A DNA stretch of 64,000 nucleotides from Alphaproteobacteria bacterium (lineage in GTDB: Bacteria > Pseudomonadota > Alphaproteobacteria > GCA-2746255): positions 1,990,056 to 2,054,055 of the forward strand of contig OZ252220.1 of NCBI GenBank assembly GCA_965249135.1. The letters are read 5' to 3'. Below the pieces are notes generated by a model. The model had not been told where the DNA came from and searched no databases. It worked only from the letters and a program-made list of their open reading frames with translations. The position numbers and the translations under genes were made by a program. Shown piece after piece: positions 1 through 64,000 of this stretch. Every line of letters starts with the position of its first letter. Positions within the stretch are counted from its first letter, which is position 1.

Positions 1-263
1 TCCAAAGTCCGCAGGCGAAGGCGAGGATGATAGCGGTCTGAACGGCGCCGACGAAGATGGAGCCCATGGCGGGAAGCGATTCGATGAAATAAAAGGCTTG
101 AAACACACTGGCCGCTCTCTCAGGCGCGGCAATCTTCTCGATGGACCAGACAAAGAAAGAAGGCCGCGGCCGTTAAACGAATAACGGCAAGGCCAAACTC
201 GAGACGGCGTGTGCTTAGGATTTCATTTAACATATCTATCGAAAATCGTAGGCTTTTTTTAGC

Positions 264-476
264 CTAAAGGGCCATAGATTCCCCTTCCAAGGCTTCTTCC
301 TGTGCTTGTTCCTCGATTTTCCAGCAAGCGTCACAAAGATCAACAAGCCTGCCACCACACGGGCAATCTTCGATTTCAGGGTCCGGATGGTGTGCCAGAA
401 TGCGCGACGTCGTCGCCACCGTTTCGATACCCTTTCGGATGCAGATTTCGCAGAGGTCCTTCGGTTCGGATGACAT
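264..476 (-). CDS. small Cys-rich protein (CxxC...CxC...CxxC), putative zinc/metal(loid)-binding protein, ~70 aa from internal Met
   Basis: Listed ORF 264..512, 82 aa. An internal ATG is preceded by GGAGGA. Six Cys in three pairs (DLCEIC, DCPCGG, DLCDAC). Divergent from the rhodanese-arsM pair. Third-position GC is only moderate. Confidence 0.35.
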   Translation of the reverse strand: MSSEPKDLCEICIRKGIETVATTSRILAHHPDPEIEDCPCGGRLVDLCDACWKIEEQAQEEALEGESMAL

Positions 477-797
477 TCGATCCTCCGGCAAGTCCGATTG
501 TTGTAGATACAAGCAACCTCATCATAGCGTAATTTTAAGGGGCTGGAAAAGGGCTCTTCGGCAACGGTCAGGGCGGCGGGCGAATCCAACTGCCTTCCCA
601 TGGACTTATCCAACAAGCCAACCCGTCGCGCTCGGTTTCTGGTAAAATCTGGGCAAACAACAGATTGCCCTTGTCCATGGGCGCGTACGGAAACATGAGA
701 GGGCTCGATGGCTTCCCGATTCAAGTTCACCATTGCCGCAGCAATTTTTGCCATTCTGTGGTGGTTGATTGCGAATTTCCTATAATAACCGCTTCGA

Positions 798-1415
798 ATG
801 ACGACTAGACTTTCACCAATGCAGGCAAGGGGATTTCGAAAAAAGGTAATTCTTTTTGCCATTCTCATTTTTGCACTCGCAGGCATTGGCGGCTTTTTCG
901 CCTTCAAAAATGAGGTCGGGCGGATCGCCAGCATCCCCAATCTCTCCCCGGAGGAACTCTCCCAGGGCCTTTCCACGCGTAAGGAAGATTTCGTTCCCTT
1001 TGACGTGCGAACGCCGGCAGAGTTTAGAGAAAGCCACCTTGCGGGAGCGATCCGGATCGAGCCCGGGATGAAGGCGCAAGGCTTTGCTCGGGAGCATGGG
1101 GATCGGCTGGAGGGGAAGACCGTGGTTTTCTATTGTACGCTTGGTGTGCGCAGCACGCGGCTTGTCCATCGAATCCGGGATCGCCTGGAAGGCCTAGGCA
1201 TTACCGCCTTCTATAACCTGAGCGGCGGCATCTTCCGATGGTCGAGGGAAGGCTATCCCGTCGTGAGGACAGAAACACCGGTGGACAGCCCCTTTACCCG
1301 CCGATCACCGATCGTTGATGAAGTTGCTGCACAACAGCGCTTTGCTCACGTTTCTCCTCGGGATAAAACAGGGTTTTCCATTACCGCTCCGATGGGTGAG
1401 GGGGACGCGCCATGA
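798..1415 (+). CDS. membrane-anchored rhodanese-domain sulfurtransferase
   Basis: N-terminal TM helix. Rhodanese active-site loop CTLGVRS (6-residue loop, sulfurtransferase type). Stop overlaps the arsM start (ATGA). Confidence 0.8.
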   Translation: MTTRLSPMQARGFRKKVILFAILIFALAGIGGFFAFKNEVGRIASIPNLSPEELSQGLSTRKEDFVPFDVRTPAEFRESHLAGAIRIEPGMKAQGFAREHGDRLEGKTVVFYCTLGVRSTRLVHRIRDRLEGLGITAFYNLSGGIFRWSREGYPVVRTETPVDSPFTRRSPIVDEVAAQQRFAHVSPRDKTGFSITAPMGEGDAP

Positions 1416-2580
1416 GCACGACGACACTCGATAAGGACGCCGCCGTTTTACGCCGTTATGCGGCAGCGTCGCAGGTTCGCGAAGAGGCCTTATGCTGCGC
1501 CCCGCAATACGACCCCGCCTATCTCAAAATTCTGCCCAAGGAAATTATCGAACGCGACTATGGCTGCGGAGATCCGACCTCTTACGTTCGTGAAGGCGAG
1601 ACGGTGTTGGATTTGGGAAGCGGCAGCGGTAAAACCTGCTATGTGCTTTCGCAGGTCGTAGGGTCGTCCGGCCGTGTGATCGGCATCGATTTTAATCCCG
1701 ACATGCTTGCCTTGGCGGAAAAGCACCGCCTCACAATCGCCAAGCGGATCGGCTGGGACAACGTCACCTTTTGTCGGGCTCGGATTCAAGACCTTCGGAC
1801 GGATATCGGGGTCCTCGAGAAGCAAATTGCCGAGAAACCGATCGCCAGTTACGAGGATTACAGCGCTTTCGAATCTCATCACCGCGAGATGGTGACGCCA
1901 CTCATTGCCGACAATAGCATCGACGTCATCGTCTCGAGCTGTGTGCTGAATCTTATCCATCCGGATGAAAAACAACTGCTATTCCAGGAGATGTATCGCG
2001 TGCTGAAAGTAGGCGGGCGCGTGGCGATCTCGGATATTGTGTCGGATGAAGAGGTCCCGGCACGCCTACGCGAAGATGCGGAGCTCTGGTCCGGTTGTGT
2101 TTCTGGTGCCTTTCAGGAGACGGCCTTCCTGCGTGCGTTCGAAGAAGTGGGTTTCTACGGGATTTCGATCGAAAAGCGCGACTCGACTCCATGGTGCACC
2201 GTCGAGGGTGCACCGTCGAGGGAATCGAATTTCGGTCCGTAACGGTAACCGCTCACAAGGGCAAGGAGGGCCCTTGCTGGGAGCGCAATCAGGCAGTGAT
2301 CTATAAGGGCCCTTGGCGGGAGGTACAGGACGATGACGGTCACGTTCTGCAACGCGGCGTACCGACGGCCGTATGTGACAAAACCTATCGGATTTTCACC
2401 CCCCCGTATAAGGGCGAGATCGATCCAGTGTCTCCTCGGGTCGATATTCCTTTGGAACAAGCCCATCCCTTCGACTGTTTACGCACCGTCGCACGTCATC
2501 CCAGAGAGACGAAGGGGATGGACTACGACGTCACCACGGAAGCGGCCGACGTTTGCGGATCGGAGAAGGATTGTTGTTGA
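1412..2580 (+). CDS. arsM: arsenite S-adenosylmethionine methyltransferase ArsM, reading frame interrupted by a 14-bp tandem duplication (ORF pieces 1412..2242 and 2095..2580); possible pseudogene
   Basis: N-terminal CC pair, YGCGDP and LDLGSGSG SAM motifs. The downstream frame carries conserved C-terminal segments (KGKEGPCWERNQAVIYKGPW and a Cys-rich tail). The frame change is +2, matching the 14-bp duplication. Confidence 0.8.
2193..2220. repeat. perfect 14-bp tandem duplication (ggtgcaccgtcgag x2) inside arsM
   Basis: Read directly: 2193-2206 equals 2207-2220. 14 mod 3 = 2 explains the switch from the frame of 1412 to the frame of 2095. Confidence 0.95.
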
Positions 2581-2598
2581 GAGTGAGGCCGTGGCCGC

Positions 2599-3129
2599 TT
2601 AGAGCCGTTCCGCGATAGCGTCTGCGTCGGGAGCCAGGTTTGCCAGAGTGGCGACCACTTCTTCCCACTGACCGGGCTTCATTTGTTGGACAAGCTGGGT
2701 TTGTACTTTCGTCCAAAGCGGCAGGGCTTCCTTCAGTCGCTTAACCCCTTTCGCGGTTAGGGCAAGCTCCTTATGGCGCTGCTTGGGACGGGCCTTCACC
2801 TTGATCAGACCATCCCGTTTAAGCGGCCTTAGATTGCGGGAAAGGGTTGAGGGATCCATCGCCATCTCCTGGGCAAGGCCCGAGATTGTTGGCCGATCCG
2901 CAAGCGCCGTACTGACCAGGATGGCCATTTGGTTTGCATGAAGCCCTGTGGGAGCCAGTGCTTCGTCGTAGAGCCGCGTCACCGCTCGGGAGGATCGCCG
3001 CAAGTTGTGGCAAACACAGACCTTTCTAGTCCGAGCAAATTTCTTAAGTTCTTCGCGATTCCATGCATCCGGCATGTGCATATCCCTTGATACTATCTCG
3101 GCAAGATAAGGAAAGCCGAACAATCCCAC
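2599..3129 (-). CDS. MarR-family transcriptional regulator
   Basis: MarR wHTH signature (NLRRSSRAVTRLYDEAL...GLHANQMAILVSTAL...ISGLAQEMAMDPSTLSRNLRPLKRDGLI). The real start is probably the internal MHMPDAW. Confidence 0.85.
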   Translation of the reverse strand: MGLFGFPYLAEIVSRDMHMPDAWNREELKKFARTRKVCVCHNLRRSSRAVTRLYDEALAPTGLHANQMAILVSTALADRPTISGLAQEMAMDPSTLSRNLRPLKRDGLIKVKARPKQRHKELALTAKGVKRLKEALPLWTKVQTQLVQQMKPGQWEEVVATLANLAPDADAIAERL

Positions 3130-3174
3130 AACTTCCCAGCTTTTGGCGGCCTCTCGTCTGCTGACAAAAAACTC

Positions 3175-3188
3175 TCACAAATTTGTGA
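3175..3188. promoter_or_regulatory. perfect 14-bp palindrome tcacaaatttgtga in the marR / P460 divergent intergenic region; candidate MarR operator
   Basis: Read directly; the only AT-rich stretch between two divergent genes. Confidence 0.4.
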
Positions 3189-3370
3189 TCGTCCAGAATT
3201 TGAACAGGCAAGTCCGTGTATATACAATCAAATATATATGGAACGATTCTAAAAATCAAAAACAAATCTCACTTACGGATTAAGAGGATCTCCTGAGGTT
3301 GGAACGTACCGAAGGAGGAAATGCAGAAGAAAAAAGTTGGTGTAATGCGACTTGGAATCAGGAGACTCCG

Positions 3371-4305
3371 ATGAGTGCAGATTCCCTAAAAACCCTTAAA
3401 TCCGTTTTGCTATCCGGCACCATGCTTCCTTTGGTGGCGGGGGCAGGCGTTATTGCGATTGGCGTGACGCTTGGTGACACCCCTGTGCAAGCCGAGCAGC
3501 TCGCGGGCTATTACAAAAATCAGGGAACGAAGAATCCCTGTGCCGCGAAGAATCCCGATATGGCAAGGCGGGGCTGCAACCCTTGTAACCCTTGCGCGGC
3601 GAAGGGCTGTACCCCTGTGGCCCGTGCGGTCCATGCGGTGCCGCTGCAGGCCCAGAGCTTTCGGATAAGGAAGCAGACGCGCTTTATAAGAAGCTCAAGG
3701 GCAAGATGGCGAAGGCCTACAAGCAATCCGGTCTTCCCTTCGCCGCCTATTACCAGACCTGGAAACGCTTCAATACCGTCCCATACGTTTCCGCCACCCA
3801 TGGCGGTCGTTATGTGAACAACTATGGGAACGCGAAGGCAGGCGCATACAGAAAATTCGAAGAAGCTGGGAAGATGCCCAAAAGCGCCATCCTTGTGAAA
3901 GACAGCTTCACGAGCGTGGCTGCGAAAGGATGCAACCCCTATAATCCCTGTGCGGCGAAGAACCCTTGTGCGGCGAAAGGATGCAATCCCTGCAACCCCT
4001 GCGCGGCGGAGAACCCTTGTGCGGCCAAGGGCTGCAACCCTTGCAGCCCGTGCGGTCCCTGCAACCCATGTGGGGCTACATCGAAATCTCCCATTGGTCC
4101 CCTCTTCGTCATGGAAAAGATGGGAGAAGGATTCTACCCCGCGAGCGGCGATTGGCGTTACACGATGGTCTTGCCAAACGGGCAGGTCTTTGGGACGACG
4201 AAGGGAAAGGGCTCCGACAAGGTTGAGTTCTGCATAACCTGTCACGTAGCTGCGGAAGATTACGATCACTTGATGTTCTTGCCGGACGAATATCGGAAAA
4301 AGTAA
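3371..4305 (+). CDS. cytochrome P460-family protein with signal peptide and two inserted Cys-rich NPC/AAK repeat modules; 1-nt frameshift near 3607-3617 (ORF pieces 3299..3817 and 3592..4305)
   Basis: AGGAG RBS before the ATG at 3371, followed by a signal peptide. C-terminal CITCH heme motif followed by [10 protein letters not shown], resembling the N. europaea P460 C-terminus (CAACH...DMVFTQFYP). About 20 extra Cys in [11 protein letters not shown] repeats. The frames join if one base is restored in tgtacccctgt. Confidence 0.7.
3919..4075 (+). repeat. coding tandem repeat (18-nt NPCAAK-type units) inside the P460 gene; a shorter block lies at 3535-3655
   Basis: Read directly: repeated aacccttg(t/c)gcggcgaag-like units. 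Confidence 0.8.
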
Positions 4306-4411
4306 CCGAAACCGGCATCCGAACATCCAAGCACTTTGGCCCATCCGCGGCGGCATCGCGTTAAAACGTGAGTCGCCCGGTGGTGTCAAGGTGCAAGTCT
4401 AGGGAAGAATC

Positions 4412-5440
4412 ATGCGCGAGGATTGGACAAGGCCCCTTTTATTGGCAGCTGGCATATTTATCTTTTGTGTAACCGCCTACCATCTTTTTTCAGGGAACGA
4501 CGTCCTGGCCAGCGATTTGCGCAAATCCAGCGATTTGCGCAAATGGAGGTCAGAATGGCCCCATACGGACTTTGCAAAAACATCGATCGACTTCAATGAG
4601 ATTTCTTCCGGGGGACCCAAGAAAGACGGTATTCCTGCAATTGATTATCCGAGATTTAAGCCGATCGATGAGATTTCGACGGTCGGCAATGATGAACTCG
4701 TTGTGACGGTTATTATTGGTGATGAGGCACGTGCCTATCCAGTGCAAGTCCTGATGTGGCACGAGATCGTCAATGACAAGATCGGGGAGGTGCCCCTTTC
4801 CGTCACGTTCTGCCCGCTTTGCAACTCGGCAGTCGTTTTCGACCGGCGGCTGAAAGGGAAAGTCCTGGATTTTGGGACCACCGGTAAACTTCGCAACTCA
4901 GACCTCGTCATGTACGACCGTCAAACGGAAAGCTGGTGGCAACAGTTCACGGGTGAGGCGATTGCCGGATCCCTTACCGGCGAAAAATTGACGTTCCTCC
5001 CGGCGCGGGTCGAATCCTTCGCGAAGTTTCGGAAGCGGGCTCCAAAGGGAAAAGTGCTGGTCCCGAATTATACGAGCATGCGTGCCTACGGCTACAATCC
5101 CTATGCCGGCTATGACCGCAATCCCTATCCTTTCCGCTATCGGGGCGAAATGCCGTCAAACATCGCCCCGTTGGAAAGAGTCGTCTCGGTGGGGAAAGAG
5201 GCCTGGAGCCTCAAATTTCTCCGCAAACGTCGAAAGATCGTCGCCGATGGTCTTATTCTCACATGGGAATCCGGCCAGAACTCGGCGCTTGATACAGAGC
5301 GTATCAGCGAGGGGCGCGATATAGGGAATGTCATCGTCCAACGGAAAACGGCGGATGGCCCGGAAGATGCCGTTCACGACATAAGTTTTGCCTTTGCGTT
5401 TCATGCCTTTCATCCCGACGGCGTGATTCACGTGGATTAG
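4412..5440 (+). CDS. DUF3179-family protein with N-terminal TM anchor
   Basis: Characteristic DUF3179 segments (VTFCPLCNSAVVFDR, TGKLRNSDLVMYDRQTESWWQQFTGEAI). Confidence 0.75.
   Translation: MREDWTRPLLLAAGIFIFCVTAYHLFSGNDVLASDLRKSSDLRKWRSEWPHTDFAKTSIDFNEISSGGPKKDGIPAIDYPRFKPIDEISTVGNDELVVTVIIGDEARAYPVQVLMWHEIVNDKIGEVPLSVTFCPLCNSAVVFDRRLKGKVLDFGTTGKLRNSDLVMYDRQTESWWQQFTGEAIAGSLTGEKLTFLPARVESFAKFRKRAPKGKVLVPNYTSMRAYGYNPYAGYDRNPYPFRYRGEMPSNIAPLERVVSVGKEAWSLKFLRKRRKIVADGLILTWESGQNSALDTERISEGRDIGNVIVQRKTADGPEDAVHDISFAFAFHAFHPDGVIHVD
4510..4545. repeat. in-frame 18-bp perfect tandem duplication (SDLRKS x2) in the DUF3179 gene
   Basis: cagcgatttgcgcaaatc repeated twice (4510-4527, 4528-4545). Confidence 0.9.
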
Positions 5441-5512
5441 GGAAACCCGGGTCGACGCGATGGGGATTATCAGCCCCGACGGCAATCAGAAAATACTATA
5501 TTTTTCAACAAA

Positions 5513-7093
5513 CTACGCAAAGTTGATCGGCCGTCCGATGAGCGATTCCGTAAGCCGTGCCGTGTTCCGGGCAACCAGCGCATAAATCGATACCTGGGGA
5601 TTGACGCCGAGGCTCGTCGGAAAGACGGATCCATCAAAAATGGAAAGCCCTTCGACTTGGTGATGGCGACCAAACGAATCGACGACCCCAAGCTTGGCAT
5701 CGTCCGACATCGCACAGCCGCCCATGATATGTGCAGAGAAGATAAGTGCGCGAGGAGGTTTCATCGAAAGACCCTCGGTGATCGCCTGTTTTGCCTCTCG
5801 CCAGCTTTCATAAGGCCGCGTCTCCCGGTGAACGGGAAAAACGGATTTTGCACCTGCTGCAAAGCTAAGTTCCGCCATCGAAAGATAAGCGTGACGGAAT
5901 CCTTCCCAGTGAAATTCATTTGTACGGTAGTCGAGCACGGGACTTTCATCTTTTTGGAGAACGACCGTGCCGCCTTCGAAAGAGGGATTGAACCCATCCC
6001 GTATTAGCGCAATCAAGGCATGCGTATAGGGAAGCTGCGCCATCCCGTCTGCACGCTGATCACCGAACGTCGGGATCGAAATCGCCGCATGAACGGGGAA
6101 AAGCGGAGGCACCTCAAGTTTATAGCCGACCTTTCCATCGATACCGTCGCGCCAGAGAAACTCATCCGAATAGATCGACTGCGGTGCTCCATCGAAAGGC
6201 AGGACTTCTTTCGATAATTCACCGGCAAGGGCATTGACCGGATGGAGGAAGGTTCGTTTACCAAGCCGTTGATAAGGATCTGGAATCTTGGATCGGAGAA
6301 GCAGGCCGGGTGAATTGATGCCACCCCCCGCCACGACGACGTTTGATGCATAAACCCTGATCTTCCGGCCGTTCGGATGAATACCTTCCGGATCGAGAGC
6401 CAGACACTGCACCATTTTCACCTGACCGTGCGCCGTTTCGATCTTCCTGGCTCTGGCATGGCTGATCAGGATGGCGCCGTGGTCAAGCGCCGCTGGAATC
6501 GTCGTTACCAGCATGGATTGTTTCGCATTCGTCGGGCATCCATAGCCGCAATAGCTGATGTTCCAGCATCCACGGACATTCCGGGACACGATGCCATGTT
6601 TCCAGCCAAGGGCATCGCAGCCACGAAGCAGCGCGCCGTTGTTGGCATTCGGAGGCACGTCCCAGGGCGCGATGGCAAAGCGGCGTTCCACCATTTCGAA
6701 CCACGGCGCCATCGTCTCTGCGTCCGTCTCCTTCACGCCAAACGCTTCCGCCCAATGGGCAAGGGTCTCGGGCGGCGTGCGGAAGCTTGCCGTCCAGTTG
6801 ACGACGGTGCCGCCGCCGACGGCCCGCCCCTGAAGGATGGTGATTGCCTTGTCCTTCGTCTTATGGCTTCCCGTGTCCCAATAGAGCCTACGGTAGGCGT
6901 CCCCCTCCCGGCCCGTGAAATCACGCGCCGTCCAATAGCCGCCTTCCTCGATCAGCACGACCTGCAGGCCGGCCTGGGCCAGCATTTCCGCCGCCACGCC
7001 GCCGCCGGCACCGGTACCGATGATGGCGACATCGGCGGCGAAGCTTTCGTCCTTCTCGAGCGTCGCAGCGTCGATATGGATTTGTTCCGCCAT
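5513..7093 (-). CDS. GMC-family FAD-dependent oxidoreductase (choline/alcohol/gluconate-2-dehydrogenase-like)
   Basis: N-terminal FAD fold (DVAIIGTGAGGGVAAEMLAQAGLQVVLIEEGGYW); GMC C-terminal domain. Confidence 0.85.
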   Translation of the reverse strand: MAEQIHIDAATLEKDESFAADVAIIGTGAGGGVAAEMLAQAGLQVVLIEEGGYWTARDFTGREGDAYRRLYWDTGSHKTKDKAITILQGRAVGGGTVVNWTASFRTPPETLAHWAEAFGVKETDAETMAPWFEMVERRFAIAPWDVPPNANNGALLRGCDALGWKHGIVSRNVRGCWNISYCGYGCPTNAKQSMLVTTIPAALDHGAILISHARARKIETAHGQVKMVQCLALDPEGIHPNGRKIRVYASNVVVAGGGINSPGLLLRSKIPDPYQRLGKRTFLHPVNALAGELSKEVLPFDGAPQSIYSDEFLWRDGIDGKVGYKLEVPPLFPVHAAISIPTFGDQRADGMAQLPYTHALIALIRDGFNPSFEGGTVVLQKDESPVLDYRTNEFHWEGFRHAYLSMAELSFAAGAKSVFPVHRETRPYESWREAKQAITEGLSMKPPRALIFSAHIMGGCAMSDDAKLGVVDSFGRHHQVEGLSIFDGSVFPTSLGVNPQVSIYALVARNTARLTESLIGRPINFA

Positions 7094-7415
7094 CAGACTA
7101 CCTTTTGCACCTCGTCCGGGATGTCCGGCGGCCCGTCATAGCCCACCCAGGGCCAGGCGCGCGGATTGTCGTACCAGGCGGCCATAACCAAGTCGTGGAA
7201 GGCGGCATAGGCAAGCTGCAGGAGCGTAAATGAGCTCGTCGACCAACGGCCCCCAGGAAATCCTCCACCTCTTTCCCGGAGGCCGTCTCCCAGCCGCTCC
7301 AAATGCCCGTGAGTGCTATTCTGGCCGGCGGGAAGTCCAATAGGTCGAAAAGCTGGCGCAGGTCAGCCTGCATCAGGGGGGACATGGCGGCGATTAGGCG
7401 GTCGATTTCACCCAA
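7093..7415 (-). CDS. small hypothetical protein translationally coupled to the GMC oxidoreductase (TGATG overlap); apparent frameshift near 7226-7234 (ORF pieces 7098..7415 and 7093..7302)
   Basis: Each overlapping ORF has one protein-like half and one junk-like half; the halves join across an A3/T3 run. Confidence 0.45.
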
Positions 7416-7441
7416 GATTTCGGCAATCGCAGCCGGCCGCC

Positions 7442-9106
7442 CTAACCGGCCTTGTGCGCTCCGTCCTGCTTGCGCAGTTTCCGACGCATGATCTTGCCGG
7501 TTGCCGTCATCGGCAATTCGGAAACGAACTCAACTTCGCGCGGATATTCATGCGCCGCAAGACGCGACTTTACGAAAGCCTGAATCTCGCTCGCCAGCGC
7601 ATCATTTGGCGAGAACTCCGGCTTGAGAACGACGAATGCCTTGACGACCTCTGTGCGCACCGGATCCGGGATGCCGATGGCAGCGACCAGCGCGATGGCC
7701 GGATGCTTCATCACGCATTCCTCGATCTCACCGGGACCGATGCGATAGCCAGCGCTGGTGATAATGTCATCGTCGCGACTCTTGTACCAAAAGTAGCCCT
7801 CGTCATCCTTACTTGCCAGATCGCCGGTCAGACACCAATCGCCGATGAATTTCTTCTTGGTGGCTTCCGGGTTCCGCCAATATTCGAGAAACATCACTGG
7901 ATCCGGGCGTTGGATTGCAACCTGACCGACGGTCCCCGGTGCTACCGGATGACCCTCCTCGTCGACGATATCGACGTTATGCCCTGGGATCGGACGTCCC
8001 ATGGAACCAGGTCTCACGGGCAGAATGGTAGCGCAATTGCCCAGCACCAAATTGACCTCGGTCTGACCATAGAACTCATTAATGGTAAGGCCGAATACCT
8101 CGTCCCCCCAACGCAACAATGCCTCGCCCAGCGTTTCGCCGCCACTGCCAAGGCTTCGTAGGTTGACGGCATGACGTTCCTTCGGATTTTCGACCTGACG
8201 CATGAGCTTGAGAGCGGTCGGCGGCAGGAAGACGTTGCGTACATTGTGCTTTGCGATCAGATGAAACGCATGTTCAGGATCAAACTTGCGCGCCCGGTGG
8301 GCGAGAACCGGAATGCCATGATGCCAACTCGGCAACAGCACATCGATCAGTCCGCCGATCCATGCCCAATCCGCCGGTGTCCAGAACAGATCTCCCGGCT
8401 GCGGAAACAGGTTGTGAGGAAACTCGACCCCTGGCAGATGACCGAGCAGTACACGATGGGCATGTACGGCTCCTTTCGGCGGGCCGGTCGTGCCGGAGGT
8501 ATAGATGATCAGTGCCGGGTCATTGGCGGTCGTGGCGACAGGCTTGAAATCGGCCGACGCCTCATCGAGGAGGGCCCAGAAATTGGCAGTGTCTTCATCC
8601 TTTCCCTCAGTCACGATAATGGTGGAAAGGCTCGGCAGGCGGTCGCGAATGGTGAGTAGCTTTTCAAGATTTGAACCGTCCGTGACGACCACGCGGGCAT
8701 CGCTGTTGGCGAGCCGGTATTCGATGGCATCCGGTCCAAACAGCGTAAACAGCGGAACGGCAATACCCCCCGCTTTGTAGACGGCAAGGTGGGTAATCGC
8801 CGCTTCGGGGGATTGCGATAGCAAAATGCCAACGCGTTCGCCGCGCTCGAGACCCAAAGCCTGTAACACGTTCGCGAAACGATTGGAAAGTTTTCTCAGT
8901 TGACCAAAGGTGTAGGTGGTAACGTTGCCGGCCTCGTCTTCGTAGATTAAGGCCCGTTTATTGGCCGGGTGCTTGTCGCAGACATCGATGCCAAGGTTGT
9001 ATTGCTCGGGCACCTCCCAGCGAAATGCTTGGCGAATTTCCTCGTAGCTTTTGCCCGGTTTTAGCATGCTTCTTCCCAAAAAATTTATTGGTTTTTTTTC
9101 ATTCAT
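7442..9106 (-). CDS. AMP-dependent acyl-CoA synthetase/ligase
   Basis: AMP-binding motif IYTSGTTGPPKGAVHAH; adenylate-forming C-terminal domain. Confidence 0.85.
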   Translation of the reverse strand: MNEKKPINFLGRSMLKPGKSYEEIRQAFRWEVPEQYNLGIDVCDKHPANKRALIYEDEAGNVTTYTFGQLRKLSNRFANVLQALGLERGERVGILLSQSPEAAITHLAVYKAGGIAVPLFTLFGPDAIEYRLANSDARVVVTDGSNLEKLLTIRDRLPSLSTIIVTEGKDEDTANFWALLDEASADFKPVATTANDPALIIYTSGTTGPPKGAVHAHRVLLGHLPGVEFPHNLFPQPGDLFWTPADWAWIGGLIDVLLPSWHHGIPVLAHRARKFDPEHAFHLIAKHNVRNVFLPPTALKLMRQVENPKERHAVNLRSLGSGGETLGEALLRWGDEVFGLTINEFYGQTEVNLVLGNCATILPVRPGSMGRPIPGHNVDIVDEEGHPVAPGTVGQVAIQRPDPVMFLEYWRNPEATKKKFIGDWCLTGDLASKDDEGYFWYKSRDDDIITSAGYRIGPGEIEECVMKHPAIALVAAIGIPDPVRTEVVKAFVVLKPEFSPNDALASEIQAFVKSRLAAHEYPREVEFVSELPMTATGKIMRRKLRKQDGAHKAG

Positions 9107-9224
9107 CTACCCACTTAAACTTGTTGTGGATTATGACCAGCGTCTTTGGTCGCACCTAGCATTTTTCAGAACTCCTTGTATGCTAAGGGGTTCTTACTAA
9201 ATAAGGGGGCAGGAGTCAGAACGG

Positions 9225-10496
9225 ATGATGGTGAAGACAAGGATCATTTGGATATGGGCCATGTTGGCCGCTGGCCTGATCTTTGGGATTCCGGCTTATG
9301 CCGAAGAAGTGCCCGAAGGGACAGTCATCAGCGCCAAGAATCTTGGCTCCCTTCTCGATAAGACCTTCGAGGGGGAAACCATTCAGAATCTTATCTCTGA
9401 GCAGTTTCAGTGGCAGATTCGCGAGAAGGGTCTGACGATGAAACTTAAGCATTCGAAGCCTCATCCAAAGGATCCGCAATGGGTGGCGGCGACGAATCGC
9501 AATCTGGAAGCGGTAACGCTGGATGGCGCAACGAATCAGGTGAATGGCTGGCTGGCTGGTGCGCCTTTTCCGGCGATCGACTTGCAAGACCCGAAGGCGG
9601 GCATCAAGGTCATGTGGAACATGTTCCTGGGCAAGCAGCAGGGCGATAGTCAGGAATACCCGAACACGGTCATTGCACTTCTCAACGACAAATCAGGGCT
9701 CGAACGGGTCCAGAAACAATTTGTCAAGCGGGTTTTCGTGAGAGGGGCTTTGCGCCGGGGCGGGCAAGTCTCCGAAGAGAAGAGAATCTTGGAAAAAACG
9801 CTTTCCGTCCTGACCGCACCCCTGGACTTGAAGGGAAATGGGCTGGTCCTGATCCGCTACGTAAATGGGGATCCGGATTGGCTATTGGCCTACGCGGTAG
9901 CGGCGCGCAAAGTACGGCGTTTTTCAGGGGCCTTCTGGATGGATAAGTTGGGTGCCACGGACTTCCTTACCGACGATTTGATGGTCTTGAGCGCACATCC
10001 GACCTGGTATCCAGAATTCAAGATAATCGCGAAAAAGAAGATCCTTGTAGTTGCCCATTCGAAGGACCCTTTCTGGCAGCCAAAGGCTGCCACGCCCCAA
10101 GAACGATTTCCTCTCTTCGATTTAGGAACGCCACCCTATTGGAATCCGGTCGATGAGTGGGAACCCCGTGAGGTCTACGTCGTCGAGGGAAAAACGCCCG
10201 AACAGCACCCCTATAGCCGCAAGGTGGTCTATGTCGATGCCGAGTTCTGGACCCCTTATTTGGGCGAGTATTACACGCCGAAGGGGCAGCTCTGGAAAAC
10301 GACGATCCAGGGCTACAGCGTCTTCCCGACCCAGGATGATCCAGACGGAAAGGTCTTGTGGCCGACATGGTCGGCGGTTTTTGATTTTCAGATCGGCCAC
10401 GCCACTATTCTGATGACGGATGAAAACATCCGATTCAATACCGATATTTCGCCAACGGAAATCAATCTGAAGGCCGTCAAAAGAGCAAAGTGGTGA
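9225..10496 (+). CDS. secreted DUF1329-like (LolA-like fold) protein
   Basis: AGGAG RBS and signal peptide; resemblance to the DUF1329 family recalled from memory. Confidence 0.5.
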   Translation: MMVKTRIIWIWAMLAAGLIFGIPAYAEEVPEGTVISAKNLGSLLDKTFEGETIQNLISEQFQWQIREKGLTMKLKHSKPHPKDPQWVAATNRNLEAVTLDGATNQVNGWLAGAPFPAIDLQDPKAGIKVMWNMFLGKQQGDSQEYPNTVIALLNDKSGLERVQKQFVKRVFVRGALRRGGQVSEEKRILEKTLSVLTAPLDLKGNGLVLIRYVNGDPDWLLAYAVAARKVRRFSGAFWMDKLGATDFLTDDLMVLSAHPTWYPEFKIIAKKKILVVAHSKDPFWQPKAATPQERFPLFDLGTPPYWNPVDEWEPREVYVVEGKTPEQHPYSRKVVYVDAEFWTPYLGEYYTPKGQLWKTTIQGYSVFPTQDDPDGKVLWPTWSAVFDFQIGHATILMTDENIRFNTDISPTEINLKAVKRAKW

Positions 10497-10522
10497 GGGG
10501 TAGCTTTTTGTGAAGCATCGCA

Positions 10523-10559
10523 AAACCGGGCAGAGCCGATAGGCTCCGCCCGGTTTTTA
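10523..10559 (+). terminator. rho-independent terminator (12-bp GC stem, T5)
   Basis: aaaccgggcagagcc...ggctccgcccggttttt immediately after the DUF1329 gene. Confidence 0.6.
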
Positions 10560-10602
10560 TATGTGCCGTCTCATAGGATGCCTTCCACATAAGAGGAAGC
10601 TC

Positions 10603-10635
10603 AAAAAAAAGAGGAGCGCGAAAGCGCCCCTCTTG
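10603..10635 (-). terminator. rho-independent terminator (10-bp stem with one G.U pair, U8 tail on the minus transcript)
   Basis: agaggggcgc-tttc-gcgctcctct-tttttttt on the minus strand, downstream of the P460-like paralog. Confidence 0.6.
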
Positions 10636-10660
10636 CATAAATCCGGAACGAATTTAGGTT

Positions 10661-11863
10661 CTAGCTCGCATCGGTCTCGAAATAAAGCGTCTTCTTGTAC
10701 TCATCCGGAAGGGCGAACAAATAATTGGATTTTGCGCCTCTTTCCTTTGTGATATCTGCAGCACTACCTTTGGCGTCGATCCTGGTGATCTTCCAGTCGC
10801 CGGTTGCAGCGCTGAAGCCTTTTTCCATCTTTTCAAGAATGACGAGCTCGCCGGCCCTCCACCTGGCGGTGAAGCCGGTGCGATTGCCATCACCGTGGAA
10901 GCTCTCCAGCACGAGAATCGTGTCGGCCGGCATCCGGTTGAAATTGCCCCACTTGTCCACCTTGTCGTTTGCATAAAGGTTGACGTAATGGTCGCCGGTG
11001 TATTTTCCGATTTGGAAGGGAACGAAGTTATAGCGCTTCCATTCCGTGTATTCGGAAACGATCTCGTTCTGGGATTTTTCCCACTCTTCCACCATCTTCC
11101 ATCCAACCGCCATATAGAGGGCCTGCGCTTCCTTCTTCGAGAGCTTGTTGCGGGCGACCAATTCAGCTTGCTCTTCAGCCGACCTCAAGTCTTCACGACC
11201 GATCACTTCGCCGCGCACGACTGGAGATTCAATGGCGTTGACGACCAAGGCGTCTCCCTCGGTGTGAACGATGATCTCCCAGAACATGCCGGTTGCGAAA
11301 AGCGACGTCACGGCAAGAACGAACTGATCGTAGTCAAACGGCTCACCCGGACGTGTACGCTTGGCGTGGTCTTCGCCCAAGATATAGCGTTCGGCAAAAC
11401 CTGCTTCGAGATCCTTCTCGCCCTCGACGCGAAGCTCTTTAACGACCTTGCCGTTCTTCATAGGCCAAGTCTTGCCGGCACCGGGCGCGTAGAACGTGCC
11501 AGGGAGGTCAATCGTATCCGGGTAAAACCGGTAATAGTCCTTCGGCAAATCTTGCGTGAAGTTTTGGGGGGCGGCATCTGTTCGATCGTGATGCGTGAAC
11601 GTGTTTTCTTTCACGTTGTAGATATGCCCGCCCCGAATGAAGGTGTCTGGTGCGTCCGGCGATTCGGCCCTGGCAGACGTGCCCATGACCAGAGCGGCTG
11701 TCGTTACGACGACAGCCCCAAAGGCTATTGGAAGTATCGCTCCGGACGACAGAAGGGATTTCACGAAACTGGAACTCATGGCTTCCTCGCTGTCTTTGTT
11801 CTGTTTAGAAATTCTTTGTTTTTTATCGTTGGCGCCAAGCTGGCGCGTTGAATTATTTAACAT
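10661..11863 (-). CDS. P460-fold paralog lacking the CXXCH heme motif, with a ~200-aa N-terminal extension and signal peptide
   Basis: C-terminal 180 aa align with the 3371..4305 protein (WKRYNFVPF vs WKRFNTVPY; ILEKMEKGFSAATGDWKITRI vs [22 protein letters not shown]; LFALPDEYKK vs [10 protein letters not shown]), but SNY replaces CITCH. Confidence 0.65.
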   Translation of the reverse strand: MLNNSTRQLGANDKKQRISKQNKDSEEAMSSSFVKSLLSSGAILPIAFGAVVVTTAALVMGTSARAESPDAPDTFIRGGHIYNVKENTFTHHDRTDAAPQNFTQDLPKDYYRFYPDTIDLPGTFYAPGAGKTWPMKNGKVVKELRVEGEKDLEAGFAERYILGEDHAKRTRPGEPFDYDQFVLAVTSLFATGMFWEIIVHTEGDALVVNAIESPVVRGEVIGREDLRSAEEQAELVARNKLSKKEAQALYMAVGWKMVEEWEKSQNEIVSEYTEWKRYNFVPFQIGKYTGDHYVNLYANDKVDKWGNFNRMPADTILVLESFHGDGNRTGFTARWRAGELVILEKMEKGFSAATGDWKITRIDAKGSAADITKERGAKSNYLFALPDEYKKTLYFETDAS

Positions 11864-12039
11864 ATTTTCAACGGGTCAGGAAATCTAGTCAATATCGCTT
11901 GATTGGTGGCCTGACTTTGCGGGCGCGGGAGACCAGGGCTTGGCCTTATTTCTTAAGCTGTTGATCTGACTTAAGAACTGGGATTAACCTTAGCGACGAT
12001 ACCGAATTTTAAAAGCCGGCCCAGAGGCGCCAGGGTGCA

Positions 12040-12747
12040 ATGACCGACCAAAACCCGATTTCTCGCCCTAAACTCGAGGCCATGCTGACGGCCGGCCACG
12101 AGATCCTGGAATGCTACCGGCTGCTCACCAAGACAGGCGACAACGTCGTCGGCGAGCTGATTCGCGGTCACGAGACCTTCTATGAGTGGAATCACTATCC
12201 CGAGGGGGATGCCTACGATCCGGAGACCCATTCCCAGTACTACTACCACGCCCATCGGGAGGATCGGGAGGAACACGGCCATTTCCACACCTTCCTGCGG
12301 CCAAAGGGCATGCCTTCGGATATCCTGCCGGCTCTTTTGGCGGATTTCGAGCCGCCTGAAGGCGACAACGCCGCCCTCAGCCATCTCATCGCCATCTCGA
12401 TGGATGCCCATGGGTACCCGACCGGACTGTTCACCACGAACCGCTGGGTGACCGGCGAGGTCTGGTATGCCGCAAAGGATGTCTGCCGGATGGTTGAAAT
12501 TTTCGAGATGGATCAGGCGCGTCCATCCTGGCCAGTCAATCGCTGGGTTACGGCAATGCTGCGGCTTTTTCAGCCGGAAATTTTTGATCTCCTTTCACGT
12601 CGCGACGCGGCGGTAAAAGCCTGGGAGGAGAAGCATCCGGATCGCAATGTTTACGAAGACCGGGAATTCGAGGTCGCTTCCGAAATCGACATTTCCGTGG
12701 AGGGTAAACTTCGCCAACTCGAAGCGATGCTCCAGGAAAGCGCCTGA
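12040..12747 (+). CDS. His-rich hypothetical protein (DUF-type, conserved in alphaproteobacteria)
   Basis: Complete ORF. His cluster HYPEGDAYDPETHSQYYYHAHREDREEHGHFHTF. Confidence 0.5.
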   Translation: MTDQNPISRPKLEAMLTAGHEILECYRLLTKTGDNVVGELIRGHETFYEWNHYPEGDAYDPETHSQYYYHAHREDREEHGHFHTFLRPKGMPSDILPALLADFEPPEGDNAALSHLIAISMDAHGYPTGLFTTNRWVTGEVWYAAKDVCRMVEIFEMDQARPSWPVNRWVTAMLRLFQPEIFDLLSRRDAAVKAWEEKHPDRNVYEDREFEVASEIDISVEGKLRQLEAMLQESA

Positions 12748-12833
12748 TATCGGCGCGATTCATCGGTCGAAATGGAAAAGGCGCCGCTACCCGTTAAGGT
12801 GACAGCGCCTTAAAAGCATGCGGTTCGGAAGGC

Positions 12834-13211
12834 TTACTTTGCCGCTTCCTTCAAATACGCGATTAGATTCTGGCGTTGGGCTTCCTTCTTCAGTCCCGGG
12901 AAGGCCATTTTGTTGCCTTTAATGTAGGTCTTCGGGCTTGCAAGATAGGCGTCGATCGTTTCTTCGTTCCAGGTGACGCCCGCCGCCTGCATCGCCTTCG
13001 AGTAGTTGAAACCTTCCGCCGTTCCCGATTTCCGACCGAAGATGCCGGCAAGGGAGGGACCTACTTTGTGTTTGCCAGCCTCCAATGTGTGACAGGCTTT
13101 GCACTTTTTAAAAACCTTTGCGCCTTTTTTCGCGTCACCCGCCAACGCGGATACACTCGACAGTGCGAGCACTAAGGCAACCGAAACGGCCAGAATCTTC
13201 GATGATTTCAT
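12834..13211 (-). CDS. class I c-type cytochrome (cytochrome c2/c550-like) with signal peptide
   Basis: CKACH heme motif; mitochondrial cytochrome c-like GRKSG...Y...M signature. Confidence 0.85.
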
Positions 13212-13365
13212 CTATTCTCTCCTGAACCTTTCACAGGCTTGGGGAATTCGTTCAAAATGCGTCCGCAGTATCCGAAAGATATAGGCGCCTTGCAACCGGT
13301 TAGCTGGAAATCGGCCGAATCATTGTTCCCATACGGGACGCACCCTCAGACGTAATGCCCGCGTC

Positions 13366-14475
13366 TTAAAAAGGCGTAAATCCAGACTGACCCCCCATAC
13401 GACGGTAACGGAAAGGGGGCGGCGCCTCGCCAGGCTCGCTTTCCACCAAGCGTCTTACCAAGTCGTGGTCTGGGGAAAGTTCACAGACCGGGTCCGTGTT
13501 TGCCGCGTTTCCGGTCAACATCAGCGCCTGGCAACGACAGCCCCCCCAATCGACTTCTCGCCGGTCGCAGGACCGGCAGGGCTCTGGCATCCAGTCGGTA
13601 CCTCGGAAACGATGGAAGGCGTCCGATTCCAACCAGATATCGGTCAAACTCCGCTCCCGGACATTGTCGAAGTGAAGGTCGGGGATGGTCTCGGCGGCAT
13701 GGCACGGAAGCACCTTGCCGGATGGGCTTACATTCAGGAATTGGTTGCCCCATCCGCCCATGCAGGCCTTTGGCCGCCTCGCATAGTAATCCGGCGGCAC
13801 GTAATCGATGAGTAGAACCCCCTTCAGCCGCTCTTCCGCCTCCACGACGACGGCATTTGCCGCTTCAATCTGCTCACGGCTGGGAAGCAGTGCACGTCGG
13901 TTTTCGATGGCCCATCCGTAATATTGGGCATGGGCGATCTCCAGCCGTCCGGCGCCGAGATCGACGGCAAGATCAATCATTGCGTCCAGCCGCTCCAGAT
14001 TCTGGCGGTGAAAGACGCAATTGATCGTGAGCGCAAGGCCGGCATCGCGAATAAGCCGTGCCACCGTAAGTTTCTTTTTGTGTGCACCTTGTATGCCGGC
14101 GATCCGGTCTGCTGGCTCAGCAGAGACGTCCTGAAGACTGAGTTGAACATGCTCGAGGCCAGCTTTCCTAAGTGCGGCAATCTTCGATTCATCAAGGGGG
14201 ATGCCAGAAGTGATCAGGTTCGTATAAAGCCCAAGGCCTGTGGCATGGCGAACGAGGGTGGAGAGGTCCTTGCGAGCGGCGGGTTCGCCGCCGGAGAAGT
14301 GGATTTGATAGGCGCCAAGGGCAGCTGCTTCCTCCACTACCCGGCACCATTCCTCCGTTCCTAGTTCGTCGCCTACGCCCTCCAGTGCCAGCGGGTTCGA
14401 GCAATATGGGCATTGCAGCGGGCAGCGGTGGGTGAGCTCGGCTAGCACGGCAAGAGGGGGTGCCGGCGTGTTCAT
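13366..14475 (-). CDS. pqqE: PQQ biosynthesis radical-SAM enzyme PqqE (start at MNTPAPP; the listed ORF extends spuriously to 14673)
   Basis: CPLQCPYC radical-SAM motif; SPASM C-terminal cysteines; ATGA overlap with the pqqD stop. Confidence 0.9.
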   Translation of the reverse strand: MNTPAPPLAVLAELTHRCPLQCPYCSNPLALEGVGDELGTEEWCRVVEEAAALGAYQIHFSGGEPAARKDLSTLVRHATGLGLYTNLITSGIPLDESKIAALRKAGLEHVQLSLQDVSAEPADRIAGIQGAHKKKLTVARLIRDAGLALTINCVFHRQNLERLDAMIDLAVDLGAGRLEIAHAQYYGWAIENRRALLPSREQIEAANAVVVEAEERLKGVLLIDYVPPDYYARRPKACMGGWGNQFLNVSPSGKVLPCHAAETIPDLHFDNVRERSLTDIWLESDAFHRFRGTDWMPEPCRSCDRREVDWGGCRCQALMLTGNAANTDPVCELSPDHDLVRRLVESEPGEAPPPFRYRRMGGQSGFTPF

Positions 14476-14759
14476 ACCGCAAGGATCCCCTGATCCGCGA
14501 GGTCCTGAAGAAGCTCCAATACGTCCTCCCCAACCCTTTCGCTGGAGGTCTCGTAGCGCTCGGCAAGGGTTGTAACCATAGCAGCAACGGATGAATTCCC
14601 ATCGCAGAGCTTCAGTACCTCGACCGCGATTTCGTCTGGCACGAGAAGGCGTTCCGGGGCCAGCACGATCCACCGCCCGCGCTTTTCATCGAAACGAAAC
14701 CGAACATGCGGCGCAAGTCGTGGCATGGTCTCGGTGTCAAGCACACGTCGTTTATTCAT
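14472..14759 (-). CDS. pqqD: PqqA-binding chaperone PqqD
   Basis: 95 aa, characteristic PqqD sequence; operon position. Confidence 0.85.
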   Translation of the reverse strand: MNKRRVLDTETMPRLAPHVRFRFDEKRGRWIVLAPERLLVPDEIAVEVLKLCDGNSSVAAMVTTLAERYETSSERVGEDVLELLQDLADQGILAV

Positions 14760-15496
14760 GCACCGCTCTCCGGTTGGAAGGCGCCAGGTGGAACCCGTCC
14801 GGGATCAACATAGGCATAGGTAAGCGCATCCAGCTGTGTCCACAAAACGTCACATTTGAAGTGGAGGGCCTGAAGGACGCGTTGCTGGGCTTCTGCCGTT
14901 CGTGCTTCCCTCTTCACATAGTCGAGGGCAAAATCGGCGTCCCGCGTTGCCTGGTCGAGGCGCTTGCGAAAATAGGAAAGCGTCGTCTCATCGATGAAAT
15001 CGTAGTGTTCCAGCATGCCGGCGATCCGCTCGCGATGGATTTTCGGCGCGAAGAGTTCCGTCAATGAAGAGGCGATTCCCTCAAGAAGGGATCGCTCGGC
15101 GACGAAGTGAACATAGGCTTTCACGGCAAACCGCGTGGCTGGCAGGACCCCTTGCATGGAGACGACGTCGTCCCGGGGAAGTCCCAGGCCATCCGTCAGT
15201 TTCAGCCAACGGGCGATACCCCCCTCGCGTTCCGGCGTCCCGTCGTGATCCTCGATGCGAACACGCCAGGCGCGTCGGAGTGCCGGGTCCGTCATACGCG
15301 AAAGCAGCACGGCATCCTTGATCGGAATGTGCGCTTGATAGCAATAGCGGTTAAGTGCCCAAGCCTGCACCTGTCCTTTCCGAAGCTTCCCTCCGTGAAG
15401 AAGTGCATGGAAAGGATGCTTGTCATGATAGCGCTCGGCTCCGATCGCATGCAGCGCCGCTTCAAGTTCATCCGGTGTCAATGGCACGCCACTCAC
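14756..15496 (-). CDS. pqqC: pyrroloquinoline-quinone synthase PqqC
   Basis: PqqC/TenA-like sequence; operon position. Confidence 0.9.
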   Translation of the reverse strand: MSGVPLTPDELEAALHAIGAERYHDKHPFHALLHGGKLRKGQVQAWALNRYCYQAHIPIKDAVLLSRMTDPALRRAWRVRIEDHDGTPEREGGIARWLKLTDGLGLPRDDVVSMQGVLPATRFAVKAYVHFVAERSLLEGIASSLTELFAPKIHRERIAGMLEHYDFIDETTLSYFRKRLDQATRDADFALDYVKREARTAEAQQRVLQALHFKCDVLWTQLDALTYAYVDPGRVPPGAFQPESGA

Positions 15497-16425
15497 AACT
15501 GAATCTCCATGCCGTCATAGGCCACTTCCCAGCCCTTCTCGGTAACCGACTCGCGTTCCGGCGAATCATCCATGAGAACAGGGTTCGTATTGTTGAGATG
15601 AACGAAGATTTTCCGTTTCACCTCTAACGTCCGAAAGGCGGCAAGGCTACCTTCTTCACCGGAGATACTCATGTGTCCCATACGCTTTCCCGTCTTTACG
15701 CCAGTGCCGGCCGTGACCATTTCATCGTCCTGCCATAGCGTTCCGTCGAAAAACACAAGGGGCGTCTTACGAAGGCGCTTCGCCAACCCATCGGGGAAGG
15801 CCGCGCAGCCCGGTATGTAATAGAAATAACCATCCCCCGTCTCGGATGCCACCCGAAGCGCGATGGTGTCTTCCGCAACGCTGCCGAAATCTGGTCCCGC
15901 CGTCGGATCCTCCAGATAAAGCGCCACTTTCCCCGGGACGGTGAATGCCTCGACGACGAGGCCGGAGGGAGCGCGATCGGCGTTTTCGAGTCGCGTTGGT
16001 GTGTCGAGGGTAAATTTTCTCCGGCTCACTACCTCAGGGTTTAGCGCTTGAAAAATTTGATTTGCATCGAAAGTCCCGTGCACCCTTGCCGTCGCGTAAA
16101 GGCTTAACGGTTGCCCCTCACGAAGGGTAAGAAGCCCTGCGATGTGATCGACATCGGCATTCGTCACCACGACACCGCCAATCGGACTGTGCCTTGCCCC
16201 ATCCGCTGGATGAAGGGCCGGATTGTCGTTCAGTTGCTGGCGAAGATCGGGGGAGGCGTTGAGAAGAAACCAGGGCCCTTCATCCGCGCGCACGGCAAGG
16301 GAGGACTGGGTTCTGGGGTGGACTTTCGGATCCCCCGAACGGGCGCGCTGGCAGACGGGGCAGTTACAGTTCCACTGAGGGAGCCCCCCACCGGCAGCCG
16401 ATCCCAGAACGAGAATCTGCAACAA
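15493..16425 (-). CDS. pqqB: PQQ biosynthesis protein PqqB (metallo-beta-lactamase fold)
   Basis: Conserved N-terminus LVLGSAAGGGLPQWNCNCPVC. Confidence 0.9.
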   Translation of the reverse strand: MLQILVLGSAAGGGLPQWNCNCPVCQRARSGDPKVHPRTQSSLAVRADEGPWFLLNASPDLRQQLNDNPALHPADGARHSPIGGVVVTNADVDHIAGLLTLREGQPLSLYATARVHGTFDANQIFQALNPEVVSRRKFTLDTPTRLENADRAPSGLVVEAFTVPGKVALYLEDPTAGPDFGSVAEDTIALRVASETGDGYFYYIPGCAAFPDGLAKRLRKTPLVFFDGTLWQDDEMVTAGTGVKTGKRMGHMSISGEEGSLAAFRTLEVKRKIFVHLNNTNPVLMDDSPERESVTEKGWEVAYDGMEIQL

Positions 16426-16484
16426 CCGGCGCCTCCCGTTGCGATGTTTTCTTCGAGGGCTGTGTGAAACTTAAAAGTTTGAAA

Positions 16485-16568
16485 TCAGCCTTCCGCACAG
16501 GCGTAGGCGTTGATCTCAAGGCCGATGCGGATCACTTCGATCCGGGGTTTCTTCCACTGCTTTCGCAT
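16485..16568 (-). CDS. pqqA: PQQ precursor peptide PqqA (27 aa: MRKQWKKPRIEVIRIGLEINAYACAEG)
   Basis: Conserved W-K-K-P and the E-x-x-x-Y precursor motif (EINAY). Lies 59 bp upstream of pqqB. It is the C-terminal 27 codons of the listed 95-aa ORF 16485..16772. Confidence 0.8.
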   Translation of the reverse strand: MRKQWKKPRIEVIRIGLEINAYACAEG

Positions 16569-16686
16569 ATCTGCTTCCCTGGGCCTTGTCTTCTTTTCGT
16601 CTAAGGCCTTTCCATGCAAAGTATGGCCTTTCCGTCTGCAGAGAGGCAAGGGCTTTATCTGGAGGATGGGGAGGTAAGGTACCGCA
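16569..16686. promoter_or_regulatory. pqqA / ABC-transporter divergent promoter region with direct repeat ggcctttcc x2 (16-bp spacing)
   Basis: Read directly: aaggcctttccatgcaaagtatggcctttccgtc. Confidence 0.3.
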
Positions 16687-17691
16687 ATGCTGCGAAGGCA
16701 AAGAGCCCAATGGAAAATATTGCTGGTCACGGCGCTTATCCTCGCCGTTGCGCCTGCCGGAGCCGTGTCCACTCAAGAGGCCACGCCGTTAATCCGGCTT
16801 GCCGTCCTGAAATACGGTTCCGTGGCCTGGGAACGCGACGTGATCGAACACCATGGGCTTGATCGCAAACATGGCTTTACCCTGGATACCGTCGAGCTTG
16901 CCGGCACACAGGCCTTGAAGGTTGCGCTCCAGGCGAATCGCGTCGATATCATTCTCTCCGATTGGCTCTGGGTTTCCCGCATTCGCCAGATGGGTTCCGA
17001 TGTTACCTTCGCCCCCTATGGGGCGTGGGCGGGCGGACTCGTGGTTTCGGCGGACTCCTCGGTCCAAACTCTCGCGGCGTTGCGGGATCGCCGCCTCGGT
17101 GTTGCCGGTGGGCCGATCGATAAGAATTGGCTTCTCTTGCGGGCATTGGTCGCTCGTGAAGAAGGCATGCGGCTTGTCGAAGCGACGGACGTCGTCTTCG
17201 GTGCGCCGCCGCTCTTGCGGATGGAATTACAACAAGGGCGTTTGGATGCTGTGCTCACCTATTGGCAAGACGTGGCGAAGCTTCGAATGACCGGATTCCG
17301 CCTGCTTATCGACACGGCAGAAGTCGCGAAACGTCTTGGCATTCAACGGCGGGTCCCGTTTTTGGGCTATGTCTTCTCGGAAGGGTGGGCGGAGAAGCAC
17401 CAAAAGACCGTTCTGGGGTTTCTGGCGGCCTCCCGTGAGGCAAAGGCGATCCTTCGTGATTTGGACGCGGAATGGGACCGGATTGCCCCGCTCACCCGCA
17501 CACAGAATGAGGCGCAGCTTCATGGCGTACGTGATGCCTATCGGCGTGGCCTTCTCGATCGCTGGGGAAACGAGGAGCGGACAGCGGCGAAGGCCCTCTT
17601 CCGGATTCTTGCTGAAATTGGGGGCGAGCCGTTGACCGGTGGGCAGGCGGTCCTTGCGGCGGGTACGTTCTGGGCGGAGGACCGATTTTAG
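16687..17691 (+). CDS. ABC transporter periplasmic substrate-binding protein (NMT1/NitT-TauT family)
   Basis: Signal peptide; NMT1-like fold signature; followed by its permease and ATPase. Confidence 0.75.
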   Translation: MLRRQRAQWKILLVTALILAVAPAGAVSTQEATPLIRLAVLKYGSVAWERDVIEHHGLDRKHGFTLDTVELAGTQALKVALQANRVDIILSDWLWVSRIRQMGSDVTFAPYGAWAGGLVVSADSSVQTLAALRDRRLGVAGGPIDKNWLLLRALVAREEGMRLVEATDVVFGAPPLLRMELQQGRLDAVLTYWQDVAKLRMTGFRLLIDTAEVAKRLGIQRRVPFLGYVFSEGWAEKHQKTVLGFLAASREAKAILRDLDAEWDRIAPLTRTQNEAQLHGVRDAYRRGLLDRWGNEERTAAKALFRILAEIGGEPLTGGQAVLAAGTFWAEDRF

Positions 17692-17694
17692 GGA

Positions 17695-18444
17695 ATGTTC
17701 AGCCTGAAAGAACACGCACCGAGGCTTGCCTCTTTTCTCCTCTTTCTCCTTCTTTGGGAGGTTGGGGCGGTTGCGTTCGAGAGCCGTCTCCTGCCGCTGC
17801 CGGAAGCCGTCTTTTCCGTACTGCTTGACGGCCTGCGAAATGGCGAAATCCCCTATCATATTGCCATTACGCTTGGACGCGTGGCTGCGAGTTTTGTGCT
17901 CGCGATGGCGATCGGGTCTGCCGTCGGCATTGCGATGGGGCAATCTCGGTTGCTTGATCGGTTGTTTGATAGCTGGCTTGTTTTTTTCCTGAACGTTCCT
18001 GCGCTGGTCGTCATTTTGCTGGCCTATGTTTGGTTTGGACTGATCGAAGCCGCCGCGATCTTGGCCGTTGCCGTGAACAAAATCCCAAACGTTGCCGTTA
18101 CCTTACGGGAAGGCTCTCGTGCACTTGATCGAGACTACCTTGAAATGGCGAGAAGTTTTCACTTGAGTTCCATCCGAACGTTTCGCCATGTGGTTCTCCC
18201 GCAACTTTCCCCGTATTTCCTTGCCTCTGCGCGTTCCGGACTGGCGTTGATCTGGAAGATTGTCCTCGTCGTCGAACTGCTTGGGCGAAGTGATGGGGTC
18301 GGCTTTCAATTGCATCTCTATTTTCAACTGTTCGACGTGACTTCCATTCTTGCCTACACCCTGGCCTTCATTGCCGTCGTGCTGGTGATCGAAGCGACGG
18401 CCCTTCGGCCGCTTGACCGTCGGGCGCTTCGGTGGCGGCGATGA
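17695..18444 (+). CDS. ABC transporter permease (NitT/TauT-type)
   Basis: Polytopic membrane protein with the EAA-like loop of binding-protein-dependent permeases. Confidence 0.8.
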   Translation: MFSLKEHAPRLASFLLFLLLWEVGAVAFESRLLPLPEAVFSVLLDGLRNGEIPYHIAITLGRVAASFVLAMAIGSAVGIAMGQSRLLDRLFDSWLVFFLNVPALVVILLAYVWFGLIEAAAILAVAVNKIPNVAVTLREGSRALDRDYLEMARSFHLSSIRTFRHVVLPQLSPYFLASARSGLALIWKIVLVVELLGRSDGVGFQLHLYFQLFDVTSILAYTLAFIAVVLVIEATALRPLDRRALRWRR

Positions 18445-19190
18445 GCGGAATCCGGGTCGATGTCCATGCGAAGCACTTTCCGGATACAACCGGGGCCGGG
18501 TTGCGGAAGGTCCTCGACACACTCCGTTTTACGGCCGAAAAGGGGGAATTTCTAGCCATCGTCGGGCCATCCGGCTGCGGCAAGACGACGCTTCTCAACC
18601 TGATTGCGGGTCTGGATTTGGCTTACGAGGGCAATGTCGAACTTCCTCTCGCATCCGGAAAGGACATGCCTGCCATCGGTTATGTCTTTCAAAATCCGCG
18701 CCTGCTTCCTTGGCGGACGGTGCTCGAAAACATCCACCTTGTACTCGAACACCCTGGGAAGAAGGCGGCCCTTGTAGAGGCACTGCTAGAAGAAACCGGT
18801 CTCTCGGAATTCCAGGATGCGTACCCTGGGAAACTCTCCCTCGGTCAATGCCGGCGCGCCGCCATCGTCCGCGCCTTTGCCCCTGAACCGGACCTGCTCC
18901 TTATGGATGAACCTTTCGTCTCGCTCGATGCGACGACGGCCGAACGGCTTCGCCAGCTCCTTCTGCGAATTTGGCAGGTTCGCCCGACGACAGTTCTGTT
19001 CGTCACGCACGATCTGGACGAAGCGATCACGCTTGCCGATCGCATTCTCGTTCTTTCGGATATTCCGGCGACGGTGGTGGCGGATGTGCCGGTCACGATT
19101 CCACGCGAGAAACGCATGGACGCTGCGTTGATCGATGAATTCCGGCGCCGTCTTCCTGAATCCAAGGCAACCGGTTCGTCGGATTCCTAA
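18432..19190 (+). CDS. ABC transporter ATP-binding protein
   Basis: Walker A GPSGCGKTT, LSGGQ-like signature, Walker B LLMDEP. Confidence 0.85.
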   Translation: MAAMSGIRVDVHAKHFPDTTGAGLRKVLDTLRFTAEKGEFLAIVGPSGCGKTTLLNLIAGLDLAYEGNVELPLASGKDMPAIGYVFQNPRLLPWRTVLENIHLVLEHPGKKAALVEALLEETGLSEFQDAYPGKLSLGQCRRAAIVRAFAPEPDLLLMDEPFVSLDATTAERLRQLLLRIWQVRPTTVLFVTHDLDEAITLADRILVLSDIPATVVADVPVTIPREKRMDAALIDEFRRRLPESKATGSSDS

Positions 19191-19194
19191 TGCC

Positions 19195-19998
19195 CTAGGT
19201 ACCAACCTTCCGCTGCATCATGCCGCGTGCCGGGTTGTAACCAAGGACGGCGAGGGCTAGGAACAAAACAAAAGTTCCGGTGGTGATGGCGATGGCCCAG
19301 AGATTAACCTCGCCGTATAGCGCAAAGCGGATGGTTTCGACTGCATGGGTGAACGGGTTGAAGCGGCAAATCTCATAAAGCAACACGCTCGACTCTTGCA
19401 TTTTCCAAAGCGGGTAAAGTGCGGAAGATAGAAAGAACATCGGGAAAATCACGAAGTTCATGATACCAGCGAAGTTCTCAAGTTGGCGAATGGCAGACGA
19501 AAGCAAAAGCCCAAGTGCACCGAGCATAAGACCAGAAAGGACCAGTGCTGGAAAGATGGTGACATAGCCAAGGATCGGTGCCTCGATGCCGATCAGCCAG
19601 GCAATGCCCAGAAAGGCGTAGACTTGCAGGATCGAGACGAAGGTTCCCGCCATAAGTTTACAAATTAAGAGATACCATCGGGGCAGCGGGCTTACGAGAA
19701 GCGTGCGCATGCTTCCCATTTCCCTGTCGTAAACCATCGAGAGGGAACTTTGCATGCCGTTGAAGAGTTGGATCATGCCGATGAGACCGGGGACGATATA
19801 GACCTCGTAGGTGATATAGGTTTCGTAAGGTGGAATAATCGAAATACCAAGCGCTGCTCGGAAGCCGGCTGCAAAAACGACAAGCCAGATGAGAGGACGA
19901 ACGAGAGCGGCGAGAAACCGTTCGCGCTGTTGTATGAATCGCAGTGCCTCGCGGGTCAGAATCCCGATAAAGCAACGGAGGTAATGCATGGCACTCAC
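19195..19998 (-). CDS. ABC-2 type transporter permease
   Basis: Six-TM ABC-2 permease pattern; coupled to the upstream ATPase. Confidence 0.8.
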   Translation of the reverse strand: MSAMHYLRCFIGILTREALRFIQQRERFLAALVRPLIWLVVFAAGFRAALGISIIPPYETYITYEVYIVPGLIGMIQLFNGMQSSLSMVYDREMGSMRTLLVSPLPRWYLLICKLMAGTFVSILQVYAFLGIAWLIGIEAPILGYVTIFPALVLSGLMLGALGLLLSSAIRQLENFAGIMNFVIFPMFFLSSALYPLWKMQESSVLLYEICRFNPFTHAVETIRFALYGEVNLWAIAITTGTFVLFLALAVLGYNPARGMMQRKVGT

Positions 19999-20789
19999 GC
20001 GGCGCCCTCCATCGGCGTCAGTTTCGTGAAGGCGTCGCCAATCGTTGCCACGCCAGCCGCTCGAACGACGTCTGCAACCGAGCCCTCGGCCTGAATCCGT
20101 CCTTCATGCAGCAAGACGATACGATCGGTGGGTGCAATTTCATCGATCAGATGCGTTGCCCAAAGAACGGCGATCCCTTCGTCTTCGCAGAGATGATGAA
20201 TGTGATCGATGATGGCTTGGCGGGTTGGAACGTCCAGACCGACGGTAGGTTCGTCTAGTAGAAGAAGGCGCGGCCGGTGAAGGAGTGCGCGGGCGATTTC
20301 AACCCGGCGGCGGTGTCCACTGTTGAGTGTCCGGACCTTCTCGTTTCGACGCTCTTCCATGCCGAGTCGCTGGAGTTCGATTTCGATCCGCGCGAAGACC
20401 TCTCGCTTCCGCATGCCACGAAGCGCCGCGTGGTAGCGAAGGTTCTGCATCACGCTAAGGTCCAAATCCAGCGTCGATTGCTGGAAAACGACCCCCATCT
20501 CCGCCAGCGCCGGCAGGGGGGCCGTTTGAACGTTATGACCGCCGACGGCGATGGTTCCCTGGCCGGCGTCGTAGAGGCGGGTGATCAGGGAAAAAAGCGT
20601 CGTCTTTCCGGCGCCGTTCGGGCCCAAAAGCGCGGTGAACCCACCCGGCGCAATCGTAAAACCGATGTCGGCAAGGGCTGGTTTCGCGCCATAGCCGAAG
20701 CTTATCCCCTCGACGCGAAGAGCCGGCCTTGAACCGCCATTTGGTTTACGGTCCGACATCGATCCCCCAGGGATAGCGACCCGTGGCAA
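19995..20789 (-). CDS. ABC-2 type transporter ATP-binding protein (PQQ-dependent-dehydrogenase-system-associated type); true start probably at MSDRKP (~20759)
   Basis: Walker A GPNGAGKTT, Walker B LLLDEPT. Confidence 0.85.
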   Translation of the reverse strand: MPRVAIPGGSMSDRKPNGGSRPALRVEGISFGYGAKPALADIGFTIAPGGFTALLGPNGAGKTTLFSLITRLYDAGQGTIAVGGHNVQTAPLPALAEMGVVFQQSTLDLDLSVMQNLRYHAALRGMRKREVFARIEIELQRLGMEERRNEKVRTLNSGHRRRVEIARALLHRPRLLLLDEPTVGLDVPTRQAIIDHIHHLCEDEGIAVLWATHLIDEIAPTDRIVLLHEGRIQAEGSVADVVRAAGVATIGDAFTKLTPMEGAA

Positions 20790-21720
20790 CGGATTTCCGA
20801 ACCTTCAGGGCCTCCACATCGATGATGGAGATGTCGTTGCTGACCCCGTTCGTCGAATAAAGCCACTTTCCGTCCGGCGAGAAGGCAAGATTCCATACCC
20901 TGTTGCCGACAAGAAGATATTTCTCCACCTCATAAGTATGACGGTTCACTACGGCGACGTGATTTGCCGGACCGAGCGCCACGAATGACCGTGAGCCGTC
21001 CCCAGAATGAGCAATGCCGACCGGCTGGATCTTCTCGGATTCGATGCCAGAGATGGCAAACGCAATTCTTTGGGTAATTTCGTGGGAGGTGCTGTCGATG
21101 ACATTCACCGTGCCGCCGATCTCGGAGGAAACCCATGCCTCCTTCGCATCCGGCGTAAAGGCGATGTATCGAGGGCGGCCGTCGACAAGAATGTTCTTGA
21201 CGACCGTTTGCGTCTCCACCTCGATCCAGTGAACCATGTTTGTGGTCTCGGAGGTGACGACGGCCCATCGCCCATCCCCGCTTATGCCCACGCCCTCCGG
21301 TTCGACTCCGACCGGGATTTCGGCCACGACTTCGCGTTTCTCGACGTCGATGACGGTGGCGAGGTTGTCATCTTCATTCGATACATAGAGAAGCCGTCCA
21401 TTTGGGTGAAGGGCGAAGGTTTCCGGATCATCCCCCGAAGGAAGCGTATGCGTGATTTTACCCGTCTCCAGATCAAGAACCTGGATCGTATCGTCGTCGC
21501 TGGCACAGATGTAAAGCGCCTTCTTGTCGTGGCTTAACGTGATCCCACGGGGGCGTTGACCGACGGCAATCGTCTGCTTGAGTTCACCTGTCTTGCCATC
21601 GAGGATGGCGATCGAATTGTCCTTTTCGTTCGAGACATAGACGGTCTGAGCGAAAGCCGCATTTGGGACGGAAAGGGCCAATGCCAAAAGTGTGATTCCT
21701 AACGCCCGTTTTGCCGCCAT
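20746..21720 (-). CDS. YVTN-family beta-propeller repeat protein with signal peptide (PQQ-dependent catabolism-associated beta-propeller type)
   Basis: Start taken at MAAKRALGITLLALALS (signal peptide) rather than the 398-aa extension. Repeated propeller blades; position between the LivK-like binding protein and the ABC-2 ATPase. Confidence 0.7.
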   Translation of the reverse strand: MAAKRALGITLLALALSVPNAAFAQTVYVSNEKDNSIAILDGKTGELKQTIAVGQRPRGITLSHDKKALYICASDDDTIQVLDLETGKITHTLPSGDDPETFALHPNGRLLYVSNEDDNLATVIDVEKREVVAEIPVGVEPEGVGISGDGRWAVVTSETTNMVHWIEVETQTVVKNILVDGRPRYIAFTPDAKEAWVSSEIGGTVNVIDSTSHEITQRIAFAISGIESEKIQPVGIAHSGDGSRSFVALGPANHVAVVNRHTYEVEKYLLVGNRVWNLAFSPDGKWLYSTNGVSNDISIIDVEALKVRKSVATGRYPWGIDVGP

Positions 21721-21724
21721 GGTC

Positions 21725-22915
21725 TCACTCTCTGTTCTTGGTCGTTGAAGTTTTGCAGCTGCTTTCCGGCTCATCGTAACCCAGGGTATCGAGCGTGGTT
21801 TCGGGATGCAGGAAACCTTCTTGGGGGGCGGTCGCCACCAGGGCCTTCGGTGCGGCAAGCAGGATCGGCTGCCGCAGCTGTCGATTCCATTGGCGGAAGG
21901 TAAGTTTCCGACCCTTGAAGCCCTGCAGGGCGAAGCTCTCATCCAGGAGGTGATGGCGGATCGCCCTGAATTCGACGGACTGCGTTCGCGTTGCCGCTTC
22001 TCCGATGGCCCGTACGGAAAGCCAGGCTGCGTAATCGATCGCCCGCATTGGGCGGCCGGTTAGTTTCCTGAAGCGCCGTTGGAGTTGGGTGGCGCCCCAT
22101 TGCTCATGCGCATGGTGCCAGGCCGTTGGCGTCAATCCCTGTGTGCCGGCGGTTGGTCGAGGCTCCCAACTGCGGTATGCGAAATATTCACCGAAATCGC
22201 CGCGTTCGTCGGCAAGGATTAGGATGTCATAATCCACCCCTTGTGTGAATACCGGCACCTCGGCCTGCGCCGTTCGCCTGGCGTCATGAGTATAGGTCCA
22301 GTTTTTTTCCGCGACGATACGGCCACCGAAGCGATCGGCAGCCCGCTTAACGGCTTCGGCAAAGCGCATGTCCGCCTTGCTGGGACCGACGACAAGAAAC
22401 CATCGCGACCAACGTTTACGAATGAGGTATTGCGCAAGGGCATCCGCCAGCATTGCGCGGCTTGGAAATATATGGAGAAGGTTTGGCCGACACGAACCAT
22501 TCCGCAAAGCATCGTCCGGCGCACTGGCGTTATAGAGAAGTACATCCTTCGCCTCCGGTAGGTCTGCAATCTTGAGAAGCGTGTCTGCGGGAAGATGTGT
22601 CACGATATGACGAACGTTGGACGTGACGAGGTCGTGAAACGCGGCTAACGGATCGCCATCTATCGGTACGACGACTTCTTCAAGCTGGAAATCCTGTTTC
22701 AGGAAACTTCCCGTCGTATCGTTATCCCGAAGGGCAAGACGGGCCCCTTGCATACCAAGATCGCCGGGTTCCGTCTCAAGATTCGAAAGTGCCGGCGGCG
22801 CCTCCCTTTCCATCGTTAGAAAGGCAATGCGGACCGTTGCCATACCCGTTTTTTCGGCAAAGGCGTGATTTCCAGCAATCGCCAGAGGCAGCAAGCACCA
22901 CGCCAAGACGGCCAA
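21725..22915 (-). CDS. LivK-like periplasmic substrate-binding protein (PQQ-dependent alcohol dehydrogenase system type)
   Basis: Signal peptide; Peripla_BP_6-type fold; operon with beta-propeller, ATPase and permease. Confidence 0.7.
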   Translation of the reverse strand: MAVLAWCLLPLAIAGNHAFAEKTGMATVRIAFLTMEREAPPALSNLETEPGDLGMQGARLALRDNDTTGSFLKQDFQLEEVVVPIDGDPLAAFHDLVTSNVRHIVTHLPADTLLKIADLPEAKDVLLYNASAPDDALRNGSCRPNLLHIFPSRAMLADALAQYLIRKRWSRWFLVVGPSKADMRFAEAVKRAADRFGGRIVAEKNWTYTHDARRTAQAEVPVFTQGVDYDILILADERGDFGEYFAYRSWEPRPTAGTQGLTPTAWHHAHEQWGATQLQRRFRKLTGRPMRAIDYAAWLSVRAIGEAATRTQSVEFRAIRHHLLDESFALQGFKGRKLTFRQWNRQLRQPILLAAPKALVATAPQEGFLHPETTLDTLGYDEPESSCKTSTTKNRE

Positions 22916-23031
22916 TCCCCGCCTCCAGTGCGATAACCCAGTGATTTTTTTACGTTTTATCAGGAATTCCTCCAGATGATCGGATTGTCGAAAAGGAATC
23001 TGCCGCCGTCAAGGCCATCTCCGTCCCGTAC

Positions 23032-26000
23032 TTGGCCTTGAGGGATCAAAGTGGAAGCGAGTCTTTCGGAATGGATGCGGAATGGGCTAGCTTATCCAAG
23101 GGTAATACCCCTGTTCTCCAGGGCGAAGAAGGCATGTTAGAGAAAACCCAACAAGCACAAACGACCCTCATTGATAGCGTCGTTCAGGCGGCGGCGAAGA
23201 AAAAAGAAGGCGGAAAAAATACCTCGCTGGGAAAGTTTATCCGTCTTTATTTTTCGAACGTTTCGCCTGTGGACCTGGCTGGTTGTTCCATTGACGAACT
23301 TTGTTGTGCGGCACTCTCTGTCTGGCGCTTAGGTCAGGAACGCGCCCCTTGCGAGGTGCGGATTAGGACTTTCAATCCAGACCGTAAAAAAGACGGATGG
23401 GAATCCTCACACACAATCATTGAAATCATCAACGACGATATGCCGTTTCTCGTCGATTCCCTGACGATGGAACTCAACCGTCATGGACTCACGGTGCACC
23501 ATATCATCCATCCAGTTTTCGAGGTTAAACGTACGAAAGCTGGAAAACTTTCTCGGATTGATGGACTCGAGGATGGCGGTGACAAAACGACCCGTGAATC
23601 CTTCATGCACATCGAGATCGATCAGCAAACCGCGCCCGATTTCCTAAAGCGCCTTAAAGAAGGGCTGACAAGTGTTTTGGAAGATGTACGGTTTTCAGTC
23701 GAAGACTGGATGCCAATGCGCAACCAGATGAATGCGATTATCGACGAGCTTAACCAAAAGCCGCCTCCCTTGCCGGCGCACAAGGTTGCCGAGGGAATCG
23801 CCTTCCTTCAATGGCTGCTCGACAATCACTTTTCTTTTCTTGGGTATCGTGAATACAGCTTGGTGGAGGAGGGGGGGAAGGAATATGTACGCCCGGTTTC
23901 CGAATCTGGGCTTGGAATCCTTCGGAAGATGACGCCGGAAGCAATTGCCCATAGCGAGCAGGCCCTTCGCCCGGCAATCCAGCGCTTCGCTCACAAGAAG
24001 GCCTTGTTGATTGTTACGAAGACAAACGCACAGGCCACTGTCCATCGGGCGGCCCATATGGAGTATATCGGGATCCGGGTCTTTGATGCGGATGGCAACG
24101 CAGTGGGCGAGATGCGATTCCATGGTCTTTACACTTCCACCGCCTATAGCCGAAGCCCGAGAGAGATCCCAATTCTTCGCGACAAGGTTGCTGCCACGCT
24201 TGAACGGGCCGGTTTCCTTCCCGCCAGTCACAGTGGAAAGGCGCTACTCCACATTCTTGAGACCTATCCGCGGGATGAATTATTCCAAATCTCAAAGCCC
24301 GAGCTTCATCGGATCAGCACTGGAATACTCGCCCTTCAGGAGCGTCGGCGCGTAGCCCTTTTTACCCGCCATGACGTGTTCCAACGTTTCGTTTCCTGTC
24401 TCGTTTACCTTCCACGGGACATTTTCGACACCGAATTACGCGAGCGCATACAGAAGGCTCTTGAGGAATCCTACAAAGGCGAGATGACCGACTACTACAC
24501 GCAGGTCGGCGATCCGGCCCTTGCTCGTCTTCTATTCATTATTCGAAGCACGCCCGGGAAGGCTTCAAAAGTTAACGATGCCGATGTTGAACAACGGCTG
24601 ATCGTGATCGCGCGCTCCTGGGAAGCGGATCTTCGAGAGGTATTGATTGAAAGTAGTGGAGAAGAGAAGGGCTTAAGCCTGCTCCGAAAATATGAAAAGG
24701 CTTTTCCGCCTTCCTATCGTGAGCATTTCGATACCGGCGCTGCGGTTGGCGATATAGAGAAAATTTCGAACGTGCTCACAACCGGCGAGCTTGACCTCGA
24801 TCTTTACCGGCAGGAAGGCGAGGCAGGCAACCAACTAAGATTCAAGATTTACAATCCCAGTGTACCCGTACCGCTCTCGGATGCCTTGCCCATGCTTGAG
24901 AATATGGGGCTTCGTGTTATTGGCGAAGTTCCATTCCAGATTACACCGAAGGATGCCGAACCCGTCTTCATTCATGATTTTCGGATGGTGACGCAAGACG
25001 GGAGTGAAATTTCACTCGAAAAGGTCAAAGAGAATTTCGAAGAGGCGTTCCAACAGGTCTGGTGCGATCATGTCGAGGATGATGTTTTCAATCGTTTGGT
25101 TTTAATTGCCGGCCTCACCTCACGGGAAGTCGTTATCCTCCGTGCCCTACATAAATTCCTTCGTCAGATTGGTATTCCATTCAGCCTGGCTTATATGGGC
25201 GAGACGCTGGCAAGCAATGCGCATATCGCGCGTATGATCGTTGAATTGTTCGCGGCTCTTTTTGATCCGAGGAATCGCAAGCGAGCGGAAGTTCGTACTG
25301 TGAAGCTTCGCAATGAAATTGAAGAAGCATTGGACAAGGTTCCGAATCTTGATCAGGATCGAATTCTTCGGCGGTTTCAGAACCTCGTCGAATCGACTTT
25401 GCGCACAAACTATTTTCAACGGGACGCGGAAGGGGAGCCGAAAACTTACGTTTCCTTCAAATTCGCCAGCCAATGCATTGAAGGCCTGCCATTACCGCGG
25501 CCGATGTATGAGATTTTTGTATATTCACCGAGAATGGAGGGGGTGCACCTTCGTGGTGGTCCAGTCGCTCGTGGTGGTATTCGCTGGTCGGATCGGCGCG
25601 AGGATTTTCGAACCGAAATATTAGGCTTGATAAAAGCCCAGATGGTGAAGAACGCCATCATCGTACCGGTTGGCGCAAAGGGAGGTTTCGTGATCAAACG
25701 CCCGCCGACGGAAGGTGGGCGTGAGGCGCTGATGACCGAGGTCGTCGCCTGTTACAAAACGCTCATCCGGGGCATGCTGGACATCACGGACAATCTCAAG
25801 GGCGATCAGGCCATTCATCCGTTGGAGACGCTCTGCAAGGATGGGGCGGATCCGTATCTGGTGGTTGCCGCCGATAAAGGGACGGCAACTTTTTCCGATA
25901 CCGCGAACGAGCTTTCGCAAGATTACGGCTTCTGGCTTGGGGATGCCTTCGCCTCCGGCGGGTCACAAGGCTACGATCATAAGAAGATGGGCATCACGGC

Positions 26001-27975
26001 ACGTGGAGGCTGGGAATCCGTCAAACGCCACTTCCGTGAAATTGGTATTGATACCCAACAGACGGATTTTACCGTCGTCGGGGTGGGGGACATGTCCGGG
26101 GACGTCTTCGGTAATGGAATGTTGCTATCCGAGCACATTTGCCTCCTCGCCGCCTTCAATCACCTGCATATCTTCATCGACCCCGAGCCGGATGCGGCCA
26201 AGAGTTTTCAGGAACGCAAACGGCTTTTCGAAACGCCACGTACGACTTGGCTTGATTACGATGCGAAGTTGATCTCAAAGGGAGGCGGGGTCTTCGATCG
26301 CTCGGCGAAATCCATCAAGCTTTCCCCGGAGATCCAAAAGCGATTCGGGATTTCGTCCGCAAGTGTTACACCGAACGATTTGATTCTTAACCTTTTACGT
26401 GCGGAAGCGGACTTGCTTTGGTTTGGCGGCATCGGAACCTATGTGAAGGCGGCCAGCGAAAACAATCTCGATGCCGGCGATCGTGCAAACGATGCGCTTC
26501 GGGTAGATGGAAAAGACCTTCGCTGTAAAGTCGTGGGCGAAGGGGCAAATCTTGGCATTACACAATTGGGACGGATTGAGTATGCCTTGGCAGGAGGACG
26601 TCTTAATACCGACTCGATCGATAATTCCGCGGGCGTGAACTGTTCCGACCACGAAGTCAATATCAAGATTTTACTAAACGAAACCGTAGCAAGAAAAAAG
26701 CTTACGGAACGCCAGCGCAACAGTCTTTTGGCGCGCATGACGAGTGAGGTTTCCAACCTCGTGCTCCGAGACAACTACTTGCACACGCAGGCCATCACAT
26801 ACGTCGCTTCGCGGGCCGGGGACCTTCTTGATCGTCAGGCGGGGTTGATCCGGATGCTGGAACGTCAGGGAAGGCTTGATCGTGAGATCGAGTTTTTTCC
26901 AAATGATGAGTCGATTGAAGAGCGACTCATGGCACGGCAAGGCTTAACCCGGCCGGAAATCTCCGTTCTCATTTCCTACGCGAAGAATTGGGTCTACAGC
27001 GAACTTCTAAATTCGGATCTACCCGACGATCCCATTCTTGCTGCCGATCTCGAGCGCTATTTCCCGTCACCTCTTCAAAAAGATTATGGGCCCGAAATTG
27101 CAAACCATCGTCTCCGCCGCGAGATCATTGCAACGCAGGTCACGAATGGCATGGTAAACCGGATGAGTGGCGCCACCATTGCTCAATTGATCGAAAGCAC
27201 AGGCATACCGCTTGGCGACATTGCGCGCGCCTATCTTATTACGCGTCAGGTATTTGGCTTTCTCGATATGTGGGAGCATATCCAGAAGCTCGATAACAAA
27301 GTCGATGCAAGCATACAGACGGAAATGTTCTGTTATATCGGACGACTTACCGAACGGGGAACGCTCTGGTTCCTTCGAAACGGAAATCGGCCATTGACGA
27401 TTGCGGGGCATCTCGAAGAATTCGAGTCTGGCGTTGTTGAATTTGTTGGATCCCTTAGGGAAATTTTGCCTGAAGAGGATCTTGAGGCAGTCGAAAAGCG
27501 AAAGGCGCACTACGTTTCGGCGGGGGTTCCGAAAAAACTAGCAGGCCAAGTATCGGCCATGGATTTTCTTGCGTCGGCCTTTGATGTGGTGTTGGCGGCT
27601 CAGGATTCCGGTCATACCGTAAAAGAAATCGGTGAGCTTTACTTTAAAATAGGCGTCGCCTTTGGTCTTGATTGGCTACGCATCGAGGGACAACGGATCA
27701 TGCCGGAAAGCCACTGGCAGAAGGCGGCGATCGAGGCGATTCTGGATGATTTATTCGGCCAGCAGGCGGCGGTCACATGTCGGATTGTCCGTGCCGGAAA
27801 AGGGGTTCCGCGTCTCGATGGCGTACTCGATTCGTGGATGTCGGACCATAAACTCTCCGTAGAACGGACCCGCCAGCTTTTTAACGACATCCGTTCGGCA
27901 AGCGCGCTGCACAGCTTCGATCTTGCCATGCTGACGGTTGCAAACCGTCAGGTGCGATCGCTCATCCAGGAATAG
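23032..27975 (+). CDS. NAD-specific glutamate dehydrogenase, large (~1600 aa) bacterial GDH family
   Basis: 1647-aa single ORF; sequence and length recognised as the large NAD-GDH family (from memory). Confidence 0.85.
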   Translation: MALRDQSGSESFGMDAEWASLSKGNTPVLQGEEGMLEKTQQAQTTLIDSVVQAAAKKKEGGKNTSLGKFIRLYFSNVSPVDLAGCSIDELCCAALSVWRLGQERAPCEVRIRTFNPDRKKDGWESSHTIIEIINDDMPFLVDSLTMELNRHGLTVHHIIHPVFEVKRTKAGKLSRIDGLEDGGDKTTRESFMHIEIDQQTAPDFLKRLKEGLTSVLEDVRFSVEDWMPMRNQMNAIIDELNQKPPPLPAHKVAEGIAFLQWLLDNHFSFLGYREYSLVEEGGKEYVRPVSESGLGILRKMTPEAIAHSEQALRPAIQRFAHKKALLIVTKTNAQATVHRAAHMEYIGIRVFDADGNAVGEMRFHGLYTSTAYSRSPREIPILRDKVAATLERAGFLPASHSGKALLHILETYPRDELFQISKPELHRISTGILALQERRRVALFTRHDVFQRFVSCLVYLPRDIFDTELRERIQKALEESYKGEMTDYYTQVGDPALARLLFIIRSTPGKASKVNDADVEQRLIVIARSWEADLREVLIESSGEEKGLSLLRKYEKAFPPSYREHFDTGAAVGDIEKISNVLTTGELDLDLYRQEGEAGNQLRFKIYNPSVPVPLSDALPMLENMGLRVIGEVPFQITPKDAEPVFIHDFRMVTQDGSEISLEKVKENFEEAFQQVWCDHVEDDVFNRLVLIAGLTSREVVILRALHKFLRQIGIPFSLAYMGETLASNAHIARMIVELFAALFDPRNRKRAEVRTVKLRNEIEEALDKVPNLDQDRILRRFQNLVESTLRTNYFQRDAEGEPKTYVSFKFASQCIEGLPLPRPMYEIFVYSPRMEGVHLRGGPVARGGIRWSDRREDFRTEILGLIKAQMVKNAIIVPVGAKGGFVIKRPPTEGGREALMTEVVACYKTLIRGMLDITDNLKGDQAIHPLETLCKDGADPYLVVAADKGTATFSDTANELSQDYGFWLGDAFASGGSQGYDHKKMGITARGGWESVKRHFREIGIDTQQTDFTVVGVGDMSGDVFGNGMLLSEHICLLAAFNHLHIFIDPEPDAAKSFQERKRLFETPRTTWLDYDAKLISKGGGVFDRSAKSIKLSPEIQKRFGISSASVTPNDLILNLLRAEADLLWFGGIGTYVKAASENNLDAGDRANDALRVDGKDLRCKVVGEGANLGITQLGRIEYALAGGRLNTDSIDNSAGVNCSDHEVNIKILLNETVARKKLTERQRNSLLARMTSEVSNLVLRDNYLHTQAITYVASRAGDLLDRQAGLIRMLERQGRLDREIEFFPNDESIEERLMARQGLTRPEISVLISYAKNWVYSELLNSDLPDDPILAADLERYFPSPLQKDYGPEIANHRLRREIIATQVTNGMVNRMSGATIAQLIESTGIPLGDIARAYLITRQVFGFLDMWEHIQKLDNKVDASIQTEMFCYIGRLTERGTLWFLRNGNRPLTIAGHLEEFESGVVEFVGSLREILPEEDLEAVEKRKAHYVSAGVPKKLAGQVSAMDFLASAFDVVLAAQDSGHTVKEIGELYFKIGVAFGLDWLRIEGQRIMPESHWQKAAIEAILDDLFGQQAAVTCRIVRAGKGVPRLDGVLDSWMSDHKLSVERTRQLFNDIRSASALHSFDLAMLTVANRQVRSLIQE

Positions 27976-28000
27976 ACCGGATGGGGATGACCGTTCCTCT

Positions 28001-29617
28001 TTAATGATGGAAGTGGCGCATGCCGGTGAACATCATCGCAAGCCCCTTCTCGTCGGCTGCCGCAATCACCTCTGAATCGCGCTTTGAACCGCCCGGCTGA
28101 ATGACGGCGGTTGCTCCCGCCTCCGCCGCTGCAAGGAGGCCGTCGGCAAACGGAAAGAAAGCATCGGACGCAACGACGGAACCCTTGGCTAGGCTATCCG
28201 CCTCATTGGCTTGTTTCGCCGCCTCAGCCGCTTTGTGCGCGGCGATGCGGGAGGAATCGACGCGACTCATTTGGCCCGCGCCGATCCCAACGGTCGAAAG
28301 GTCCCTCGCATAGACGATGGCGTTGGATTTGACATGCTTGGCGACGGTAAAGGCAAAAAGGAGGTTGGCCACCTCGTCCTTTGTCGGTTCGCGCTTCGTT
28401 ACCACTTGGAGATCGCCATTGTGGATTTGGCCGTTATCACGGCTTTGCAGGAGGAATCCGCTCGCCAGGTCACGGAAGACGATCCCCGCCTCGCCCAGAT
28501 CCGGCATGCCGCCGGTGATCAGCACGCGTAGGTTCCTCTTCGCTCCCAGGATATTCCGTGCTGCCTCATCCAGGGCCGGCGCGATGACGACTTCTACAAA
28601 AAGCTTGGCGATTTCCTCCGCCGTCGCGACATCCAGGGGTCGGTTGACGGCGATAATTCCCCCGAACGCGCTTACCGGATCGCAGCGCAGGGCTTTCTCC
28701 CATGCAGTCCTCAGGTTTTTAGCTTCGGCAACCCCGCAGGGATTGGCATGTTTGATGATGGCGATGGCCGGCTCCTTGAACTCGGCAACCAGCTCAAAGG
28801 CGGCATCCGTGTCATTCAGGTTGTTGTAGCTGAGTTCTTTTCCCTGAATCTGTTTTGCCGTTGCTACGCCGGGACGGCTCGCACCATCGGTATAGAAGGC
28901 AGCCTTCTGATGCGGATTTTCACCGTAACGAAGCGTTTGCTGCAATTCCCCGGAAAAAGTGACCCGCCGCGGGAAGAAATCCGAAAGCACGCCCGCGAAC
29001 CAGTTGCCGATCACGGAATCATAGGCGGCGGTTCGTTGGTAGGCATTCGTGGCGAGGCGATAGCGTAATTCCAGTGTCGTAGCACCCTTTGTCTCCTTCA
29101 TTTCCGCCATTACCGCCTCATAGTCGATTGTGTCCACGACGACGGTGACGAAGGCATGGTTTTTTGATGCCGCACGTAGCAGTGCGGGTCCCCCGATGTC
29201 GATATTCTCGATGCAATCTTCGAAAGAGGCCCCTTTCGCAACCGTCGCCTCAAACGGGTAGAGATTGACGACCAAAAGGTCGATCGGCGCAATGCCGTGA
29301 TTCTTTATTGCCTCCACGTGGGACGGGTCATCGCGTCGCGCGAGAAGCCCACCATGTATGAGCGGGTGAAGGGTTTTTACCCGACCATCCAGGATTTCCG
29401 GAAAACCGGTGTGGTCCGACACCTCGGTGACAGGAATGCCGGCCTCCCGCAGCTTTTTTGCGGAGCCACCCGTAGAAAGAATCTCTACTCCGAAATCCGC
29501 AAGGAAACGGCCGAATTCCTCCAGCCTGGTCTTGTCGGAGACCGAAATCAGCGCCCGACGGATGGGGATGAGATGAGGATCAGACATGCAAGGGCTCAAT
29601 TCCGAAGTGATGGACAA
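28001..29617 (-). CDS. purH: bifunctional AICAR transformylase / IMP cyclohydrolase PurH
   Basis: MGS-like and AICARFT domains ([11 protein letters not shown]...; ...[12 protein letters not shown]...). Confidence 0.9.
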
Positions 29618-29674
29618 TACGATGTTCGCTGGACGCGAGTGTGCATGACCGACTTCCGAACGGCAACCACTCGC

Positions 29675-31612
29675 TTAGGATATGGATTCGCGGCTAACGG
29701 GACTTGAAACCGGGGCCGGCGCTACCCCCTCAAACTCTGGAACGAGTTTGTCGAGAAGCTCCCTTACATCATCTGTTTTACGAGCTTGGCAAAGCTCGGA
29801 AAGCTCATCGAAGCCACGGGCAAGGATTGCGTGGTCGGCCGTGCGCGGCGCGGCAAGCAGGATGCCTTTGTAAGCCGTTTCTATCAGCTCCTCCGAGGCA
29901 TGGAAGAGTTCCTCGTTGAGCTTCTCGCCAGGACGAAGACCGGTAAATTCGATGTGAATGTCATCCCCGGGCTGAAGACCTGCCAGACGAATCATTTGTC
30001 GGGCCAAATCCTGAATGCGGATAGGTTCACCCATATCGAGAACGAAGATGCCGCCGTGTTCTTTCTCATGGGCGCCAAGAGCGGATGCTTGCAGCACGAG
30101 TTCGACTGCTTCTCGGACAGTCATGAAATAGCGGCTCACCTCCGGATGTGTGACGGTTAAAGGCCCGCCATGTCGCAGCTGATGCTGAAAAAGTGGTACG
30201 ACAGAGCCAGTCGAGCCAAGAACGTTGCCGAAACGAACGGTCAGGAACCGCGTGCCACTTCCACTCGTCGCGGAGGTCAGATCAAGCGATTGGCAATAGC
30301 TTTCCGCCAAGCGCTTCGTTGCCCCCATTACATTCGCCGGATTCACAGCCTTGTCGGTGGAAACCATAACCATGGCCGTTACGCCTGCCTTGCGGCAGGT
30401 ATCGGCCACGTTTCGGGTGCCAATGGCATTCGTTAGTACACCTTCAATCGGGTTTTTCTCGACCATCGGAACGTGTTTGAGGGCGGCCGCATGGAAAACG
30501 AGATCCGGAGTTTCGCGGGAAAAAACGATTGCGAGTCGTCCAAGATCCCGCACGTCACCGAGGAGCGTGCTTCGCGAGAGTTCAGCATGTCGGCGAATGA
30601 GTTCCTGATCGATCTGGTAGAGGTTGAATTCGGAGTTATCGAACAGGGTTAAATGCGATGGCGTGTAATCGGAGATTTGTCGAACGAGCTCGGCACCGAT
30701 CGTACCTCCTGCACCTGTCACCAAGACTCGCCGCCCGGCAATCAATTCTCGCATGACATCCCGATCCAATACTGTCTGCGGCCGGCCCAACAGGTCCTCG
30801 ATCGCAATGAGGCGGACCTCAAGGCCGTCACTATCCCCTCGGTGGAAATCCGTGATTTTTGGAATCCGCGACAGCGATATTCCAAGTTCATCGGCGATTT
30901 CAAGTAGTTCCCTTACTTTCGCGCCGTCCAGGTTCTGACGCGTCAGGATCAGGCGTTGAGGCCGCTCGCCCCTGCGTTCGAGCCGCTCGACAATATCGGG
31001 GAGCCTATCAGGGGTGCCCAAAACGGGGATGCCGCGAATATTTCGTCCGACCCGGCTACCCTTCTCATCGATGACGCCAATCACGCGGTAAGCGGCACCA
31101 GCCTCGTGATCGGTCGCGCGGATGAACATCTCCGTGCCTTCGCCAGTTCCGACCAGAAGAACGGGCACGCGCCGGTGTTGGTTTCGTTCCAACAGATAAT
31201 CGAACTTACGATCCTTGGTCAGCCGATAGAGAAAACGCGGTCCTCCAAGAAGTGCCATAAGCACAAACCAATTAATCACAAGGAGCGAGCGCGGCAATGC
31301 TTCAAGGCGTGTCACCATGAACATGAGAGGTGTGAAAATCAGGATCACAAGCGTTACAGCGCGTGTGATTGCAACAAGATCGTCAAGCGATGCATAGCGC
31401 CAGATGCCGCGATAAAGTCGCATCGACAAAAATATGCCGGCCGCCACGGCAGTGAAGATTGCCGTTCCCTCGAACAGGAAGTCTTGGGAATATTCGAATA
31501 GCTTATTGCCCAACCGAAGGTGGAGCGAAATCAAAAATGACAACGCCGCCATGACGATGTCGTGGGTGAAGGCGACCCAAGGATGACTAATGCGGCGGAA
31601 GAAATCAGCCAT
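29675..31612 (-). CDS. membrane-anchored nucleotide-sugar 4,6-dehydratase/epimerase (WbpM/CapD/PglF-like)
   Basis: N-terminal TM helices followed by a Rossmann fold (VLVTGAGGTIGAEL) and SDR catalytic region. Confidence 0.8.
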   Translation of the reverse strand: MADFFRRISHPWVAFTHDIVMAALSFLISLHLRLGNKLFEYSQDFLFEGTAIFTAVAAGIFLSMRLYRGIWRYASLDDLVAITRAVTLVILIFTPLMFMVTRLEALPRSLLVINWFVLMALLGGPRFLYRLTKDRKFDYLLERNQHRRVPVLLVGTGEGTEMFIRATDHEAGAAYRVIGVIDEKGSRVGRNIRGIPVLGTPDRLPDIVERLERRGERPQRLILTRQNLDGAKVRELLEIADELGISLSRIPKITDFHRGDSDGLEVRLIAIEDLLGRPQTVLDRDVMRELIAGRRVLVTGAGGTIGAELVRQISDYTPSHLTLFDNSEFNLYQIDQELIRRHAELSRSTLLGDVRDLGRLAIVFSRETPDLVFHAAALKHVPMVEKNPIEGVLTNAIGTRNVADTCRKAGVTAMVMVSTDKAVNPANVMGATKRLAESYCQSLDLTSATSGSGTRFLTVRFGNVLGSTGSVVPLFQHQLRHGGPLTVTHPEVSRYFMTVREAVELVLQASALGAHEKEHGGIFVLDMGEPIRIQDLARQMIRLAGLQPGDDIHIEFTGLRPGEKLNEELFHASEELIETAYKGILLAAPRTADHAILARGFDELSELCQARKTDDVRELLDKLVPEFEGVAPAPVSSPVSRESIS

Positions 31613-31689
31613 GTTACTCAGTATCTGACATATGGCTCACGGGCAGTATAACGGCCGGGGCCACACCGCGCATAGAGGCATTCCCCTGT

Positions 31690-32640
31690 TTATTTGGTCT
31701 TTCCTTGTGCTCGATACCAATGAACGGTTTTACGCAGGCCCGCATCAAGGGAATCCGGCGGCCACCAGCGAAGGGTATCGTGGATATGTGTGCTACTCAA
31801 TGTAAGGGAACCGAGAAGGCGACGCGCCAAATCCGTTTTCCCGACCAGCTTAAGCGCGAATTCCAGAAATACCGGGGAAACCGGTAGCATATAGACTCGT
31901 TTTCCCATTTTTTCAGAAATTCCGATAGCAAGCTCCGGTGTTGAAACATCCTCGCCGTCACTCACGAGAAAAGTTTCGCTGGCGGCTTTTGGATGTGTCA
32001 AACAACAGCAGATTGCACTCGCAAGATTATCAGCGCCGATCAAACTTCGCCGATTGTGAATTCCGCTGAATGGGAGTGGAAGGCCCAGTTCGCAGAGGCG
32101 TAATAACTTAAGCAAATTGCCTTTCACGCCTGGCCCATAAACGAGTGGGGGGCGCAGAATAACCAACTCCATCGACGTTTCGCTAACCATCTCTCTTAAT
32201 GCAATCTCTGCCTCCAATTTCGAAATGCCGTAGGGGTCTTTCGGTGCCGGGATATCTTCTTCCCGGTAAGGCTGCGGGCCTTCGCCATTGACCTTGATGC
32301 TGCTCAAAAAAACGAAGCGTTTGATTCCAGCCTTGATGGCTTGCTCGGAAAGACGGCGGCTGCCCTCGACGTTTACTCGGCGGTAGGTGGCCAGCGGGTC
32401 CACCGCTTCGTCTCGTAGGATGTGGACGCGTCCAGCAAGATGAACGACCGCATCCATTCCATCCAACGCCGATTCCCATGACGTTTCCGGACCGATGTCG
32501 GCGATTTTCCGGATCGGGATTGTCGGGTCAAGCGAGTGAGTGTCGCGCACGGCGGCAACGACGTCGTGTCCGTTCGCAATCAGGGCCGGGCAAAGCGCCT
32601 GTCCGACCAATCCATTCGCCCCGGTTACCAGGATGCGCAT
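31690..32640 (-). CDS. NAD-dependent epimerase/dehydratase family protein (start at MRILVTGANG; the listed ORF extends to 32667)
   Basis: Rossmann fold LVTGANGLVGQAL; TAATG overlap with the upstream transferase. Confidence 0.8.
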   Translation of the reverse strand: MRILVTGANGLVGQALCPALIANGHDVVAAVRDTHSLDPTIPIRKIADIGPETSWESALDGMDAVVHLAGRVHILRDEAVDPLATYRRVNVEGSRRLSEQAIKAGIKRFVFLSSIKVNGEGPQPYREEDIPAPKDPYGISKLEAEIALREMVSETSMELVILRPPLVYGPGVKGNLLKLLRLCELGLPLPFSGIHNRRSLIGADNLASAICCCLTHPKAASETFLVSDGEDVSTPELAIGISEKMGKRVYMLPVSPVFLEFALKLVGKTDLARRLLGSLTLSSTHIHDTLRWWPPDSLDAGLRKTVHWYRAQGKTK

Positions 32641-33644
32641 TATGCCTTCTCCCGAAAGGGATTCCATAGGATTCCGAGAACCATTCCAACCAAGAGGGTG
32701 GCGACGAAAAGAGAAAGCCAGGGCAAACCAGTCGAAGCCAGAACCGCAAGTCCGATAAGTCCTAAATTCGTCGCCAGGACAACATAGACAACGCTCGCAT
32801 GGCTAAGGCCGCGACGAATCGCCAGTTGATAGAAATGGCTGGCATGTGCTTCCCAGATTTGTTCTCCTGCAAACAAACGTCGAATCAGTGTCATTGTCGA
32901 ATCCGCCAGGTAGTAGAAGGGCAACACCAATGACTCGACCCAATGGCCACTCGCTGCTAGGGAAATTAAGAGCCAGCCAAGCAAAAAGCCGAGGGGGATA
33001 CTTCCCACATCGCCAAGAAAAATCTTGGCCGGCGGCCAGTTCCAAACTAAGAACCCAAGCGCCGCCGCTGCGATCGTGATCCCGTAATAGGAGAAGCTCG
33101 GCGCCAACCCGACGAGCAATGCGACCAGTGCCACGCCGAACCCGAGAGCCGCAGTCTCCACGCCGGCAATGCCGTCGATTCCATCCATAAAATTAAAGAG
33201 ATTGAGGAACCAGATCCAGAGAAGGCCTGCCGCAATTCGATCAAGCAATGGAGGCAGGATTCCTTGAAAAACCATAGCATCGCTTGGGAAGACAATAAGA
33301 ACGGTCGTGACAGCGATGCCCTGAAACAACAGACGGATCGTCGGAGATAATCCCTGAAGATCGTCGACCCAAGAAATCGTCGCCAAAAAGAAAGCTGCGC
33401 CGAGTAGGGTCCATCCCCCAACCGGGACGGACGGAACGAAATAGACGATGGCGCTCCACGCCAACAGCAGTACCGCGATCACACCCAACCCGCCACCGCG
33501 CGGTGTGGGTAGGGTGTGGCTGCTGCGCGGGTTTGGATGATCGAGAACGGCGTACCGATGAAGGAGGTGTCGAACGAAGCCCGTGCTTGCCCAGGCGGCA
33601 ATTAACGTCACGCCCCCGGCAAGAAAATACGTAAGCCATTCCAT
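32640..33644 (-). CDS. UDP-HexNAc:undecaprenyl-phosphate HexNAc-1-phosphate transferase (glycosyltransferase family 4, WbpL/WecA/MraY-like)
   Basis: Polytopic membrane protein with DDxxD-like motifs (NLFNFMDGIDGIAG). Confidence 0.8.
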   Translation of the reverse strand: MEWLTYFLAGGVTLIAAWASTGFVRHLLHRYAVLDHPNPRSSHTLPTPRGGGLGVIAVLLLAWSAIVYFVPSVPVGGWTLLGAAFFLATISWVDDLQGLSPTIRLLFQGIAVTTVLIVFPSDAMVFQGILPPLLDRIAAGLLWIWFLNLFNFMDGIDGIAGVETAALGFGVALVALLVGLAPSFSYYGITIAAAALGFLVWNWPPAKIFLGDVGSIPLGFLLGWLLISLAASGHWVESLVLPFYYLADSTMTLIRRLFAGEQIWEAHASHFYQLAIRRGLSHASVVYVVLATNLGLIGLAVLASTGLPWLSLFVATLLVGMVLGILWNPFREKA

Positions 33645-33716
33645 GATGCGGGTTATAGCCTGCTCACTCGGCTCTCTGCAAAAGCAAGTTCTATGGGTGT
33701 GAGGCTACCATTTTCC

Positions 33717-34943
33717 CTAGGAAGTACCCTTTGGTAAGGCTTCACCCTTCCCTTCCTCGCCGAGCCCCACCATTACGGCAGTGATTAGAAGCAGCAAAGC
33801 AAGCCACCAGGATTGCCATATGCCATAACCAGTAGTAGCAATGGCAATGCCCGTGACTAGTGCTCCGATGAAAACTGCATTCTGGAATGGATCCAGTCGT
33901 CTTCGTTGGATGATGACAAATAACCAAGTCATAAACAGGCCACCGATAACGGCTCCAAACAATCCAAGTTCCAGCCACCATTGTAGAATCGCGTTATGTG
34001 GATGGAGGGGCAAGATCTCGCCGCCACCTCCAACGTTCCAGACAATTTGCGCGCGGCCAGGCATGTCCCTGCCAGTGTCGAGCCCCCATCCCGTGAAAGG
34101 GCGCTCTTCGACGCGATCGGCTACGTATTGCCAAATGTAGAGCCGGTGAATTACCGAAGTTGGAATTTCAGGCACTGCTTCCCAAAGTACTTTTGGTTCG
34201 GGGAGGGCGCGCGGAATAAGCGGCGCCAGTGCAGTGCCGGCCATGGTTAAGCAAATAAATACGATAGCGGTCCGCTTCGGAGAATTTAGCGCAAAAACAA
34301 ATGCTATTAGACCAATACTGAAACCAACCAGCGATGAAGCATTTTCAAGTTGGATAAGAATGGCAAATAATAAGGCAAAAACCGTAACAATCATCCAAGG
34401 GCGGGGTTTTGGTCCGATCGATAATAGGATCGGCCATGCAAGTAGTGTGACAAGCGTAGTCCAGCGATTGAACTTCGTATATAGCGGGTATTGTTCGCCC
34501 CAAAGTGGATTGTCCCAGCGATAAATTGCTAGGTCTGTGAAGACCTCGATTGTCATGAATAGCGTTGCAACTGCAAATCCGGCTAGCAATGCTAGGCTAA
34601 TCGGGTGCCGTTCATGCGGCTCCAGTGCGCGCGCTCCTGCCAGCAACACAAGCCCACATGCAGCAATACCGATAAGTTCGAGCGCTTGAGTCACACTCCT
34701 TTCCGGTGCGACGGACCACAAGCTGCTTACCCCTCCCCAAGAAGCAAGAACGATAAAAAAAGCTGCAGCTATCCAAGAGATCTTCAATCGACCCGTTTTT
34801 CGGCAGAAAGAAAGAACGAGAATTAGCAATGTCATAAGAATTAGAAGTGGCATAAAAAATCCGGATAGATATACGCCGAGCGTTGGAATAAAAAATGCAC
34901 ATGTGGCCAGAAGGTGTCCGTTATGCAGTTCGCGAAGTCTCAC
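33717..34943 (-). CDS. O-antigen ligase / Wzy_C-family polymerase-like membrane protein
   Basis: Ten to twelve TM helices; a large periplasmic loop characteristic of the Wzy_C family. Confidence 0.7.
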   Translation of the reverse strand: MRLRELHNGHLLATCAFFIPTLGVYLSGFFMPLLILMTLLILVLSFCRKTGRLKISWIAAAFFIVLASWGGVSSLWSVAPERSVTQALELIGIAACGLVLLAGARALEPHERHPISLALLAGFAVATLFMTIEVFTDLAIYRWDNPLWGEQYPLYTKFNRWTTLVTLLAWPILLSIGPKPRPWMIVTVFALLFAILIQLENASSLVGFSIGLIAFVFALNSPKRTAIVFICLTMAGTALAPLIPRALPEPKVLWEAVPEIPTSVIHRLYIWQYVADRVEERPFTGWGLDTGRDMPGRAQIVWNVGGGGEILPLHPHNAILQWWLELGLFGAVIGGLFMTWLFVIIQRRRLDPFQNAVFIGALVTGIAIATTGYGIWQSWWLALLLLITAVMVGLGEEGKGEALPKGTS

Positions 34944-35740
34944 CGAAAATGTGCCCCTCGAGAAGGATGAAGAAAGAAGTAATCACGCCACGGCTCGTCT
35001 ATTACCGTGTCTACTCGCTTTGGTTTTCCGTCTTTTAGACAATAGGGCTCATAACCTCGAGATTCAAAGAAACCGAAAACCTCTTCTTTCGAAGCGTTGA
35101 AACTACCTTCAAGTGCGTGAGGGTGAATTTCAATGAGTGCATTTGGAAGATTACGGTCGATCATTCGTTCTCCGCCCCTAAGCACCTTGTATTCCGCCCC
35201 CTCTACGTCGCATCTTAGAAAGTCGATTTTCTCAATGCGATTTCGTTTGCAAAAAGCATCGAGGGTTACCGCTTGAGTCAGTTCCGTGACAACGTCTTCC
35301 ATCTGAATGTCAGGGAAAGAAGCGCGGCCTTCTTCTAAGGCGGCGACATGGCCGAAAGAATGGCCAAGACGGCCACTCGTCTTCACGGGCACAATAAGAT
35401 CAAGTTCGCCAATGTGGTCCATGAGGGCAACGTTAAAACAGCTTACGTTCCCAAGTCCATGAAACGCCATGGCGCGCTTTAAAATCTCAAAGCTGTAACT
35501 CGAGGGCTCAAAGCAGTAGACGTGGCCTCGCTCTGCGAGACGGGCCATCACCAATGTATGCCTTCCATCGCTGGCCCCAACGTGCAGACAGATGTCATCT
35601 GACTGAATGATATCTTTTAGATAGGCCACTTCGGGTTCGAATTTATAGTGGCGCAGATTTCTGGAGATGACGCGAGCTGTTGCCATCCAGGATCGCAGGG
35701 GTTTACCCATTATCGTCCAGATATCCTCATTCCGGAACAA
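34940..35740 (-). CDS. FkbM-family methyltransferase
   Basis: FkbM signature (DICLHVGASDGRHTLVMA...CFEP). Confidence 0.75.
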   Translation of the reverse strand: MFRNEDIWTIMGKPLRSWMATARVISRNLRHYKFEPEVAYLKDIIQSDDICLHVGASDGRHTLVMARLAERGHVYCFEPSSYSFEILKRAMAFHGLGNVSCFNVALMDHIGELDLIVPVKTSGRLGHSFGHVAALEEGRASFPDIQMEDVVTELTQAVTLDAFCKRNRIEKIDFLRCDVEGAEYKVLRGGERMIDRNLPNALIEIHPHALEGSFNASKEEVFGFFESRGYEPYCLKDGKPKRVDTVIDEPWRDYFFLHPSRGAHFR

Positions 35741-35756
35741 GAGGCACCGTCCAGTG

Positions 35757-37523
35757 TTAAGCTGTTTTGTGTGATGGAATGCGTTTGAATGCCCACTTCA
35801 CTTGGATGGGGCTTCCTTCCAGCGGGCCGCTGACAACAATTTGTTCGCTGCGATACATTTTACGCCAATCGCCAAGGTAAGCGCTTTTTTCAAGGTGGAT
35901 CACACCACCAATGGCTTGAAATTTCCAGCCACCGCCTTTTGGAAGACGAAGCAAGGCGGTAAAACCATCACGTGCCAATGAGATAGAAATATTTGGGTGC
36001 AGATGAAAACGAATATCGAATCGAGACTCACCGAGTCCATCGATGTGGTCTTCGCCACGCAAGTCCTCTCCATCTGCTGAAAGATAAAGCCGTCGTCGGT
36101 GCACAAGACCGAACGGCCCGCGATAGCCATCGTGGCTTCCCTCGACCCAAACGTTGCCGTCTTTCTCATCGCGGCGGCAGGTTACCTTGCGAGGTCGTCG
36201 TCCTATACTTCCATCCGAAAGAATCTCTGACGAATTCGTATCCTCGATCGTAACGGTCGAATGGGCTGCGGTTGAACGGATAGCCTCACGCCACTCATTC
36301 TTGTTTCCTGCGTAGGCGCCACTATTTACGACTAGGCGTTCCTTGCCGCTGCTCATTTCGAAAGAAAGGGTTCCGGCATGGGGTTGTTGAATGCCAGGTG
36401 CAGCGGGTTCGGGTACGCCGGTGTCAAAAAGAACAAGTGCGCGGCCAGCCACCAGTCGCTCGAAGCCTGTATAGGGAGCGCTTTCCGGTGGATTGCCACT
36501 CGCATCTGCTCGTCCTAGCACCATGTCGATCAACCAGCTTTCTTCCTCATGCGCACCATTGAAAAGAGCAAGCCCTCCATCACCATGTCGGAAGAAACGA
36601 AGCATGGCTCCCATACGATCCGTCGTCGATTGCAGCACTCCAGGCACTTCGCGATGGGTAGACAAAAGAAGCGCTCGGATCTCCGCAAGATCACGAAGAA
36701 CGACAAGCTGAACGGAAGGACTCCGAAGGATGTGTCCGCCGTCGCTATAGATCTGTCGGGATATTTCCTTCTCCAGCAGTCGGAGACCGCTTTCAAGGTA
36801 CGGCTCATGCTTTGCAAAGACGGCGCCGACATAAATCAGGCCTTTGGCAACGGCGATTCGGGCCGGGCCATGAAGATGGCCGGGAGCTGCGCGATAAAGG
36901 TGCCGCGCCTGGCGTGCAAGAGAGGCTAGAAAAGTGATGCGGAAACTGTCTTCTGCACCGGCACATAGAAATTCACCATGACTGGCCCAGGAAGAAAGGC
37001 GCGAGCCAAGCACATCGGCGCGCCAACCGATTGGATGCCAAAAATGATTGGCTTCGATCCAGTCAAGGATAAGCTTACGTCCCTGACGGCGTGCCGCATC
37101 CGACCCGATCGAGCGAAGGTCACGCAACCAGGCAAAACCATGCAGCTCGGCAAGCCAGTTTGGGTCTACCCCAGGCGCCCCCCAAAACCGCGCCTCGTGG
37201 CGGATGGTCGTACCCTGGAAGGCGAAGGTGTTGTTGAGGATGGCCTCGCCGCGCTCGTAATTGCCTGGCCATGGATCCGAGGGGATGACTTCAAGGCGCC
37301 TTGGCGCCTTTCCGATCAGGAAGAGCGAGTAGAGTGGGTTTCCACAGAAAACGCTTTCGAAACCGCTCTTAAGTTTCCGAAGGTAACGCTGCAGCCAAAT
37401 GCTGAAAGCCGACGTTCCTGAACCCGTGTGGGCATAGAGTTCAGACGGTTGGACCGCACTTCCTTTAAGCCCGTCTAGAGGTGACATCAAACCCATTCCG
37501 GAGGTGCTGGATATTTTCGGCAT
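35757..37523 (-). CDS. heparinase II/III-family protein (polysaccharide-modifying/lyase-like)
   Basis: Heparinase II/III-like sequence, recalled from memory. Confidence 0.65.
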
Positions 37524-38151
37524 AGCGGTTTGGACCGCCTTTAAATGTGGCGGTTCCGGCCACTAGCACATCGGCCCCCGCCGCGACGGCTTCAGCTGCG
37601 GTTTTTACATTAATGCCGCCATCGACCTCGAGGTCGATGGCCCGGCCATTCGCGTCGATTCGTTCTCGCAATGCGCGAATTTTTTCCAGTTGCGACCGAA
37701 GGAAGGCCTGTCCCCCAAAGCCCGGGTTGACGGTCATGACGAGCACCAGTTCGATGTCGTGGAAGACGTTTTCCACGGCCTCCAATGGCGTTCCCGGATT
37801 TAACGAGACCCCGGCTTTCTTGCCGGCTGACTTGATGAGTTGAACCGTGCGGTGGAGATGCGGCCCCGCCTCGGGATGAACGGTGATGATGTCGGCTCCG
37901 GCTTCTGCAAACTGTGCGACGTAAGGATCGACCGGACTAATCATCAAGTGGACATCAAAGGGCAGATCCGTATATGGCCGGAGTGCCGCCACGACCGAGG
38001 GCCCGATGGTGAGATTCGGGACGAAGTGGCCGTCCATGATGTCAATGTGGATGTAATCCGCGCCTGCTGCGCTGATCGCCTGGATCTCCTCGCCTAATTT
38101 TGCGAAATCGGCGGAGAGGATGGAGGGGGCAATCCGCGTAGGCTGCTGCAT
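37465..38151 (-). CDS. rpe: ribulose-phosphate 3-epimerase
   Basis: PSILSADF..., [12 protein letters not shown] and [11 protein letters not shown] motifs. Confidence 0.92.
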
Positions 38152-38227
38152 GGCGCTTTCCTAACAGCTTCCCGGGTGGCTCGCAAGACGAAGCAGGAAA
38201 GGGGGAATGGCAATGGACTCAGAGGGT

Positions 38228-39520
38228 TCAGCGCAGTTTTCGAAGGCGGGCCGCGTAGAAGCCGTCCATGCCGCCGAGCGTATCGAGATGCGAGGGTAGC
38301 GTGCGAAGATCGCCTACCGGGGTGAGCAATTCACCGATCCCGCCGACCTCATCCGGCTCGATCGGCAAACGCACCAGTGGCGCGCCTTTTGCCAGCAGCG
38401 CTTCGATCCGTTTTTCCGCCTCCTCCGGCTGCAGCGAGCACACCGCATAAACGAGGATTCCATCGTCTGCCATCATCGCAACGGCGGACTGAAGCAACGC
38501 ATCCTGTATGACCGCCAGCTTCTTGATGTCGTCCGGCGTCTTCTGCCAGGCAATGTCCGGATGGCGCCGTATCGTGCCAGTCGCACTGCAGGGGGCATCC
38601 AGAAGGACGAAGGAGGCGGGTTGCTCCGGTTTCCAATCGGTGGCATCCGCCTCGATGGTTTGTGCGTCCAGATGAAGGCGGGCAAGATTCTCGTGAAGAA
38701 GCCCCAAACGCGAAGGCGAGCGATCGATGGCGATTACACGCGCCCCATGATCGGCAAGTTGGGCTGCCTTTCCCCCAGGGGCGGCGCAAAGGTCCAGAAC
38801 GAAGGCATCCTCCACATTGCCGAAAAGCTTCGCCGGAATGGCGGCGGCTGCATCCTGCACCCACCAGATACCTTCCCCATAGCCGGGAAGCGCATCGATG
38901 GACCCATGTGTGTGCAATCGAAAGCTTCCTGTAGGAAGCAGCGTTGCATCGAGTTTTGCGGCGAAATTTTCCATGCCCTGTCGAAAGGTAAAATCCAAAG
39001 GTGCTTTCCGAAGATGGGCGAGGGCAATCTCTCGGCAAATTTCCCCTCCATAGGCATGCTGCCACGATTCCCAAAGCCAGGCCGGTGTATTGAGGTGCGC
39101 CGCATCGTACGATCGAAGCAGTTTCGTTCCCTCTTGCGACAGACGGCGAAGAACCGCATTCACAAGCCCCTTGTAGAAGGCGAACGGAGTGGCGTGAAGA
39201 AGCTCGACGCTGCTGTCGACAGCGGCATGCGGAGGGGTTTTGAGGAAGCAAAGCTGTGCGATTCCTATACGCAACACATCCCGCACGATGGCGGCTTTTC
39301 GTGGGAGCGGCTTTTCGAGGACGTGATCGATGAGGGCGTCGATCTCGCCAAGATGGCGAAGGGTGGTGGCGACGAGATTGTAAACGAAGGCGCGATCGCG
39401 CGGATCGAAACTGGCGATTCCGGGGTCCTCCGCGAAGGCTTCCTCGAAAGGCGCCTTCCGGCCAAGCACGGCGGCAAGAAGGTCGAGAATGGAACGACGC
39501 GGGTTTCGAAAACGGTTCAT
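38228..39520 (-). CDS. rsmB: 16S rRNA (cytosine-C5)-methyltransferase RsmB/Sun family
   Basis: NusB-like N-terminus plus SAM MTase domain (DLCAAPGGK, PCSATG). Confidence 0.85.
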   Translation of the reverse strand: MNRFRNPRRSILDLLAAVLGRKAPFEEAFAEDPGIASFDPRDRAFVYNLVATTLRHLGEIDALIDHVLEKPLPRKAAIVRDVLRIGIAQLCFLKTPPHAAVDSSVELLHATPFAFYKGLVNAVLRRLSQEGTKLLRSYDAAHLNTPAWLWESWQHAYGGEICREIALAHLRKAPLDFTFRQGMENFAAKLDATLLPTGSFRLHTHGSIDALPGYGEGIWWVQDAAAAIPAKLFGNVEDAFVLDLCAAPGGKAAQLADHGARVIAIDRSPSRLGLLHENLARLHLDAQTIEADATDWKPEQPASFVLLDAPCSATGTIRRHPDIAWQKTPDDIKKLAVIQDALLQSAVAMMADDGILVYAVCSLQPEEAEKRIEALLAKGAPLVRLPIEPDEVGGIGELLTPVGDLRTLPSHLDTLGGMDGFYAARLRKLR

Positions 39521-39574
39521 GAGCCAAACCGACGATGCTAAGCTTCGGGTCCTAATCTCTCTCAGAGGTTTTCG

Positions 39575-39775
39575 ATGGCTGCAAGCTCCGATAAGCCAAC
39601 ACCATCCGCCGTACCTTCCGCGAGAAGGGTGGAAGGGAAGAAGAAGCGAAAACGAAAAAAAGGCAGCCCGCCGGGTCCGACGAAGGCGGCTCCTGCCGAA
39701 ATCGGCGGGCCGAAAGGGCCGGAGCCGACCCGCTATGGCGATTGGGAGCGAAAGGGCCGTTGCTCGGATTTCTAG
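39575..39775 (+). CDS. DUF1674-domain protein (SDH assembly factor 4-like)
   Basis: C-terminal EIGGPKGPEPTRYGDWERKGRCSDF signature. Confidence 0.75.
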   Translation: MAASSDKPTPSAVPSARRVEGKKKRKRKKGSPPGPTKAAPAEIGGPKGPEPTRYGDWERKGRCSDF

Positions 39776-40062
39776 GCGCCGGAAAATTAGGCCTTAATTC
39801 CCAATTATATACTTTAAAAATACACCATATCTTGTTAAAAAATGGATATCTAGTAAAGGCACGGCGTCAGCATCCTCTCTCTGGTAGAGAGAACTTGCCA
39901 AAGACGGCCGTTTCTGGAATCGATGCAAGGTTGAATGCTAGGAAAAAGGCCGGGGCTTGTAATCCCGGCCTCTATAGGCGTCCCCGCTGCAATTTATCGG
40001 AACCGCCGCGGGGCATTGGATTTCTGTAGTAGGGCTTATCTAGCCTCAAGCGCTTCCTTCGT

Positions 40063-40138
40063 CAAGGCGGTTCTCTTACGAGAAGGAGAACCGCTATGAA
40101 CAAGGCGGTTCTCTTACGAGAAGGAGAACCGCTATGAA
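40063..40138 (+). repeat. perfect 38-bp tandem duplication (caaggcggttctcttacgagaaggagaaccgctatgaa x2); each copy carries an SD-containing hairpin and an ATG
   Basis: Read directly: 40063-40100 equals 40101-40138. Hairpin cggttctc / gagaaccg encloses or abuts AAGGAGA. Confidence 0.9.
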
Positions 40139-40367
40139 AAAGCGGAAAATCGTTGATGCAAGGGCGGACAAAGAGGGTGACATCACCCATGTCCGTTTCG
40201 AAGATAACTCTCGATTTACCTCTGTCGAGCAGGCCATTCCGATGGCCGATCGCGGGGAAATCAAAGACACCCATGTTGTCAGACGCCAAAATGCGAAGAC
40301 GCACTTGCGGACGGACCGCGATGGCAGGAAAAGCAACAACCTCGATTACATGGCTGGCGGCGGCTAA
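40134..40367 (+). CDS. DUF3892-family small protein
   Basis: 77 aa; DITHVRF...SVEQAI...TH(L)RT.RDG...NNLD pattern recalled as DUF3892; SD in the duplicated leader. Confidence 0.55.
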   Translation: MKKRKIVDARADKEGDITHVRFEDNSRFTSVEQAIPMADRGEIKDTHVVRRQNAKTHLRTDRDGRKSNNLDYMAGGG

Positions 40368-40527
40368 AGCCAGTAGGTGAAGCGCGGCTTCATAACGCGT
40401 TCATTCCTGTAATCGTCGAGATTCCGATACAGGTTGGCCGTTATGGAGCCGTCTTCATCGTCCCGGTTCATCGTCCCGGAATATTTCGCTCGCGATATAA
40501 ATTTTATCGTCCAAGACGACGAGATAA

Positions 40528-40698
40528 TCATAGTTTCTCAGCATCATCGCGGTGCTTCGTTTGCGGTTTGGCTTTTGGTTTACGTGGACGCGGGGGCGTG
40601 TTCAACATGCGACGAATGACTGCTTTTTCAATAGGACGCTGGCGGATGCTCTTATCGGTCACGACTTTGTTTTTATTACCTTTTTTTGTATCAGTCAT
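40528..40698 (-). CDS. small basic hypothetical protein (56 aa, K/R/P-rich)
   Basis: Unlisted ORF MTDTKKGNKNKVVTDKSIRQRPIEKAVIRRMLNTPPRPRKPKAKPQTKHRDDAEKL with an AAGG-type RBS. No recognisable family. Confidence 0.25.
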   Translation of the reverse strand: MTDTKKGNKNKVVTDKSIRQRPIEKAVIRRMLNTPPRPRKPKAKPQTKHRDDAEKL

Positions 40699-40748
40699 CG
40701 TAGCTACCTTGGGCTGGTAAAAAATAAACGGCTGCTTTTAAAGAGGGG

Positions 40749-41210
40749 GTGAACAATACCGTGCAGCAAACCATTTCGCGGGATAAATGGGAGGTCGCTT
40801 TTCTCGAATCGGCAAAAGACACCCTGTTATGGGCGGCTGATTATTGTGCTTGGGCCATACAAAGGAAGTGGGAGACTGGCGATACTCGCTCCTTTGATTT
40901 GATTGCCGATAAGGTGGCAGTGGAGGCAGGGTACACGCCATTACTATTAAAGAAAGCGAGACCCGCAATCTTAGCTATCCTTTCGGAGGTGCCCAGGGGC
41001 ACTTTCGCTAAGCAAGGGTCCCGCTTCTGGAACCTACAGAATCACGGCTGGCAAGGAAGGTCAAATCACAATCAACCGCGCCTCAACCAAACCAACCATC
41101 TAGCTTTTTCAAGCACTTGTCGGACGTTTAGCCTGGCAAGCCGAAGCTTCGGCAATTCACCACCCTTGAGACCTCCCATAGGTAAGCCGTTTGCCTTCGA
41201 TGCCTCTTAA
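40749..41210 (+). CDS. hypothetical protein (GTG start after AAGAGGGGG RBS); C-terminal ~20 codons overlap the transposase 3' end
   Basis: ORF with a strong RBS; no recognisable family. Confidence 0.35.
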   Translation: MNNTVQQTISRDKWEVAFLESAKDTLLWAADYCAWAIQRKWETGDTRSFDLIADKVAVEAGYTPLLLKKARPAILAILSEVPRGTFAKQGSRFWNLQNHGWQGRSNHNQPRLNQTNHLAFSSTCRTFSLASRSFGNSPPLRPPIGKPFAFDAS

Positions 41211-42081
41211 GGCCATATCCGCACGGGTGGCATCCTCAATCTTGCGGGTGTTGTAGCGGAAATCGAACTCCGCCAGGTACCGATGAAGGTGTTTCTCTTG
41301 GCAGTGCTGGTAAACGCCCCTCATGCCCCGTTTAAATACGCTGAAATAGGTTTCCACGGCATTCGTGGACTCACCCGAAGGGCCGACATACTGACCCCTA
41401 GCGTGAACGACCGTCCTGTGGGCTGCGAACTCCTTGCCAAGTTTCGTATAGATGCGGCTTTCGTCCGTATGCAATTCCGACTTGCGGGAGATGTGACGGA
41501 CGAGAATTTCACGCACCGTCCGGGCATTGGCCGTTTTAACATTGAAGGAGCGAACACTACCGCCGGGCTCTACTAGGGTCACGACCGAGCGCTTTTTGGA
41601 CAGGCCCTTTTTCTCCGGCCATTTCTTGCCGCGCACTACATCCTTGGAGCCGAAGTAGGTTTCGTCCACCTGGATGGCCTTGCCGGGGCCGCCCATAGGC
41701 GAGGAATTGTCCCCTCGCATGGGCCTCGCGGATGCGGTGGGCCATGAACCACGCCGTCTTGTAGGTAATGCCAAGCATCCTGTGTAGTTGGTGGGCGCTC
41801 ATGCCCTTCTTGGAGGCGCAAATAAGGTGGTTCGCCGCCAACCATTTATGCAGGGGGACGTGGGAGCGCTCGAAAAGGGTGCCTACCGTCACGGAGAACT
41901 GCTTTCTGCAAGCGCCGCAATGCCATAGGCCGGGGCGGGCTGCCTTGCCGCGAATTCGCGTCGAGCGGCCTTTCTTGCCACAATGAGGGCAAGTAGGAAT
42001 TTTGTCCGGCCAGCGGGCCGATTCCAGCCATTTCCGGGCTGTTTTCTCGTCGTGAAACCGCTTTTCACCAAGGCTTACCAT
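41157..42081 (-). pseudogene. IS1595-family transposase, frameshifted (ORF pieces 41557..42081 and 41157..41774; shift at C4/G4 run 41711-41714)
   Basis: N-terminal zinc-ribbon (CPHCG...CGACRK) and ...YKTAWFMAHRIREAHARG in one frame; ...KAIQVDETYFG... DDE domain in the other. Confidence 0.75.
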
Positions 42082-42323
42082 CTTCTTAGCTCCTTCATAT
42101 CCTTACATAAAGGAGCATATCGGAATCAGAGTGTATGTGTCAAGTATATAATTAGGCCTTAATTCCTTAATTAAGATTATTAACCTAAAAATTCTTGCTT
42201 TGTTCCAGGATCCGTTCCACACTTTCGACGGATTTCAGCCGGGCGAGGGCAATTTTCATACGCCCGTATTCAGGCAGGCCGGGCCTGCCGTGGAATAATC
42301 CGGCACATGCAATGGTAAGAAGG

Positions 42324-42806
42324 GTAAGGAGGATGATCGGTTCCTTCCGGCCTTTTACACTCTTCTTCGGTCTCGTTCTTGGCTTCTGGGCTTCGGCTGC
42401 AGATGCAGTGGAAGCGTTGCCGGGGCCGGCGCCGGCGCGAGTGCTGCGCGTCGTCGATGGCGACACACTGGTTGTGCGGGCCAGGGTTTGGCCGGGCCAT
42501 CAGGTGGAAACGCTCGTCCGCCTTAAGGGCATCGACGCACCGGAACTGAAGGCAGGCTGCGAGAGAGAACGTGCCCTTGCTCACCAGGCGCGTAGCTTTC
42601 TGGAACAACATGCCGCCGAAGGGCCCGTCTGGCTCTCGGATATCCGTTTCGGGAAATATGCCGGTCGGGTCCTCGCGCGCGTAACGGTCGATTCCGGGGC
42701 GGATCTAAGCATGCAGCTGTTGGCGGTCGGCCTCGCACGCGTCTATGCAGGGGGCGCGCGCCTTTCCTGGTGCGGCGAAACGCATTCGGAGCACACGACG
42801 CCTTAA
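42324..42806 (+). CDS. thermonuclease (SNase)-family secreted nuclease (start at [12 protein letters not shown] signal peptide)
   Basis: SNase motifs VVDGDTL...RL.GIDAPE. Confidence 0.75.
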
Positions 42807-44740
42807 CGATTCATTCGGTGCTCGACCAGTTCGTTCACGACGCTTGGGTCCGCCAGAGTCGAGGTGTCACCAAGGTTTTCGTATTCATTTTCGGCAATCT
42901 TGCGAAGGATTCGCCGCATGATTTTGCCGGATCGCGTCTTTGGTAGTCCCGGCGCCCATTGGAGAAAATCCGGAACGGCGATCGGTCCGATTTCCTTTCG
43001 GACCCATTGGACGAGCTCTTTGCGCAGCGAATCGCTTGGCTCCTCGTGTGCCATCAGGGTGACGTAAGCATAGATGCCTTGACCCTTGATCTTATGGGGG
43101 TAACCGACGACGGCCGCTTCCGATACCTTCGGATGCGCGACCAATGCGCTTTCAACCTCGGCCGTGCCCATCCGATGACCAGAAACGTTGATCACGTCGT
43201 CGATTCGACCGCTGATCCAGTAGTAGCCGTCTTCATCCCGGCGGCAGCCGTCGCCGGTGAAGTAGTGGCCTGGATAGGTCGAGAAATAGGTCTGCACGAA
43301 CCGCTCATGGTCGCCATAGAGGGTCCGCATCTGGCCGGGCCAGGAATTGGCGATGCAGAGGGCGCCTTCGCAAACGCCTTCCTGGGGATTTCCCTTTTCG
43401 TCGACGATCTCCGGCTTCACACCGAAGAAGGGCCGGGCGGCGGATCCCGGTTTTAATTGGGTGGCCCCCGGCAGGGGTGTGATCAATATACCGCCCGTCT
43501 CCGTCTGCCACCAGGTGTCCACGATTGGCGAACGCTTATCGCCGACGACACGGTAGTACCAAAGCCATGCCTCCGGGTTGATGGGCTCCCCAACCGTGCC
43601 AAGAAGGCGAAGCGACTTTCGGCTCGTTTGCTTTACCGGGCCATCCCCCTCATGCATGAGGGCCCGGATCGCCGTCGGCGCGGTGTAGAAGATATTGACC
43701 TGGTGCTTGTCTACAACCTGCCAAAAGCGGGAATAGTCCGGATAATTCGGCACGCCTTCGAATATCAGTGTCGTCGCGCCGTTCGCCAGCGGGCCATAGA
43801 TGATGTAGCTGTGTCCGGTTACCCAACCGACGTCCGCCGTGCACCAGTAGGTATCGCCATCGTGATAGTCGAAGACATACTTATGCGTCATCGCGGTGTA
43901 GACGAGATAGCCACCACTCGTATGCAAAACCCCCTTTGGCTTTCCCGTTGAGCCCGATGTGTAAAGGATAAAAAGCGGATCCTCCGCCGCCATTTCCTCC
44001 AGAGGACAATCGGGAGAGGCGGCTTCCAGTGCTTCCTCGTACCAGACGTCGCGCCCTTCCACCCAGTTTACGTCGCCACTGGTCCGCCGGACCACGATAA
44101 CGGTATGGACGTTCGGGTAGGTTTCGAGTGCTTGGTCCGTATTCGCCTTAAGTGGAACCGTTTTCCCGCCGCGGATTCCTTCATCTGCGGTAATGACCAC
44201 CGTGCTATCGCAATCCTCAATTCGGCCATGCAACGAAGTCGGTGAGAACCCGCCAAAGACGACGGAGTGAATCGCTCCGATCCGCGCGCAGGCGAGCATG
44301 GCGTAGGCCGCCTCTGGGATCATCGGCATGTAGATGGTGACTCGATCGCCCTTCTTTGTGCCCCGGTCTTTCAATACATTCGCAAAACGTGAAACCTGCT
44401 CGTGAAGCTCACGGTAGGTAATTTTCTTGTCATCCTTTGGGTCATCCCCTTCCCAGATAATGGCCGTCTGGTCTGCGCGTTCGGGAAGATGGCGATCGAT
44501 GCAGTTTGCACAGACATTCAGTGTCCCGTCATAGAACCAGCGGATGTGAACGTCACCCTTGAAAGAAGCGTCTTTTACTTTCGTGTATGGCGTGATCCAG
44601 TCGAGGCGCTTGCCCTGCTCGCCCCAGAATCCTTCCGGGTCCTTTATCGAGCGTTCGTACATTTCCTGGTAGGTCGCAGCATCCGCCCAGGCGGCCTTTG
44701 CCACGGCCTCTGGCACCGGAATCACAAGGTGTTCGGACAT
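42803..44740 (-). CDS. acs: acetyl-CoA synthetase (acetate--CoA ligase)
   Basis: 645 aa; canonical Acs sequence along the whole length ([12 protein letters not shown], ...[11 protein letters not shown]). Confidence 0.95.
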
Positions 44741-44859
44741 CTTATGGGCTTCCTTCCCTGATTTAGGCTTTTCGTTTCCAAATAGTTTAGGGGATCAACG
44801 GTTGAAGGCAAAGCCGTCCCGTGACCGGGCGCCGGGTTCAGATTTAAGAAGCCAGTAGT

Positions 44860-45162
44860 TCATCGGATTCGGATGTTGTTTTCCTTAGGCAACACAATTT
44901 TATAGGGCTGAATCGTGACCGTTTGAAAAATCCCATCCTTCTTATAGGGGTCACCTTCCGCGAAGGCCTCAGCTTCCGCCAGACTTTTAAACTCGACGAC
45001 AAGAAGGCTTCCAGTGGGCTTGCCGTTTTCTTTCGAAAGCGTCGGTCCGGCGAGGATAAGATGATCCTTTTGCTCCTCGAGATAAGCAAAGTGACGTTCG
45101 CGGAATTTTGCGCGGTGTTCTAGGCCATCCGGGCCGTCATAGCAATGAATCAAGTAGAACAT
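44860..45162 (-). CDS. YciI-family protein
   Basis: 100 aa; YciI-like fold signature (HCYDGPDGLEHR...HFAYL). Confidence 0.8.
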   Translation of the reverse strand: MFYLIHCYDGPDGLEHRAKFRERHFAYLEEQKDHLILAGPTLSKENGKPTGSLLVVEFKSLAEAEAFAEGDPYKKDGIFQTVTIQPYKIVLPKENNIRIR

Positions 45163-45195
45163 GCCCCGTCTCCTTAGCCGCGCTGTAAGAGAGAT

Positions 45196-46206
45196 TTAAG
45201 CAAATACGACGCCGTCCGGCAGCTCTTCTCCAAAGGGTCGGGCAAGAAGGCCTTTGATCGTCTGATCGATGTCCGCGCCATGATGGAGCACGTCACGAAT
45301 TGCATTGGCGATCGGCATTTCAAGCCCATGACGGTTGGCAAGCTCGGGTATGGCACGCGCCGTAAAGATCCCCTCTGTTACGGACTTGCGGGCGGCCAGT
45401 ATTTCTTCGAGCGTTTTTCCTTCGCCTAACGCGATGCCGAGGGTGAGGTTGCGGGACTGACGGCTACTGCAGGTGAGCGTAAGGTCTCCCAATCCCGAAA
45501 GCCCCATGAAGGTTTTGGCATGGCCCCCGAGCACGACACCCAAGCGTAGGATTTCAGCAAGCCCGCGGGTAATCAATGCTGCTCTGGCATTCTCACCAAG
45601 ACGGCGCCCATCGACGATCCCACAGGCGATCGCCAGCACATTCTTCACGGCGCCACCGATCTGGGTGCCAACGACGTCTTCGGAAAGGTAGGTGCGAAAA
45701 CGAGGACTTCCTAAAATCGCCTGCAATTGCTCGCCAACATGCGTGTCTTCGCAGGCCAAAGTCGCGGCCGTCGGCAAACCACGCGCTACCTCCGCTGCAA
45801 AAGTTGGTCCCGACAGCACGGCAAGGGATGCGTTTGGAAGCGTCGCGCCTATGACTTCGCTCATCAAGGCGCCGCTCTTCTCCTCGATACCTTTCGCGCA
45901 GATAACCACCGGGGTCTCGTTCTTCACGTGGGGGGCAAGTGATTCGGCGGCCTTGCGTAGGTATTGTGCAGGTGTGGTGAGTAAAAGCACGTCCGCTTTC
46001 GCCACTACATCAAAGGCATCGGTCACATGGATTTCAGAGTCGAGCTTGATTCCAGGTAAGTAGACCGCATTTTCGGAAGTCTCTCGAATGACCTCGATGA
46101 CCTCCGGCTCCCGGGCGTATAGAATCGTTTCCTTGCCTTGCCGCCGTACGACTTGTGCAAGGGCCGTTCCCCAGGCACCCGCTCCCACAATCCCGATTCG
46201 CGTCAT
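45196..46206 (-). CDS. gpsA: NAD(P)H-dependent glycerol-3-phosphate dehydrogenase
   Basis: Start at MTRIGIVGAGAWGTALA (Rossmann); the listed ORF extends spuriously to 46308. Confidence 0.9.
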   Translation of the reverse strand: MTRIGIVGAGAWGTALAQVVRRQGKETILYAREPEVIEVIRETSENAVYLPGIKLDSEIHVTDAFDVVAKADVLLLTTPAQYLRKAAESLAPHVKNETPVVICAKGIEEKSGALMSEVIGATLPNASLAVLSGPTFAAEVARGLPTAATLACEDTHVGEQLQAILGSPRFRTYLSEDVVGTQIGGAVKNVLAIACGIVDGRRLGENARAALITRGLAEILRLGVVLGGHAKTFMGLSGLGDLTLTCSSRQSRNLTLGIALGEGKTLEEILAARKSVTEGIFTARAIPELANRHGLEMPIANAIRDVLHHGADIDQTIKGLLARPFGEELPDGVVFA

Positions 46207-46237
46207 GGTATTCACTCTAGCATGGATGCTGGTTGCG

Positions 46238-47296
46238 TCATGGGCGGGTCCCGCTGCCACGATTCGATATGGCGCACGGGTCAAGCGGCCAACGGGGCTT
46301 CGCCGCAAAATCGAGGCCGTCCGTTAACCCAAGACGAAGGCGTTCGATACCAGCCCAGGCGATCATCGCGCCATTGTCTGTACAAAGGTTCTGAGGCGGT
46401 ACGTGAAGCCGCATGCCTTCACCTTCGGCCAGTTCGGAAAGACGTGCCCGCAAATATTCGTTGGCGGCGACCCCGCCGGCGATGACGAAGGCCTCTTGGT
46501 TCGGATGACGTGCCAGGAATTGCTGGATTGCGTTTCTGGACCGATCTACCAGTACGTCGCCGATCGCCGCTTGGAAGGCGGCTGCGATATTCGCCAAATC
46601 TTCGGTTGGTTTGGGGCCCTTCGCGAGCTTTGCGACGGTTTGCCGGACGGCCGTTTTCAATCCAGAGAGGGAAAGGTCACATCCCTCCCGCCCGATCATC
46701 GGCCGCGGAAGATCGATGCCTTTCGCATCGCCTTTCTTGGCCAGCTCCTCAACCTTCGGGCCACCCGGATAGCCGAGACCAAGAAGCTTTGCCGTCTTGT
46801 CGAAGGCCTCTCCTACTGCATCGTCAATCGTAGAGCCAAGCAAAAGGTAATTGCCAACGCCTTCCGCGATCACAAACTGCGAATGCCCTCCGGAAACAAG
46901 AAGAAGGAGGTAAGGAAAATCGATATTTTCCAAAAGACGAAATGAAAGGGCATGTCCCTCCAGATGATTGATGGCGAGAAAGGGAAGTCCATGAAAGGCG
47001 GCGATGGCCTTTGCTGTCATTACACCCACTAGAAGGCCACCGATTAAACCGGGTCCAGCCGTCGCCGCAACGCCGTCAAGCTCATCGAATTCAAGCTCCG
47101 CGTCCGCTATGACCCCCGCCACGATTCCATCCAGATAATCGAGATGGGCACGCGCAGCGATCTCCGGAACAATGCCGCCATAGGGTTCGTGAGCCGCTAC
47201 CTGAGAATGGATGCACTCTGCCAGAACTTGGCGTTGGTCGTTTACGATTGCGGCGGCGGTCTCGTCACAACTGCTCTCTAAGCCAAGGACGATCAT
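46238..47296 (-). CDS. tsaD: tRNA N6-adenosine threonylcarbamoyltransferase TsaD
   Basis: Kae1/TsaD N-terminus MIVLGLESSCDETAAAIV and metal-binding His pair. Confidence 0.92.
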   Translation of the reverse strand: MIVLGLESSCDETAAAIVNDQRQVLAECIHSQVAAHEPYGGIVPEIAARAHLDYLDGIVAGVIADAELEFDELDGVAATAGPGLIGGLLVGVMTAKAIAAFHGLPFLAINHLEGHALSFRLLENIDFPYLLLLVSGGHSQFVIAEGVGNYLLLGSTIDDAVGEAFDKTAKLLGLGYPGGPKVEELAKKGDAKGIDLPRPMIGREGCDLSLSGLKTAVRQTVAKLAKGPKPTEDLANIAAAFQAAIGDVLVDRSRNAIQQFLARHPNQEAFVIAGGVAANEYLRARLSELAEGEGMRLHVPPQNLCTDNGAMIAWAGIERLRLGLTDGLDFAAKPRWPLDPCAISNRGSGTRP

Positions 47297-47399
47297 AGTT
47301 TTCTGTCACTATCCGCCTTTCAAAATGAAGGGGCGGATGATGGTTTTTCCCTTCCGTAATAACCACTTTACCTTGCGGGTCAGCAAGCACTACACACAT

Positions 47400-48344
47400 G
47401 GCATGGCCGAAAGAAAGCCCATTCGCATCGGCACGAGAGGTAGTAAGCTTGCGCGTGTCCAAGCAGAAGAGGTGATGAGCCGTCTGATGGCGGCCCATAC
47501 GGCGCTTGCCGAGCCGGAGGCGCTTGCGATCCAGGTCGTTCGGACGACCGGTGACCAGGTCCTCGACCGCCCACTCGCTGAGCTGGGCGGCAAGGGGCTC
47601 TTCACGAAAGAGATCGAGACGGCCTTGTTGGCAAACGAGATCGATCTTGCCGTCCATTCCATGAAGGACGTTCCGACCTGGCTGCCCGATGGGCTCGTTA
47701 TCGCCGGCTGTCTTCCTCGGGAAGACCCAAGGGATGCCTTCATTTCCCGCCGATATATAACATTTGCAGACCTACCGAGAAGGGCCATCTTGGCCACCTC
47801 TTCCCTTCGCCGCCAAGCGCAGGTCCTCAGTCGGCGATCCGACCTTCGGGTCGTACCCATGCGTGGGAATGTAGGAACCCGGCTTCGCAAGCTCTCGGAA
47901 GGGGAGGCGGATGCCATTCTTCTCGCCGTGGCCGGGCTCAAGCGGCTCAACCTTGCCGATCACGTCACCACCGTGCTTGAACCCGACGAGTTTTTGCCTG
48001 CTGCGGCGCAAGGGGCAATCGGGATCGAATGTCGAACCGATGACGATGCGCTCAAGTCTCTCCTTAAACCGATCTTCGATGTGAACACAGATTGTTGCAT
48101 CGCGGCCGAACGTGCAACCCTTGCCGCACTGGACGGTTCCTGTCGAACGCCGATTGCCGTGCTGGCAGAGCTCGTCGGCGAGGGCAAACTTTTCCTTCGT
48201 GCGATGGTTGCGCTGCCGGATGGCTCGCTTCGCTATGATGCGGAACGTCGCGGGCCGGTTGCGGACGCGGAAGCACTTGGCAAAGACGCAGGCGAAGAAC
48301 TTCGCGGCCGGGCAGGTCCGGATTTTTTTGCAGGGCTCGGCTGA
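47400..48344 (+). CDS. hemC: hydroxymethylbilane synthase (porphobilinogen deaminase)
   Basis: Start at MAERKPIRIGTRGSKLA; HemC domains throughout. The listed ORF begins spuriously at 47211. Confidence 0.9.
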   Translation, partial: GMAERKPIRIGTRGSKLARVQAEEVMSRLMAAHTALAEPEALAIQVVRTTGDQVLDRPLAELGGKGLFTKEIETALLANEIDLAVHSMKDVPTWLPDGLVIAGCLPREDPRDAFISRRYITFADLPRRAILATSSLRRQAQVLSRRSDLRVVPMRGNVGTRLRKLSEGEADAILLAVAGLKRLNLADHVTTVLEPDEFLPAAAQGAIGIECRTDDDALKSLLKPIFDVNTDCCIAAERATLAALDGSCRTPIAVLAELVGEGKLFLRAMVALPDGSLRYDAERRGPVADAEALGKDAGEELRGRAGPDFFAGLG

Positions 48345-48348
48345 CGAA

Positions 48349-49104
48349 ATGCAGGTTCTTTTAACCCGTCCGAAAGAAGACTCCGAAAGCCTTGCGGCCC
48401 TTCTTCAAGCGCGAGGAATCACAAGCCTTATCGAGCCGATGCTTACGATCCGCCCGCGTACCAACGTCCGGCTTTCGATCGACGATGTTCAGGCCTTTCT
48501 CCTTACGAGCGCAAATGGCGCACGTTCTTTGGCAGAAGCCACACCGGAACGAGGCCTTCCGGTCTATGCGGTTGGGAACGTAACGGCAGAGATCGCGTGC
48601 GCCCTTGGTTTCAGGGAGGTGCATAGTGCGGCTGGGGATGTGCGTGCATTGGCGGACCTCGTCGTGGAGCATGTGGACCCAAAGGCTGGCCCTCTCCTAC
48701 ATGCGGCAGGCAAGACGGTTACCGGTGATTTGGCGATGCAGCTCGCCGATCGTGGGTACGACATAGCGTGCAAGACACTCTATGACGCAACGCCGGCGGA
48801 GAGGATTTCCCCCACCGTTGCCGAGGCACTTCAGAAAAGAGAGATCACAGCGGTCCTTTTTTTCTCTCCCCGAACGGCGGCTGCCTTTGTTAGGCTAGCG
48901 AGCGAAGCCGGGCTTGCCCCTCACTGCGAACGGGTGTTTGCGCTCTGTCTCAGCCCCGCGGTGGCCAGAGAGGCAGATGCCATCCGTTGGCAAGAACTGC
49001 GGGTATCCGCACATCCGGATGTAGCTTCCCTTCTTCGTGATCTTGATGACGTTGCGAATCACGCAGGCAAACGAAAACTCGGTAAAACTGGCCAAAACCG
49101 ATGA
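48349..49104 (+). CDS. hemD: uroporphyrinogen-III synthase
   Basis: Start at MQVLLTRP; HemD fold; immediately after hemC. Confidence 0.8.
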   Translation: MQVLLTRPKEDSESLAALLQARGITSLIEPMLTIRPRTNVRLSIDDVQAFLLTSANGARSLAEATPERGLPVYAVGNVTAEIACALGFREVHSAAGDVRALADLVVEHVDPKAGPLLHAAGKTVTGDLAMQLADRGYDIACKTLYDATPAERISPTVAEALQKREITAVLFFSPRTAAAFVRLASEAGLAPHCERVFALCLSPAVAREADAIRWQELRVSAHPDVASLLRDLDDVANHAGKRKLGKTGQNR

Positions 49105-50099
49105 ATGATCAAGAAAGTCCGACGACGAAAGCCAACGCAACGCCTGCACAAAAGAAAGGCCGGGTGCTTTGGATCGCCGCTCTTTTGTTGCTGGTGGGTC
49201 TCGGCGCGCTTTACTACTACGTTCCCTTGTCGAAGGAGCTTGCCGGATTGACAGCGACCGTGCCGCTTCCAAAAGCGTCGGAAACCCTTTCCGAGAGAAT
49301 TACCGCCCTTGAAGAGATGCTGGCGACTCTTCCGCAAGCTTCTCCAGATTCGAGTTCGACATTGAATGCGATCGAAGCCGACATAGCCTCGCTCGACGCT
49401 CGGCTTGCCGCCCTCGAACAAAGAGCGACGCAAAATCCAAGCGGGAAAGAGACAGGGACTCTTAAACCAGAGACCGAAAAACTCCGAAACGAGCTTCAGA
49501 ATCTTTCCTCGCGACTTGCAAACCTTGAGCGCGCTCCGGAAAAAGCCGCTTCGATTGACGTTCCCATGAACCCGCGCCTTCGCGCCGTCGAGGATCTCCG
49601 GGAGGGCCTTTGGGAGTATGGGCCCTTCAGCGAACGGTTAGCCGTTCTCTTATCGGTAGCGGGCGATGATCCGGTGGTGATGGAGGTGCTTGCGCCTATT
49701 ACCGCTTATGCGGATCAGGGAATCCCAACGCTTCCGATGCTTCGCGTGCGATTCGATGACATGGCCGCGGCCGCGCTTGAAGCCGGATGGAAGAAGCCGG
49801 AAGCCGACTGGCGGGAAAGGATTCTTGCAAACCTTGCCAGCGTCGTGACGATTCGACGGACCGGGGATCTGGAAGGCGACGACCTGGAAGCGGTGCTCGC
49901 GCGTGCGGAAGTGGCCCTTAATTCTGGCGATCTTGAACGCACCGTTTCCCTTCTCGAGGGAATCGGAGAACCGGCCTTGAAAGCAGCGGAATCCTGGTTC
50001 CGTGATGCCCGTGCCCGCCTTGCGGCAGAGACCGCGATACGGCGTTTACGGCAGGTGGCTTTCTCGAAGGGAAAAACACCGACGGAATCGCAACAATGA
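49101..50099 (+). CDS. alphaproteobacterial Mic60/mitofilin-like membrane protein (HemX-position gene)
   Basis: N-terminal TM anchor, long coiled-coil, C-terminal mitofilin-like region. Conserved position between hemD and the hemY-like gene. Confidence 0.65.
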   Translation: MNDQESPTTKANATPAQKKGRVLWIAALLLLVGLGALYYYVPLSKELAGLTATVPLPKASETLSERITALEEMLATLPQASPDSSSTLNAIEADIASLDARLAALEQRATQNPSGKETGTLKPETEKLRNELQNLSSRLANLERAPEKAASIDVPMNPRLRAVEDLREGLWEYGPFSERLAVLLSVAGDDPVVMEVLAPITAYADQGIPTLPMLRVRFDDMAAAALEAGWKKPEADWRERILANLASVVTIRRTGDLEGDDLEAVLARAEVALNSGDLERTVSLLEGIGEPALKAAESWFRDARARLAAETAIRRLRQVAFSKGKTPTESQQ

Positions 50100-51475
50100 T
50101 TCGCGCTTTCGTGTTCTTTCTGATTCTTGCGATTCTTGTCGTGCTTACGGCATGGGTTGTTGAGCATCCTGGAGCCGTCCTTGTTACGTTTGGCGAATAC
50201 CGTCTTCGTACCTCGGTTGGCTTTCTGGTCGTCGCAGCTGCATTGCTTGCATTTGCCATGACCTTCCTCGATCGAATCTGGCGTTATCTTGCGGTAGCAC
50301 CTCACCGGATCGCCCTTGCCTTTCAGGAAAACCGTCGCCGGCGTGGCTACCGGGCACTCACTCAGGGCATGGTCGCGGCGGCGGCGGGGGATGCGGACGA
50401 AGCCGGCCGCCAGGCCAAACGGGCGGAGGGGCTTTTGCATGATCCGCCGCTTACCATGCTGCTTTCCGCGCAAGCCGCCCAACTGAGTGGCGATGAAGGC
50501 GCGGCGACCGGCTATTTCGAATTGATGCTTAACCACCCTGAGATGGCGTTTCTCGGTATCCGCGGCCTTTTCATGCAGGCCCTTCGAGAAGGGGACGAGG
50601 AAAACGCTCTCCGGCTCGCCCAGCGCGCCTATGAGCTTCATCCTAAGACGCCATGGGTCGTTCAGGCGCTCTTCGATCTGCAGGTGCGCGCCGGCAGGTG
50701 GGAGGAAGCCGAAGCAACGCTCAAGGATGCGACGTCACGAAAGGCGATTCCGACTACCGAAGGCAAACGGCAAACGGCCGTTCTTCTGCTTCGCCAAAGC
50801 GAAATTGCGGAAGGGCAGAGACGGGACCACGAAGCGCGGCGCTTCGCTCAGGATGCCTTGAAGCTGGCGCCCGATTTCGCGCCGGTGGCGGCCCACTGTG
50901 CACGGCTCTCTGCAAAGGAGGGGGATGTGCATCGCGCCGAAAAGACGATTGAAAAAGCATGGTCAAAAGTACCGCATCCGGATCTTGCCGCTACCTATCT
51001 GGAAATATTTTCAGCTGAAGACGCATTGGAACGTCTGAAACGAATTGAGAAATTGGTGGCACTCTATCCCGATCATCCGGAAAGCCATCTTGCCATTGCA
51101 GAGGCGGCGATCGCCGCGAAGATTTGGGGCGAAGCTAGAAATCACCTAGCAGAAGCAATCGCAGCCATGCCATCGGTGCGTGCCTTTCGAAAAATGGCGG
51201 AACTTGAAGAGGCAGAAGCGGGAAAAGGGCGCACAGCCGAGCAATGGCGTACACGTGCCACCGAAGCGTCGGCGGACAACATGTGGGTGTGTGCAAATTG
51301 TGGCGCGATTGCCGAATCTTGGTCCCCGACTTGTGCAAATTGTGGGGGGTTTGATGGCTTTCGATGGCGTTCCCCAAGGCTTGGTAGTATCGAGAGCACC
51401 GCTGCGTTTCGACGCCGTAGAGCCGGTCGAAGTAGCTGGTTTCCTAGAGAAAATTTAGCAATGCCTAACCGTTGA
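50096..51475 (+). CDS. HemY_N-domain TPR membrane protein with C-terminal zinc-ribbon
   Basis: Two TM helices; HemY_N region; TPR-like repeats; CANCG...CANCGG near the C-terminus. Confidence 0.75.
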   Translation: MIRAFVFFLILAILVVLTAWVVEHPGAVLVTFGEYRLRTSVGFLVVAAALLAFAMTFLDRIWRYLAVAPHRIALAFQENRRRRGYRALTQGMVAAAAGDADEAGRQAKRAEGLLHDPPLTMLLSAQAAQLSGDEGAATGYFELMLNHPEMAFLGIRGLFMQALREGDEENALRLAQRAYELHPKTPWVVQALFDLQVRAGRWEEAEATLKDATSRKAIPTTEGKRQTAVLLLRQSEIAEGQRRDHEARRFAQDALKLAPDFAPVAAHCARLSAKEGDVHRAEKTIEKAWSKVPHPDLAATYLEIFSAEDALERLKRIEKLVALYPDHPESHLAIAEAAIAAKIWGEARNHLAEAIAAMPSVRAFRKMAELEEAEAGKGRTAEQWRTRATEASADNMWVCANCGAIAESWSPTCANCGGFDGFRWRSPRLGSIESTAAFRRRRAGRSSWFPRENLAMPNR

Positions 51476-51497
51476 CGTGGCGATTTTCTGCCGCTAC

Positions 51498-51525
51498 CTT
51501 CGCCGCCTTCGCCGCCTTCGCCGCG
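51498..51525. repeat. 9-bp tandem repeat (cttcgccgc x3) abutting the 5' end of tRNA-Thr
   Basis: Read directly. Confidence 0.8.
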
Positions 51526-51595
51526 TTAGCTCAGTTGGTAGAGCACAGCATTCGTAATGCTGGGGTCGTAAGTTCGAGTCTTACACGCGGCACCA
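51520..51595 (+). tRNA. tRNA-Thr (anticodon CGU)
   Basis: Cloverleaf. Acceptor stem gccgcgt/acgcggc plus CCA. D-loop agctcagttggtagagc. Anticodon stem cagca/tgctg with loop ttCGTaa. T-arm ggttcgagtcc-like (aagttcgagtctta). Confidence 0.9.
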
Positions 51596-51715
51596 TTTAA
51601 CCTCCACTTCCCGAGACGCGCCCGGTGCGCTAGACTGTGCCTTCGCTTCCGGCGTCGTTCGCGAATCGAACGACGCAGTGCGGAGGCGTGATTGTGTATT
51701 TGGAGTTGCAGTCTA

Positions 51716-51925
51716 ATGTCAGTAGGAACGGTGAAGTGGTTCAACCCGGCCAAAGGATACGGTTTTATTCAACCAGAGGACGGCTCGAAGGATGTGTTTG
51801 TGCATATCTCGGCCGTGCAGCGTGCGGGTTTGAATACATTAACCGAAGGACAGCGGGTTGAGTACGAGCTTGTGCCCGGCAAGAATGGTCGGTCTGCAGC
51901 CGAGAATTTGGTTGTCAGCGAGTAA
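51716..51925 (+). CDS. cspA: cold-shock protein, CspA family
   Basis: [20 protein letters not shown] with RNP1/RNP2 motifs; GGAG RBS. Confidence 0.92.
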
Positions 51926-51960
51926 TCGCGGCAAGCTACTCCACCACCGCTAAAGGTTTC

Positions 51961-51980
51961 TGACGGCCGGCGTCGTTTTT
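51961..51980 (+). terminator. weak putative intrinsic terminator after the csp gene (short GC hairpin + T5)
   Basis: tgacggccggcgtcgttttt. Confidence 0.35.
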
Positions 51981-52135
51981 CACTTCCGTGACATTCTCAG
52001 TCGGCAAGCCCTTGGTTCCTCAAGTGGGGTTCCGGCGAAAGGCGGCTGCGCCCGCAAACCTGGTGCCCTTAGACGGCTAGTTGTGGCCGAGGATTAGGGC
52101 CTTGACAGGGTTTCCCGGGCACGCTATTTTGGTTG

Positions 52136-52161
52136 CGATTGAGAATGATTTGCAATCTCAT
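52136..52161. promoter_or_regulatory. Fur-box-like imperfect palindrome gattgagaatgatttgcaatctcatc upstream of the cupredoxin-FTR1 operon
   Basis: 13/19 match to GATAATGATAATCATTATC. Dyad symmetry gattg...caatc. Lies 28 bp upstream of the ATG of the first iron-uptake gene. Confidence 0.45.
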
Positions 52162-52188
52162 CTAGCAATAGATCCTTACGGATCTGAG

Positions 52189-52542
52189 ATGAAACGACCA
52201 ATTTATCAAAGACTTGGATATTTAACGGCGACCCTGTTCTTGGCCTTGGCCCTCTCCATTGGCCCGCTCTTGGCCGGCGATGAGGTCTACACGATCACCA
52301 TTAAGGACCACCGGTTCGATCCAGTCGATCTGGAGATTCCTGCCGGCAAGAAGGTGAAGCTGCTCATCAAGAATCTCGACCCCACCCCGGAGGAGTTTGA
52401 AAGTTACGACCTCAACCGCGAGAAGATCATCGCTGGTGGCCGGGAAGGAACCGTCTATGTCGGACCGCTGGATCCGGGGACCTATGAATATTTCGGTGAG
52501 TTCAACCCGGACACGGCCCAAGGCCGCATCATCGCCAAGTAA
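52189..52542 (+). CDS. periplasmic cupredoxin-like protein (FtrB/EfeO-N-like), first gene of the FTR1 iron-uptake operon
   Basis: Start MKRPIYQRL with signal peptide; cupredoxin-like beta-sandwich sequence. Precedes the FTR1 permease. Confidence 0.7.
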   Translation: MKRPIYQRLGYLTATLFLALALSIGPLLAGDEVYTITIKDHRFDPVDLEIPAGKKVKLLIKNLDPTPEEFESYDLNREKIIAGGREGTVYVGPLDPGTYEYFGEFNPDTAQGRIIAK

Positions 52543-52564
52543 CCATTAGCCTTTTTGAAAAACC

Positions 52565-53446
52565 ATGCTCGCCAGTGCCCTGATCCTGTTTCGCGAAGTT
52601 TTCGAGGCGGCCCTCATCATCGGGATCGTTATGGCGGCGACGAAAGGGGTCTCCGGACGTAGCCGCTGGGTGCTCTATGGCATCGGCGGCGGCCTTGCCG
52701 GCGCCTCGCTGGTCGCGGCCTTTGCGCAAACGATCGGCGATGCGGCAGAAGGCATGGGTCAGGAATATTTCAACGCCGGCGTGCTGTTCCTCGCCGTCGT
52801 CATGCTCGGCTGGCACAACGTCTGGATGAGCCGCCACGGCCGCAAGATCACCAGCCAGATGAACGAGATGGGAAAAGCGGTTTCCTTGGGCGCCCGTCCG
52901 CTTTACGTGCTTGCCACCGTCGTCGGGCTTGCCACCCTGCGGGAGGGCTCCGAGATTGTGCTCTTCCTTTACGGTATTGCGCTCAGCGGCGCCGCCGCGA
53001 TGGAAATGCTGATCGGCAGCGCAGGGGGGCTGGCCGGTGGCGTAGCGGTCGGCTTCGCCCTTTATTTCGGTCTCCTGCGCATTCCGACGAAGCATCTCTT
53101 CACCGTGACGAACTGGATGATCCTGTTACTGGCTGCCGGGCTCGCCTCCCAAGGCGCCCACTACCTTGTTCAGGCAGGCGTCCTGCCCACGTTCGGCCAG
53201 ACGATCTGGGATAGCTCCCATCTCCTTTCCGAACGCAGCATGCTGGGTCAACTCCTTCATACATTGATCGGTTACAGCGCCCGGCCGGACGGTATCCAGC
53301 TCGTCTTTTATATCGTGACCTTGATTGTCATCGGTGCGCTGATGCAGCTCTATGGCGGCACAGCCATGCCGAAGCCGAACGCAGCCCTACGCACGATGGC
53401 AGCGCCTGCTGTCGGCGGGTCTTCTTCTTGCCGGCAGCGCCTCTAA
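52565..53446 (+). CDS. FTR1-family high-affinity iron permease (EfeU/FtrC-like)
   Basis: REGxE motif (LREGSEIVLFL) and a second ExxE-type region; 7-TM topology. Confidence 0.85.
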   Translation: MLASALILFREVFEAALIIGIVMAATKGVSGRSRWVLYGIGGGLAGASLVAAFAQTIGDAAEGMGQEYFNAGVLFLAVVMLGWHNVWMSRHGRKITSQMNEMGKAVSLGARPLYVLATVVGLATLREGSEIVLFLYGIALSGAAAMEMLIGSAGGLAGGVAVGFALYFGLLRIPTKHLFTVTNWMILLLAAGLASQGAHYLVQAGVLPTFGQTIWDSSHLLSERSMLGQLLHTLIGYSARPDGIQLVFYIVTLIVIGALMQLYGGTAMPKPNAALRTMAAPAVGGSSSCRQRL

Positions 53447-54133
53447 GGCACATGCGACCCATAAGGTCTATTCACCGCATGTCGAAGAGGGCGAAGCAGA
53501 GATCGAATTGCGAAGTCATGTGGACTTCGATGGCAATTCCTCGAAGAACAAGAAAAACAAACACAAGCTCGATCTTGGTTATGGCTTCACGGATTTCTGG
53601 TGGCAGGAAGTCGTTTTTGAATATGAACAGGTACAGGGAGAGAGCCTGAACTTTGAAGCGGTCGAGTTCGAAAGTGTTTTTCAATTAACGCCGCAGGGCG
53701 CCTACTACGCCGATCTTGGGCTATATGTCGAATATTCCCTCGCCGATGATGCAGGCAAGGCCGACAAGGTGAAGCTCGGCCCCATTTTCCAAAAGGGCTT
53801 CGGACGGACGCTGATCACCTTCAACACGTTCTTCAGGAAAGAAATTGGTGCGAACCAGGAAAAGGAACTCGAATTCGAGTATGGCTGGCAGGCAAAGTAT
53901 CGCTTTATGCCTGAGTTCGAGTTTGGCTTGGAGGCCTTCGGTAAACCCGGCGAGATCAACGACTTCAAGGCTGTCTCCGCACAAGAGCACCAGCTTGGCC
54001 CGGTCATTTACGGGAAATTCCCCTTAACGAACATGACCGCCTTCAAATACGAGGCAGGCCTGCTGTTCGGCCTCACGAGTGCTCCCCGAACACCACCTTC
54101 AAGTGGCTCTTGGAATACGAATTCCGCCTTTAA
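53352..54133 (+). CDS. putative outer-membrane beta-barrel protein, frameshift at C4 run ~54084-54087 (the listed ORF 53352..54227 ends in junk; the shifted frame ends ...FKWLLEYEFRL)
   Basis: Signal peptide; alternating amphipathic beta-strand pattern rich in Y/F/G. Restoring one C gives a barrel-like aromatic C-terminus. Confidence 0.5.
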
Positions 54134-54138
54134 AAAGC

Positions 54139-55401
54139 TTAGGAAAGCCAATCGGGGACCGATTCCCGAGCGAGGATCGATTCGACCGTCGGTCGCGGGC
54201 GAATCACCGCAAACCGGTCGCCATTGACCAGCACCTCCGGTACAAGCGGGCGCGTGTTGTACTCGGATGCCATGACGGCGCCGTAGGCCCCGGCCGAGCG
54301 AATGGCCAGCAGGTCTCCCGTCTGGACCGGCGGCAAGGGCTGGCCGCTTGCGAAAATGTCGCTGCTCTCGCAGACCGGGCCTACGATCTCGACCGGCTCC
54401 TGGTGATCGGCAGCCCCTGGCTCCGCCACGGGCTCGACGCGATGGGAGGCACCGTAAAGAGCCGGCCGGAGCAGGTCGTTCATGGCCGCGTCCACGATGA
54501 CGAAGGGGCGCTCCGAGCCTGCCTTTACGTGGATAACCCGCGTTACCAAGATCCCGGCATTGCCGGCAATCAGCCGGCCCGGTTCGAGGATCAATCGGCA
54601 ATCGAGTGGCGCCGTTACCTGCCGGATCAGATCCGCATATTCCGAAGGCTCCGGAGGGAGTTCGTCACCATAGGGAATGCCAAGCCCGCCTCCGAGATCG
54701 AGCCGTTCGATCCGATGGCCATCTTCCTTAAGGGTCGTCACGAGCTCGGCCACCCGTGCGAAGGCGGCACGAAACGGCGCCAGGTCGACAAGCTGCGATC
54801 CGATATGAACGGCGATGCCGACGACCTCGATTCCGGGCAGGCTGGCGGCCAGCGCACAGGCGTTCTCGATGTGCTCCCTTTCGATACCGAACTTGTCTTC
54901 TCGACGCCCGGTCGCAATCTTCTGGTGGGTTTGGGGATCGACGTCCGGGTTCACGCGCAGTGCCACCGGGGCTTGCACGCCGCGCGCACTGGCCAGCTCG
55001 CTTAAGGCCTCCAGCTCGGCCTCCGATTCGACGTTGAACTGCAGGATCTGCGAATCGAGCGCATGAGCCATCTCCTCCCTTGTCTTGCCGACGCCGGAAA
55101 AGACGATTCGTTCCGCCGGGATCCCCGCCGCCAGCGCGCGCTGGAGTTCGCCACCCGAGACGACATCAGCGCCGGCGCCAAGCTCGGCCAGCGTACGAAG
55201 CACCGCCTGGTTCGAATTCGCTTTTACGGCATAGCAGATCGTCGCATTCTGGCCTTCGAAGGCAGCCTCGAACACGCCGTAATGGCGAACTAGCGTCGCC
55301 GTCGAATAACAATAAAACGGCGTACCGATCGCCTCGGCGATGCGGGGGATCGGTACCTCCTCGGCGGAGAGCACCCCGTCGCGATAGATAAAATGGTTCA
55401 T
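54139..55401 (-). CDS. lysA: diaminopimelate decarboxylase
   Basis: 420 aa, PLP-dependent Orn/DAP decarboxylase fold; canonical LysA. Confidence 0.92.
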   Translation of the reverse strand: MNHFIYRDGVLSAEEVPIPRIAEAIGTPFYCYSTATLVRHYGVFEAAFEGQNATICYAVKANSNQAVLRTLAELGAGADVVSGGELQRALAAGIPAERIVFSGVGKTREEMAHALDSQILQFNVESEAELEALSELASARGVQAPVALRVNPDVDPQTHQKIATGRREDKFGIEREHIENACALAASLPGIEVVGIAVHIGSQLVDLAPFRAAFARVAELVTTLKEDGHRIERLDLGGGLGIPYGDELPPEPSEYADLIRQVTAPLDCRLILEPGRLIAGNAGILVTRVIHVKAGSERPFVIVDAAMNDLLRPALYGASHRVEPVAEPGAADHQEPVEIVGPVCESSDIFASGQPLPPVQTGDLLAIRSAGAYGAVMASEYNTRPLVPEVLVNGDRFAVIRPRPTVESILARESVPDWLS

Positions 55402-55529
55402 TGCGGGTATTGCCTTGGGTAGTCGCTTTTCTTCCCAGGCGGTGGCTCAAGTGAACCCTTCTTGCCACAAGCGTTCAGCGTTATGGCAAGACAAAAGGCA
55501 AGCACCAGCGAAAGAATCGCCTGCCTCAT
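55398..55529 (-). CDS. micro-lipoprotein (43 aa, lipobox LNAC), LptM/YifL-like, overlapping the lysA start (ATGA)
   Basis: Unlisted [46 protein letters not shown]; signal peptide plus lipobox. Conserved position upstream of lysA. Confidence 0.6.
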
Positions 55530-56947
55530 AAGAAACGACCTCTCGCCTTACGTATAGCTTCCCGTACGTTTTCCGGTGCTGTACCGCCGGCGCTCGTCCG
55601 GCTTTCGACGGAACGCTCGACGCCCAGCACATCGAAAACGGCCTCCGTGATTCCAGCCTCGACGCGCTGCATATCTCCAATGAAGAGCGCTTCCAGGCCG
55701 ACGCCCTTCTTCTCCGCCTGCTTCACGAGCTCGCCGGTGACGCGATGGGCCTCGCGGAAGCTGAGTCCAAGCACCCGGACCAGCCAGTCGGCGAGATCCG
55801 TCGCCGTCGTATAGCCTTCGCCCGCCGCCACATGCATCCGCTCCTTATCCACCTCGAGGTCGACAACCATGCCGGTCATCGCGGCGAGGCACAGAAGCAA
55901 GGTATCAGTCGTATCAAACACCGGCTCCTTGTCCTCCTGCATGTCCTTGCTATAGGTGAGCGGCAGCCCCTTCATCACGATGAGAAGGGCGGAAAGCGCG
56001 CCCAGGATCCGGCCTGTCTTGCCACGAACGAGTTCGGCGGCATCCGGATTGCGCTTTTGGGGCATGATCGAGCTGCCCGTCGAAAAGGCGTCGGAAAGGC
56101 GTACAAAGCCAAACGCCGTGCTTGACCAAAGCACGATCTCTTCGGCCAGCCGCGATAGGTGTGTCGCCGCAATCGCCGCAGTGCTCAGAAATTCCAACGC
56201 AAAGTCCCGATCGCTCACGGCGTCCATCGAGTTTGCCATTGGGCGGTCGAAGCCAAGGGTTGCCGCCGTCATCTCCCGATCGATGGGGAAGGACGTTCCG
56301 GCAAGCGCCGCCGCACCGAGCGGACTTTCGTTCAGCCGCTTCCGACAATCCTGAAACCGTCCCCGGTCGCGCCCGAACATCTCGACATAGGCCAGAAGAT
56401 GATGGCCGAAGGATACCGGTTGGGCCGCCTGGAGATGCGTGAAGCCGGGCAGCAAGGTCTCGGCGTGCTCTTCGGCCCGGTCGATCAGTGCCGCCTGCAG
56501 CTCCCGGATCGCAAGGTCGCACGCGTCGATCGCCTCCCGCACCCAAAGCCGAAGGTCGGTGGCCACCTGATCGTTCCGCGAACGCGCCGTATGCAGTTTC
56601 CCTGCGGCGTTGCCGATAAGCTCCCGAAGCCGTACTTCGATATTCATGTGGATGTCCTCAAACACCGTCTTGAACTCAAATTCACCTTTCTCGATCTCCG
56701 CTTCGATTCGCTCAAGACCCATGAGAATTTCCTCACCGTCCTTGCGATCCAGAATCCCAGTCGCGATGAGCATGGCGCAATGCGCCTTCGAGCCGGCGAT
56801 GTCCTGCGCATAAAGGCGCTTGTCAAAGCCGATGGAAGCATTAATTGTCTCAAGGACAGCATCCGGGCCGCCGTCAAAACGGCCCTGCCGTATTGTTCGG
56901 TTGCCATCCTTCGCGGAGGAGGTCTTTGGTTTCATGTCACAATACAA
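55526..56947 (-). CDS. argH: argininosuccinate lyase
   Basis: Fumarate-lyase family signature [12 protein letters not shown]. Confidence 0.92.
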
Positions 56948-56955
56948 GATTCACA

Positions 56956-57537
56956 GTGTCTAACCGCTTACGTCTAATTCTCTTTTTGGGAGCGTTTGCC
57001 GTTCTTGCCAGTCTTGCGGTCTGGTGGTGGCAACCCAACCGCGTGCCGGCTGAACGCCCCGTGCCAACGGTCCAGCACTTTACGCCGCTTTCAAAGCCCC
57101 GACCAGTACCGGATGTGGTCTTCTATGACGGGGATGAATCGGAACGACGCTTTGCGGATTTTCGCGGAAAGGGGATCGTTCTGAACTTCTGGGCCACTTG
57201 GTGTGGTCCTTGCGTCCGTGAAATGCCGACCCTCGATCGGTTGGCGGATCGGATCGCCAAGGATGACATTGTCGTTCTCCCGCTTTCCCAGGACCGCAAG
57301 GGACTTGCGGTCGTGAAACCCTTCTATAAGCGCCTCGGAATAAAAAATCTCGAGATTTATCTAGATCCGAAAGGCAAGGCAGCAGGTCCGTTTGGCCTGG
57401 AATCCCTGCCCGTCACCGTCTTCGTCGATCGCGAGGGCCTGATGGTCGGAAGCCTCACCGGCCTTGCCGAGTGGGATTCCCCGGAAGCCATCGCACTCAT
57501 CCGCTCTTATCTTGGGAAATCGGCTGCCCGGGATTAG
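56956..57537 (+). CDS. tlpA: thiol:disulfide interchange protein TlpA-like (membrane-anchored thioredoxin), probable GTG start; the listed ORF begins at 56845
   Basis: TM anchor followed by thioredoxin fold with WATWCGPC active site. Confidence 0.8.
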   Translation: MSNRLRLILFLGAFAVLASLAVWWWQPNRVPAERPVPTVQHFTPLSKPRPVPDVVFYDGDESERRFADFRGKGIVLNFWATWCGPCVREMPTLDRLADRIAKDDIVVLPLSQDRKGLAVVKPFYKRLGIKNLEIYLDPKGKAAGPFGLESLPVTVFVDREGLMVGSLTGLAEWDSPEAIALIRSYLGKSAARD

Positions 57538-58406
57538 CGAGTGGGCACGGGCTCTGCGCCGGAGTAGTCGTAAAAGCCGCGTTTTGTCTTTCGACCCAGC
57601 CAACCGGCTTCGACGTATTTCACCAGCAGCGGGCAGGGGCGATACTTCGTGTCCGCCAAACCCTCGTTCAATACCTGCATGATGGAGAGGCAGACGTCGA
57701 GTCCGATGAAATCGGCGAGCTCCAGCGGTCCCATCCGGTGGTTTGCACCCAATCGCATGGCGCGATCGATCTCTTCGACGGAGCCGACGCCCTCATAGAG
57801 GATGTAGATCGCCTCGTTGATCATAGGAACGAGAATACGGTTCACAATGAAAGCTGGAAAATCTTCCGCAACGGAGACGGTTTTCCCAATCCGCTTCGCA
57901 AGGTCCTGGATCGTGTGAAACGTCTCGTCATTCGTCGCAATCCCGCGAATCAACTCGATCAGCTCCATAACCGGCACGGGGTTCATGAAATGCATGCCGA
58001 TAAATTTCTCCGGTCGGTCCGTTACCGAAGCGAGCTTTGTAACCGAAATCGACGAGGTGTTCGTAGCGACGATAGCGTCTGGCTTTAGATTTGGAACAAG
58101 CTCTTCCAAAATCTTCGACTTCACTTGTTCATCTTCGGTCGCGGCTTCGATCACAAGATCACACTCCTTGAAGGATGCGTAATCCGTCGTTGTATGAATC
58201 CGTTTGAGAGCTGCGTCCTGATCGTCCTCCGAGATTTTTCCGCGGCTGATTTGGCGGGCCATATTATGCTTGATCGTATCCATCGCCTTGTTCAGTCGTT
58301 CATCGCTCACGTCCTTGAGCGCGATATCCATACCGGCGAGCGCCAGCACATGGGTAATGCCGCTGCCCATTTGCCCTGCGCCGATAACACCAACTTTTTC
58401 AATCAT
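57534..58406 (-). CDS. hbd: 3-hydroxybutyryl-CoA dehydrogenase
   Basis: IGAGQMGSGI Rossmann motif; 3HCDH N and C domains. Confidence 0.9.
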   Translation of the reverse strand: MIEKVGVIGAGQMGSGITHVLALAGMDIALKDVSDERLNKAMDTIKHNMARQISRGKISEDDQDAALKRIHTTTDYASFKECDLVIEAATEDEQVKSKILEELVPNLKPDAIVATNTSSISVTKLASVTDRPEKFIGMHFMNPVPVMELIELIRGIATNDETFHTIQDLAKRIGKTVSVAEDFPAFIVNRILVPMINEAIYILYEGVGSVEEIDRAMRLGANHRMGPLELADFIGLDVCLSIMQVLNEGLADTKYRPCPLLVKYVEAGWLGRKTKRGFYDYSGAEPVPTR

Positions 58407-58439
58407 AAGATGGACTCTTCCGACCGACTCTCAAGCTGG

Positions 58440-59372
58440 TTATAGCACCTTGTCGAGTTCTTCCGCCAGCGCCGGTAAGGCTTTGAACAAATCCTCGACC
58501 AATCCGTAGTCGGCCACTTGGAAAATGGGCGCTTCCTCGTCCTTGTTGATGGCAACAATTACCTTGCTGTCTTTCATCCCCGCCAGGTGCTGAATCGCCC
58601 CCGAGATGCCAACGGCAATGTACAACTCTGGCGCGACGATCTTCCCGGTCTGACCAACCTGATAATTGCTGGGAACGAAACCCGCATCGACGGCCGCTCG
58701 AGAAGCGCCGATGGCCGCTCCCAGACGATCGGCGATTTCTTCCAAGAGTTTGAAATTTTCACCGCTTTGCATGCCGCGTCCACCGGAAATGATGATCCGT
58801 GCGCTGGTCAGCTCGGGGCGTTCCGATTTGCTCAATTCCTGTCCCATGAAACTGGAAAGATCGCTTGCTTCTATTGCTTCCGCGGTTTCGATGGTGGCCG
58901 ATCCCCCTTCCGCGTTCGCTGCCTGGAAGGCGGTAGCACGTACGGTGATGACCTTGATTGGATCCGAGGATTGCACGGTCGCAAGCGCATTTCCGGCGTA
59001 GATCGGACGCACGAACGTATCCGCAGAAAGGATTCCCACAATGTCGGAAATTTGTGCGACGTCGAGTAGCGCTGCAACGCGCGGTAAAACATTCTTCCCA
59101 AACGTCGTCGAAGGGGCAAGCACATGGCTGTAAGCGCCGGCGAGTTTAACGACAAGCGGGGCAAGGCTTTCGGCAAGCGCATGATTGTATTGTTCCTCGT
59201 TCGCTGCGAGGACTTTCGTAACTCCTTCGATCCGTGCCGCTGCCTTTGCGTCTCCTTTACCGGCAAGCAGAAGATGTACGTCCGTATCCAGTTCGCGGGC
59301 GGCCGCAACGGTATGCCGGGTCGCGGGCCGGATCCCGGTCTCGTCGTGTTCGGCGATTACAAGAACACTCAT
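58440..59372 (-). CDS. etfA: electron transfer flavoprotein subunit alpha
   Basis: ETF alpha FAD-binding C-terminal domain ([19 protein letters not shown]). Confidence 0.92.
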
Positions 59373-60124
59373 CCAAGGACCCCGGCTTCGTTTTTGAGTT
59401 TGTCGACCAGTTCCGTGACGCTCCCGACCTTGACGCCTGTTTCCCGCTTCGGGGGCTCCTCAACCTTCAGCAGCTTTAGCCTTGGGCTTGCATCGATGCC
59501 AAGTTCCTCCGCTTTTAGGATGTCGAGCGGCTTCTGTTTTGCCTTCATGATATTCGGAAGTGAAGCATAGCGTGGCTCGTTCAGGCGAAGATCCGTCGTT
59601 ATGATCGCCGGAAGTTTTAAGGAAACCGTCTCAAGACCACCGTCGACTTCACGTACAACTTCTGCCTTGCCATCATCCTTTATCGTCACCTTCGAAGCAA
59701 AGGTCCCCTGCGGCCAGCCAAGAAGAGCGGCCAGCATCTGACCGGTCTGATTGCTGTCGTCGTCAATGGCCTGCTTGCCGGCAAGCACGAGATCGATTTC
59801 TTCCTTTTCAACCACCGCTTTTAGGGTTTTTGCGACAGCGAGCGGTTCCATATCGGTTTCCGTCTCGACGAGGATTGCACGATCCGCCCCCATGGCCAGC
59901 GCCGTGCGAAGCGTTTCTTGGCATTTCGGAACGCCGATCGAAACAACAACGATTTCGGTAACCACCCCACCTTCCTTCAAACGAACCGCCTCCTCGATGG
60001 CGATCTCGTCGAAGGGATTCATCGACATCTTTACATTGGCGGTCTCGACGCCCGTGTTATCCGCCTTCACCCGAACACGAACGTTGTAATCAATGACCCG
60101 TTTAACGGCGACGAGTGCTTTCAT
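59369..60124 (-). CDS. etfB: electron transfer flavoprotein subunit beta
   Basis: ETF beta signature ([15 protein letters not shown]). Confidence 0.92.
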
Positions 60125-60288
60125 CAGAAATAAGTAAAGTTGAGAAAACCGATCGATTGGCTGGTTCAGGGATTAAGATCGGCGCTGGTCAAATCAACCC
60201 GGCCACCGCTTTTCGCCGTCGCACAGTAAGGGCGCATAAGGGAGGTGTCAATTCTAAGGAGGGGGAATTTGGAAGGATTGGGAAGGGG

Positions 60289-60846
60289 TTAACGATTGGC
60301 GCCCGGGCGCCAGAGGACGTCTTCCTTGCCGTCGTCGTTCAGGTGCCGGGTGAGAACGAACAGAAGATCGGACAGACGGTTCACATAGCGGATGGCGATG
60401 GGATTGACGGATTCCTTGCTCGCGAGCTCCGTCATTTGGCGCTCGGCGCGCCGAACGACGGTGCGTGCAAGATGAAGATAAGCGGCGGCCGGATTCCCTC
60501 CGGGCAGAACGAAAGAATCGAGAGGCGCCAGCTTGGCATTGATCGTGTCGATTTCCTCTTCAAGCCGAGTGACCTGGGAGTCAACGATCCGAAGGACATT
60601 CTCCTTCCCATCCTCCGGTGTGCAAAGGTCGGCCCCTAAATCGAAAAGGTCGTCCTGAATGCGACGCAGGATATCATCGGCCTTTCCACTGGTATGGAGG
60701 CGTGCGATCCCGATAACGGCGTTTGCTTCATCGATCGTTCCGTAAGCCGCGACGCGTAAGTCATGCTTTGGAACGCGCCCGCCTCCTCCAAGGGAAGTCT
60801 CTCCTTTGTCGCCACCGCGCGTGTAAATTTTTGTGAGCCGTACCAT
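60289..60846 (-). CDS. cob(I)yrinic acid a,c-diamide adenosyltransferase, PduO/MMAB type
   Basis: TRGGDKGETSL N-terminus typical of PduO-type ATP:cob(I)alamin adenosyltransferases. Confidence 0.85.
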   Translation of the reverse strand: MVRLTKIYTRGGDKGETSLGGGGRVPKHDLRVAAYGTIDEANAVIGIARLHTSGKADDILRRIQDDLFDLGADLCTPEDGKENVLRIVDSQVTRLEEEIDTINAKLAPLDSFVLPGGNPAAAYLHLARTVVRRAERQMTELASKESVNPIAIRYVNRLSDLLFVLTRHLNDDGKEDVLWRPGANR

Positions 60847-60855
60847 CGTGCTTAA

Positions 60856-61065
60856 TTAGCTTTGCGTTGTCAGAAGAAACATCAGCGCGAGGAGGACAAT
60901 GGCGACCCCCTGCGTGATGACGCGCCAGCGCATGAGCTTGTTTGAATATTTCGCGTTAAATTCGCCGCCTCGGAACATGGCAACGATGCCCGTCGCCAAC
61001 ACGGCAAGAACTGCGAACAGGGCGAGCCCAATGAGATAGGGAAGGATATCCTTAAGCATTTCCAT
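60856..61065 (-). CDS. twin-transmembrane-helix small protein (HIG1-like)
   Basis: 69 aa with two TM helices separated by a short basic loop. Confidence 0.6.
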   Translation of the reverse strand: MEMLKDILPYLIGLALFAVLAVLATGIVAMFRGGEFNAKYSNKLMRWRVITQGVAIVLLALMFLLTTQS

Positions 61066-61150
61066 ATGGAAAGCTTAGCCCGCCATCCGTCGGAGACCCA
61101 GCAAAAAGAAGCCGCTTGATTTAGGACAGGAAGGTCTCAAGCGTCATGCC

Positions 61151-61420
61151 TTACGCACCTTGAGAGGGGAAAAACTCGGCGACATCTCCCGGCATCTTCA
61201 GTGCGGCTTTCTCCGCCGCGATCAGATCCGACTCACCGTTTTTGTCCACGGCACAAACCGCGCGCCCGTCCTTGAACAGAAGCGCGTTGGCCTTCGGGTG
61301 TAGAACTGGCTTCGCGTAGCGGTAGGTTTTCACGGCGAGGCCGTAGGGCGTCGGGGCCCCGTTCGCATCGGCGTACCCCTCGGCCTCGATGAGAGTTGAA
61401 AATTCCAGATACTTTATCAT
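61151..61420 (-). CDS. hypothetical protein (89 aa), third gene of an overlapping three-gene operon
   Basis: ORF with ATGA overlap to the upstream gene; no family recognised. Confidence 0.45.
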   Translation of the reverse strand: MIKYLEFSTLIEAEGYADANGAPTPYGLAVKTYRYAKPVLHPKANALLFKDGRAVCAVDKNGESDLIAAEKAALKMPGDVAEFFPSQGA

Positions 61421-62213
61421 GAAAGCGTGATCCCATATTTCGCTGCGAAATGGTTCCGCAAGGTCATCTGTTCGTCGGCGCTTGGGATGGAGGAATAAAG
61501 CGCGACCTCCGCGATCTTGCCGTCGTAATCACGCCCGCTCGACCAGTCCGCCCCAAGATGGAGGTCGGCAGCCGCGTCGCTGGTAGCCGTCCCCACTGGA
61601 GTGACGGCTTCGGTCAGCGTATTCACGACCCCATCTACTCTAATTATTGGGTCGTTCGACACGCTGTCCCTGTCATATTCAATTTCGACAAGGTGGGTTT
61701 GCCCCGCCACGATCGGACGGATGGGGTTGGACGTAATCCAGTTTGGGGATGCTGTATCGAAATCTTGCCAGAAGGTAATGCGCCCCGCTCCGCCACTCTC
61801 AGCGGAGATATAAAATCCCCACCCAACGACACCAGAAGCGTCCTTCGCAACAACACGCTCCCAATCATCCGGGTTCTTGATCTGGTCGGCGTTCATCACC
61901 ACAGCAACGTAACCACCAGCAGCAAATAGATTATCAATGGTGGTGTCGGCCGGAACGTCCAAACGGTCAACCGCGCTGACCCCAACGAAGTCAACGGCCG
62001 GAAAACCGTTAACTGTGCCTGGCGGCGGTTGCTTCATCGCCGTCCCTTGCGCGGCGTGGTTGCCGTTCCCGGAGAAGTCATCCCATTGCGAGATGGCGCT
62101 TCCATTCATCGTGAGCGGCGACTTGTTCCCGACGAGCCAGAGCGCAAGTCCCGGAATCGCGGCCGGCGAAAAGGCCGCCCCCGGATTTAGAAGAGCCCCC
62201 GCCTTGCCGAGCA
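61417..62213 (-). CDS. LamG-like (concanavalin A-like lectin/glucanase fold, Laminin_G_3-type) protein; start at MLGKAG, the listed ORF extends to 62589
   Basis: LALWL...SQWDDFSGNGNHAAQ...FDG and a later W...H hallmark of Laminin_G_3 domains. Confidence 0.6.
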
Positions 62214-62549
62214 TTACTCCAGCTCCGAGACGTAGAGCGTGACGTCCGCGCTCGCGCGGATTGCCGCGAGATGGGTGTCCCGTCCCGCCTTTCCCTGACC
62301 GAGAGAAAGATAAAGATAGGTTCCGCCGGGAAGGTAATGGTCCGTCGCTGCGGCCACGACGGTCGAATCGCCGCTGCGGATGAAACTCGGCCCCGTCGCA
62401 TAGACGGCAATCACGCGGGCAGCCGCATCGAAGGCTGTGGTGTTTCGCATGCTGGTCGCCGTCACGCCCAAGGAATGGGCCTTGCCGGCCTTGAGTCGGA
62501 GTGCCTGGATCGGCAGGTTGTCGTCGTCTCGGGGAAGGAGGGTCGTCAT
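62214..62549 (-). CDS. hypothetical protein (111 aa), first gene of the three-gene operon
   Basis: Stop TAA immediately followed by the ATG of the LamG-like gene; weak resemblance to small phage structural proteins. Confidence 0.45.
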   Translation of the reverse strand: MTTLLPRDDDNLPIQALRLKAGKAHSLGVTATSMRNTTAFDAAARVIAVYATGPSFIRSGDSTVVAAATDHYLPGGTYLYLSLGQGKAGRDTHLAAIRASADVTLYVSELE

Positions 62550-62686
62550 GGGTAGCTCCTGGATTGGCGATAAGGAAAATTGGGCGCAAAAAACGCCCGC
62601 CGGCTGTGCCGTGGGCGCCGGTCTTCCAAGGGTAGATAGGATTTTATTCCCTTTTTAGGGGATTTGTCAAGGCCGCGATGGGCCCA

Positions 62687-63937
62687 CTAATTGCGCTTGG
62701 CCAACAGTCCGCGGGTGATCACCTGGGCCTGGATTTCACCAGCCCCTTCAAAAATATTGAGAATCCGCGCATCGCACAGGACCCGGCTGATGGCGTATTC
62801 CTCCGCATAGCCGTTGCCGCCGTGAATCTGGAGTGCGTTGTCGGCGCTCGCCCAGGCGATCCGGGCCGCCAACAGCTTCGCCATGCCCGCCTCGACGTCG
62901 CAACGTCGCTCTGCATCCTTCTCGCGCGCGGCAAAATAGGTAAGCTGCCGTGCTAGCATGATTTCCGCCGCCATCGAGGCAACCTTTCCCGCGACCCGGG
63001 GGAATTCATAAATCGACTGTCCGAATTGGATCCGCTCGAGTGCATAGCGAAGACCGAGCTCCATCGCATTCTGGGCAACGCCCACCGCGCGGGCCGCTGT
63101 TTGAACGCGCGCACTCTCGAAGGTTGCCATCAATTGCTTGAAGCCCTCGCCCTCCTTCTCGCCGAGCAGGTTTTCCGCCGGCACCTCAAAATCATCGAAG
63201 CCGATCTCATATTCTTTCATCCCCCGGTAGCCGAGCACCTTGATCTCCCCGCCGGACATGCCCGGACCCGGGAAAGGATCGGCATCGCTGCCACGCGGTT
63301 TTTCCGCGAGGAACATGCTTAAGCCCTTGTAACCTTTTTCATCCGGATTGGTGCGGACGAGCAGCGTCATGAGATCTGCCCGCGCGGCATGGGTGATCCA
63401 GGTCTTATTCCCGGTGACGCGATAGACCTCGGCGCCATCCGCATTCGTCGTCCGCACGGCGCGGGCACGCAGGCTTGCCAGATCCGAGCCGACATTCGGT
63501 TCTGTAAAAACGGCCGTCGGCAAGATTTCACCGTTCGCGATTCTTGGAAGGTAGCGTTCCTTCTGGGATGCAGTTCCATGATTTCGAATAAGCTCGGCGG
63601 CGATTTCCGATCGCGTGCCCAGAGAACCAACGCCGATATAGGCGCGACTCAATTCTTCCGTGACGACGCACATGGTGGTCTTGCTCAGCCCATGGCCACC
63701 GAACTCTTCCGGAATCGTGAGACCGAAGACACCCAACTCGCCCATCTGCCGAAGAATATCCAGCGGGATAAGCTCGTCTTTAAGATGCCATTCATGGGCA
63801 TAAGGCGTGATTTGCTCATCGGCAAAGCGATGAAACTGCTCCCGGATCAATTCCAGGGTTTCATCGGCAAGGCCAAGTGCCCCGAAATTTCCGGTGTCGA
63901 GACTATCCCTTAACAATTCCGCAAGCCGCATCCTCAA
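62687..63937 (-). CDS. acyl-CoA dehydrogenase family protein
   Basis: ACAD N/M/C domains; catalytic region ...YAEEYAISR near the C-terminus. Confidence 0.88.
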
Positions 63938-64000
63938 CCCGTCGCCCCTCCCGCGGAAGGCGAGTTCGTTTACCGACTCGTCCGCGACGAAGCCCCTGAA

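Follow-up and report, generated by a model that had tools for sequence, protein, structure and literature searches.

A perfect 14-bp tandem duplication breaks an ArsM-family gene in an alphaproteobacterial contig, probably as a recent loss-of-function allele under relaxed selection

Within the stretch of DNA analysed here (64,000 nucleotides, referred to below as the window), the coding sequence of an ArsM-family gene is interrupted by a perfect tandem duplication, which raises the questions of whether the gene was disrupted in the organism or in the course of producing the assembly and, in the former case, why such an allele would persist. The 14-mer GGTGCACCGTCGAG occurs twice on the forward strand, head to tail, with the first copy at 2193-2206 and the second at 2207-2220, in the local order GACTCGACTCCAT GGTGCACCGTCGAG GGTGCACCGTCGAG GGAATCGAA. 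Direct reading, a script and TRF (2193-2222, period 14, 2.1 copies, 100% matches, score 60) all agree with the original prediction of a perfect 14-bp tandem duplication at 2193-2220. Identity at period 14 covers 30 nt (2193-2222) and extends only 2 nt (GG) past the second copy, to 2222, so that the microhomology at the junction amounts to at most 2 nt; either of the two copies could be the ancestral one. Simple arithmetic gives an expectation of about 2e-4 such 14-mer repeats per 64 kb, and perfect tandem duplications with a unit of at least 12 bp were absent from 30 shuffles of the window.

The duplication lies inside codons 261-265 and shifts the frame after residue 265, so that residues 266-384 are lost. 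The 5' fragment of the gene (1412..2242, forward strand; 276 aa), delimited from the list of open reading frames and by family and structure comparison, encodes 265 native residues followed by 11 out-of-frame ones (APSRESNFGP tail) and a TAA codon at 2240-2242. The 3' remainder (2221..2580, forward strand; ~120 aa) lies in the shifted frame, in which an ATG at 2191 starts an ORF of 129 aa. The anticipated end of the first frame at 2242, 22 nt past the second copy, was therefore found, as was the ArsM-like C terminus, which is read up to 2580 in the frame of ORF 2095..2580; scripted removal of one copy yielded the single 384-aa product that had been foreseen. Programmed frameshifting was ruled out, because no −1 slippery heptamer (X XXY YYZ) is present in 2150-2245. 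A further lesion, an in-frame 3-nt deletion at 2397..2399 (forward strand) that removes Ser326, is private to the window allele according to the DNA alignment.

Homologues of 383-390 aa, more than 100 of them full-length (58-92% identity, 96-100% coverage), align collinearly with the repaired ORF along 100% of its length. Alignment to homologues, proposed in the original prediction as a check of the interruption, thus places the break within a colinear protein; homologues of this clade do not end near the position equivalent to 2242, and nowhere in the region is conservation stronger than in the downstream frame. The repaired protein matches Pfam Methyltransf_31 with 98 bits over residues 61-245, including the DLGSGSG motif, and accordingly displays both the class I SAM-methyltransferase fold and a glycine-rich SAM-binding motif. 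The top PDB sequence matches are exclusively ArsM/AS3MT proteins, and when the AF2 model (pLDDT 85.4) was compared with known structures, the top 13 matches were CmArsM, CrArsM and human AS3MT (E values of 1e-24 to 1e-22), with 323-346 aligned columns that include the C-terminal domain, at ~25-27% identity and TM-scores of 0.52-0.57; fold matches to other methyltransferases were ~12 orders of magnitude weaker. The proposed ArsM identity therefore stands at the level of the superfamily, through these sequence and fold matches, and does not extend to a curated family: the best-scoring NCBIfam model is indeed an ArsM model, the arsinothricin-type NF040538, but its score remains under the cutoff (375.8 bits vs 500; profile positions 16-319 of 356), and the arsenite methyltransferase model PRK11873 (NF008823; 181.5 bits vs 263) and the arsenosugar ArsM model NF038099 (131.9 bits vs 400) failed as well.

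In the 52 family members compared, C28, C52, C177 and C229 never vary, whereas conservation of C29 is at least 90%. The last three of the invariant cysteines align with the YGCG, SNCV and GEC motifs that carry the arsenic-binding cysteines of CmArsM; the repaired protein thus has the four conserved cysteines of the superfamily (C44, C72, C174 and C224 in CmArsM), all of them upstream of the frameshift. Judged by sequence and modelled fold, the gene is best assigned to the ArsM/AS3MT superfamily, as a member of a BgArsM-like, uncurated clade of ~385 aa with predicted methylation activity. BgArsM of the arsinothricin pathway of Burkholderia gladioli (PMC8552651) is of similar length (378 aa, compared with 384 aa for the repaired window protein), and its cysteines 30, 54, 181 and 233 parallel residues 28/29, 52, 177 and 229 here. 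Unlike BgArsM, the window gene scores below the NF040538 cutoff, follows a rhodanese gene, is broken, and is accompanied within the 64-kb window by neither the radical-SAM gene arsL nor the permease gene arsQ, its partners in the arsQML arrangement. With CmArsM, CrArsM and human AS3MT the window protein shares the fold and the YGCG, SNCV and GxC cysteine motifs, whereas its clade differs from them in a strongly conserved Cys-rich C terminus that ends in CC. Across the 52 sequences, this domain has two cysteines without any variation (C284 and C317) and others that are at least 90% conserved (C351, C377 and the terminal CC, C383/C384), which suggests that the Cys-rich C terminus could constitute an additional, putative metal- or metalloid-binding or redox site, undescribed in the solved ArsM structures.

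The 5' fragment keeps the SAM-binding motif together with Cys28/29, Cys52, Cys177 and Cys229; the GIEFR motif, the last core β-strand and the Cys-rich C-terminal domain (KGKEGPCWERN...CGSEKDCC) fall into the 3' remainder. The five residues directly past the break (G266, I267, E268, F269 and R270) are invariant in the 52-sequence family alignment. The AF2 model places the break between strands 262-264 and 267-277; strand 267-277 is the final one of the core sheet and aligns with CmArsM and human AS3MT. The window allele has no intact ORF that covers both this sheet and the C-terminal domain. The wider family does include short ArsM proteins of ~270-285 aa (272 positions in the PRK11873 profile), so that loss of the C-terminal domain alone would be no proof of inactivity. 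The possibility that the 276-aa product represents a natural short ArsM was nevertheless rejected for this clade, because it lacks an invariant motif as well as a core strand found even in CmArsM and AS3MT. Given that the GIEFR motif, the last core strand and the Cys-rich C-terminal domain are all missing, we infer from sequence and model that the product is inactive.

Comparison with close relatives indicates the direction of the change. The closest relative (P0001; 92% amino acid identity), encoded on the syntenic Logan contig L001, has one copy of the 14-mer with otherwise identical flanks, and the same holds for the sister strains L002, L004, L005 and L007 (~98% nucleotide identity). Since every close relative carries a single copy, the duplication is derived, and the expectation that it would be disruptive is borne out by these single-copy relatives and by full-length homologues that run past 2242. 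The identical 276-aa product was found on only one deposited NCBI/ENA contig of 2.12 Mb, the duplication-specific products P0121 and P0130 likewise occur on one contig only in a collection of 15 billion proteins, and a gapped DNA pattern fitting both alleles had no match in the JGI metagenomes; in a scan of genome contigs the nearest match was an Alphaproteobacteria MAG (79%).

Several relatives are disabled in the same gene by other means. The 90%-identity cluster of P0001 contains products of 68, 189, 221, 276, 280, 308, 385 and 398 aa. In L002 and L003, which stem from two samples, arsM carries a 17-bp perfect tandem duplication (CCAGAGAGACGAAGGGG) near its 3' end; in L004, Gly69 is changed from GGA to the stop codon TGA alongside ten private nonsynonymous changes; L005 and L006, produced with two assemblers, share a GAG to TAG change at Glu281; and in L076, from a sister species, a 104-bp deletion is flanked by TGTAT. 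The gene is intact in L007 and L001. All four sister strains have C29Y in common, a change at a near-invariant position. Within the clade, arsM has accumulated 19 nonsynonymous changes and two stops against 10 synonymous ones (21:10), compared with 32 nonsynonymous and 52 synonymous differences from the outgroup (Fisher p = 0.006), and the raised ratio extends to neighbouring genes, namely the GMC oxidoreductase (10 nonsynonymous changes and two stops vs seven synonymous) and the MarR gene (5:3); the DUF3179 gene was left out of these counts owing to a misaligned segment of L007. Some of the sister contigs have a coverage of only 3-5x, and part of the polymorphism could therefore be sequencing error, or else ordinary slightly deleterious variation.

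The explanation that we consider probable is that this ArsM-family gene, released from strong selection, has recently and genuinely lost its function in the window. The 14-bp tandem duplication, arisen de novo in codons 261-265, shifts the frame, and a stop is reached after 11 altered codons, leaving a product devoid of GIEFR, the last core strand and the C-terminal domain. The lesion would have persisted because of relaxed selection on arsM in this alphaproteobacterium-like species cluster, in which sister strains carry other disabling lesions in arsM and adjacent genes are decaying too. Both the biological rather than technical origin of the duplication and the neutrality of the loss are inferred from these comparisons. 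In itself the allele carries little weight, as one more accessory gene lost by frameshift, and for annotation ORFs 1412..2242 and 2191..2580 should be called one pseudogene. The ArsM-like clade of ~385 aa is in turn large and uncurated, and the coexistence of intact and knock-out alleles in one species cluster allows functional comparison.

The recurrence of lesions, with at least five independent inactivating events among eight arsM alleles from two sister species, could also be taken to mean that loss of ArsM is adaptive and has been selected repeatedly, for instance owing to the toxicity of methylated trivalent arsenicals or to the loss of a partner biosynthetic enzyme, the lesions then being convergent. 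Genomic context lends this reading some appeal. Distant family members often adjoin the arsenosugar radical-SAM enzyme ArsS and its peroxidase-like partner TIGR04169: of 145 flanking ORFs from 37 loci, 12 contain Radical_SAM, seven of them together with DUF3641, and three ArsS neighbours that were checked scored 413-453 bits against TIGR04167 (cutoff 300). By contrast, tblastn with three ArsS proteins gave no match in the window or in the loci of close relatives, and among proteins longer than 250 aa in the window, CxxxCxxC occurs only in PqqE and in an ORF without a family match. Against adaptive loss, at least two arsM alleles (L001 and L007) are intact, and the rhodanese, P460-like, GMC oxidoreductase and acyl-CoA dehydrogenase genes are also broken in various strains, with IS elements present. 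General relaxed selection at the locus thus accounts for the data without positive selection, and we regard repeated selection for loss as quite improbable.

The state of the surrounding genes is in keeping with such relaxed selection. Upstream lies an intact gene for a membrane-anchored rhodanese-domain protein (798..1415, forward strand); its stop and the ArsM start share bases (ATGA), so that the two genes probably form one operon. In L002, L003, L005, L006 and L007, this rhodanese gene is frameshifted by a perfect 14-bp tandem duplication of its own (GACGTGCGAACGCC; at 3577-3605 in L002), whereas the unit is single-copy at window position 1002; both the window and L004 have an undamaged rhodanese gene. 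Downstream, all relatives share the syntenic gene for a MarR/ArsR-like winged-helix regulator (2599..3129, reverse strand), which converges on the ArsM gene. The gene after it (3371..4305, forward strand), whose product is cytochrome P460-like and contains CNPC repeats, is read in two frames split near 3611 and has an intact homologue of 294 aa in L001, suggesting a probable second pseudogene beside arsM; a 51-bp coding repeat within it (3922-4076) has one unit more than in L001. The next gene, encoding a DUF3179 protein (4412..5440), contains a perfect 18-bp tandem duplication at 4509..4544 (forward strand), 2.3 kb from the 14-bp one, that is in frame (SDLRKSSDLRK) and adds six residues (SDLRKS) near the N terminus; because the unit is single-copy in L001 and L004, this duplication was derived in the window lineage. 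Some strains have fragmented GMC oxidoreductase and acyl-CoA dehydrogenase genes, and there are insertions of IS elements. The arsM locus is an accessory region undergoing erosion.

A technical origin has to be weighed against this background, namely that the organism has a single copy and that the second 14-mer was added during read correction, assembly or polishing. In favour of an artefact, the duplicated allele is known from a single contig, and the window contains four perfect tandem duplications with a unit of at least 13 bp, compared with ~0.8 per 64 kb in controls, an excess that might reflect technical bias. Duplications of 14 bp outside homopolymers are, however, not a usual error type, and comparable duplications are reproducible: the 17-bp duplication in arsM is found in two samples (L002 and L003), and the 14-bp duplication in the rhodanese gene is found in five assemblies, one of which was produced by a different assembler (Logan). 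In addition, arsM is demonstrably dispensable in the clade. Across 14 kb of housekeeping DNA (acs, hemC/D, tsaD, rsmB and others), alignments with three sister assemblies contained 0-1 gaps at 1.1-1.5% substitutions. Indel noise is thus very low, errors would need to have spared the essential genes, and indels concentrate where selection is weak. Between the two origins that the original prediction had left side by side, recent inactivating mutation and assembly artefact, the independent lesions in sister strains and the near-zero indel count in housekeeping DNA favour the former, and we consider the artefact unlikely.

If the duplication is real, it might still represent one state of a phase-variable gene, in which precise excision restores ArsM at a useful frequency. 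Two perfect direct copies are a substrate for slippage or recombination-mediated loss, two different tandem duplications (14 bp and 17 bp) occur in arsM among the window and its sister strains, and precedents exist in phnE of Escherichia coli (PMC13492104) and in pneumococcal capsule genes (PMC4022640). The cryptic phnE allele of strain K-12 is alike in several respects: an extra perfect, non-homopolymer unit frameshifts a dispensable gene, the shorter form is functional elsewhere, and loss of exactly one unit restores the frame (PMC13492104). The hallmarks of that allele recur in arsM: an additional perfect copy that relatives lack, and a shifted frame that runs into an early stop codon. In phnE, the extra 8-bp unit is lost at a rate of ~1e-7 to 1e-6 (PMC13492104), but functional strains already carry two octamers (AB to ABB), which makes that site prone to slippage, whereas the ancestor of the window allele was single-copy with at most 2 nt of homology. 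In pneumococci, spontaneous duplications switch cap3A, cap8E and tts (Waite 2001, 2003, as cited in PMC4022640), and, as in arsM, duplications of varied length and position inactivate one ORF in different isolates (PMC4022640). High-frequency, reversible phase variation has been demonstrated for the capsule genes, whereas arsM shows nonsense codons, a deletion and a nonsynonymous excess. A pre-existing repeat tract is absent from the arsM site, where all relatives are single-copy, and the irreversible lesions in other strains (nonsense codons and the 104-bp deletion), together with the excess of nonsynonymous change, point to decay rather than to a maintained switch. Although excision of exactly one copy would repair the gene, there is no sign of a dedicated switch; of the readings considered, phase variation appears the most improbable, and a recent loss-of-function allele in a decaying gene remains the preferred one.

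The form of the lesions raises the further question of whether the lineage is biased toward such duplications. In ~6 kb around arsM, all five within-species indels longer than 3 nt are perfect tandem duplications (7, 14, 14, 17 and 18 bp), with junction homology of 0-2 nt, and no within-species deletion longer than 3 nt was seen in the same interval. Four perfect duplications with a unit of at least 13 bp are present in the window, two of them inside a mobile insert, and the controls yielded ~13 non-periodic duplications in 1.07 Mb of unrelated loci (~0.8 per 64 kb by hand count), placing the density in the window at ~5x that of the controls. An insertion-biased indel spectrum in the species cluster, with de novo duplications of 7-38 bp as the main route to pseudogenes, is offered only tentatively, given the small sample, as a conjecture with the balance against it. 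Were it true, arsM would be one of several genes lost convergently, a hint that replication or repair has some peculiarity in the lineage. Decay of bacterial pseudogenes is usually deletion-biased, and the bias, if genome-wide, would run in the opposite direction. Palindromic sequence occurs at the start of the 14-bp unit (GGTGCACC) and within the 18-bp unit (ATTTGCGCAAAT); nonetheless, a palindrome or hairpin trigger was rejected, as the apparent enrichment did not hold up under randomisation (Fisher p = 0.33 and 0.045 for palindromes and inverted repeats, respectively; n = 9, one of which was mis-specified).

Several other repeats were observed. The mobile insert measures 2.3 kb (39808-42149), lies between direct repeats of ~17-24 bp (AATTAGGCCTTAATTCC) and has no counterpart in the sister strains L073-L075. 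It encodes an IS1595-type transposase in two overlapping ORFs (a Zn-ribbon part at 41557..42081 and a DDE part at 41157..41774) along with a DUF3892 gene and ORFs without assignment. A perfect tandem duplication of 38 bp (40063-40138) immediately precedes the DUF3892 gene (40134..40367) and takes in the hairpin, the ribosome-binding site and the ATG region; its unit includes an inverted repeat with a 9-bp stem. Within the same insert, a perfect 13-bp tandem duplication (TTCATCGTCCCGG) is located at 40454-40479, and removal of one copy extends a small minus-strand ORF to ~56 aa, for which no family match was obtained. In L002, a 475-aa ORF without a family match, in a region that has no counterpart in the window, contains perfect tandem repeats of 11 bp (two copies), 16 bp (two copies) and 12 bp (four copies) within 400 bp (6851-7235). 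Finally, a perfect 9-bp repeat (CCTTCGCCG; 3.1 copies, 51497-51524) abuts and overlaps the 5' end of the gene for tRNA-Thr (anticodon CGT; 51520-51595), the only tRNA gene of the window.

Follow-up and report, generated by a model that had tools for sequence, protein, structure and literature searches.

Nitrifiers and methanotrophs are the known sources of cytochrome P460, which turns hydroxylamine into N2O. Its porphyrin is cross-linked to a Lys residue (Lys70 in NeP460, Lys78 in McP460, Lys106 in NsP460), and the counterpart of that residue in cytochrome c′-β is Phe61 in T. thermophilus (PMC11928373). Oxidation of NH2OH requires a distal carboxylate, Glu96 or Asp102, and in the solved P460 structures the β3–β4 loop extends as far as the haem of the other monomer (PMC11928373).

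We analyzed a 64,000-nucleotide stretch of alphaproteobacterial DNA (the window, from contig OZ252220.1). The locus under study is an interrupted gene for an exported single-haem protein with the cytochrome P460/cytochrome c′-β fold. Its features and those of the adjoining genes are listed in Table 1. Taken as a whole, the locus is best explained as a broken copy of a gene for an exported P460-type haem protein, whose cysteine-rich arrays would be metallothionein-like thiolate modules; we give this reading a probability of roughly 35%.

Table 1 Features of the P460 locus and adjoining genes, with positions numbered from the first base of the window
Feature	Position	Strand	Remarks
ArsM-like SAM methyltransferase gene	1412..2580	+	Two frames, through a 14-nt tandem duplication, GGTGCACCGTCGAG twice, at about 2196–2223
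MarR-family regulator gene, divergent	2599..3129	−	N-terminal CVC motif; same position in L005
Sigma-70-like promoter match TTGAAC-17-TACAAT	3200..3228	+	Consensus match only; in the AT-rich MarR/P460 intergenic region
Divergent sigma-70-like match for the MarR gene	3259–3231		Consensus match only
Start codon and N-terminal export signal	3371..3493	+	Predicted cleavage before EQ
Cys-rich block 1	3530..3639	+	8 Cys in 37 aa; spans the frame break
Frameshift site	3608..3618	+	TGTACCCCTGT; frame 3371 upstream, frame 3592 downstream
P460 domain, part 1	3655..3909	+	N-terminal helix, motif, and strand β3 ending in ILVKDSF
Lys codon of VKDSF	3898..3900	+	Invariant in the family; aligns with NeP460 Lys70
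Cys-rich block 2	3919..4074	+	12 Cys in 52 aa, in three 17-aa units; located at the β3–β4 hairpin tip
P460 domain, part 2, and stop codon	4099..4305	+	CITCH at 4231–4245
DUF3179 gene	4412..5440	+	Co-directional, 106 nt downstream; N-terminal signal or anchor; FCPLC motif

Identity of the haem domain

The original prediction assigned the protein to the cytochrome P460 family and described a single CITCH haem motif near its C-terminus. The motif is present, and the assignment was borne out by the Pfam match, the predicted fold, the CXXCH, and the Lys at the cross-link position. The ORF at 3592–4302 matched the Cytochrome_P460 profile (PF16694) with 27.9 bits (cut-off 27), over the C-terminal half of the profile only. 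When the insert formed by block 2 was removed, the score was 32.5 bits and the match covered profile positions 4–123 of 125; the frame-repaired 311-aa protein scored 26.8 bits, slightly under the cut-off. The AF2 model had a core with pLDDT above 90 and the five-stranded β-sheet fold. In a Foldseek comparison with the PDB the top 17 matches were all P460 or cytochrome c′-β structures, the top six with a probability of 1.00, and target-normalized TM-scores reached 0.68; subsequent matches were noise.

A search of the PDB sequences with a single sequence gave no P460 match, one with the full family profile gave no match at E ≤ 1, and usable alignments to P460 and cytochrome c′-β came only from a trimmed core profile and from hhalign. 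The Lys of the invariant (A/V)KDSF motif was placed by hhalign on Lys70 of N. europaea P460 (probability 76%, E = 2e-5), and stood opposite Phe61 of T. thermophilus cytochrome c′-β in the trimmed core profile alignment. Because a Lys is kept at the haem cross-link position, the subfamily would be of the P460 type and not cytochrome c′-β. A candidate for the distal carboxylate is the Glu of MEKM, which lay opposite Gly82 of TtCP-β, the carboxylate position, in a weak HMMER alignment (E = 0.56). The hhalign alignment to NeP460 had a gap there, and the position was occupied by K, Q, R, H, or V in 5 of 36 aligned relatives.

The broken reading frame

The start codon of the gene, an ATG, is at 3371 behind an AGGAG Shine-Dalgarno sequence, and its stop codon is at 4303–4305. 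This interval had been described as one ORF; it contains two frames instead. The 3371 frame encodes the signal peptide and block 1 and runs to a stop at 3817, and the P460 part is encoded by the 3592 frame (ORF 3592–4305). The export signal is found in the upstream frame only, and the frameshift cuts the haem domain off from it. One base inserted anywhere within 3586–3639 joins the two frames. Comparison with the orthologues, and with the segment of block 2 that is paralogous to the site, placed the loss in the AAC codon at about 3611; because both of these read TGY AAC CCY TGY, we conclude that one A is missing at the site. With TGTAACCCC at positions 3608–3616 the gene would be an intact 311-codon ORF. 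Orthologues in two other MAGs are unbroken single ORFs of 285 and 301 aa, and those of L004 and L005 have the export signal and the CXXCH in the same ORF. Programmed frameshifting was ruled out, since the orthologues keep to one frame and the sequence shows no X XXY YYZ site. An antisense ORF at 3520–4389 was also rejected; it is a shadow of the repeats with no family match, and related loci have such ORFs only as shadows.

The KxxLLS..P core of the leader is conserved in family members, in the paralog without haem, and in the stand-alone Cys-array proteins described below. Because its h-region is long, the leader may be an uncleaved membrane anchor.

The 1-nt deletion is either a recent pseudogene mutation or a base-calling error. 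We put at about even odds that the window copy is a pseudogene, with neither the signal-plus-repeat ORF nor the leaderless P460 ORF yielding a functional product. The single-base loss separates the frames, and we see no slippery heptamer there in the sequence. Damage is also found in the adjoining arsM-like gene, with its 14-nt duplication, and in a further gene remnant at 7096–7523, which is spread over two frames. A sister strain, 98.7% identical at the nucleotide level, has an IS3-type remnant in place of the entire P460 gene and of the 5′ third of the DUF3179 gene. Being out of frame here and absent from the sister strain, the gene is therefore dispensable in this species. The best match to the window protein in a collection of 5.8 billion proteins was at most 59% identical; thus an intact copy from the same species was not found there. 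Against a dead gene, 29 of 29 family-invariant residues are still present in the core, and any inactivation must therefore be very recent. The assembly names of the related contigs also suggest long reads at low coverage (3× to 17×), in which single-base indels are common, so that the deletion may be a sequencing error. With its gene interrupted, the window protein may not be made at all; this copy is probably non-functional, and its main use is as a pointer to its family.

Cysteine-rich arrays, their family, and their neighbors

Besides the CXXCH pair the protein has exactly 20 Cys, 8 in block 1 and 12 in block 2, in agreement with the prediction of about 20. The blocks also lie where they had been placed, one after the signal peptide and one of about 50 aa inside the P460 fold, between ILVKDSFT and PLFVMEKM. 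The hairpin from KDSF to PLFVM is 63 aa long in the window vs. 10–11 aa in most relatives. Block 2 is a 51-nt tandem repeat at 3922–4076 (2.6–3 copies, 79–84% matches); it is predicted to be disordered (pLDDT about 50), and the arrays are low-confidence regions of the AF2 model. Cys makes up 22–23% of the arrays; Lys, Ala, Asn, Pro, and Gly are abundant, Tyr occurs once, and His, Phe, and Trp are absent. The two blocks are homologous at the DNA level, with a local alignment score of 65 vs. 15.5 ± 2.5 for shuffled sequences. Repeat units differ at 3–7 synonymous and 2–6 non-synonymous codons, and 10 of 11 shared Cys codons are kept between them. These comparisons indicate that the arrays are under selection, with copy number shifting by tandem duplication and Cys, Pro, and Asn being kept.

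The family is large and belongs to marine Alphaproteobacteria, and the repeats are real but not unique to the window. We found 1201 related proteins at E ≤ 1e-3 and relatives in at least 474 species genomes; at E ≤ 1e-30 there were 190 clusters at 50% identity, among them Cys-free members of 200–240 aa. In many members, tandem arrays of short Cys-Asn-Pro-Ala-Lys units stand between the export signal and the haem domain. N-terminal Cys arrays are present in most of the top matches, with up to about 70 Cys, and the fusion of arrays to a P460 domain is shared by most of the closest relatives among the more than 1200 proteins in databases. The window belongs to a small clade with a second array in the β3–β4 loop. 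The original prediction named no other P460 with such an insert; an insert at the same point is found in L001, L004, L005, L007, P0001, P0015, P0055, and P0073. The paralog at 10661–11863, cited for its lack of the insert, does lack it, but it is also without the CXXCH and the Lys, and lies on the minus strand. Proteins consisting of a signal peptide plus arrays, with conserved ends, stand alone in at least 13 loci. A metagenome scan for the window's own sequence gave no match; a degenerate scan found seven further loci, and none of the six with a readable gene belonged to the hairpin-insert clade. No publication on such Cys arrays was found in the literature, a 2025 P460 review included.

In our preferred reading the haem domain would act on small N-oxides (NH2OH, NO) in the manner of a P460 and would trade electrons with a c550-type cytochrome. 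The arrays would be flexible metallothionein-like thiolate modules near the haem of the partner subunit, binding a soft metal or metalloid, most plausibly Cu(I) or Zn(II) and possibly As(III) in this lineage. The adjoining periplasmic CxxC proteins (DUF3179 here, a TlpA-like thioredoxin in L001) would hold the array cysteines reduced. The composition and Cys spacing of the arrays speak for bound metal, as does the Cys pair of the neighboring FGE-like proteins, in a segment that we take to hold a copper-binding pair in canonical FGE. The earlier likening of the repeats to metal(loid)-binding modules was nevertheless too strong, resting as it did on composition and Cys spacing; there is no metallothionein family match and no recurrent metal-resistance neighbor. 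Scans of Pfam (at E ≤ 0.1 to 1) and NCBIfam detected no metallothionein homology, and the sub-threshold Pfam matches were compositional (Mst87F with 14–18 bits; zf-CXXC with 23.4 bits for a stand-alone array protein, through its CxxCxxC spacing). The periplasm is oxidizing and free thiolates are unusual there, which also counts against bound metal. Haem binding by the arrays was ruled out, as they contain no CXXCH. Fe–S binding was ruled out as well; the leader has no twin-arginine motif, and such a leader implies Sec export in an unfolded state.

The genes that recur beside family members encode stand-alone Cys-array proteins, a periplasmic FGE-like protein, DUF6969, MsrB (eight loci, with DsbA-like and AhpC/Redoxin genes close by), and a c550-type cytochrome (10 related loci). 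The window carries its own copy of the c550-type gene and has no FGE-like gene. Copper, zinc, mercury, or arsenic resistance or transport genes were not among the recurrent neighbors of the related loci. An arsM-like gene does adjoin the P460 gene, as had been pointed out, but it is broken and not an intact module. It is intact in L004 (410 aa), where the product matched NCBIfam methyl_ArsM with 371 bits, below the cut-off of 500, and in the sister strain L085 (398 aa). The linkage of arsM to P460 is lineage-specific rather than conserved, being limited to the window, the sister strain, and 1 of 83 related loci (L004). No other ars genes were seen near the P460 gene in the window or in the 83 related loci. 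DUF3179 adjoins the P460 gene in the window, L003, L004, and L005; because its family is listed among the selenoprotein families, with a UxxC/T motif, DUF3179 is probably a thiol redox protein. There is no exact match to the window DUF3179 protein on record.

A thiol-redox role would account for the MsrB, FGE-like, and CxxC neighbors no less well than metal binding. The arrays could then be a redox-active thiol pool against nitrosative or oxidative stress and not a metal store, a reading we consider somewhat unlikely. Thiols beside the haem would intercept {FeNO}6 (giving S-nitrosothiols), peroxide, and other oxidants, and the resulting array disulfides would be re-reduced by the neighboring periplasmic CxxC proteins. 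CGPC and CNPC are thioredoxin-like CxxC spacings. Of the five loci in the hairpin-insert clade, four have a CxxC-type partner directly downstream (three times DUF3179, and in L001 the TlpA-like protein, which has a WCPAC motif). Across the related loci MsrB recurs, with DsbA-like and AhpC/Redoxin genes near, and metal genes do not. The loop bearing the insert is the one that extends to the haem of the partner subunit, and in P460 catalysis a nucleophile attacks the {FeNO}6 species (PMC11928373). All of this support, however, is gene context and chemistry by analogy, and reductase neighbors would be expected equally if the thiols had to stay reduced for metal binding. A thiol buffer built into a haem protein is not known to have a precedent.

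The arrays might instead be a low-complexity tether, perhaps stiffened by disulfides, between an N-terminal anchor and the haem domain, like the Ala/Pro-rich linkers of membrane-anchored cytochromes c; the loop insert would then have arisen by slippage and be tolerated, without any part in the chemistry. The arrays do lie between a long hydrophobic N-terminus and a globular domain, are predicted to be disordered, and arose by tandem duplication, and their copy number is free to vary (0 to about 70 Cys among relatives). Because Cys-free family members exist, the core must also work without arrays. We nevertheless judge a tether improbable. The stand-alone secreted array proteins cannot be linkers, and because the same arrays also make up small secreted proteins of their own beside the P460 gene, we regard the arrays as modules with a function rather than spacers. 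Linkers do not usually contain Cys, conservation of Cys, Asn, and Pro extends over hundreds of species, and differences between units are more often synonymous than non-synonymous. Further, FGE-like and DUF6969 neighbors are found only beside Cys-rich members: FGE-like genes in 19 of 66 Cys-rich vs. 0 of 17 Cys-poor loci (Fisher p = 0.009, ignoring phylogeny), and DUF6969 in 24 of 66 vs. 0 of 17 (p = 0.002, likewise ignoring phylogeny).

The arrays, whether fused, inserted, or stand-alone, could also be the substrate or partner of a periplasmic system made up of the P460-type enzyme, the FGE-like protein, DUF6969, and c550, with the C-N-P cysteines converted, for example, to formylglycine, S-nitrosothiol, or cross-links. 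We think this improbable. The neighboring FGE-like proteins keep a Cys pair, in a segment that we take to hold the canonical FGE copper-binding pair. The FGE-substrate motif C-x-P-x-R is absent from the arrays; their C-N-P-C-N and C-N-P-C-A have the right Cys–Pro spacing and no Arg at +4. If such a conversion did take place, it would be a new protein-borne thiol chemistry tied to nitrogen-oxide metabolism in marine Alphaproteobacteria.

These results widen the picture to hundreds of marine alphaproteobacterial species with a divergent P460 branch that keeps the cross-link Lys. Many members have tens of Cys in tandem arrays, one clade has an array in the loop reaching the partner haem, and a recurring, unstudied set of neighbors is common to the branch. 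If the arrays bind metals or cycle thiols by the haem, this would be a new link between haem-based N-oxide chemistry and periplasmic thiol or metal chemistry, and might matter for how marine heterotrophs turn over NO, NH2OH, and N2O. Because there is a cultured carrier of the family, Aestuariispira insulae CECT 8488 (locus L062), the question is directly testable.

Comparison with known systems

CueO, a multicopper oxidase, has a flexible Met-rich insert over the active site of a periplasmic oxidoreductase, which could capture a soft-metal substrate. The family may resemble CueO in concept, by analogy, with Cys and haem in place of the Met and copper centers of CueO. The resemblance of the arrays to metallothioneins is one of size and composition: they are small or modular, Cys makes up 22–30% and falls in CxxC and CxxCxxC spacings, Lys, Ala, Asn, Pro, and Gly are frequent, aromatic residues are almost absent, and there is no His. 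They are predicted to be disordered without ligand, and the stand-alone array proteins are of about metallothionein size. Unlike metallothioneins, they have no Pfam homology to that group, are exported to an oxidizing compartment, are exact tandem repeats, and are fused to or inserted in a haem enzyme.

The closest structural match to the haem domain is cytochrome c′-β (T. thermophilus 7ead; M. capsulatus 9hqt and related entries), with E = 7e-5 and a target-normalized TM-score of 0.68 for 7ead, which was also the sole P460 or c′-β entry of the PDB picked up by the core profile. In cytochrome c′-β, however, Phe or Met stands where the family has its invariant Lys, and the β3–β4 loop is short and does not reach the partner haem. 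With cytochrome P460 (N. europaea, M. capsulatus; PDB 2je3, 6hiu) the family shares the fold (Foldseek probability 0.96–1.00), one C-terminal CXXCH, the β3 Lys at the cross-link position, periplasmic export, and possibly, from a weak alignment, a distal Glu in MEKM. It differs in its marginal sequence similarity, its extra N-terminal helix, and its Cys-rich arrays at the N-terminus and in the β3–β4 loop, and its hosts are heterotrophic marine Alphaproteobacteria rather than the nitrifiers and methanotrophs that carry cytochrome P460.

The interrupted P460 gene

The original prediction described a single gene at positions 3371-4305 of the window. The sequence it described is present, but it is interrupted, being divided between two overlapping ORFs in different frames (see table). 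Past its Cys-rich stretch, the upstream ORF runs out of register up to a stop at 3817. In silico insertion of one base anywhere in 3586-3639 produced a merged ORF of 311 codons. The merged protein contains 22 Cys: 8 within 37 aa after the signal peptide (block 1), 12 within 52 aa between ILVKDSFT and PLFVMEKM (block 2), and the CXXCH pair. The earlier count of about 20 Cys beyond the haem motif, in two blocks with the second splitting the P460 fold, was therefore confirmed, and the observation as a whole was largely correct.

Block 2 consists of three 17-aa units whose pairwise differences comprise 3-7 synonymous and 2-6 non-synonymous codons, with 10 of the 11 Cys codons common to the units retained. 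Because of this pattern, we conclude that block 2 is coding sequence under constraint and not chance low complexity. The DNA of blocks 1 and 2 gave a local alignment score of 65 (shuffles, 15.5 +/- 2.5), which points to homology at the DNA level.

Orthologues in Alphaproteobacteria bacterium OFTM260 (locus L004) and isolate 277c_12 (L005) are single intact ORFs (285 and 301 aa in the pair) with the same layout: a signal, an N-terminal NPCAAK/CNPC block, and a P460 domain that carries a Cys insert in its interior. Window positions 1.4-14.6 kb are syntenic with L004 (65-82% amino-acid identity). In a DNA alignment with the orthologues, about 10 nt were missing from the window around position 3611, where the alignment opened a 10-nt gap. 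Within block 1, the segment GGC TGT A-C CCC TGT GGC CCG TGC GGT CCA TGC is short of one A in its Asn codon, because the paralogous segment of block 2, GGC TGC AAC CCT TGC AGC CCG TGC GGT CCC TGC, reads AAC at that point. The concern that the repeats might lie out of frame was justified in that the frame is broken in this sequence, yet the orthologues are intact and block 2 is coding sequence under constraint. Programmed frameshifting was rejected because the orthologues are in frame and no slippery heptamer was seen at the site.

The chances that the base loss is real, making this copy a pseudogene, are roughly even. Three observations favor a real loss: a tandem duplication of 14 nt breaks the adjoining arsM-like gene into two frames, there is a second gene remnant at 7096-7523, and in the sister strain (L085; 98.7% nucleotide identity to window 2297-22000) the counterpart of window 3369-4784, P460 gene included, is replaced by a degenerate IS3/rve element of ~1.4 kb (L085:1093-2509). 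Two observations favor a sequencing error: the P460 core retains 29 of 29 family-invariant residues, and the assemblies that supplied the related contigs are of low coverage and, judging by their names, built from long reads.

The L085 replacement also takes the 5' third of the DUF3179 gene, and a GMC oxidoreductase gene is broken in that strain as well.

Positions of features in the window and at related loci
Feature	Sequence	Positions	Strand	Remarks
ArsM-like SAM methyltransferase	Window	1412-2580	+	Two frames, split by tandem duplication of GGTGCACCGTCGAG (x2), about 2196-2223
MarR-family regulator	Window	2599-3129	-	Divergent from P460 gene; N-terminal CVC (KVCVCHNLRR)
Upstream ORF	Window	3299-3817	+	ATG at 3371 preceded by AGGAG; export signal (cleavage before EQ), then Cys-rich stretch
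Downstream ORF	Window	3592-4305	+	TTG start; remainder of Cys stretch, globular domain, CITCH motif
Block 2 tandem repeat	Window	3922-4076	+	51-nt unit, 2.6-3 copies
Gene remnant	Window	7096-7523	-	Matches a 231-aa L004 gene in two frames; first 89 codons absent
Haem-less P460 paralog	Window	10661-11863	-	400 aa; same signal-peptide type; between DUF1329 and DUF6969
Cytochrome c550 (CycA-like)	Window	12834-13211	-	
pqqB-C-D-E operon (PQQ biosynthesis)	Window	13366-16425	-	Directly beyond c550; also in L004 and L085
tRNA-Thr (CGT)	Window	51520-51595	+	Only RNA gene in window (Rfam, ARAGORN)
FGE-sulfatase-domain protein	L002	4325-5182	-	Exported; 16 further loci beyond the three listed
FGE-sulfatase-domain protein	L095	5888-6769	-	
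FGE-sulfatase-domain protein	L096	5950-6807	-	
Stand-alone array gene	L001	5691-5993		Others exist beyond the six listed
Stand-alone array gene	L002	5422-5766		
Stand-alone array gene	L042	11100-11408		
Stand-alone array gene	L061	7422-7712		
Stand-alone array gene	L062	9253-9723		
Stand-alone array gene	L074	9360-9716		

Distribution of the family and variation of the arrays

A search with the frame-repaired protein found 1201 proteins at E <= 1e-3, and in a genome scan at least 474 species proved to encode relatives. Almost all of these species are Alphaproteobacteria (among them members of Rhodospirillales, Kiloniellales, Hyphomicrobiales, Sneathiella, Emcibacter, and Minwuia). N-terminal arrays were present in all of the 120 best matches, with 13-59 total Cys; in the sequences inspected, a conserved C(V/I)VPRL motif often divides them. 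A long hairpin like that formed by block 2 was found in 5 of the 120 best proteins and at 4 of 83 loci. These represent eight distinct sequences (P0001, P0015, P0055, P0073, L001, L004, L005, and L007; P0020 is the same gene as L001), which are the closest relatives of the window's protein. The insert is thus not unique, and the suggestion of uniqueness in the original prediction was not supported. When 1.84 billion cluster representatives were searched with the family profile, 190 clusters matched at E <= 1e-30. Because many of these contain proteins of 200-240 aa that keep the Lys and have only the CXXCH cysteines, the arrays are an accessory acquired within one P460 branch.

NCBI names some members 'cytochrome P460 family protein' and others 'hypothetical protein' or nothing. 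A literature search found no paper on the arrays, and a 2025 superfamily review was silent on repeats, insertions, and extensions. The family is a new, uncharacterised, and widespread variant of P460, and one cultured carrier, Aestuariispira insulae CECT 8488, makes it testable.

Neighbouring genes

Clustering of the ORFs within 5 kb of the P460 gene at 83 loci revealed recurrent DUF6969 (24 loci), the exported FGE-sulfatase-domain protein (19), cytochrome c550 (CycA-like; 10), MsrB (8), and HAD hydrolase (7). Of the 49 loci with flanks of 3 kb or more to either side, 20 had at least one of FGE-like, DUF6969, and c550. Three more Pfam-annotated loci had the same patterns (FGE / P460 / small protein / DUF6969, or HAD-MsrB-DUF6969-FGE / P460). 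DUF6969 accompanied 24 of 66 Cys-rich versus 0 of 17 Cys-poor loci, and the FGE-like gene 19 of 66 versus 0 of 17 (Fisher p = 0.002 and 0.009, neither corrected for phylogeny). The FGE-like gene is almost always directly upstream and divergent, and all 18 full-length copies keep the Cys pair of GGSWDDxGCG[IV]CRxAARH. The arrays have Cys-x-Pro as in the FGE target motif, but without Arg at +4.

In at least 13 loci the P460 gene adjoins a gene for a 90-115 aa protein consisting of the family signal peptide and arrays only (CNPCAAKK or NPCAAK units), with no haem domain. Because such separate proteins exist, the array is an autonomous module. Their existence, together with the conservation of the Cys, makes it unlikely that the arrays are purely a linker.

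The window's own clade has a different neighbourhood. A periplasmic DUF3179 protein with an FCPLC motif is encoded 3' of the P460 gene in the window itself and in L004 and L005; outside this clade, a DUF3179 gene also adjoins the P460 gene in L003, on the upstream side. Two selenoprotein reviews class DUF3179 as a UxxC/T family, which makes a thiol redox function probable; a TlpA-like thioredoxin (WCPAC) takes its place in L001. The divergent MarR regulator, also found in L005 with the motif CLC, may be a thiol-based sensor. The c550 is a candidate electron partner of P460. The arsenic connection suggested by the nearby arsM was not supported: the window, L085, and L004 were the only loci with that adjacency. 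The ArsM-like gene is one ORF in L004 (410 aa) and L085 (398 aa); the best NCBIfam match of the L004 protein, methyl_ArsM, fell short of its cut-off (371 against 500 bits). The remnant at 7096-7523 shares bases with the end of an acyl-CoA synthetase gene (7442-9106); L004 has no such gene at the corresponding position. The haem-less paralog, which has an L004 orthologue (65% identity), carries a ~200-aa domain of no known type where Cys arrays would be, and its P460-like domain lacks both CXXCH and the Lys (VLESF).

The haem domain and the arrays

Assignment to the P460 family was supported by Pfam, the predicted fold, the CXXCH, and the Lys. PF16694 matched ORF 3592-4302 with 27.9 bits (cut-off 27), the match being confined to the C-terminal half of the profile; once the 52-aa block had been deleted in silico, it extended over positions 4-123 of 125 and scored 32.5 bits. 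AlphaFold2, given 36 family sequences, modelled the core with pLDDT above 90 and the insert with pLDDT of about 50. The best 17 Foldseek matches in the PDB were all P460 or c'-beta (7ead, 9hrk, 6hiu, 7s5o, and 2je2 among them); the six highest-ranked had probability 1.00, and target-normalised TM-scores went up to 0.68; matches below these were noise.

The tip of the beta3-beta4 hairpin is where the insert starts, 8 residues past the invariant Lys; the hairpin has 63 aa in the window, whereas most relatives have 10-11. According to the review PMC11928373, this loop extends to the second monomer's haem in each of the three solved P460s and is shorter in c'-beta proteins. If the family dimerizes in the same way, 12 extra thiols would lie close to the partner's haem pocket.

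The arrays are selected, modular, and variable in number, and one occupies this loop of an exported P460-fold haem protein. Our first choice, to which we give a probability of about one in three, is that they are metallothionein-like modules whose thiolates would coordinate ions of soft metals or metalloids in the vicinity of the haem, and that neighbouring CxxC proteins would keep the cysteines reduced. Composition, the CxxCxxC spacing (to which zf-CXXC gave a sub-threshold match), and the metallothionein-sized stand-alone forms are consistent with this reading. The FGE-like neighbour would also fit, its copper being presumed from canonical FGE. A close rival, somewhat doubtful, is that the arrays buffer thiol redox or S-nitrosothiols, coupled to the electrophilic {FeNO}6 chemistry of P460; the MsrB and CxxC neighbours favor it, as does the lack of any metal-resistance gene among the recurrent neighbours within 5 kb at the 83 loci.

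The P460 fold, the CXXCH, and a Lys at the cross-link position are established. Activity on NH2OH is only suggested: in a weak HMMER alignment the Glu of MEKM falls on Gly82 of Thermus thermophilus c'-beta, which is where active P460s require a distal carboxylate (Glu96 or Asp102; PMC11928373). As in Nitrosomonas europaea P460 (reference sequence identical to 2je2_A), whose Lys70 is the haem cross-link residue (PMC11928373), the family has a Lys at this point: hhalign placed the invariant Lys of (A/V)KDSF on Lys70 (probability 76%, E = 2e-5). In contrast, the HMMER alignment showed that T. thermophilus c'-beta has Phe61, the counterpart of the cross-link Lys (PMC11928373), in the same column.

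Follow-up and report, generated by a model that had tools for sequence, protein, structure and literature searches.

A predicted exported protein from one alphaproteobacterial clade joins a BamA-type POTRA domain to a P460-family domain without c-type haem

The stretch of DNA analysed here (64,000 nucleotides, hereafter the window) carries a minus-strand gene whose product combines a homologue of POTRA1, the first POTRA domain of alphaproteobacterial BamA, with a C-terminal domain of the cytochrome P460 family which, judging from its sequence, cannot attach a c-type haem. The product is cysteine-free and predicted to be exported, with a mature form of about 38 kDa made of three parts: an orphan segment of ~70 residues, a POTRA domain derived from BamA POTRA1 and a P460/c'-beta domain stripped of its c-type haem features. 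Among the roles that may be proposed for such an architecture, that of a non-redox periplasmic adaptor that binds other proteins, or of a chaperone-like scaffold, appears the most likely, and this reading as a whole is given a little less than even odds.

The gene and its flanking signals

The following features define the gene and the regions around it.

10661..11779, minus strand: coding sequence of the fusion protein, 372 residues and a stop codon, in a frame that reaches ATG 11863; the conserved start is 11779
11782..11892, minus strand: upstream region, with a promoter-like TTGACT-17-GAAAAT (11864-11892), a conserved 5' leader of ~85 nt and the Shine-Dalgarno sequence GAGGAAG (11782-11788)
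10609..10634, minus strand: intrinsic terminator of the fusion gene, an 11-bp GC-rich stem followed by T8
10522..10557, no strand assigned: bidirectional terminator hairpin, just past the convergent DUF1329 gene

The open reading frame of the window (10661..11863, minus strand) spans 400 codons for amino acids; translation almost certainly begins at ATG 11779 (M29 of that frame), which would give a protein of 372 residues. This assignment is based on the Shine-Dalgarno sequence found 3 bases upstream, on the fact that the homologues all begin with MSSSFVK or MRSSFVK, and on the insertions of 17 and 8 nt carried by loci L009 and L006, respectively, which put ATG 11863 out of frame. The upstream codon was consequently rejected, given that its reading frame is not kept among homologous loci. 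Ten close homologues of the fusion protein (62-97% identity) were found, and the equivalent ATG starts all eight of the full-length ones.

The upstream block TTGACTAGATTTTCTG.CC.GTTGAAAATATGTTA is almost invariant across six loci, with three variable positions. The conserved 5' leader matched no Rfam family and showed no covariation, for which reason a riboswitch or other structured RNA was rejected. On the other side of the gene, the 61-nt segment that holds the terminator (10600-10660) reaches -23.8 kcal/mol (z -4.3), and the 74-nt segment that holds the bidirectional hairpin (10497-10570) reaches -36.2 kcal/mol (z -4.8). An earlier, sequence-only reading had placed strong terminators on both sides of the gene; two strong hairpins do exist, but both are 3' of it, and the 5'-side hairpin (about 11935), with a z of 0.34, is no better than shuffled sequence and was discarded as a terminator.

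Eight independent assemblies carry the gene with an intact reading frame. The dN/dS of the whole gene is 0.12-0.21 (0.21 between the window and L010), and in each of the mature domains it is 0.06-0.22, with dS up to about 2, which indicates purifying selection. These values, together with the conserved promoter-like block, the Shine-Dalgarno sequence and the strong terminator, identify the fusion gene, as far as sequence can tell, as a working gene. Its GC content (52-53%) falls inside the local range (52-63%), and a foreign origin was therefore rejected.

A P460 fold without its haem site

Three features are needed to describe the C-terminal region and the paralogue with which it was first compared.

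3371..4305, plus strand: P460-family paralogue, which has the haem site CITCH, keeps the conserved Lys (ILVKDSF) and contains NPCAAK repeats rich in Cys
11042..11203, minus strand: linker and N-terminal helices of the P460-subfamily domain, residues 193-246 (LSKKEAQALY...EYTEW)
10664..11041, minus strand: haem-less beta-sheet domain of P460/c'-beta type, residues 247-372 (AF2 pLDDT 83-97)

Pairwise, profile and predicted-fold similarity show the C-terminal region to be a domain of the P460 family. The similarity to the paralogue proposed in the earlier reading was recovered in the last ~160-170 residues (BLASTP against the P460-like ORF 3592..4305 on the plus strand, E 6e-22, 28% identity), along with all the motifs quoted for it, and residues 193-246 also align with the paralogue segment, their helices (195-246) being modelled by AF2 at pLDDT 71-96. 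Two of the checks suggested in that reading, profile alignment and structure prediction, led to the same family. The C-terminal profile picks up about 120 proteins of the P460 family, with E values as low as 1.7e-16, and CXXCH is present in nearly all of those that are full-length. In alignment A2, each of the 35 relatives matches PF16694 (36 of 44 sequences in total), and solved structures of P460 and c'-beta proteins are matched by the subfamily profile at E 2e-6 to 2e-2. The best Foldseek matches of the predicted domain are cytochrome c'-beta (9hqt, 6hih) and P460 (2je2, 8gar), with a probability of 1.00 and a TM (target) of 0.54. With its domains scanned separately, the window protein gives no PF16694 match at E<=10. 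The gathering threshold of this model is 27 bits; the paralogue scores just above it (27.9 bits) and the relative P0007 below it (22.9 bits, E 1.2e-4).

The loss of the haem site is clear in the alignments. The earlier reading held that CXXCH had been replaced by SNY; instead, 15 residues (xxVxFCxxCHxAAE) are missing between A349 and K350, at about 10732/10733 (alignment A5), a deletion that takes away the CXXCH, the axial His and the entire pocket-closing segment. No CXXCH occurs anywhere in the 400-residue protein, and none of the 24 family members (24/24) has a cysteine. The column of the conserved Lys (ILVKDSF in the paralogue, VIVKEL in 6E0X), which from the alignment and from what is known of the family is taken here to be that of the cross-linking Lys, is occupied by Leu291 (codon 10907-10909), and by L or I in all members. 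In cytochrome P460, a Lys cross-links to the haem meso carbon (PMC6457333, PMC10411619). The deleted segment, the substituted Lys and the lack of cysteines in the 24 members all imply that the domain cannot attach a c-type haem. The THG of P460 relatives has become YTGD in the fusion family, and an invariant SFHGD..R.G..A.W adjoins the former haem site and cross-link position.

When compared with Nitrosomonas europaea 2JE2, Nitrosomonas sp. AL212 6E0X, and Methylococcus capsulatus McP460 (6HIU) and McCP-beta (6HIH), the fusion protein shares with this group (PF16694) predicted export, a predicted fold (match probability 1.00), and subfamily-specific helices and a beta-sheet domain that together show WKRYN..P, Y.N.YAN, DSF, EKM..GF...GDW and P.EY, with profile matches of E 1e-16 to uncharacterised members. 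Unlike these proteins, it has neither CXXCH nor any cysteine, shows the Lys to Leu/Ile and THG to YTGD changes, stays below the Pfam threshold and has about 165 additional N-terminal mature residues, POTRA domain included; to judge from these differences, it cannot be a haem-c redox protein or one that binds NO/NH2OH. The suggestion that a P460 fold had been repurposed without haem is thus borne out by homology, by the predicted fold, by the lost haem site and by the low dN/dS (0.06-0.22). Of the two roles put forward for it there, that of a non-haem binding protein may apply; that of a regulator finds no support, as no DNA-binding or signalling domain was found and the protein is predicted to be exported.

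A POTRA domain of BamA type

Searches of Pfam, NCBIfam and PDB sequences with the whole protein returned nothing at family level apart from weak BamA matches, and it was these that led to the following domain.

11204..11455, minus strand: POTRA domain, residues 109-192, homologous to BamA POTRA1, with beta-alpha-alpha-beta-beta topology

Profile searches, hhalign, AF2 topology and Foldseek agree that residues 109-192 form a POTRA domain, whose homologue is POTRA1 of alphaproteobacterial BamA. In profile searches, this region matches BamA in the PDB at E 2.2e-5, TIGR03303 at 4.5e-4 (model positions 1-73 only) and, among 1.84 billion proteins, N-terminal fragments of BamA at E 6e-8 to 3e-4, and its alignment with alphaproteobacterial BamA POTRA1 by hhalign reaches 99.2% (E 1.1e-19, 35% identity over 78 columns). 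In the AF2 model of the protein, DSSP assigns strands to residues 115-120, 166-174 and 177-184 and helices to 128-134 and 150-162, and a separate model of the N-terminal half gives the same elements at pLDDT 79-91. BamA POTRA domains account for 14 of the 14 best Foldseek matches and for 25 of the 26 best, the remaining one being a cyanobacterial Omp85 POTRA; the BamA POTRA alignments have an rmsd of 1.9-3.2 A and, mostly, 25-31% identity. The BAM-SurA structures 9hg5, 8pz2 and 8pzu are among these structural neighbours. SurA docks near BamA POTRA1.

The domain thus has the fold of about 80 residues (beta-alpha-alpha-beta-beta) seen in BamA POTRA1 of E. coli (2QCZ/2QDF/2V9H; 28-31% identity at 2-3 A rmsd) and in alphaproteobacterial N-termini (35% identity), including the hallmark LFATG.F..v....eGD.LvV.v.E.P. 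Unlike BamA, however, the fusion protein has a single POTRA domain rather than five, followed by a P460-type domain rather than by the 16-stranded Omp85 barrel (Bac_surface_Ag). A second difference is the family-invariant insertion of seven residues, GEDHAKR, in the alpha1-alpha2 loop, and the Pfam POTRA models give nothing at E<=10 for the region scanned alone. According to dN/dS, the POTRA domain is conserved as strongly as the P460 part, or more.

The leader and the orphan segment

The remainder of the N-terminal part consists of two features.

11666..11779, minus strand: leader, residues 1-38, with K7 in the n-region, a long hydrophobic core and A-x-A before E39
11456..11665, minus strand: orphan segment, residues 39-108, with the invariant motifs F.RGGH.YN, YRFYP and PG.FYA..WP.K

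The leader has a hydrophobic stretch of about 25 residues, with a Kyte-Doolittle peak of 2.18 across residues 13-31, and an AxA|E motif kept in all homologues; these two properties predict that the fusion protein is exported, the leader acting either as a Sec signal peptide or as an uncleaved anchor. Its sequence is unusually conserved and its codons have low dS, and the motif SLLSSGAILP is common to the fusion protein and to 11 clusters of P460 proteins with NPC repeats.

The orphan segment has no match outside its own family among 1.84 billion representatives, no Pfam match at E<=10 when scanned alone and no fold match, and it is modelled by AF2 with low confidence; its dN/dS is 0.07-0.21. 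Weak hairpins in the model of the N-terminal half hint that the POTRA sheet may be extended by strand augmentation. The N-terminal extension had been described as a domain of no known function, which holds for residues 39-108 and does not for residues 109-192, the POTRA domain, or for the leader, which is shared with NPC-repeat P460 proteins. The whole-protein model has a pTM of 0.48, and the relative orientation of the domains is of low confidence.

Distribution, neighbourhood and origin

An exhaustive HMM search of 1.84 billion representatives confined the fusion to one cluster at 50% identity, and the fusion is present in 2 of 185,579 species genomes (2 MAGs). Remoter full-length relatives were found neither by this search nor by a word-indexed one, which gave 10 proteins. 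In the literature, no paper was found that joins P460 with POTRA or that reports haem-less P460 homologues; the roles given for DUF1329 are speculative only, and for DUF6969 and DUF3179 no information on function was found.

The convergent arrangement with a DUF1329 gene (9225-10496, plus strand), noted earlier, was confirmed. In every contig, the neighbours include pqqBCDE, a c-550-type cytochrome and a GMC oxidoreductase; DUF6969 and DUF1329 also adjoin. The proposed co-occurrence with DUF1329 and PQQ genes is real in that synteny is perfect in every contig, but all the contigs come from one narrow clade, collinear over more than 20 kb, and hence it does not constitute independent evidence of a functional link.

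Two kinds of P460 gene occur near the fusion gene. A true PF16694 gene (212 residues) lies 216-240 nt downstream on the same strand in L003, L004, L005, L007 and L008, a sister clade; it is absent from the window, L001, L010, L009 and L006, and a tblastn search of the wider gap between the fusion gene and DUF1329 in L009 found no P460 remnant. In the window, L003, L005 and L007, an NPC-repeat P460 with the same type of leader lies at a distance of 6-7 kb; no such gene was found in the flanks of L001 and L010. The copy in the window (935 nt, not divisible by 3) is split across two frames, one A being missing between 3611 and 3612 relative to the intact orthologues in L003 and L007.

The NPC-repeat proteins compared (window 3371-4305, L003 16795-17742, clusters P0022, P0036, P0081, P0121 and others) have in common with the fusion protein the unusual leader (K..LLS.T.[IL]P...G.G), the P460-subfamily domain and the locus. 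In contrast to it, they keep CXXCH and the Lys. Their linker and a loop of their domain contain Cys-rich NPCAAK/CNPC repeats, in place of which the orphan-plus-POTRA module and a short HGDGNRTGFTARW loop are found in the fusion protein. Based on the common leader motif, the fusion gene probably arose from a P460 gene of NPC-repeat type, whose leader would have been kept while the orphan-plus-POTRA module took the place of the Cys-rich linker. In a neighbour-joining tree of 63 P460 domains, the fusion family is monophyletic (50/50) on a very long branch, and its domain is only 24-33% identical to either P460 paralogue. An origin by duplication within the locus is not supported by this tree, the best candidate sister group appearing in only 16 of 50 replicates.

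Possible roles of the protein

POTRA domains bind extended segments of their partners by beta-strand augmentation, as in BamA, TpsB and FtsQ. By analogy, the POTRA domain of the fusion protein would bind an extended segment of a partner in this way, and the haem-less P460 domain would act as a structural or oligomerisation module, the latter because P460 proteins are homodimers (PMC10411619). A surface specific to the family would be formed by RGGH.YN, by GEDHAKR in the POTRA alpha1-alpha2 loop and by SFHGD..R.G..A.W beside the former haem site. The invariant motifs, which contain His, Asp and Glu, could equally well belong to a catalytic or metal site.

Another way of looking at the retained fold is to consider a carrier, sensor or binder of small molecules, in which the remodelled pocket would hold haem b, another tetrapyrrole, PQQ, or a hydrophobic or nitrogen-oxide ligand. 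The domain still has the beta-sheet core that makes up the haem platform, and AF2 models it confidently; new invariant aromatic and polar residues cluster by the former cross-link position, and the pqqBCDE, cytochrome and oxidoreductase genes adjoin in every contig. However, the axial His and the segment that closes the pocket are deleted, no ligand-binding family was detected, the synteny comes from one narrow clade, and the conservation of the POTRA domain is left unexplained, all of which makes this role unlikely.

The dimeric nature of cytochrome P460 (PMC10411619) also raises the notion of a pseudo-subunit, in which the haem-less domain would form heterodimers with a nearby true P460 and the POTRA arm would tether, mature or regulate the cytochrome. 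The downstream PF16694 gene of the sister clade and the NPC-repeat gene 6-7 kb away could supply the partner, but in the clade of the window the former is absent and the latter is frameshifted (window) or not found (L001 and L010 flanks), and yet the fusion gene retains a dN/dS of 0.21 between the window and L010. Considering also the low identity of the domain to either paralogue and its very long branch, such a pairing is rather improbable.

If the conserved leader, with its long hydrophobic stretch and low dS, were not cleaved, the product would be a bitopic inner-membrane protein and an envelope-assembly factor laid out like FtsQ/DivIB, that is, with a hydrophobic N-terminus, a POTRA domain and a beta-rich C-terminal domain in the periplasm. 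Such a factor might work with the LolA-like DUF1329 neighbour in outer-membrane biogenesis, a process in which DUF1302/DUF1329 proteins have been proposed to act (bioRxiv 10.1101/2020.07.04.188060). The likeness to FtsQ/DivIB is one of layout only, since there is no sequence or fold match, the POTRA domain is of BamA POTRA1 type, the C-terminus derives from P460, and the gene context is pqq, cytochrome c, DUF6969 and DUF1329 rather than cell division. The conserved A-x-A|E signal-peptidase motif after the hydrophobic core also speaks against this reading, as does the lack of DUF1302, BamA or Lol genes in a Pfam scan that covered about 50 ORFs of the window, and little probability is assigned to this role.

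A more speculative role, considered improbable, is that of a "pseudo-cytochrome" escort, in which the captured BamA POTRA1 and the haem-less P460 scaffold would plug a specific client into the SurA/BAM route of outer-membrane protein delivery or compete with it. The escort would be a soluble or anchored periplasmic factor, and its candidate clients include the Cys-rich P460 proteins, the LolA-like DUF1329 protein and a component of the PQQ pathway.

Finally, although the domain no longer has its cofactor site and the window's other P460 gene is frameshifted, a decaying P460 relic, a chance product or an assembly artefact without function is refuted by the frame intact in eight assemblies, the low dN/dS of every domain at dS up to about 2, the conserved promoter block, Shine-Dalgarno sequence and terminator, and homology statistics far above chance.

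Significance

The two building blocks come from well-studied families: P460 and c'-beta cytochromes are associated with nitrogen-oxide chemistry, and the POTRA domains of BamA with outer-membrane protein assembly. In the fusion protein, each block lacks the feature that defines its family, the P460 domain being haem-less and the POTRA domain barrel-less. Its practical significance is limited by a very narrow distribution, in one uncultured alphaproteobacterial clade. Should the escort role be true, this would be a POTRA domain working outside Omp85, TpsB and FtsQ, and a cytochrome fold recruited for envelope biogenesis. If the protein is an adaptor, it would represent a natural, free-standing POTRA1 of BamA type and a cytochrome fold kept for a non-redox role, and it could help to show what POTRA1 recognises and which non-haem surfaces of P460 matter.

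The haem-less P460-type domain

The fusion protein is encoded on the minus strand (10661..11779) and joins an orphan segment, a POTRA domain and a C-terminal P460-type domain. The likeness of its C-terminal ~160 residues to the P460 paralogue of the window, claimed in a sequence-only reading, holds: BLASTP against the P460-like ORF 3592..4305(+) gives an E-value of 6e-22 with 28% identity, and every motif quoted in that reading is present. A profile of nine full-length members of the fusion family (the protein and its close homologues) was searched against 1.84 billion representative proteins and matched, beyond the family, about 120 proteins through positions ~200–345 (E down to 1.7e-16); nearly all full-length P460-type matches carry CXXCH 20–30 residues from the C-terminus. 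PF16694 matches 35 of the 35 relatives placed in alignment A2, and 36 of its 44 sequences overall. The A2 profile also finds solved P460 and cytochrome c'-beta structures (7S5O, 2e-6; 6E0X, 4e-4; 6HIH, 8.5e-3; 2JE2, 2e-2). In an AlphaFold2 model made on A2, residues 210–360 are confident (pLDDT 83–97), and the closest PDB folds are Methylococcus cytochrome c'-beta (9HQT, 6HIH) and Nitrosomonas P460 (2JE2, 8GAR), each with probability 1.00. Pairwise alignment, profile alignment and structure prediction, which were among the checks proposed at the outset, all place the C-terminal region with P460/c'-beta.

The CXXCH motif had been read as replaced by SNY. The loss of the haem site is borne out, but alignment A5 shows a deletion instead of a substitution: a 15-residue segment, xxVxFCxxCHxAAE, is absent between A349 and K350. 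This deletion, together with the absence of cysteine from all 24 available family sequences, makes covalent attachment of haem c impossible. The conserved Lys of ILVKDSF, which we take to be the haem cross-linking Lys of P460 and which aligns with VIVKEL of 6E0X, is Leu or Ile in the fusion family, and the THG of P460 relatives is (Y/F)TGD (A5). The cross-linking Lys has been described (PMC6457333, PMC10411619). Pfam PF16694 gives no match on the window protein, and a relative scores 22.9 bits, under threshold. The domain belongs to the P460 superfamily as a haem-less form: its fold is similar to that of P460/c'-beta cytochromes, but it lacks their CXXCH and Lys and falls below the Pfam threshold.

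The N-terminal half

Searched against PDB sequences, the family profile has BamA as its sole match (positions ~133–181 on POTRA1, best E 2.2e-5), and the NCBIfam BamA model matches the fusion protein weakly (model positions 1–73). Among the 1.84 billion representatives, profile positions ~95–190 also match N-terminal fragments of alphaproteobacterial BamA (E 6e-8 to 3e-4); profile–profile comparison of family residues 100–200 with these POTRA1 domains gives 99.2% probability (E 1.1e-19, 35% identity over 78 columns). The predicted topology (AlphaFold2) is the canonical beta-alpha-alpha-beta-beta, with a seven-residue insertion, GEDHAKR, between alpha1 and alpha2 that is invariant in the family. 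When the N-terminal half was modelled alone (pTM 0.67; POTRA pLDDT 79–91) and submitted to Foldseek, BamA POTRA domains made up the best 14 matches and 25 of the best 26, the remaining one being a cyanobacterial Omp85 POTRA; the BamA alignments cover ~73–85 columns at 1.9–3.2 Å rmsd, with mostly 25–31% identity. The POTRA1 of the protein is genuinely of BamA type; the lack of a barrel keeps the protein itself outside Omp85. The earlier description of the extension as a domain of unknown function is superseded for the POTRA part by these profile and fold matches and stands for residues 39–108, which have no sequence match (1.84 billion representatives, Pfam) and no fold match (Foldseek). This segment carries the invariant motifs F.RGGH.YN, YRFYP and PG.FYA..WP.K.

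In the leader (residues 1–38), a conserved A-x-A|E comes after a long hydrophobic core. The P460s with Cys-rich NPCAAK repeats (NPC-repeat P460s) also carry the leader motif SLLSSGAILP, in 11 representative clusters and with the window paralogue included, and this common motif points to descent of the fusion gene from that subgroup. The tree does not resolve the sister group of the family, because the family lies on a very long branch. In the leader codons (11666–11779, minus strand) dS is 0.2–0.7, against 1–2 in the remaining gene, and residues 1–17 hardly vary, which suggests nucleotide-level constraint or a role of the leader beyond a generic Sec signal.

Gene structure and expression signals

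The ORF spans 10661..11863 on the minus strand. Homologues start with MSSSFVK or MRSSFVK at the second ATG, 11779 (8 full-length sequences among 10 close homologues), and in contigs L009 (17-nt insertion) and L006 (8-nt insertion) the upstream ATG, 11863, is out of frame. A start at 11779 gives a product of 372 aa. The signals of the gene are as follows.

Before ATG 11779, minus strand: Shine-Dalgarno sequence GAGGAAG
10609-10634, minus strand: strong intrinsic terminator of the fusion gene
10522-10557, bidirectional: strong hairpin that ends the convergent DUF1329 gene

Strong terminators had been proposed on both sides; the two 3' hairpins were recovered, but the 5'-side hairpin is not significant. 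Upstream, 11782-11900 (minus strand) is conserved far above neutral sites (compared with L003, L006, L008, L009 and L010). A promoter-like block, TTGACTAGATTTTCTG.CC.GTTGAAAATATGTTA, has three variable positions across six loci and is followed by a conserved leader of 85–100 nt (..TCAA.G.G.CAGC....CGC.AACGAT.AAAA..). Neither an Rfam match nor covariation was found in this region; candidate readings are an operator, a leader RNA and a short upstream ORF (ML..S..Q..ANDK).

The NPC-repeat paralogue and other P460 lineages

The paralogue ORF (3592..4305, plus strand) retains CITCH and scores 27.9 bits for PF16694 (threshold 27). It had been read as one gene at 3371-4305, but these 935 nt fall in two frames and are not one ORF in the window. 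Aligned with the intact orthologues of L003 and L007, one A is missing between 3611 and 3612 (GGCTGTA-CCCC in the window, GGCTGCAACCCC in both orthologues); the copy may be a genuine pseudogene, or the gap may be a sequencing error at an AA dinucleotide. Cys-rich runs occur in the subgroup between leader and domain and in the loop right after the conserved Lys.

Window 3520-3650 and 3925-4075: NPCAAK / CNPCNPC repeats; also in P0022, P0058, P0081, P0107, P0121 and other cluster representatives

One NPCAAK unit of the window copy reads NPDMAR, and the leader motif K..LLS[ST]T.[IL]P...G.G is conserved across the subgroup. No published description of these repeats was found; they may serve in metal binding or thiol redox. 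In the product of the adjoining DUF3179 gene (4412-5440, plus strand), an N-terminal hydrophobic segment precedes a CPLC motif (TFCPLCNSAVVF); DUF3179 is among the families with selenoprotein members (PMC9312934). In the window, L003, L005 and L007 this gene is paired with a very Cys-rich P460, a hint that the two may be thiol-redox partners.

A second P460-derived lineage (P0062, P0087, P0091, P0137, P0140, P0154) keeps CXXC and has lost the His ligand (D/L/T/S/N follows); Pro or Ala takes the place of the conserved Lys, and some members bear long Pro-rich VLDP-repeat tails. The haem ligand set has therefore been lost more than once in the superfamily.

Gene neighbourhood

Every contig has pqqBCDE, a c-550-type cytochrome, DUF6969 (divergent), the fusion gene and DUF1329 (convergent, as first read) in this order, followed by GMC oxidoreductase, DUF3179 and NPC-repeat P460. 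This synteny is no proof of a functional link, because these close relatives are collinear over more than 20 kb. Differences between the clades are more informative. In the L003/L007/L008 clade a true P460 lies directly downstream of the fusion gene.

L003 11338-11976, L007 6101-6736, L008 11362-12000, same strand as the fusion gene: PF16694 P460 gene (212 aa, P0012)

This gene, 216–240 nt downstream, keeps CMNCH, has Arg (VLVRDSF) at the conserved-Lys position, and is absent from the window clade and the L009/L006 clade.

In L001, a 97%-identical relative, 14923-18619 holds a GMC oxidoreductase called as two parts, of 396 and 83 aa, and a DUF3179 truncated to residues 126–342 beside an rve_3 transposase; either this stretch of the locus is decaying in that strain, or frameshift errors were left in the long-read assembly. 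NPC-repeat P460 was not found in the L001 and L010 flanks. An AMP-binding (acyl-CoA ligase-like) gene between DUF1329 and GMC oxidoreductase (window 7442-9106, minus strand) is confined to the window, L001 and L010; in L003 and L009 a protein of 189–224 aa is encoded immediately upstream of the GMC oxidoreductase, with a twin-arginine-like motif (RRRFLKFG) in L003.

At 13366-22915 and 23032-27975, pqqE, pqqD, pqqC and pqqB adjoin two ABC transporter sets, accompanied by a YncE-like beta-propeller and a Peripla_BP_6 protein. Next comes an NAD-specific glutamate dehydrogenase of 1647 aa. We take the pqq and transporter genes to resemble a pedA1A2BC-type cluster, as found near PQQ dehydrogenases. 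Among the part of the window ORFs scanned with Pfam, none matched a PQQ-dependent dehydrogenase.

Selection, distribution and possible roles

Pairwise Nei-Gojobori dN/dS among eight orthologues is 0.06–0.22, alike in the orphan segment, POTRA, helices and haem-less beta domain (dS up to ~2); by this measure, the fusion gene is a working gene under purifying selection. The family forms one 50%-identity cluster (1.84 billion representatives) and ten 90% clusters among 5.8 billion, and of 185,579 species genomes two carry the gene, each a MAG of an uncultured alphaproteobacterium. The sole name in any source is 'hypothetical protein'. A literature search found no paper joining P460 and POTRA and none on haem-less P460 homologues; the combination is undescribed, both kinds of domain are known, and it belongs to a narrow lineage only.

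The protein has an export-type leader and an orphan-POTRA-P460 architecture, is free of cysteine, has lost CXXCH and is under purifying selection. Its most likely role, at somewhat less than an even chance, is that of a non-redox protein-binding adaptor. A remodelled ligand pocket is an unlikely alternative. It is less likely again that the protein is a pseudo-subunit of a true P460: the fusion gene is conserved both in the clades that lack the 212-aa P460 and in the window, L001 and L010, where the NPC-repeat P460 is frameshifted or not found, and this speaks against its strictly needing a P460 from the same locus. A membrane-anchored envelope factor like FtsQ seems improbable, and a relic or artefact is scarcely credible, being contradicted by the low dN/dS in all mature domains. 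As an adaptor, the protein would bind a partner by beta-augmentation through its POTRA, and its P460-type domain would be there for structure or oligomerisation.

Follow-up and report, generated by a model that had tools for sequence, protein, structure and literature searches.

A probable transporter insertion sequence of the IS1595 family (ISNwi1 group) between a DUF1674 gene and a thermonuclease gene in an alphaproteobacterial genome

Analysis of a 64,000-nucleotide stretch of contig OZ252220.1 (hereafter the window) revealed a 2357-bp element of the IS1595 family, with ISNwi1 as its nearest reference. The interval is very probably a single-copy transporter IS (tIS) of the ISNwi1 group, which is the best explanation for the whole of it. 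The element is a so far unnamed member of a documented type, and is essentially an ordinary find. The original prediction, made from the letters of the window, described an IS1595-family unit that moves with non-transposase genes and is inserted between a DUF1674 gene and a thermonuclease gene. This description agreed with the absence of the whole interval from empty sites. The gene content proposed at the time (a transposase, a DUF3892 gene, ORFs of 153 and 56 aa and a hairpin-rich stretch) was also recovered, through profile matches or the ORF list. The coordinates of all features are given in Table 1.

Table 1. Features of the element and its surroundings (window coordinates; a dot marks features without a strand)
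Feature	Position	Strand	Basis or remark
Left host gene DUF1674, 66 aa, outside the element	39575..39775	+	Pfam DUF1674, 1e-16
Target flank AATTAGG	39785..39791	.	Host DNA identical to the right tip of the element; outer part of the 17-bp repeat; once in empty sites
Left target-site duplication copy, CCTTAATT	39792..39799	.	Aligned to the empty site, the two flanks share exactly 8 bp
Whole element	39800..42156	- (transposase on minus strand)	Insertion polymorphism against seven conspecific assemblies; ends in register with 60 relatives
Distal terminal inverted repeat, remote from the transposase start	39800..39825	+	CCCAATTATATACTTTAAAAATACAC; core kept in relatives
Non-coding subterminal stretch	39826..40062	.	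No blastn similarity to 59 other elements; no Rfam match
Two perfect 38-bp tandem copies	40063..40138	+	Direct-repeat family D1, 100% identity
Passenger gene encoding a 77-aa DUF3892 protein	40134..40367	+	Pfam DUF3892, 2.6e-12
Putative 55-aa ORF	40364..40531	-	ORF list; sub-threshold Pfam match only
Clade-conserved small basic protein, 56 aa	40528..40698	-	HMM family in related elements
153-aa ORF	40749..41210	+	First 59 residues match the C terminus of a DUF3800 protein
IS1595-family transposase gene, 307 aa when repaired	41157..42081	-	Pfam and NCBIfam; one extra base at 41721
Putative transposase promoter, TTGACA, 18-nt spacer, TATGCT	42114..42143	-	Consensus scan, 10/12 matches
Proximal terminal inverted repeat	42131..42156	-	Minus strand reads CCTAATTATATACTTGACACATACAC
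Right target-site duplication copy, CCTTAATT	42157..42164	.	Register of relatives and empty-site overlap
Target flank CC	42165..42166	.	Host DNA identical to the left tip of the element; last two bases of the 17-bp repeat
Right host gene, thermonuclease (SNase), 157 aa, outside the element	42333..42806	+	Pfam SNase, 8e-9

Insertion site and ends of the element

Seven assemblies of the same species (L081 to L087) carried the empty site, with a single copy of the 17-mer AATTAGGCCTTAATTCC. Their flanks were 99.0-99.4% identical to those in the window over 3.8 kb on each side, and full-length comparisons revealed no indels, except that L084 and L085 differ by 6 bp in frame. The same DUF1674 gene adjoined the empty site in L081, L084, L085 and L086, and the thermonuclease was 97% and 96% identical to its homologues P0001 and P0002. 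The comparison with an empty site, which had been suggested together with the original prediction, showed that the entire interval was gained in a single event specific to this strain. The insertion is recent, and provides a clean, dated case of strain-specific insertion in this genome. It adds the DUF3892 gene and puts distance between the thermonuclease gene and its upstream neighbour, the DUF1674 gene. No copy at least 90% identical to the 2357-bp element was present in the databases searched, so the position of its ends rests on the empty site and on relatives that are 51-69% identical. A search of plasmid DNA returned only 68-75% matches, all to the transposase part, and the element was absent from known plasmids.

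Within the 64-kb window the 17-mer occurred exactly twice, at 39785-39801 and 42150-42166, where 0.13 matches with up to three mismatches would be expected by chance. These counts set aside the concern, raised with the original prediction, that the repeat might be a common motif. The predicted 17-bp direct repeats are real, with the left coordinate then given one base too low, but the true target-site duplication covers only the 8 bp CCTTAATT. The other 9 bp are positions at which the element tips (…AATTAGG and CC…) match the target flanks. This extension arises because the palindromic target of the clade mirrors the element tips CC…AGG, so that host bases lengthen the duplicated 8 bp on both sides. 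Insertion into the spacer that separates the DUF1674 gene from the thermonuclease gene took place by DDE transposition, and a target cut staggered by 8 bp would have generated the duplication; this cutting chemistry is presumed by analogy with the family.

The ends of the element are imperfect terminal inverted repeats of 26 bp, in which 22 of 26 bases match. Over a wider span, 39784-39825 pairs with 42131-42172 in a 42-nt inverted repeat with 76% complementarity. Both repeats begin with CC(C/T)AATTATATACTT, and the core AATTATATACTT was found at only two places in the window, both of them element ends. The mirrored ends noticed earlier were thereby verified, as were the AT-rich termini, with a GC content of 0.41-0.49 at the ends compared with about 0.60 in the flanks. 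The tips of the window element read CCCAATTAT and CCTAATTAT, those of L002, L039 and L053 read GGCGATTAT, and those of L056 and L080 read GGCAATTAT. Ends of the ISNwi1 group have the form ggnnatTAT in the ISfinder table. The ATTAT core is common to these ends and the window tips, but the first two bases differ; tips of the GGnnATTAT type were seen in only some relatives, and those of the window element are CC(C/T)A.

Two other accounts of these boundaries were weighed. The 17-bp repeat could be an att-like core for site-specific crossover or a true 17-bp target duplication, as it is perfect, the empty site holds exactly one copy, and the window locus by itself does not fix the register of insertion. 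We consider this highly improbable. Relatives without the AGG/CC flanks (L002, L019, L049, L007, L080 and L074) repeat exactly 8 bp, and no integrase or recombinase gene lies inside the element; the att core was rejected. The identity between tips and target accounts fully for the extra 9 bp, and 8-bp duplications are the norm in the IS1595 family, which is also characterized by a zinc finger (PMC8101967). There is next to no chance, likewise, that the transposase belongs to a plain IS of about 1.1 kb beside unrelated DNA, with the match at 39800 as a solo or unrelated end. Plain family members of about 1.1 kb do exist according to the ISfinder table, and no other element resembles the passenger part at the DNA level. 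However, the second inverted repeat near 41100-41160 that the original prediction had named as a threat to its own reading was not found, and in all 64 kb the core is confined to the two outer ends. The seven empty sites lack the entire 2365 bp together, with flanks overlapping by 8 bp, and in each of the 60 relatives 600 bp or more separate the transposase stop from the distal repeat. The empty site refutes the combination of a 1-kb IS and a solo end.

The transposase and its frameshift

The transposase matched Zn_ribbon_IS1595 (PF12760, 9e-12) and DDE_Tnp_IS1595 (PF12762, 7e-33), and scored 199 bits against the NCBIfam IS1595 transposase profile NF033547, for which the cutoff is 75. An N-terminal zinc ribbon is present in all groups of the IS1595 family except IS1016. 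Residues Cys31, Cys34, Cys55, Cys58, Asp139, Asp206, Glu243 and Lys250 were invariant in 20 homologues, and all of them are present in the window transposase. Lys250 lies seven residues after Glu243, and the pair conforms to the DDE-then-Lys arrangement (DDEK), which we take to be the catalytic signature of the ISNwi1 group in ISfinder. The nearest database relative was only 68-69% identical. Among 11 ISfinder reference domains, compared in a trimmed domain alignment without a tree, ISNwi1 was nearest (55% over 177 aa, 197 bits), while ISSpo8 reached 32% identity and no reference from another group exceeded 30%. The -35 hexamer of the putative transposase promoter lies inside the inverted repeat, and TTGAC is conserved at the equivalent place in the relatives' repeats. 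The transposase might regulate its own expression through this hexamer.

The reading frame switches between 41722 and 41720, as located by tblastn, at a point where the homologues are continuous. The extra base sits after codon 120, in a run of three identical bases. Together with the profile matches, this switch substantiated the earlier claim of a frameshifted IS1595-type transposase. Judged from its sequence, the transposase is probably inactive, although all its catalytic and zinc-binding residues remain in place. With the frameshift, autonomous mobility of the window copy is not supported.

The frameshift might instead be programmed, as in IS1 and IS3, or be a sequencing error, in which case the copy would really be active. 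The complete set of catalytic and zinc residues, the recent insertion, absent from assemblies with 99% identical flanks, and the location in a run of identical bases all fit this possibility, yet we think it unlikely. The transposase is a continuous single ORF in 20 of 20 aligned close homologues and in 60 of 60 related elements, so a programmed shift is no trait of the family. The site itself, GCC-C-ATG, is not a slippery heptamer, and a programmed frameshift was rejected. The flanks show no indels relative to L081 over 7.6 kb; the assembly is thus not prone to indels, which argues for a real mutation, not an assembly error.

The passenger region and related elements

About 1.3 kb of non-transposase DNA separates the transposase stop from the distal repeat. 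Both ends were found at 67 related loci. In 56 of them the 8-bp duplication is perfect and in the same register as in the window; the 60 in which at least 7 of the 8 positions match formed the set used for comparison. These 60 elements are 1638-3734 bp long. As most of them share the small basic ORF and all measure 1.6-3.7 kb, the gene-carrying region is ancestral to the clade. The capture of cargo that had been proposed for the window element therefore stands as regards the presence of such a region, but not as a local event.

The 60 insertions revealed a palindromic target, tAGG-N8-CCTa, with an A/T-rich N8. The two positions before N8 were G in 46 and 50 of the insertions, and the two after it were C in 49 and 43. 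The consensus held also for elements with GGCG or CGCA tips. We found no description of a palindromic target consensus for IS1595-family elements in the papers searched. Such a target accounts for over-long "direct repeats" that could otherwise be mistaken for att sites.

The possible 56-aa basic protein of the original prediction proved to belong to a family encoded inside 44 of the 60 elements compared, and its substitutions follow a coding pattern; outside elements, the HMM detected it at one locus only. Its members share the motif (V/I)(L/I)RRMLxTPP(K/R)P(H/R), followed by a Lys/Pro-rich tail. Differences at the three codon positions were 0.35/0.21/0.58, a pattern that indicates selection on the protein. 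No Pfam, NCBIfam or PADLOC family matched it. A word-based search gave no homologue, and phmmer against 1.8 billion representatives returned 0 hits, which is uninformative for so short and low-complexity a query; it was solely from the related loci that the family emerged. The small basic ORF is a backbone gene of the clade, and the passenger region is not random. The ATG of the putative 55-aa ORF and the stop codon of the small basic ORF overlap in the sequence ATGA; no homologue of this ORF was seen in the related elements.

The DUF3892 gene is apparently intact, and is unique to the window copy among the 60 elements compared, with no homologue in the others. An AlphaFold model from the single sequence had low confidence (pLDDT 61). 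The hairpin-rich stretch noticed earlier corresponds to the perfect 38-bp tandem duplication in front of this gene, which is fresh. Each copy contains a 9-bp stem (GCGGTTCTC/GAGAACCGC) that takes in both the GGAGAA ribosome-binding site and the DUF3892 ATG. The first copy creates an upstream ORF of 13 codons, whose TGA overlaps the ATG of the DUF3892 gene. The fold of the duplication had an energy of -53.6 kcal/mol (z = -5.7). Rfam gave no match at the gathering score in the element; two hits, MIR6154 over the tandem repeat and DUF3800-XI RNA within the transposase gene (E = 0.15), were rejected as chance-level.

The 153-aa hypothetical protein is present as an ORF, but its match identifies it as a 5'-truncated DUF3800 remnant and not an intact gene. 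It aligned with residues 148-208 of the 220-aa DUF3800 protein of L077 (BLASTP 2e-12, 38% over 61 aligned positions). It had no Pfam match, and nothing matched beyond the DUF3800-like part. The last 54 nt of the ORF (41157-41210) run antisense into the 3' end of the transposase gene. Exact-protein look-ups of this ORF, the DUF3892 protein, P0168 and P0242 found no record.

Among the relatives, one divergent family of about 200 aa was carried by 35 of the 60 elements, with invariant Trp, Arg and His residues and a near-invariant Glu; an R-x4-H motif was invariant in 16 aligned sequences. The best HEPN match was to HEPN_RiboL-PSP (E = 0.1), in one of the 16 members, and the resemblance is confined to the motif, which in HEPN folds reads R-x4-6-H. 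Neither a profile run against PDB sequences nor per-member Pfam scans or PADLOC and NCBIfam gave a significant match for this family. The slots of other relatives held DUF3800 and AAA_15/AAA_23 ATPase genes, the only cargo that the Pfam, PADLOC and NCBIfam scans recognized. Genes of these kinds are typical of defence islands.

These observations bear on whether the non-transposase genes are functional, with the small basic and R-x4-H proteins serving the transposon in regulation, in target choice, or as an addiction or defence module that promotes its retention. We regard this as conceivable, though on balance doubtful. It is favoured by the purifying selection on the small ORF, by the invariant residues of the R-x4-H family and by the recognizable genes in the other slots. 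On the other hand, neither family has a significant match in Pfam, PADLOC, NCBIfam or PDB sequences, the HEPN likeness goes no further than the motif, the small ORF was undetected in 16 of the 60 elements, and the window element has no R-x4-H gene. Any function of the small protein or of the DUF3892 protein is one that we infer. In our main reading, the DUF3800 remnant and the DUF3892 gene of the window element are variable material that rides along passively.

ISNwi1-type elements systematically carry a gene slot beside a conserved small protein. We put forward, with reservation, that the ISNwi1-like clade may represent a small multi-gene transposon, made up of an accessory protein, an exchangeable slot and a palindromic target, and not an IS with random cargo; the window copy would be a decayed member. 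The accessory protein would be the conserved, so far unnamed product of 45-60 aa with the motif RRMLxTPPKPH. The slot would mostly hold a fast-evolving R-x4-H partner gene, possibly HEPN-like, and could also hold DUF3800, ATPase or DUF3892 genes. The tAGG-N8-CCTa target would repeatedly place elements just upstream of the -35 of a terminase-cluster promoter, a conserved promoter that seems to resemble a gene-transfer-agent promoter. If the accessory genes are functional, or the target preference is confirmed, the clade would offer a compact model of tiny transposons ferrying variable, possibly defence-type genes in Alphaproteobacteria.

Comparison with known systems

ISNwi1 of Nitrobacter winogradskyi and the passenger-carrying ISNwi1 group have the same transposase architecture, with a zinc ribbon and DDE_Tnp_IS1595. 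They also share the 8-bp duplication, the ATTAT(ATAC) core in the terminal repeats, and Asp-Asp-Glu with a Lys at +7, and likewise carry extra genes in the interval from the transposase to the distal repeat. The window element differs in being only about 55% identical to ISNwi1, so that it would receive a new IS name. It further differs from the group in its CC(C/T)A tips in place of GGnn, in its frameshifted transposase, and in passengers of its own, namely the small basic ORF on the transposase strand, the DUF3800 remnant and the DUF3892 gene.

Transporter ISs with passenger genes were defined on the IS1595 family by Siguier, Gagnevin and Chandler in 2009, as cited in two papers (PMC3129680, PMC11891212). 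ISNha5 is an example with a transcription-regulator passenger. Like such tISs, the window element is IS-sized and combines IS-type ends and a transposase with genes unrelated to transposition. Its repeats enclose the DUF3892 gene, the small basic ORF and the DUF3800 remnant, and the empty sites lack the unit in its entirety. The transposases of the ISNha5 group, however, are only 26-29% identical to that of the window, and the passengers differ. In contrast to the tISs, the small ORF in the "passenger" region is conserved across the elements of the window clade.

Mobile insertion cassettes and MITEs, such as MIC231, resemble the window element in that IS-type inverted repeats flank non-transposase DNA. 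They are devoid of a transposase gene, whereas that of the window element is one base from intact. The window copy could move only with transposase supplied in trans.

Symmetric target motifs centred on the duplicated bases are found in DDE "cut-and-paste" transposons, for example the P element (PMC2577343). The window clade likewise has a symmetric target consensus centred on its duplicated bases, tAGG-N8-CCTa. In contrast to motifs of the P element type, this consensus is unusually strong for a bacterial IS, and it mirrors the tip sequences found in the commonest of the clade's elements.

Insertion site and boundaries of the element

Thermonuclease homologues with 96-97% identity were found in metagenome assemblies, and the flanks of the seven loci from these conspecific assemblies (L081-L087) matched the window at 99.0-99.4% identity. 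Each of the seven had the sequence …cgccggaaaATTAGGCCTTAATTCCttaattaagatt… in the spacer between the DUF1674 and thermonuclease (SNase) genes, where the 17-mer stood once and the element was lacking. Full-length comparison loci aligned indel-free over 3.8 kb per side, except that L084 and L085 differ by 6 bp in frame. On the empty site, the alignments of the left flank (to 39799) and of the right flank (from 42157) shared exactly 8 bp. The insertion in the window is therefore strain-specific and 2365 bp long, comprising the element and the duplication. The element inserted as a single unit between the two genes named in the original prediction, duplicating 8 bp at a target that fits the palindromic preference of its clade. 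Two small differences among the conspecific assemblies were also seen. The thermonuclease is 155 or 157 aa long, owing to the 6-bp indel of L084 and L085 relative to the window, and L086 and L087 share one substitution in the AT-rich spacer just past the target site (attattaacc to attactaacc).

The 17-mer AATTAGGCCTTAATTCC occurred exactly twice in the 64-kb window, where 0.13 matches would be expected by chance with 3 mismatches allowed. The predicted direct repeat thus exists and is not a common motif in the window, although its left copy had been placed one base too low, at 39784. The mirrored, AT-rich ends were likewise recovered. A repeat-finding tool reported an inverted repeat of 42 nt with 76% complementarity, its 12-nt core AATTATATACTT was confined to the two ends of the element within 64 kb, and the GC content of the ends was 0.41-0.49 vs about 0.60 outside. 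The 26-nt terminal repeats, CCCAATTATATACTTTAAAAATACAC and CCTAATTATATACTTGACACATACAC, were identical at 22 positions.

A bare transposase element would need about 1.1 kb, and a short IS lying beside an unrelated solo left end was considered as an alternative. We rejected this reading: an inverted-repeat core was absent from the stretch between 39800 and the end of the transposase gene, the interval is missing in its entirety from the empty sites, and the 60 relatives whose duplication was confirmed measured 1638-3734 bp, none being near 1.1 kb.

Features of the element and its surroundings (window coordinates)
Feature	Position	Strand	Remarks
DUF1674 gene			flanking, outside element; 1e-16
17-mer direct repeat	39785-39801, 42150-42166
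Inverted repeat	39784-39825, 42131-42172		42 nt
Element proper	39800-42156		2357 bp
38-bp tandem duplication	40063-40138		perfect; directly upstream of DUF3892
DUF3892 gene			inside element; 2.6e-12
Small basic ORF	40528..40698	minus	56 aa; conserved at protein level
153-aa ORF	40749-41210		first 59 residues resemble DUF3800 C-terminal part
Transposase, two overlapping ORFs	42081..41557, 41774..41157	minus	together 307 aa
Thermonuclease (SNase) gene	42333-42806		flanking, outside element; 8e-9

Target preference and a possible insertion hot spot

A transposase scan of one genome per species gave 80 loci (identity 51-65%), all from Alphaproteobacteria or unclassified proteobacterial MAGs except one MAG labelled Cellvibrionaceae. 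The conserved core ATTATATAC(T/G)TGAC allowed both ends to be located in 67 loci. When the tip was set four bases outside this core, the 8-bp direct repeat was perfect in 56 of these and matched at 7 or more of 8 positions in 60. Where the target bore no further resemblance to the tips (e.g. L002, L019, L049, L007, L080 and L074), the repeats were exactly 8 bp, so the true target-site duplication is 8 bp, the norm for the IS1595 family (PMC8101967). In the window, the target AATTAGG-CCTTAATT-CC has flanks identical to the element tips (CC…AATTAGG), so that 7 + 2 host bases lengthen the 8-bp duplication to a 17-bp repeat.

In the 60 reconstructed empty sites, the bases before the 8 bp were biased to T (31/60), A (41/60), G (46/60) and G (50/60), and those after to C (49/60), C (43/60), T (44/60) and A (37/60), while the duplicated 8 bp were A/T-rich. 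The clade-wide target is thus palindromic, tAGG-N8(A/T-rich)-CCTa. Elements with tips of GGCG or CGCA showed the same bias, which is thus a property of target choice rather than of boundary placement. From the family, we infer that a DDE transposase bound to both terminal repeats would cut the target with an 8-bp stagger, repair then duplicating the 8 bp. The symmetric consensus would fit a transposase dimer touching both sides of the target; symmetric target contact is a general feature of DDE transposons (PMC2577343).

Nine of the 60 species shared the site type TAGG-N8-CC/TTGAC(g/a)…N17…TAGGGTT (L024, L028, L033, L038, L047, L052, L054, L055 and L060). These insertions immediately precede the -35 of a promoter that is shared between genera; in most of the nine, this promoter is followed by an ORF of about 160-200 aa and then a large terminase (Terminase_6N/6C at 2.6e-26 and 8.3e-26 in L055). 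The arrangement resembles the start of a gene-transfer-agent-type cluster. In L028, L052, L033 and L038, a second IS end adjoins the site, so these insertions are tandem, and the promoter site may be an insertion hot spot. In L065, reading of the left flank by eye placed the insertion directly after a tRNA-3'-end-like sequence (…GGTTCGAGTCCGGCCAGGGGCACCA/AGG-N8-CC), apparently a further case of elements landing intergenically beside RNA genes or promoters.

Transposase and passenger genes

The predicted frameshifted IS1595-type transposase was confirmed by its domains (Zn_ribbon_IS1595, 9e-12; DDE_Tnp_IS1595, 7e-33) and by the NCBIfam model (199 bits, cutoff 75). When two homologues with 68% identity were aligned to the DNA, the reading frame was seen to switch between 41722 (…AHRIREA) and 41720 (MRGDN…) because of one extra base at 41721. 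The ORF was continuous in all 20 closest database homologues, and the four zinc-binding Cys, Asp139, Asp206, Glu243 and Lys250, invariant in these 20, are present in the window. An assembly error could give the same frame change, but since the flanks are indel-free over 7.6 kb relative to L081, a real mutation is more likely. In the best candidate promoter of the transposase, the -35 TTGACA (42143-42138) falls within the terminal repeat and TATGCT comes after a spacer of 18 nt; TTGAC is kept at the corresponding repeat position in relatives. With the predicted hexamer inside the repeat, binding of the transposase there could repress its own promoter.

An all-against-all ORF comparison of the 60 elements showed that DNA-level conservation is limited to the transposase. 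The DUF3892 gene was found inside the element as predicted, and in none of the other elements compared. The hairpin-rich stretch corresponds to the 38-bp duplication, which doubles a hairpin holding the DUF3892 ribosome-binding site and start codon. It also gives rise to an upstream ORF of 13 codons (MNKAVLLREGEPL), the stop of which overlaps the start of DUF3892. Pairing between the two copies can form a long hairpin (-53.6 kcal/mol, z = -5.7). The duplication probably arose very recently by slippage and might alter DUF3892 translation. The predicted 153-aa gene is present as an ORF, but its residues 1-59 match positions 148-208 of an intact DUF3800 protein of 220 aa in L077 (2e-12; DUF3800 match 1.6e-7), and there is no upstream room for the N-terminal ~147 residues, so it is a truncated DUF3800 remnant. 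About 500 bp from it, antisense in the transposase gene (41675-41713, plus strand), lies a chance-level match to the Rfam DUF3800-XI RNA (20.9 bits vs gathering 37.8, E = 0.15).

The possible 56-aa basic protein proved to belong to a family sharing the motif (D/N)E(V/T)L(R/K)RMLxTPPKPH and a Lys/Pro-rich tail. Its HMM matched inside 44 of the 60 elements; across 474 kb of DNA flanking them, the only locus with a match was L033, which has other copies abutting. The pairwise differences by codon position (0.35/0.21/0.58 for positions 1/2/3) are the signature of a translated gene. The family had no Pfam, NCBIfam or PADLOC match, and direct searches with the single 56-aa sequence found nothing. 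In 42 of the 44 elements the ORF and the transposase converge; in the window and L034 the ORF is on the transposase strand. In the window element, a putative 55-aa ORF is predicted to be translationally coupled to it (ATGA). In L033, two further ORFs of the family lie outside the element analysed, one ~1.1-1.3 kb and the other ~3.9-4.1 kb upstream of it. These ORFs and the abutting IS end suggest that several related elements form an array there.

Beside the small ORF, 35 of the 60 elements carry a very divergent family of about 200 aa (identity 11-26%; for example L011, element positions 1422-2162). Trp, Arg and His are invariant and Glu is near-invariant, including an R-x4-H motif that recalls HEPN nucleases. 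The family may be HEPN-like; it had no significant Pfam, PADLOC or PDB sequence match. A second family of about 270 aa is present in 7 elements, and other relatives have DUF3800 or AAA_15/AAA_23 ATPase genes. The window element contains neither the ~200-aa nor the ~270-aa family; the DUF3800 remnant, the 55-aa ORF and the DUF3892 gene are found in their stead. In the literature searched, we found no description of a palindromic target preference of IS1595-family elements, the conserved small protein, the exchangeable slot or the terminase-promoter insertions. These clade-wide features are the part worth following up.

Relation to known IS1595-family elements

Reference domain sequences for seven IS1595 groups were taken from S2 File of PMC8101967. 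The window transposase was 55% identical to the ISNwi1 reference domain (197 bits, 177 aa), compared with 32% for ISSpo8 and at most 30% for the references of the other groups. Apart from P0168, the transposase fragment of the source genome itself, the closest protein in a 5.8-billion-cluster database was 68-69% identical, and no further copy of the same IS was found in the databases searched. Going by the passages of PMC3129680 and PMC11891212 that cite Siguier et al. (2009), the transporter IS, a passenger-carrying IS, was defined on the IS1595 family. The domain matches, the 8-bp duplication and the empty site lacking the whole unit bear out the predicted IS1595-family element with passenger genes. 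It is a true transporter IS with well-defined ends, belongs to the ISNwi1 group, and would merit a new IS name. In ISfinder, ISNwi1-group members with passengers are 1.75-4.75 kb long and have ends of the form 'ggnnatTAT'. The GG-tipped relatives (GGCGATTAT) agree with these ends, whereas the CC tips of the window element are a variant.
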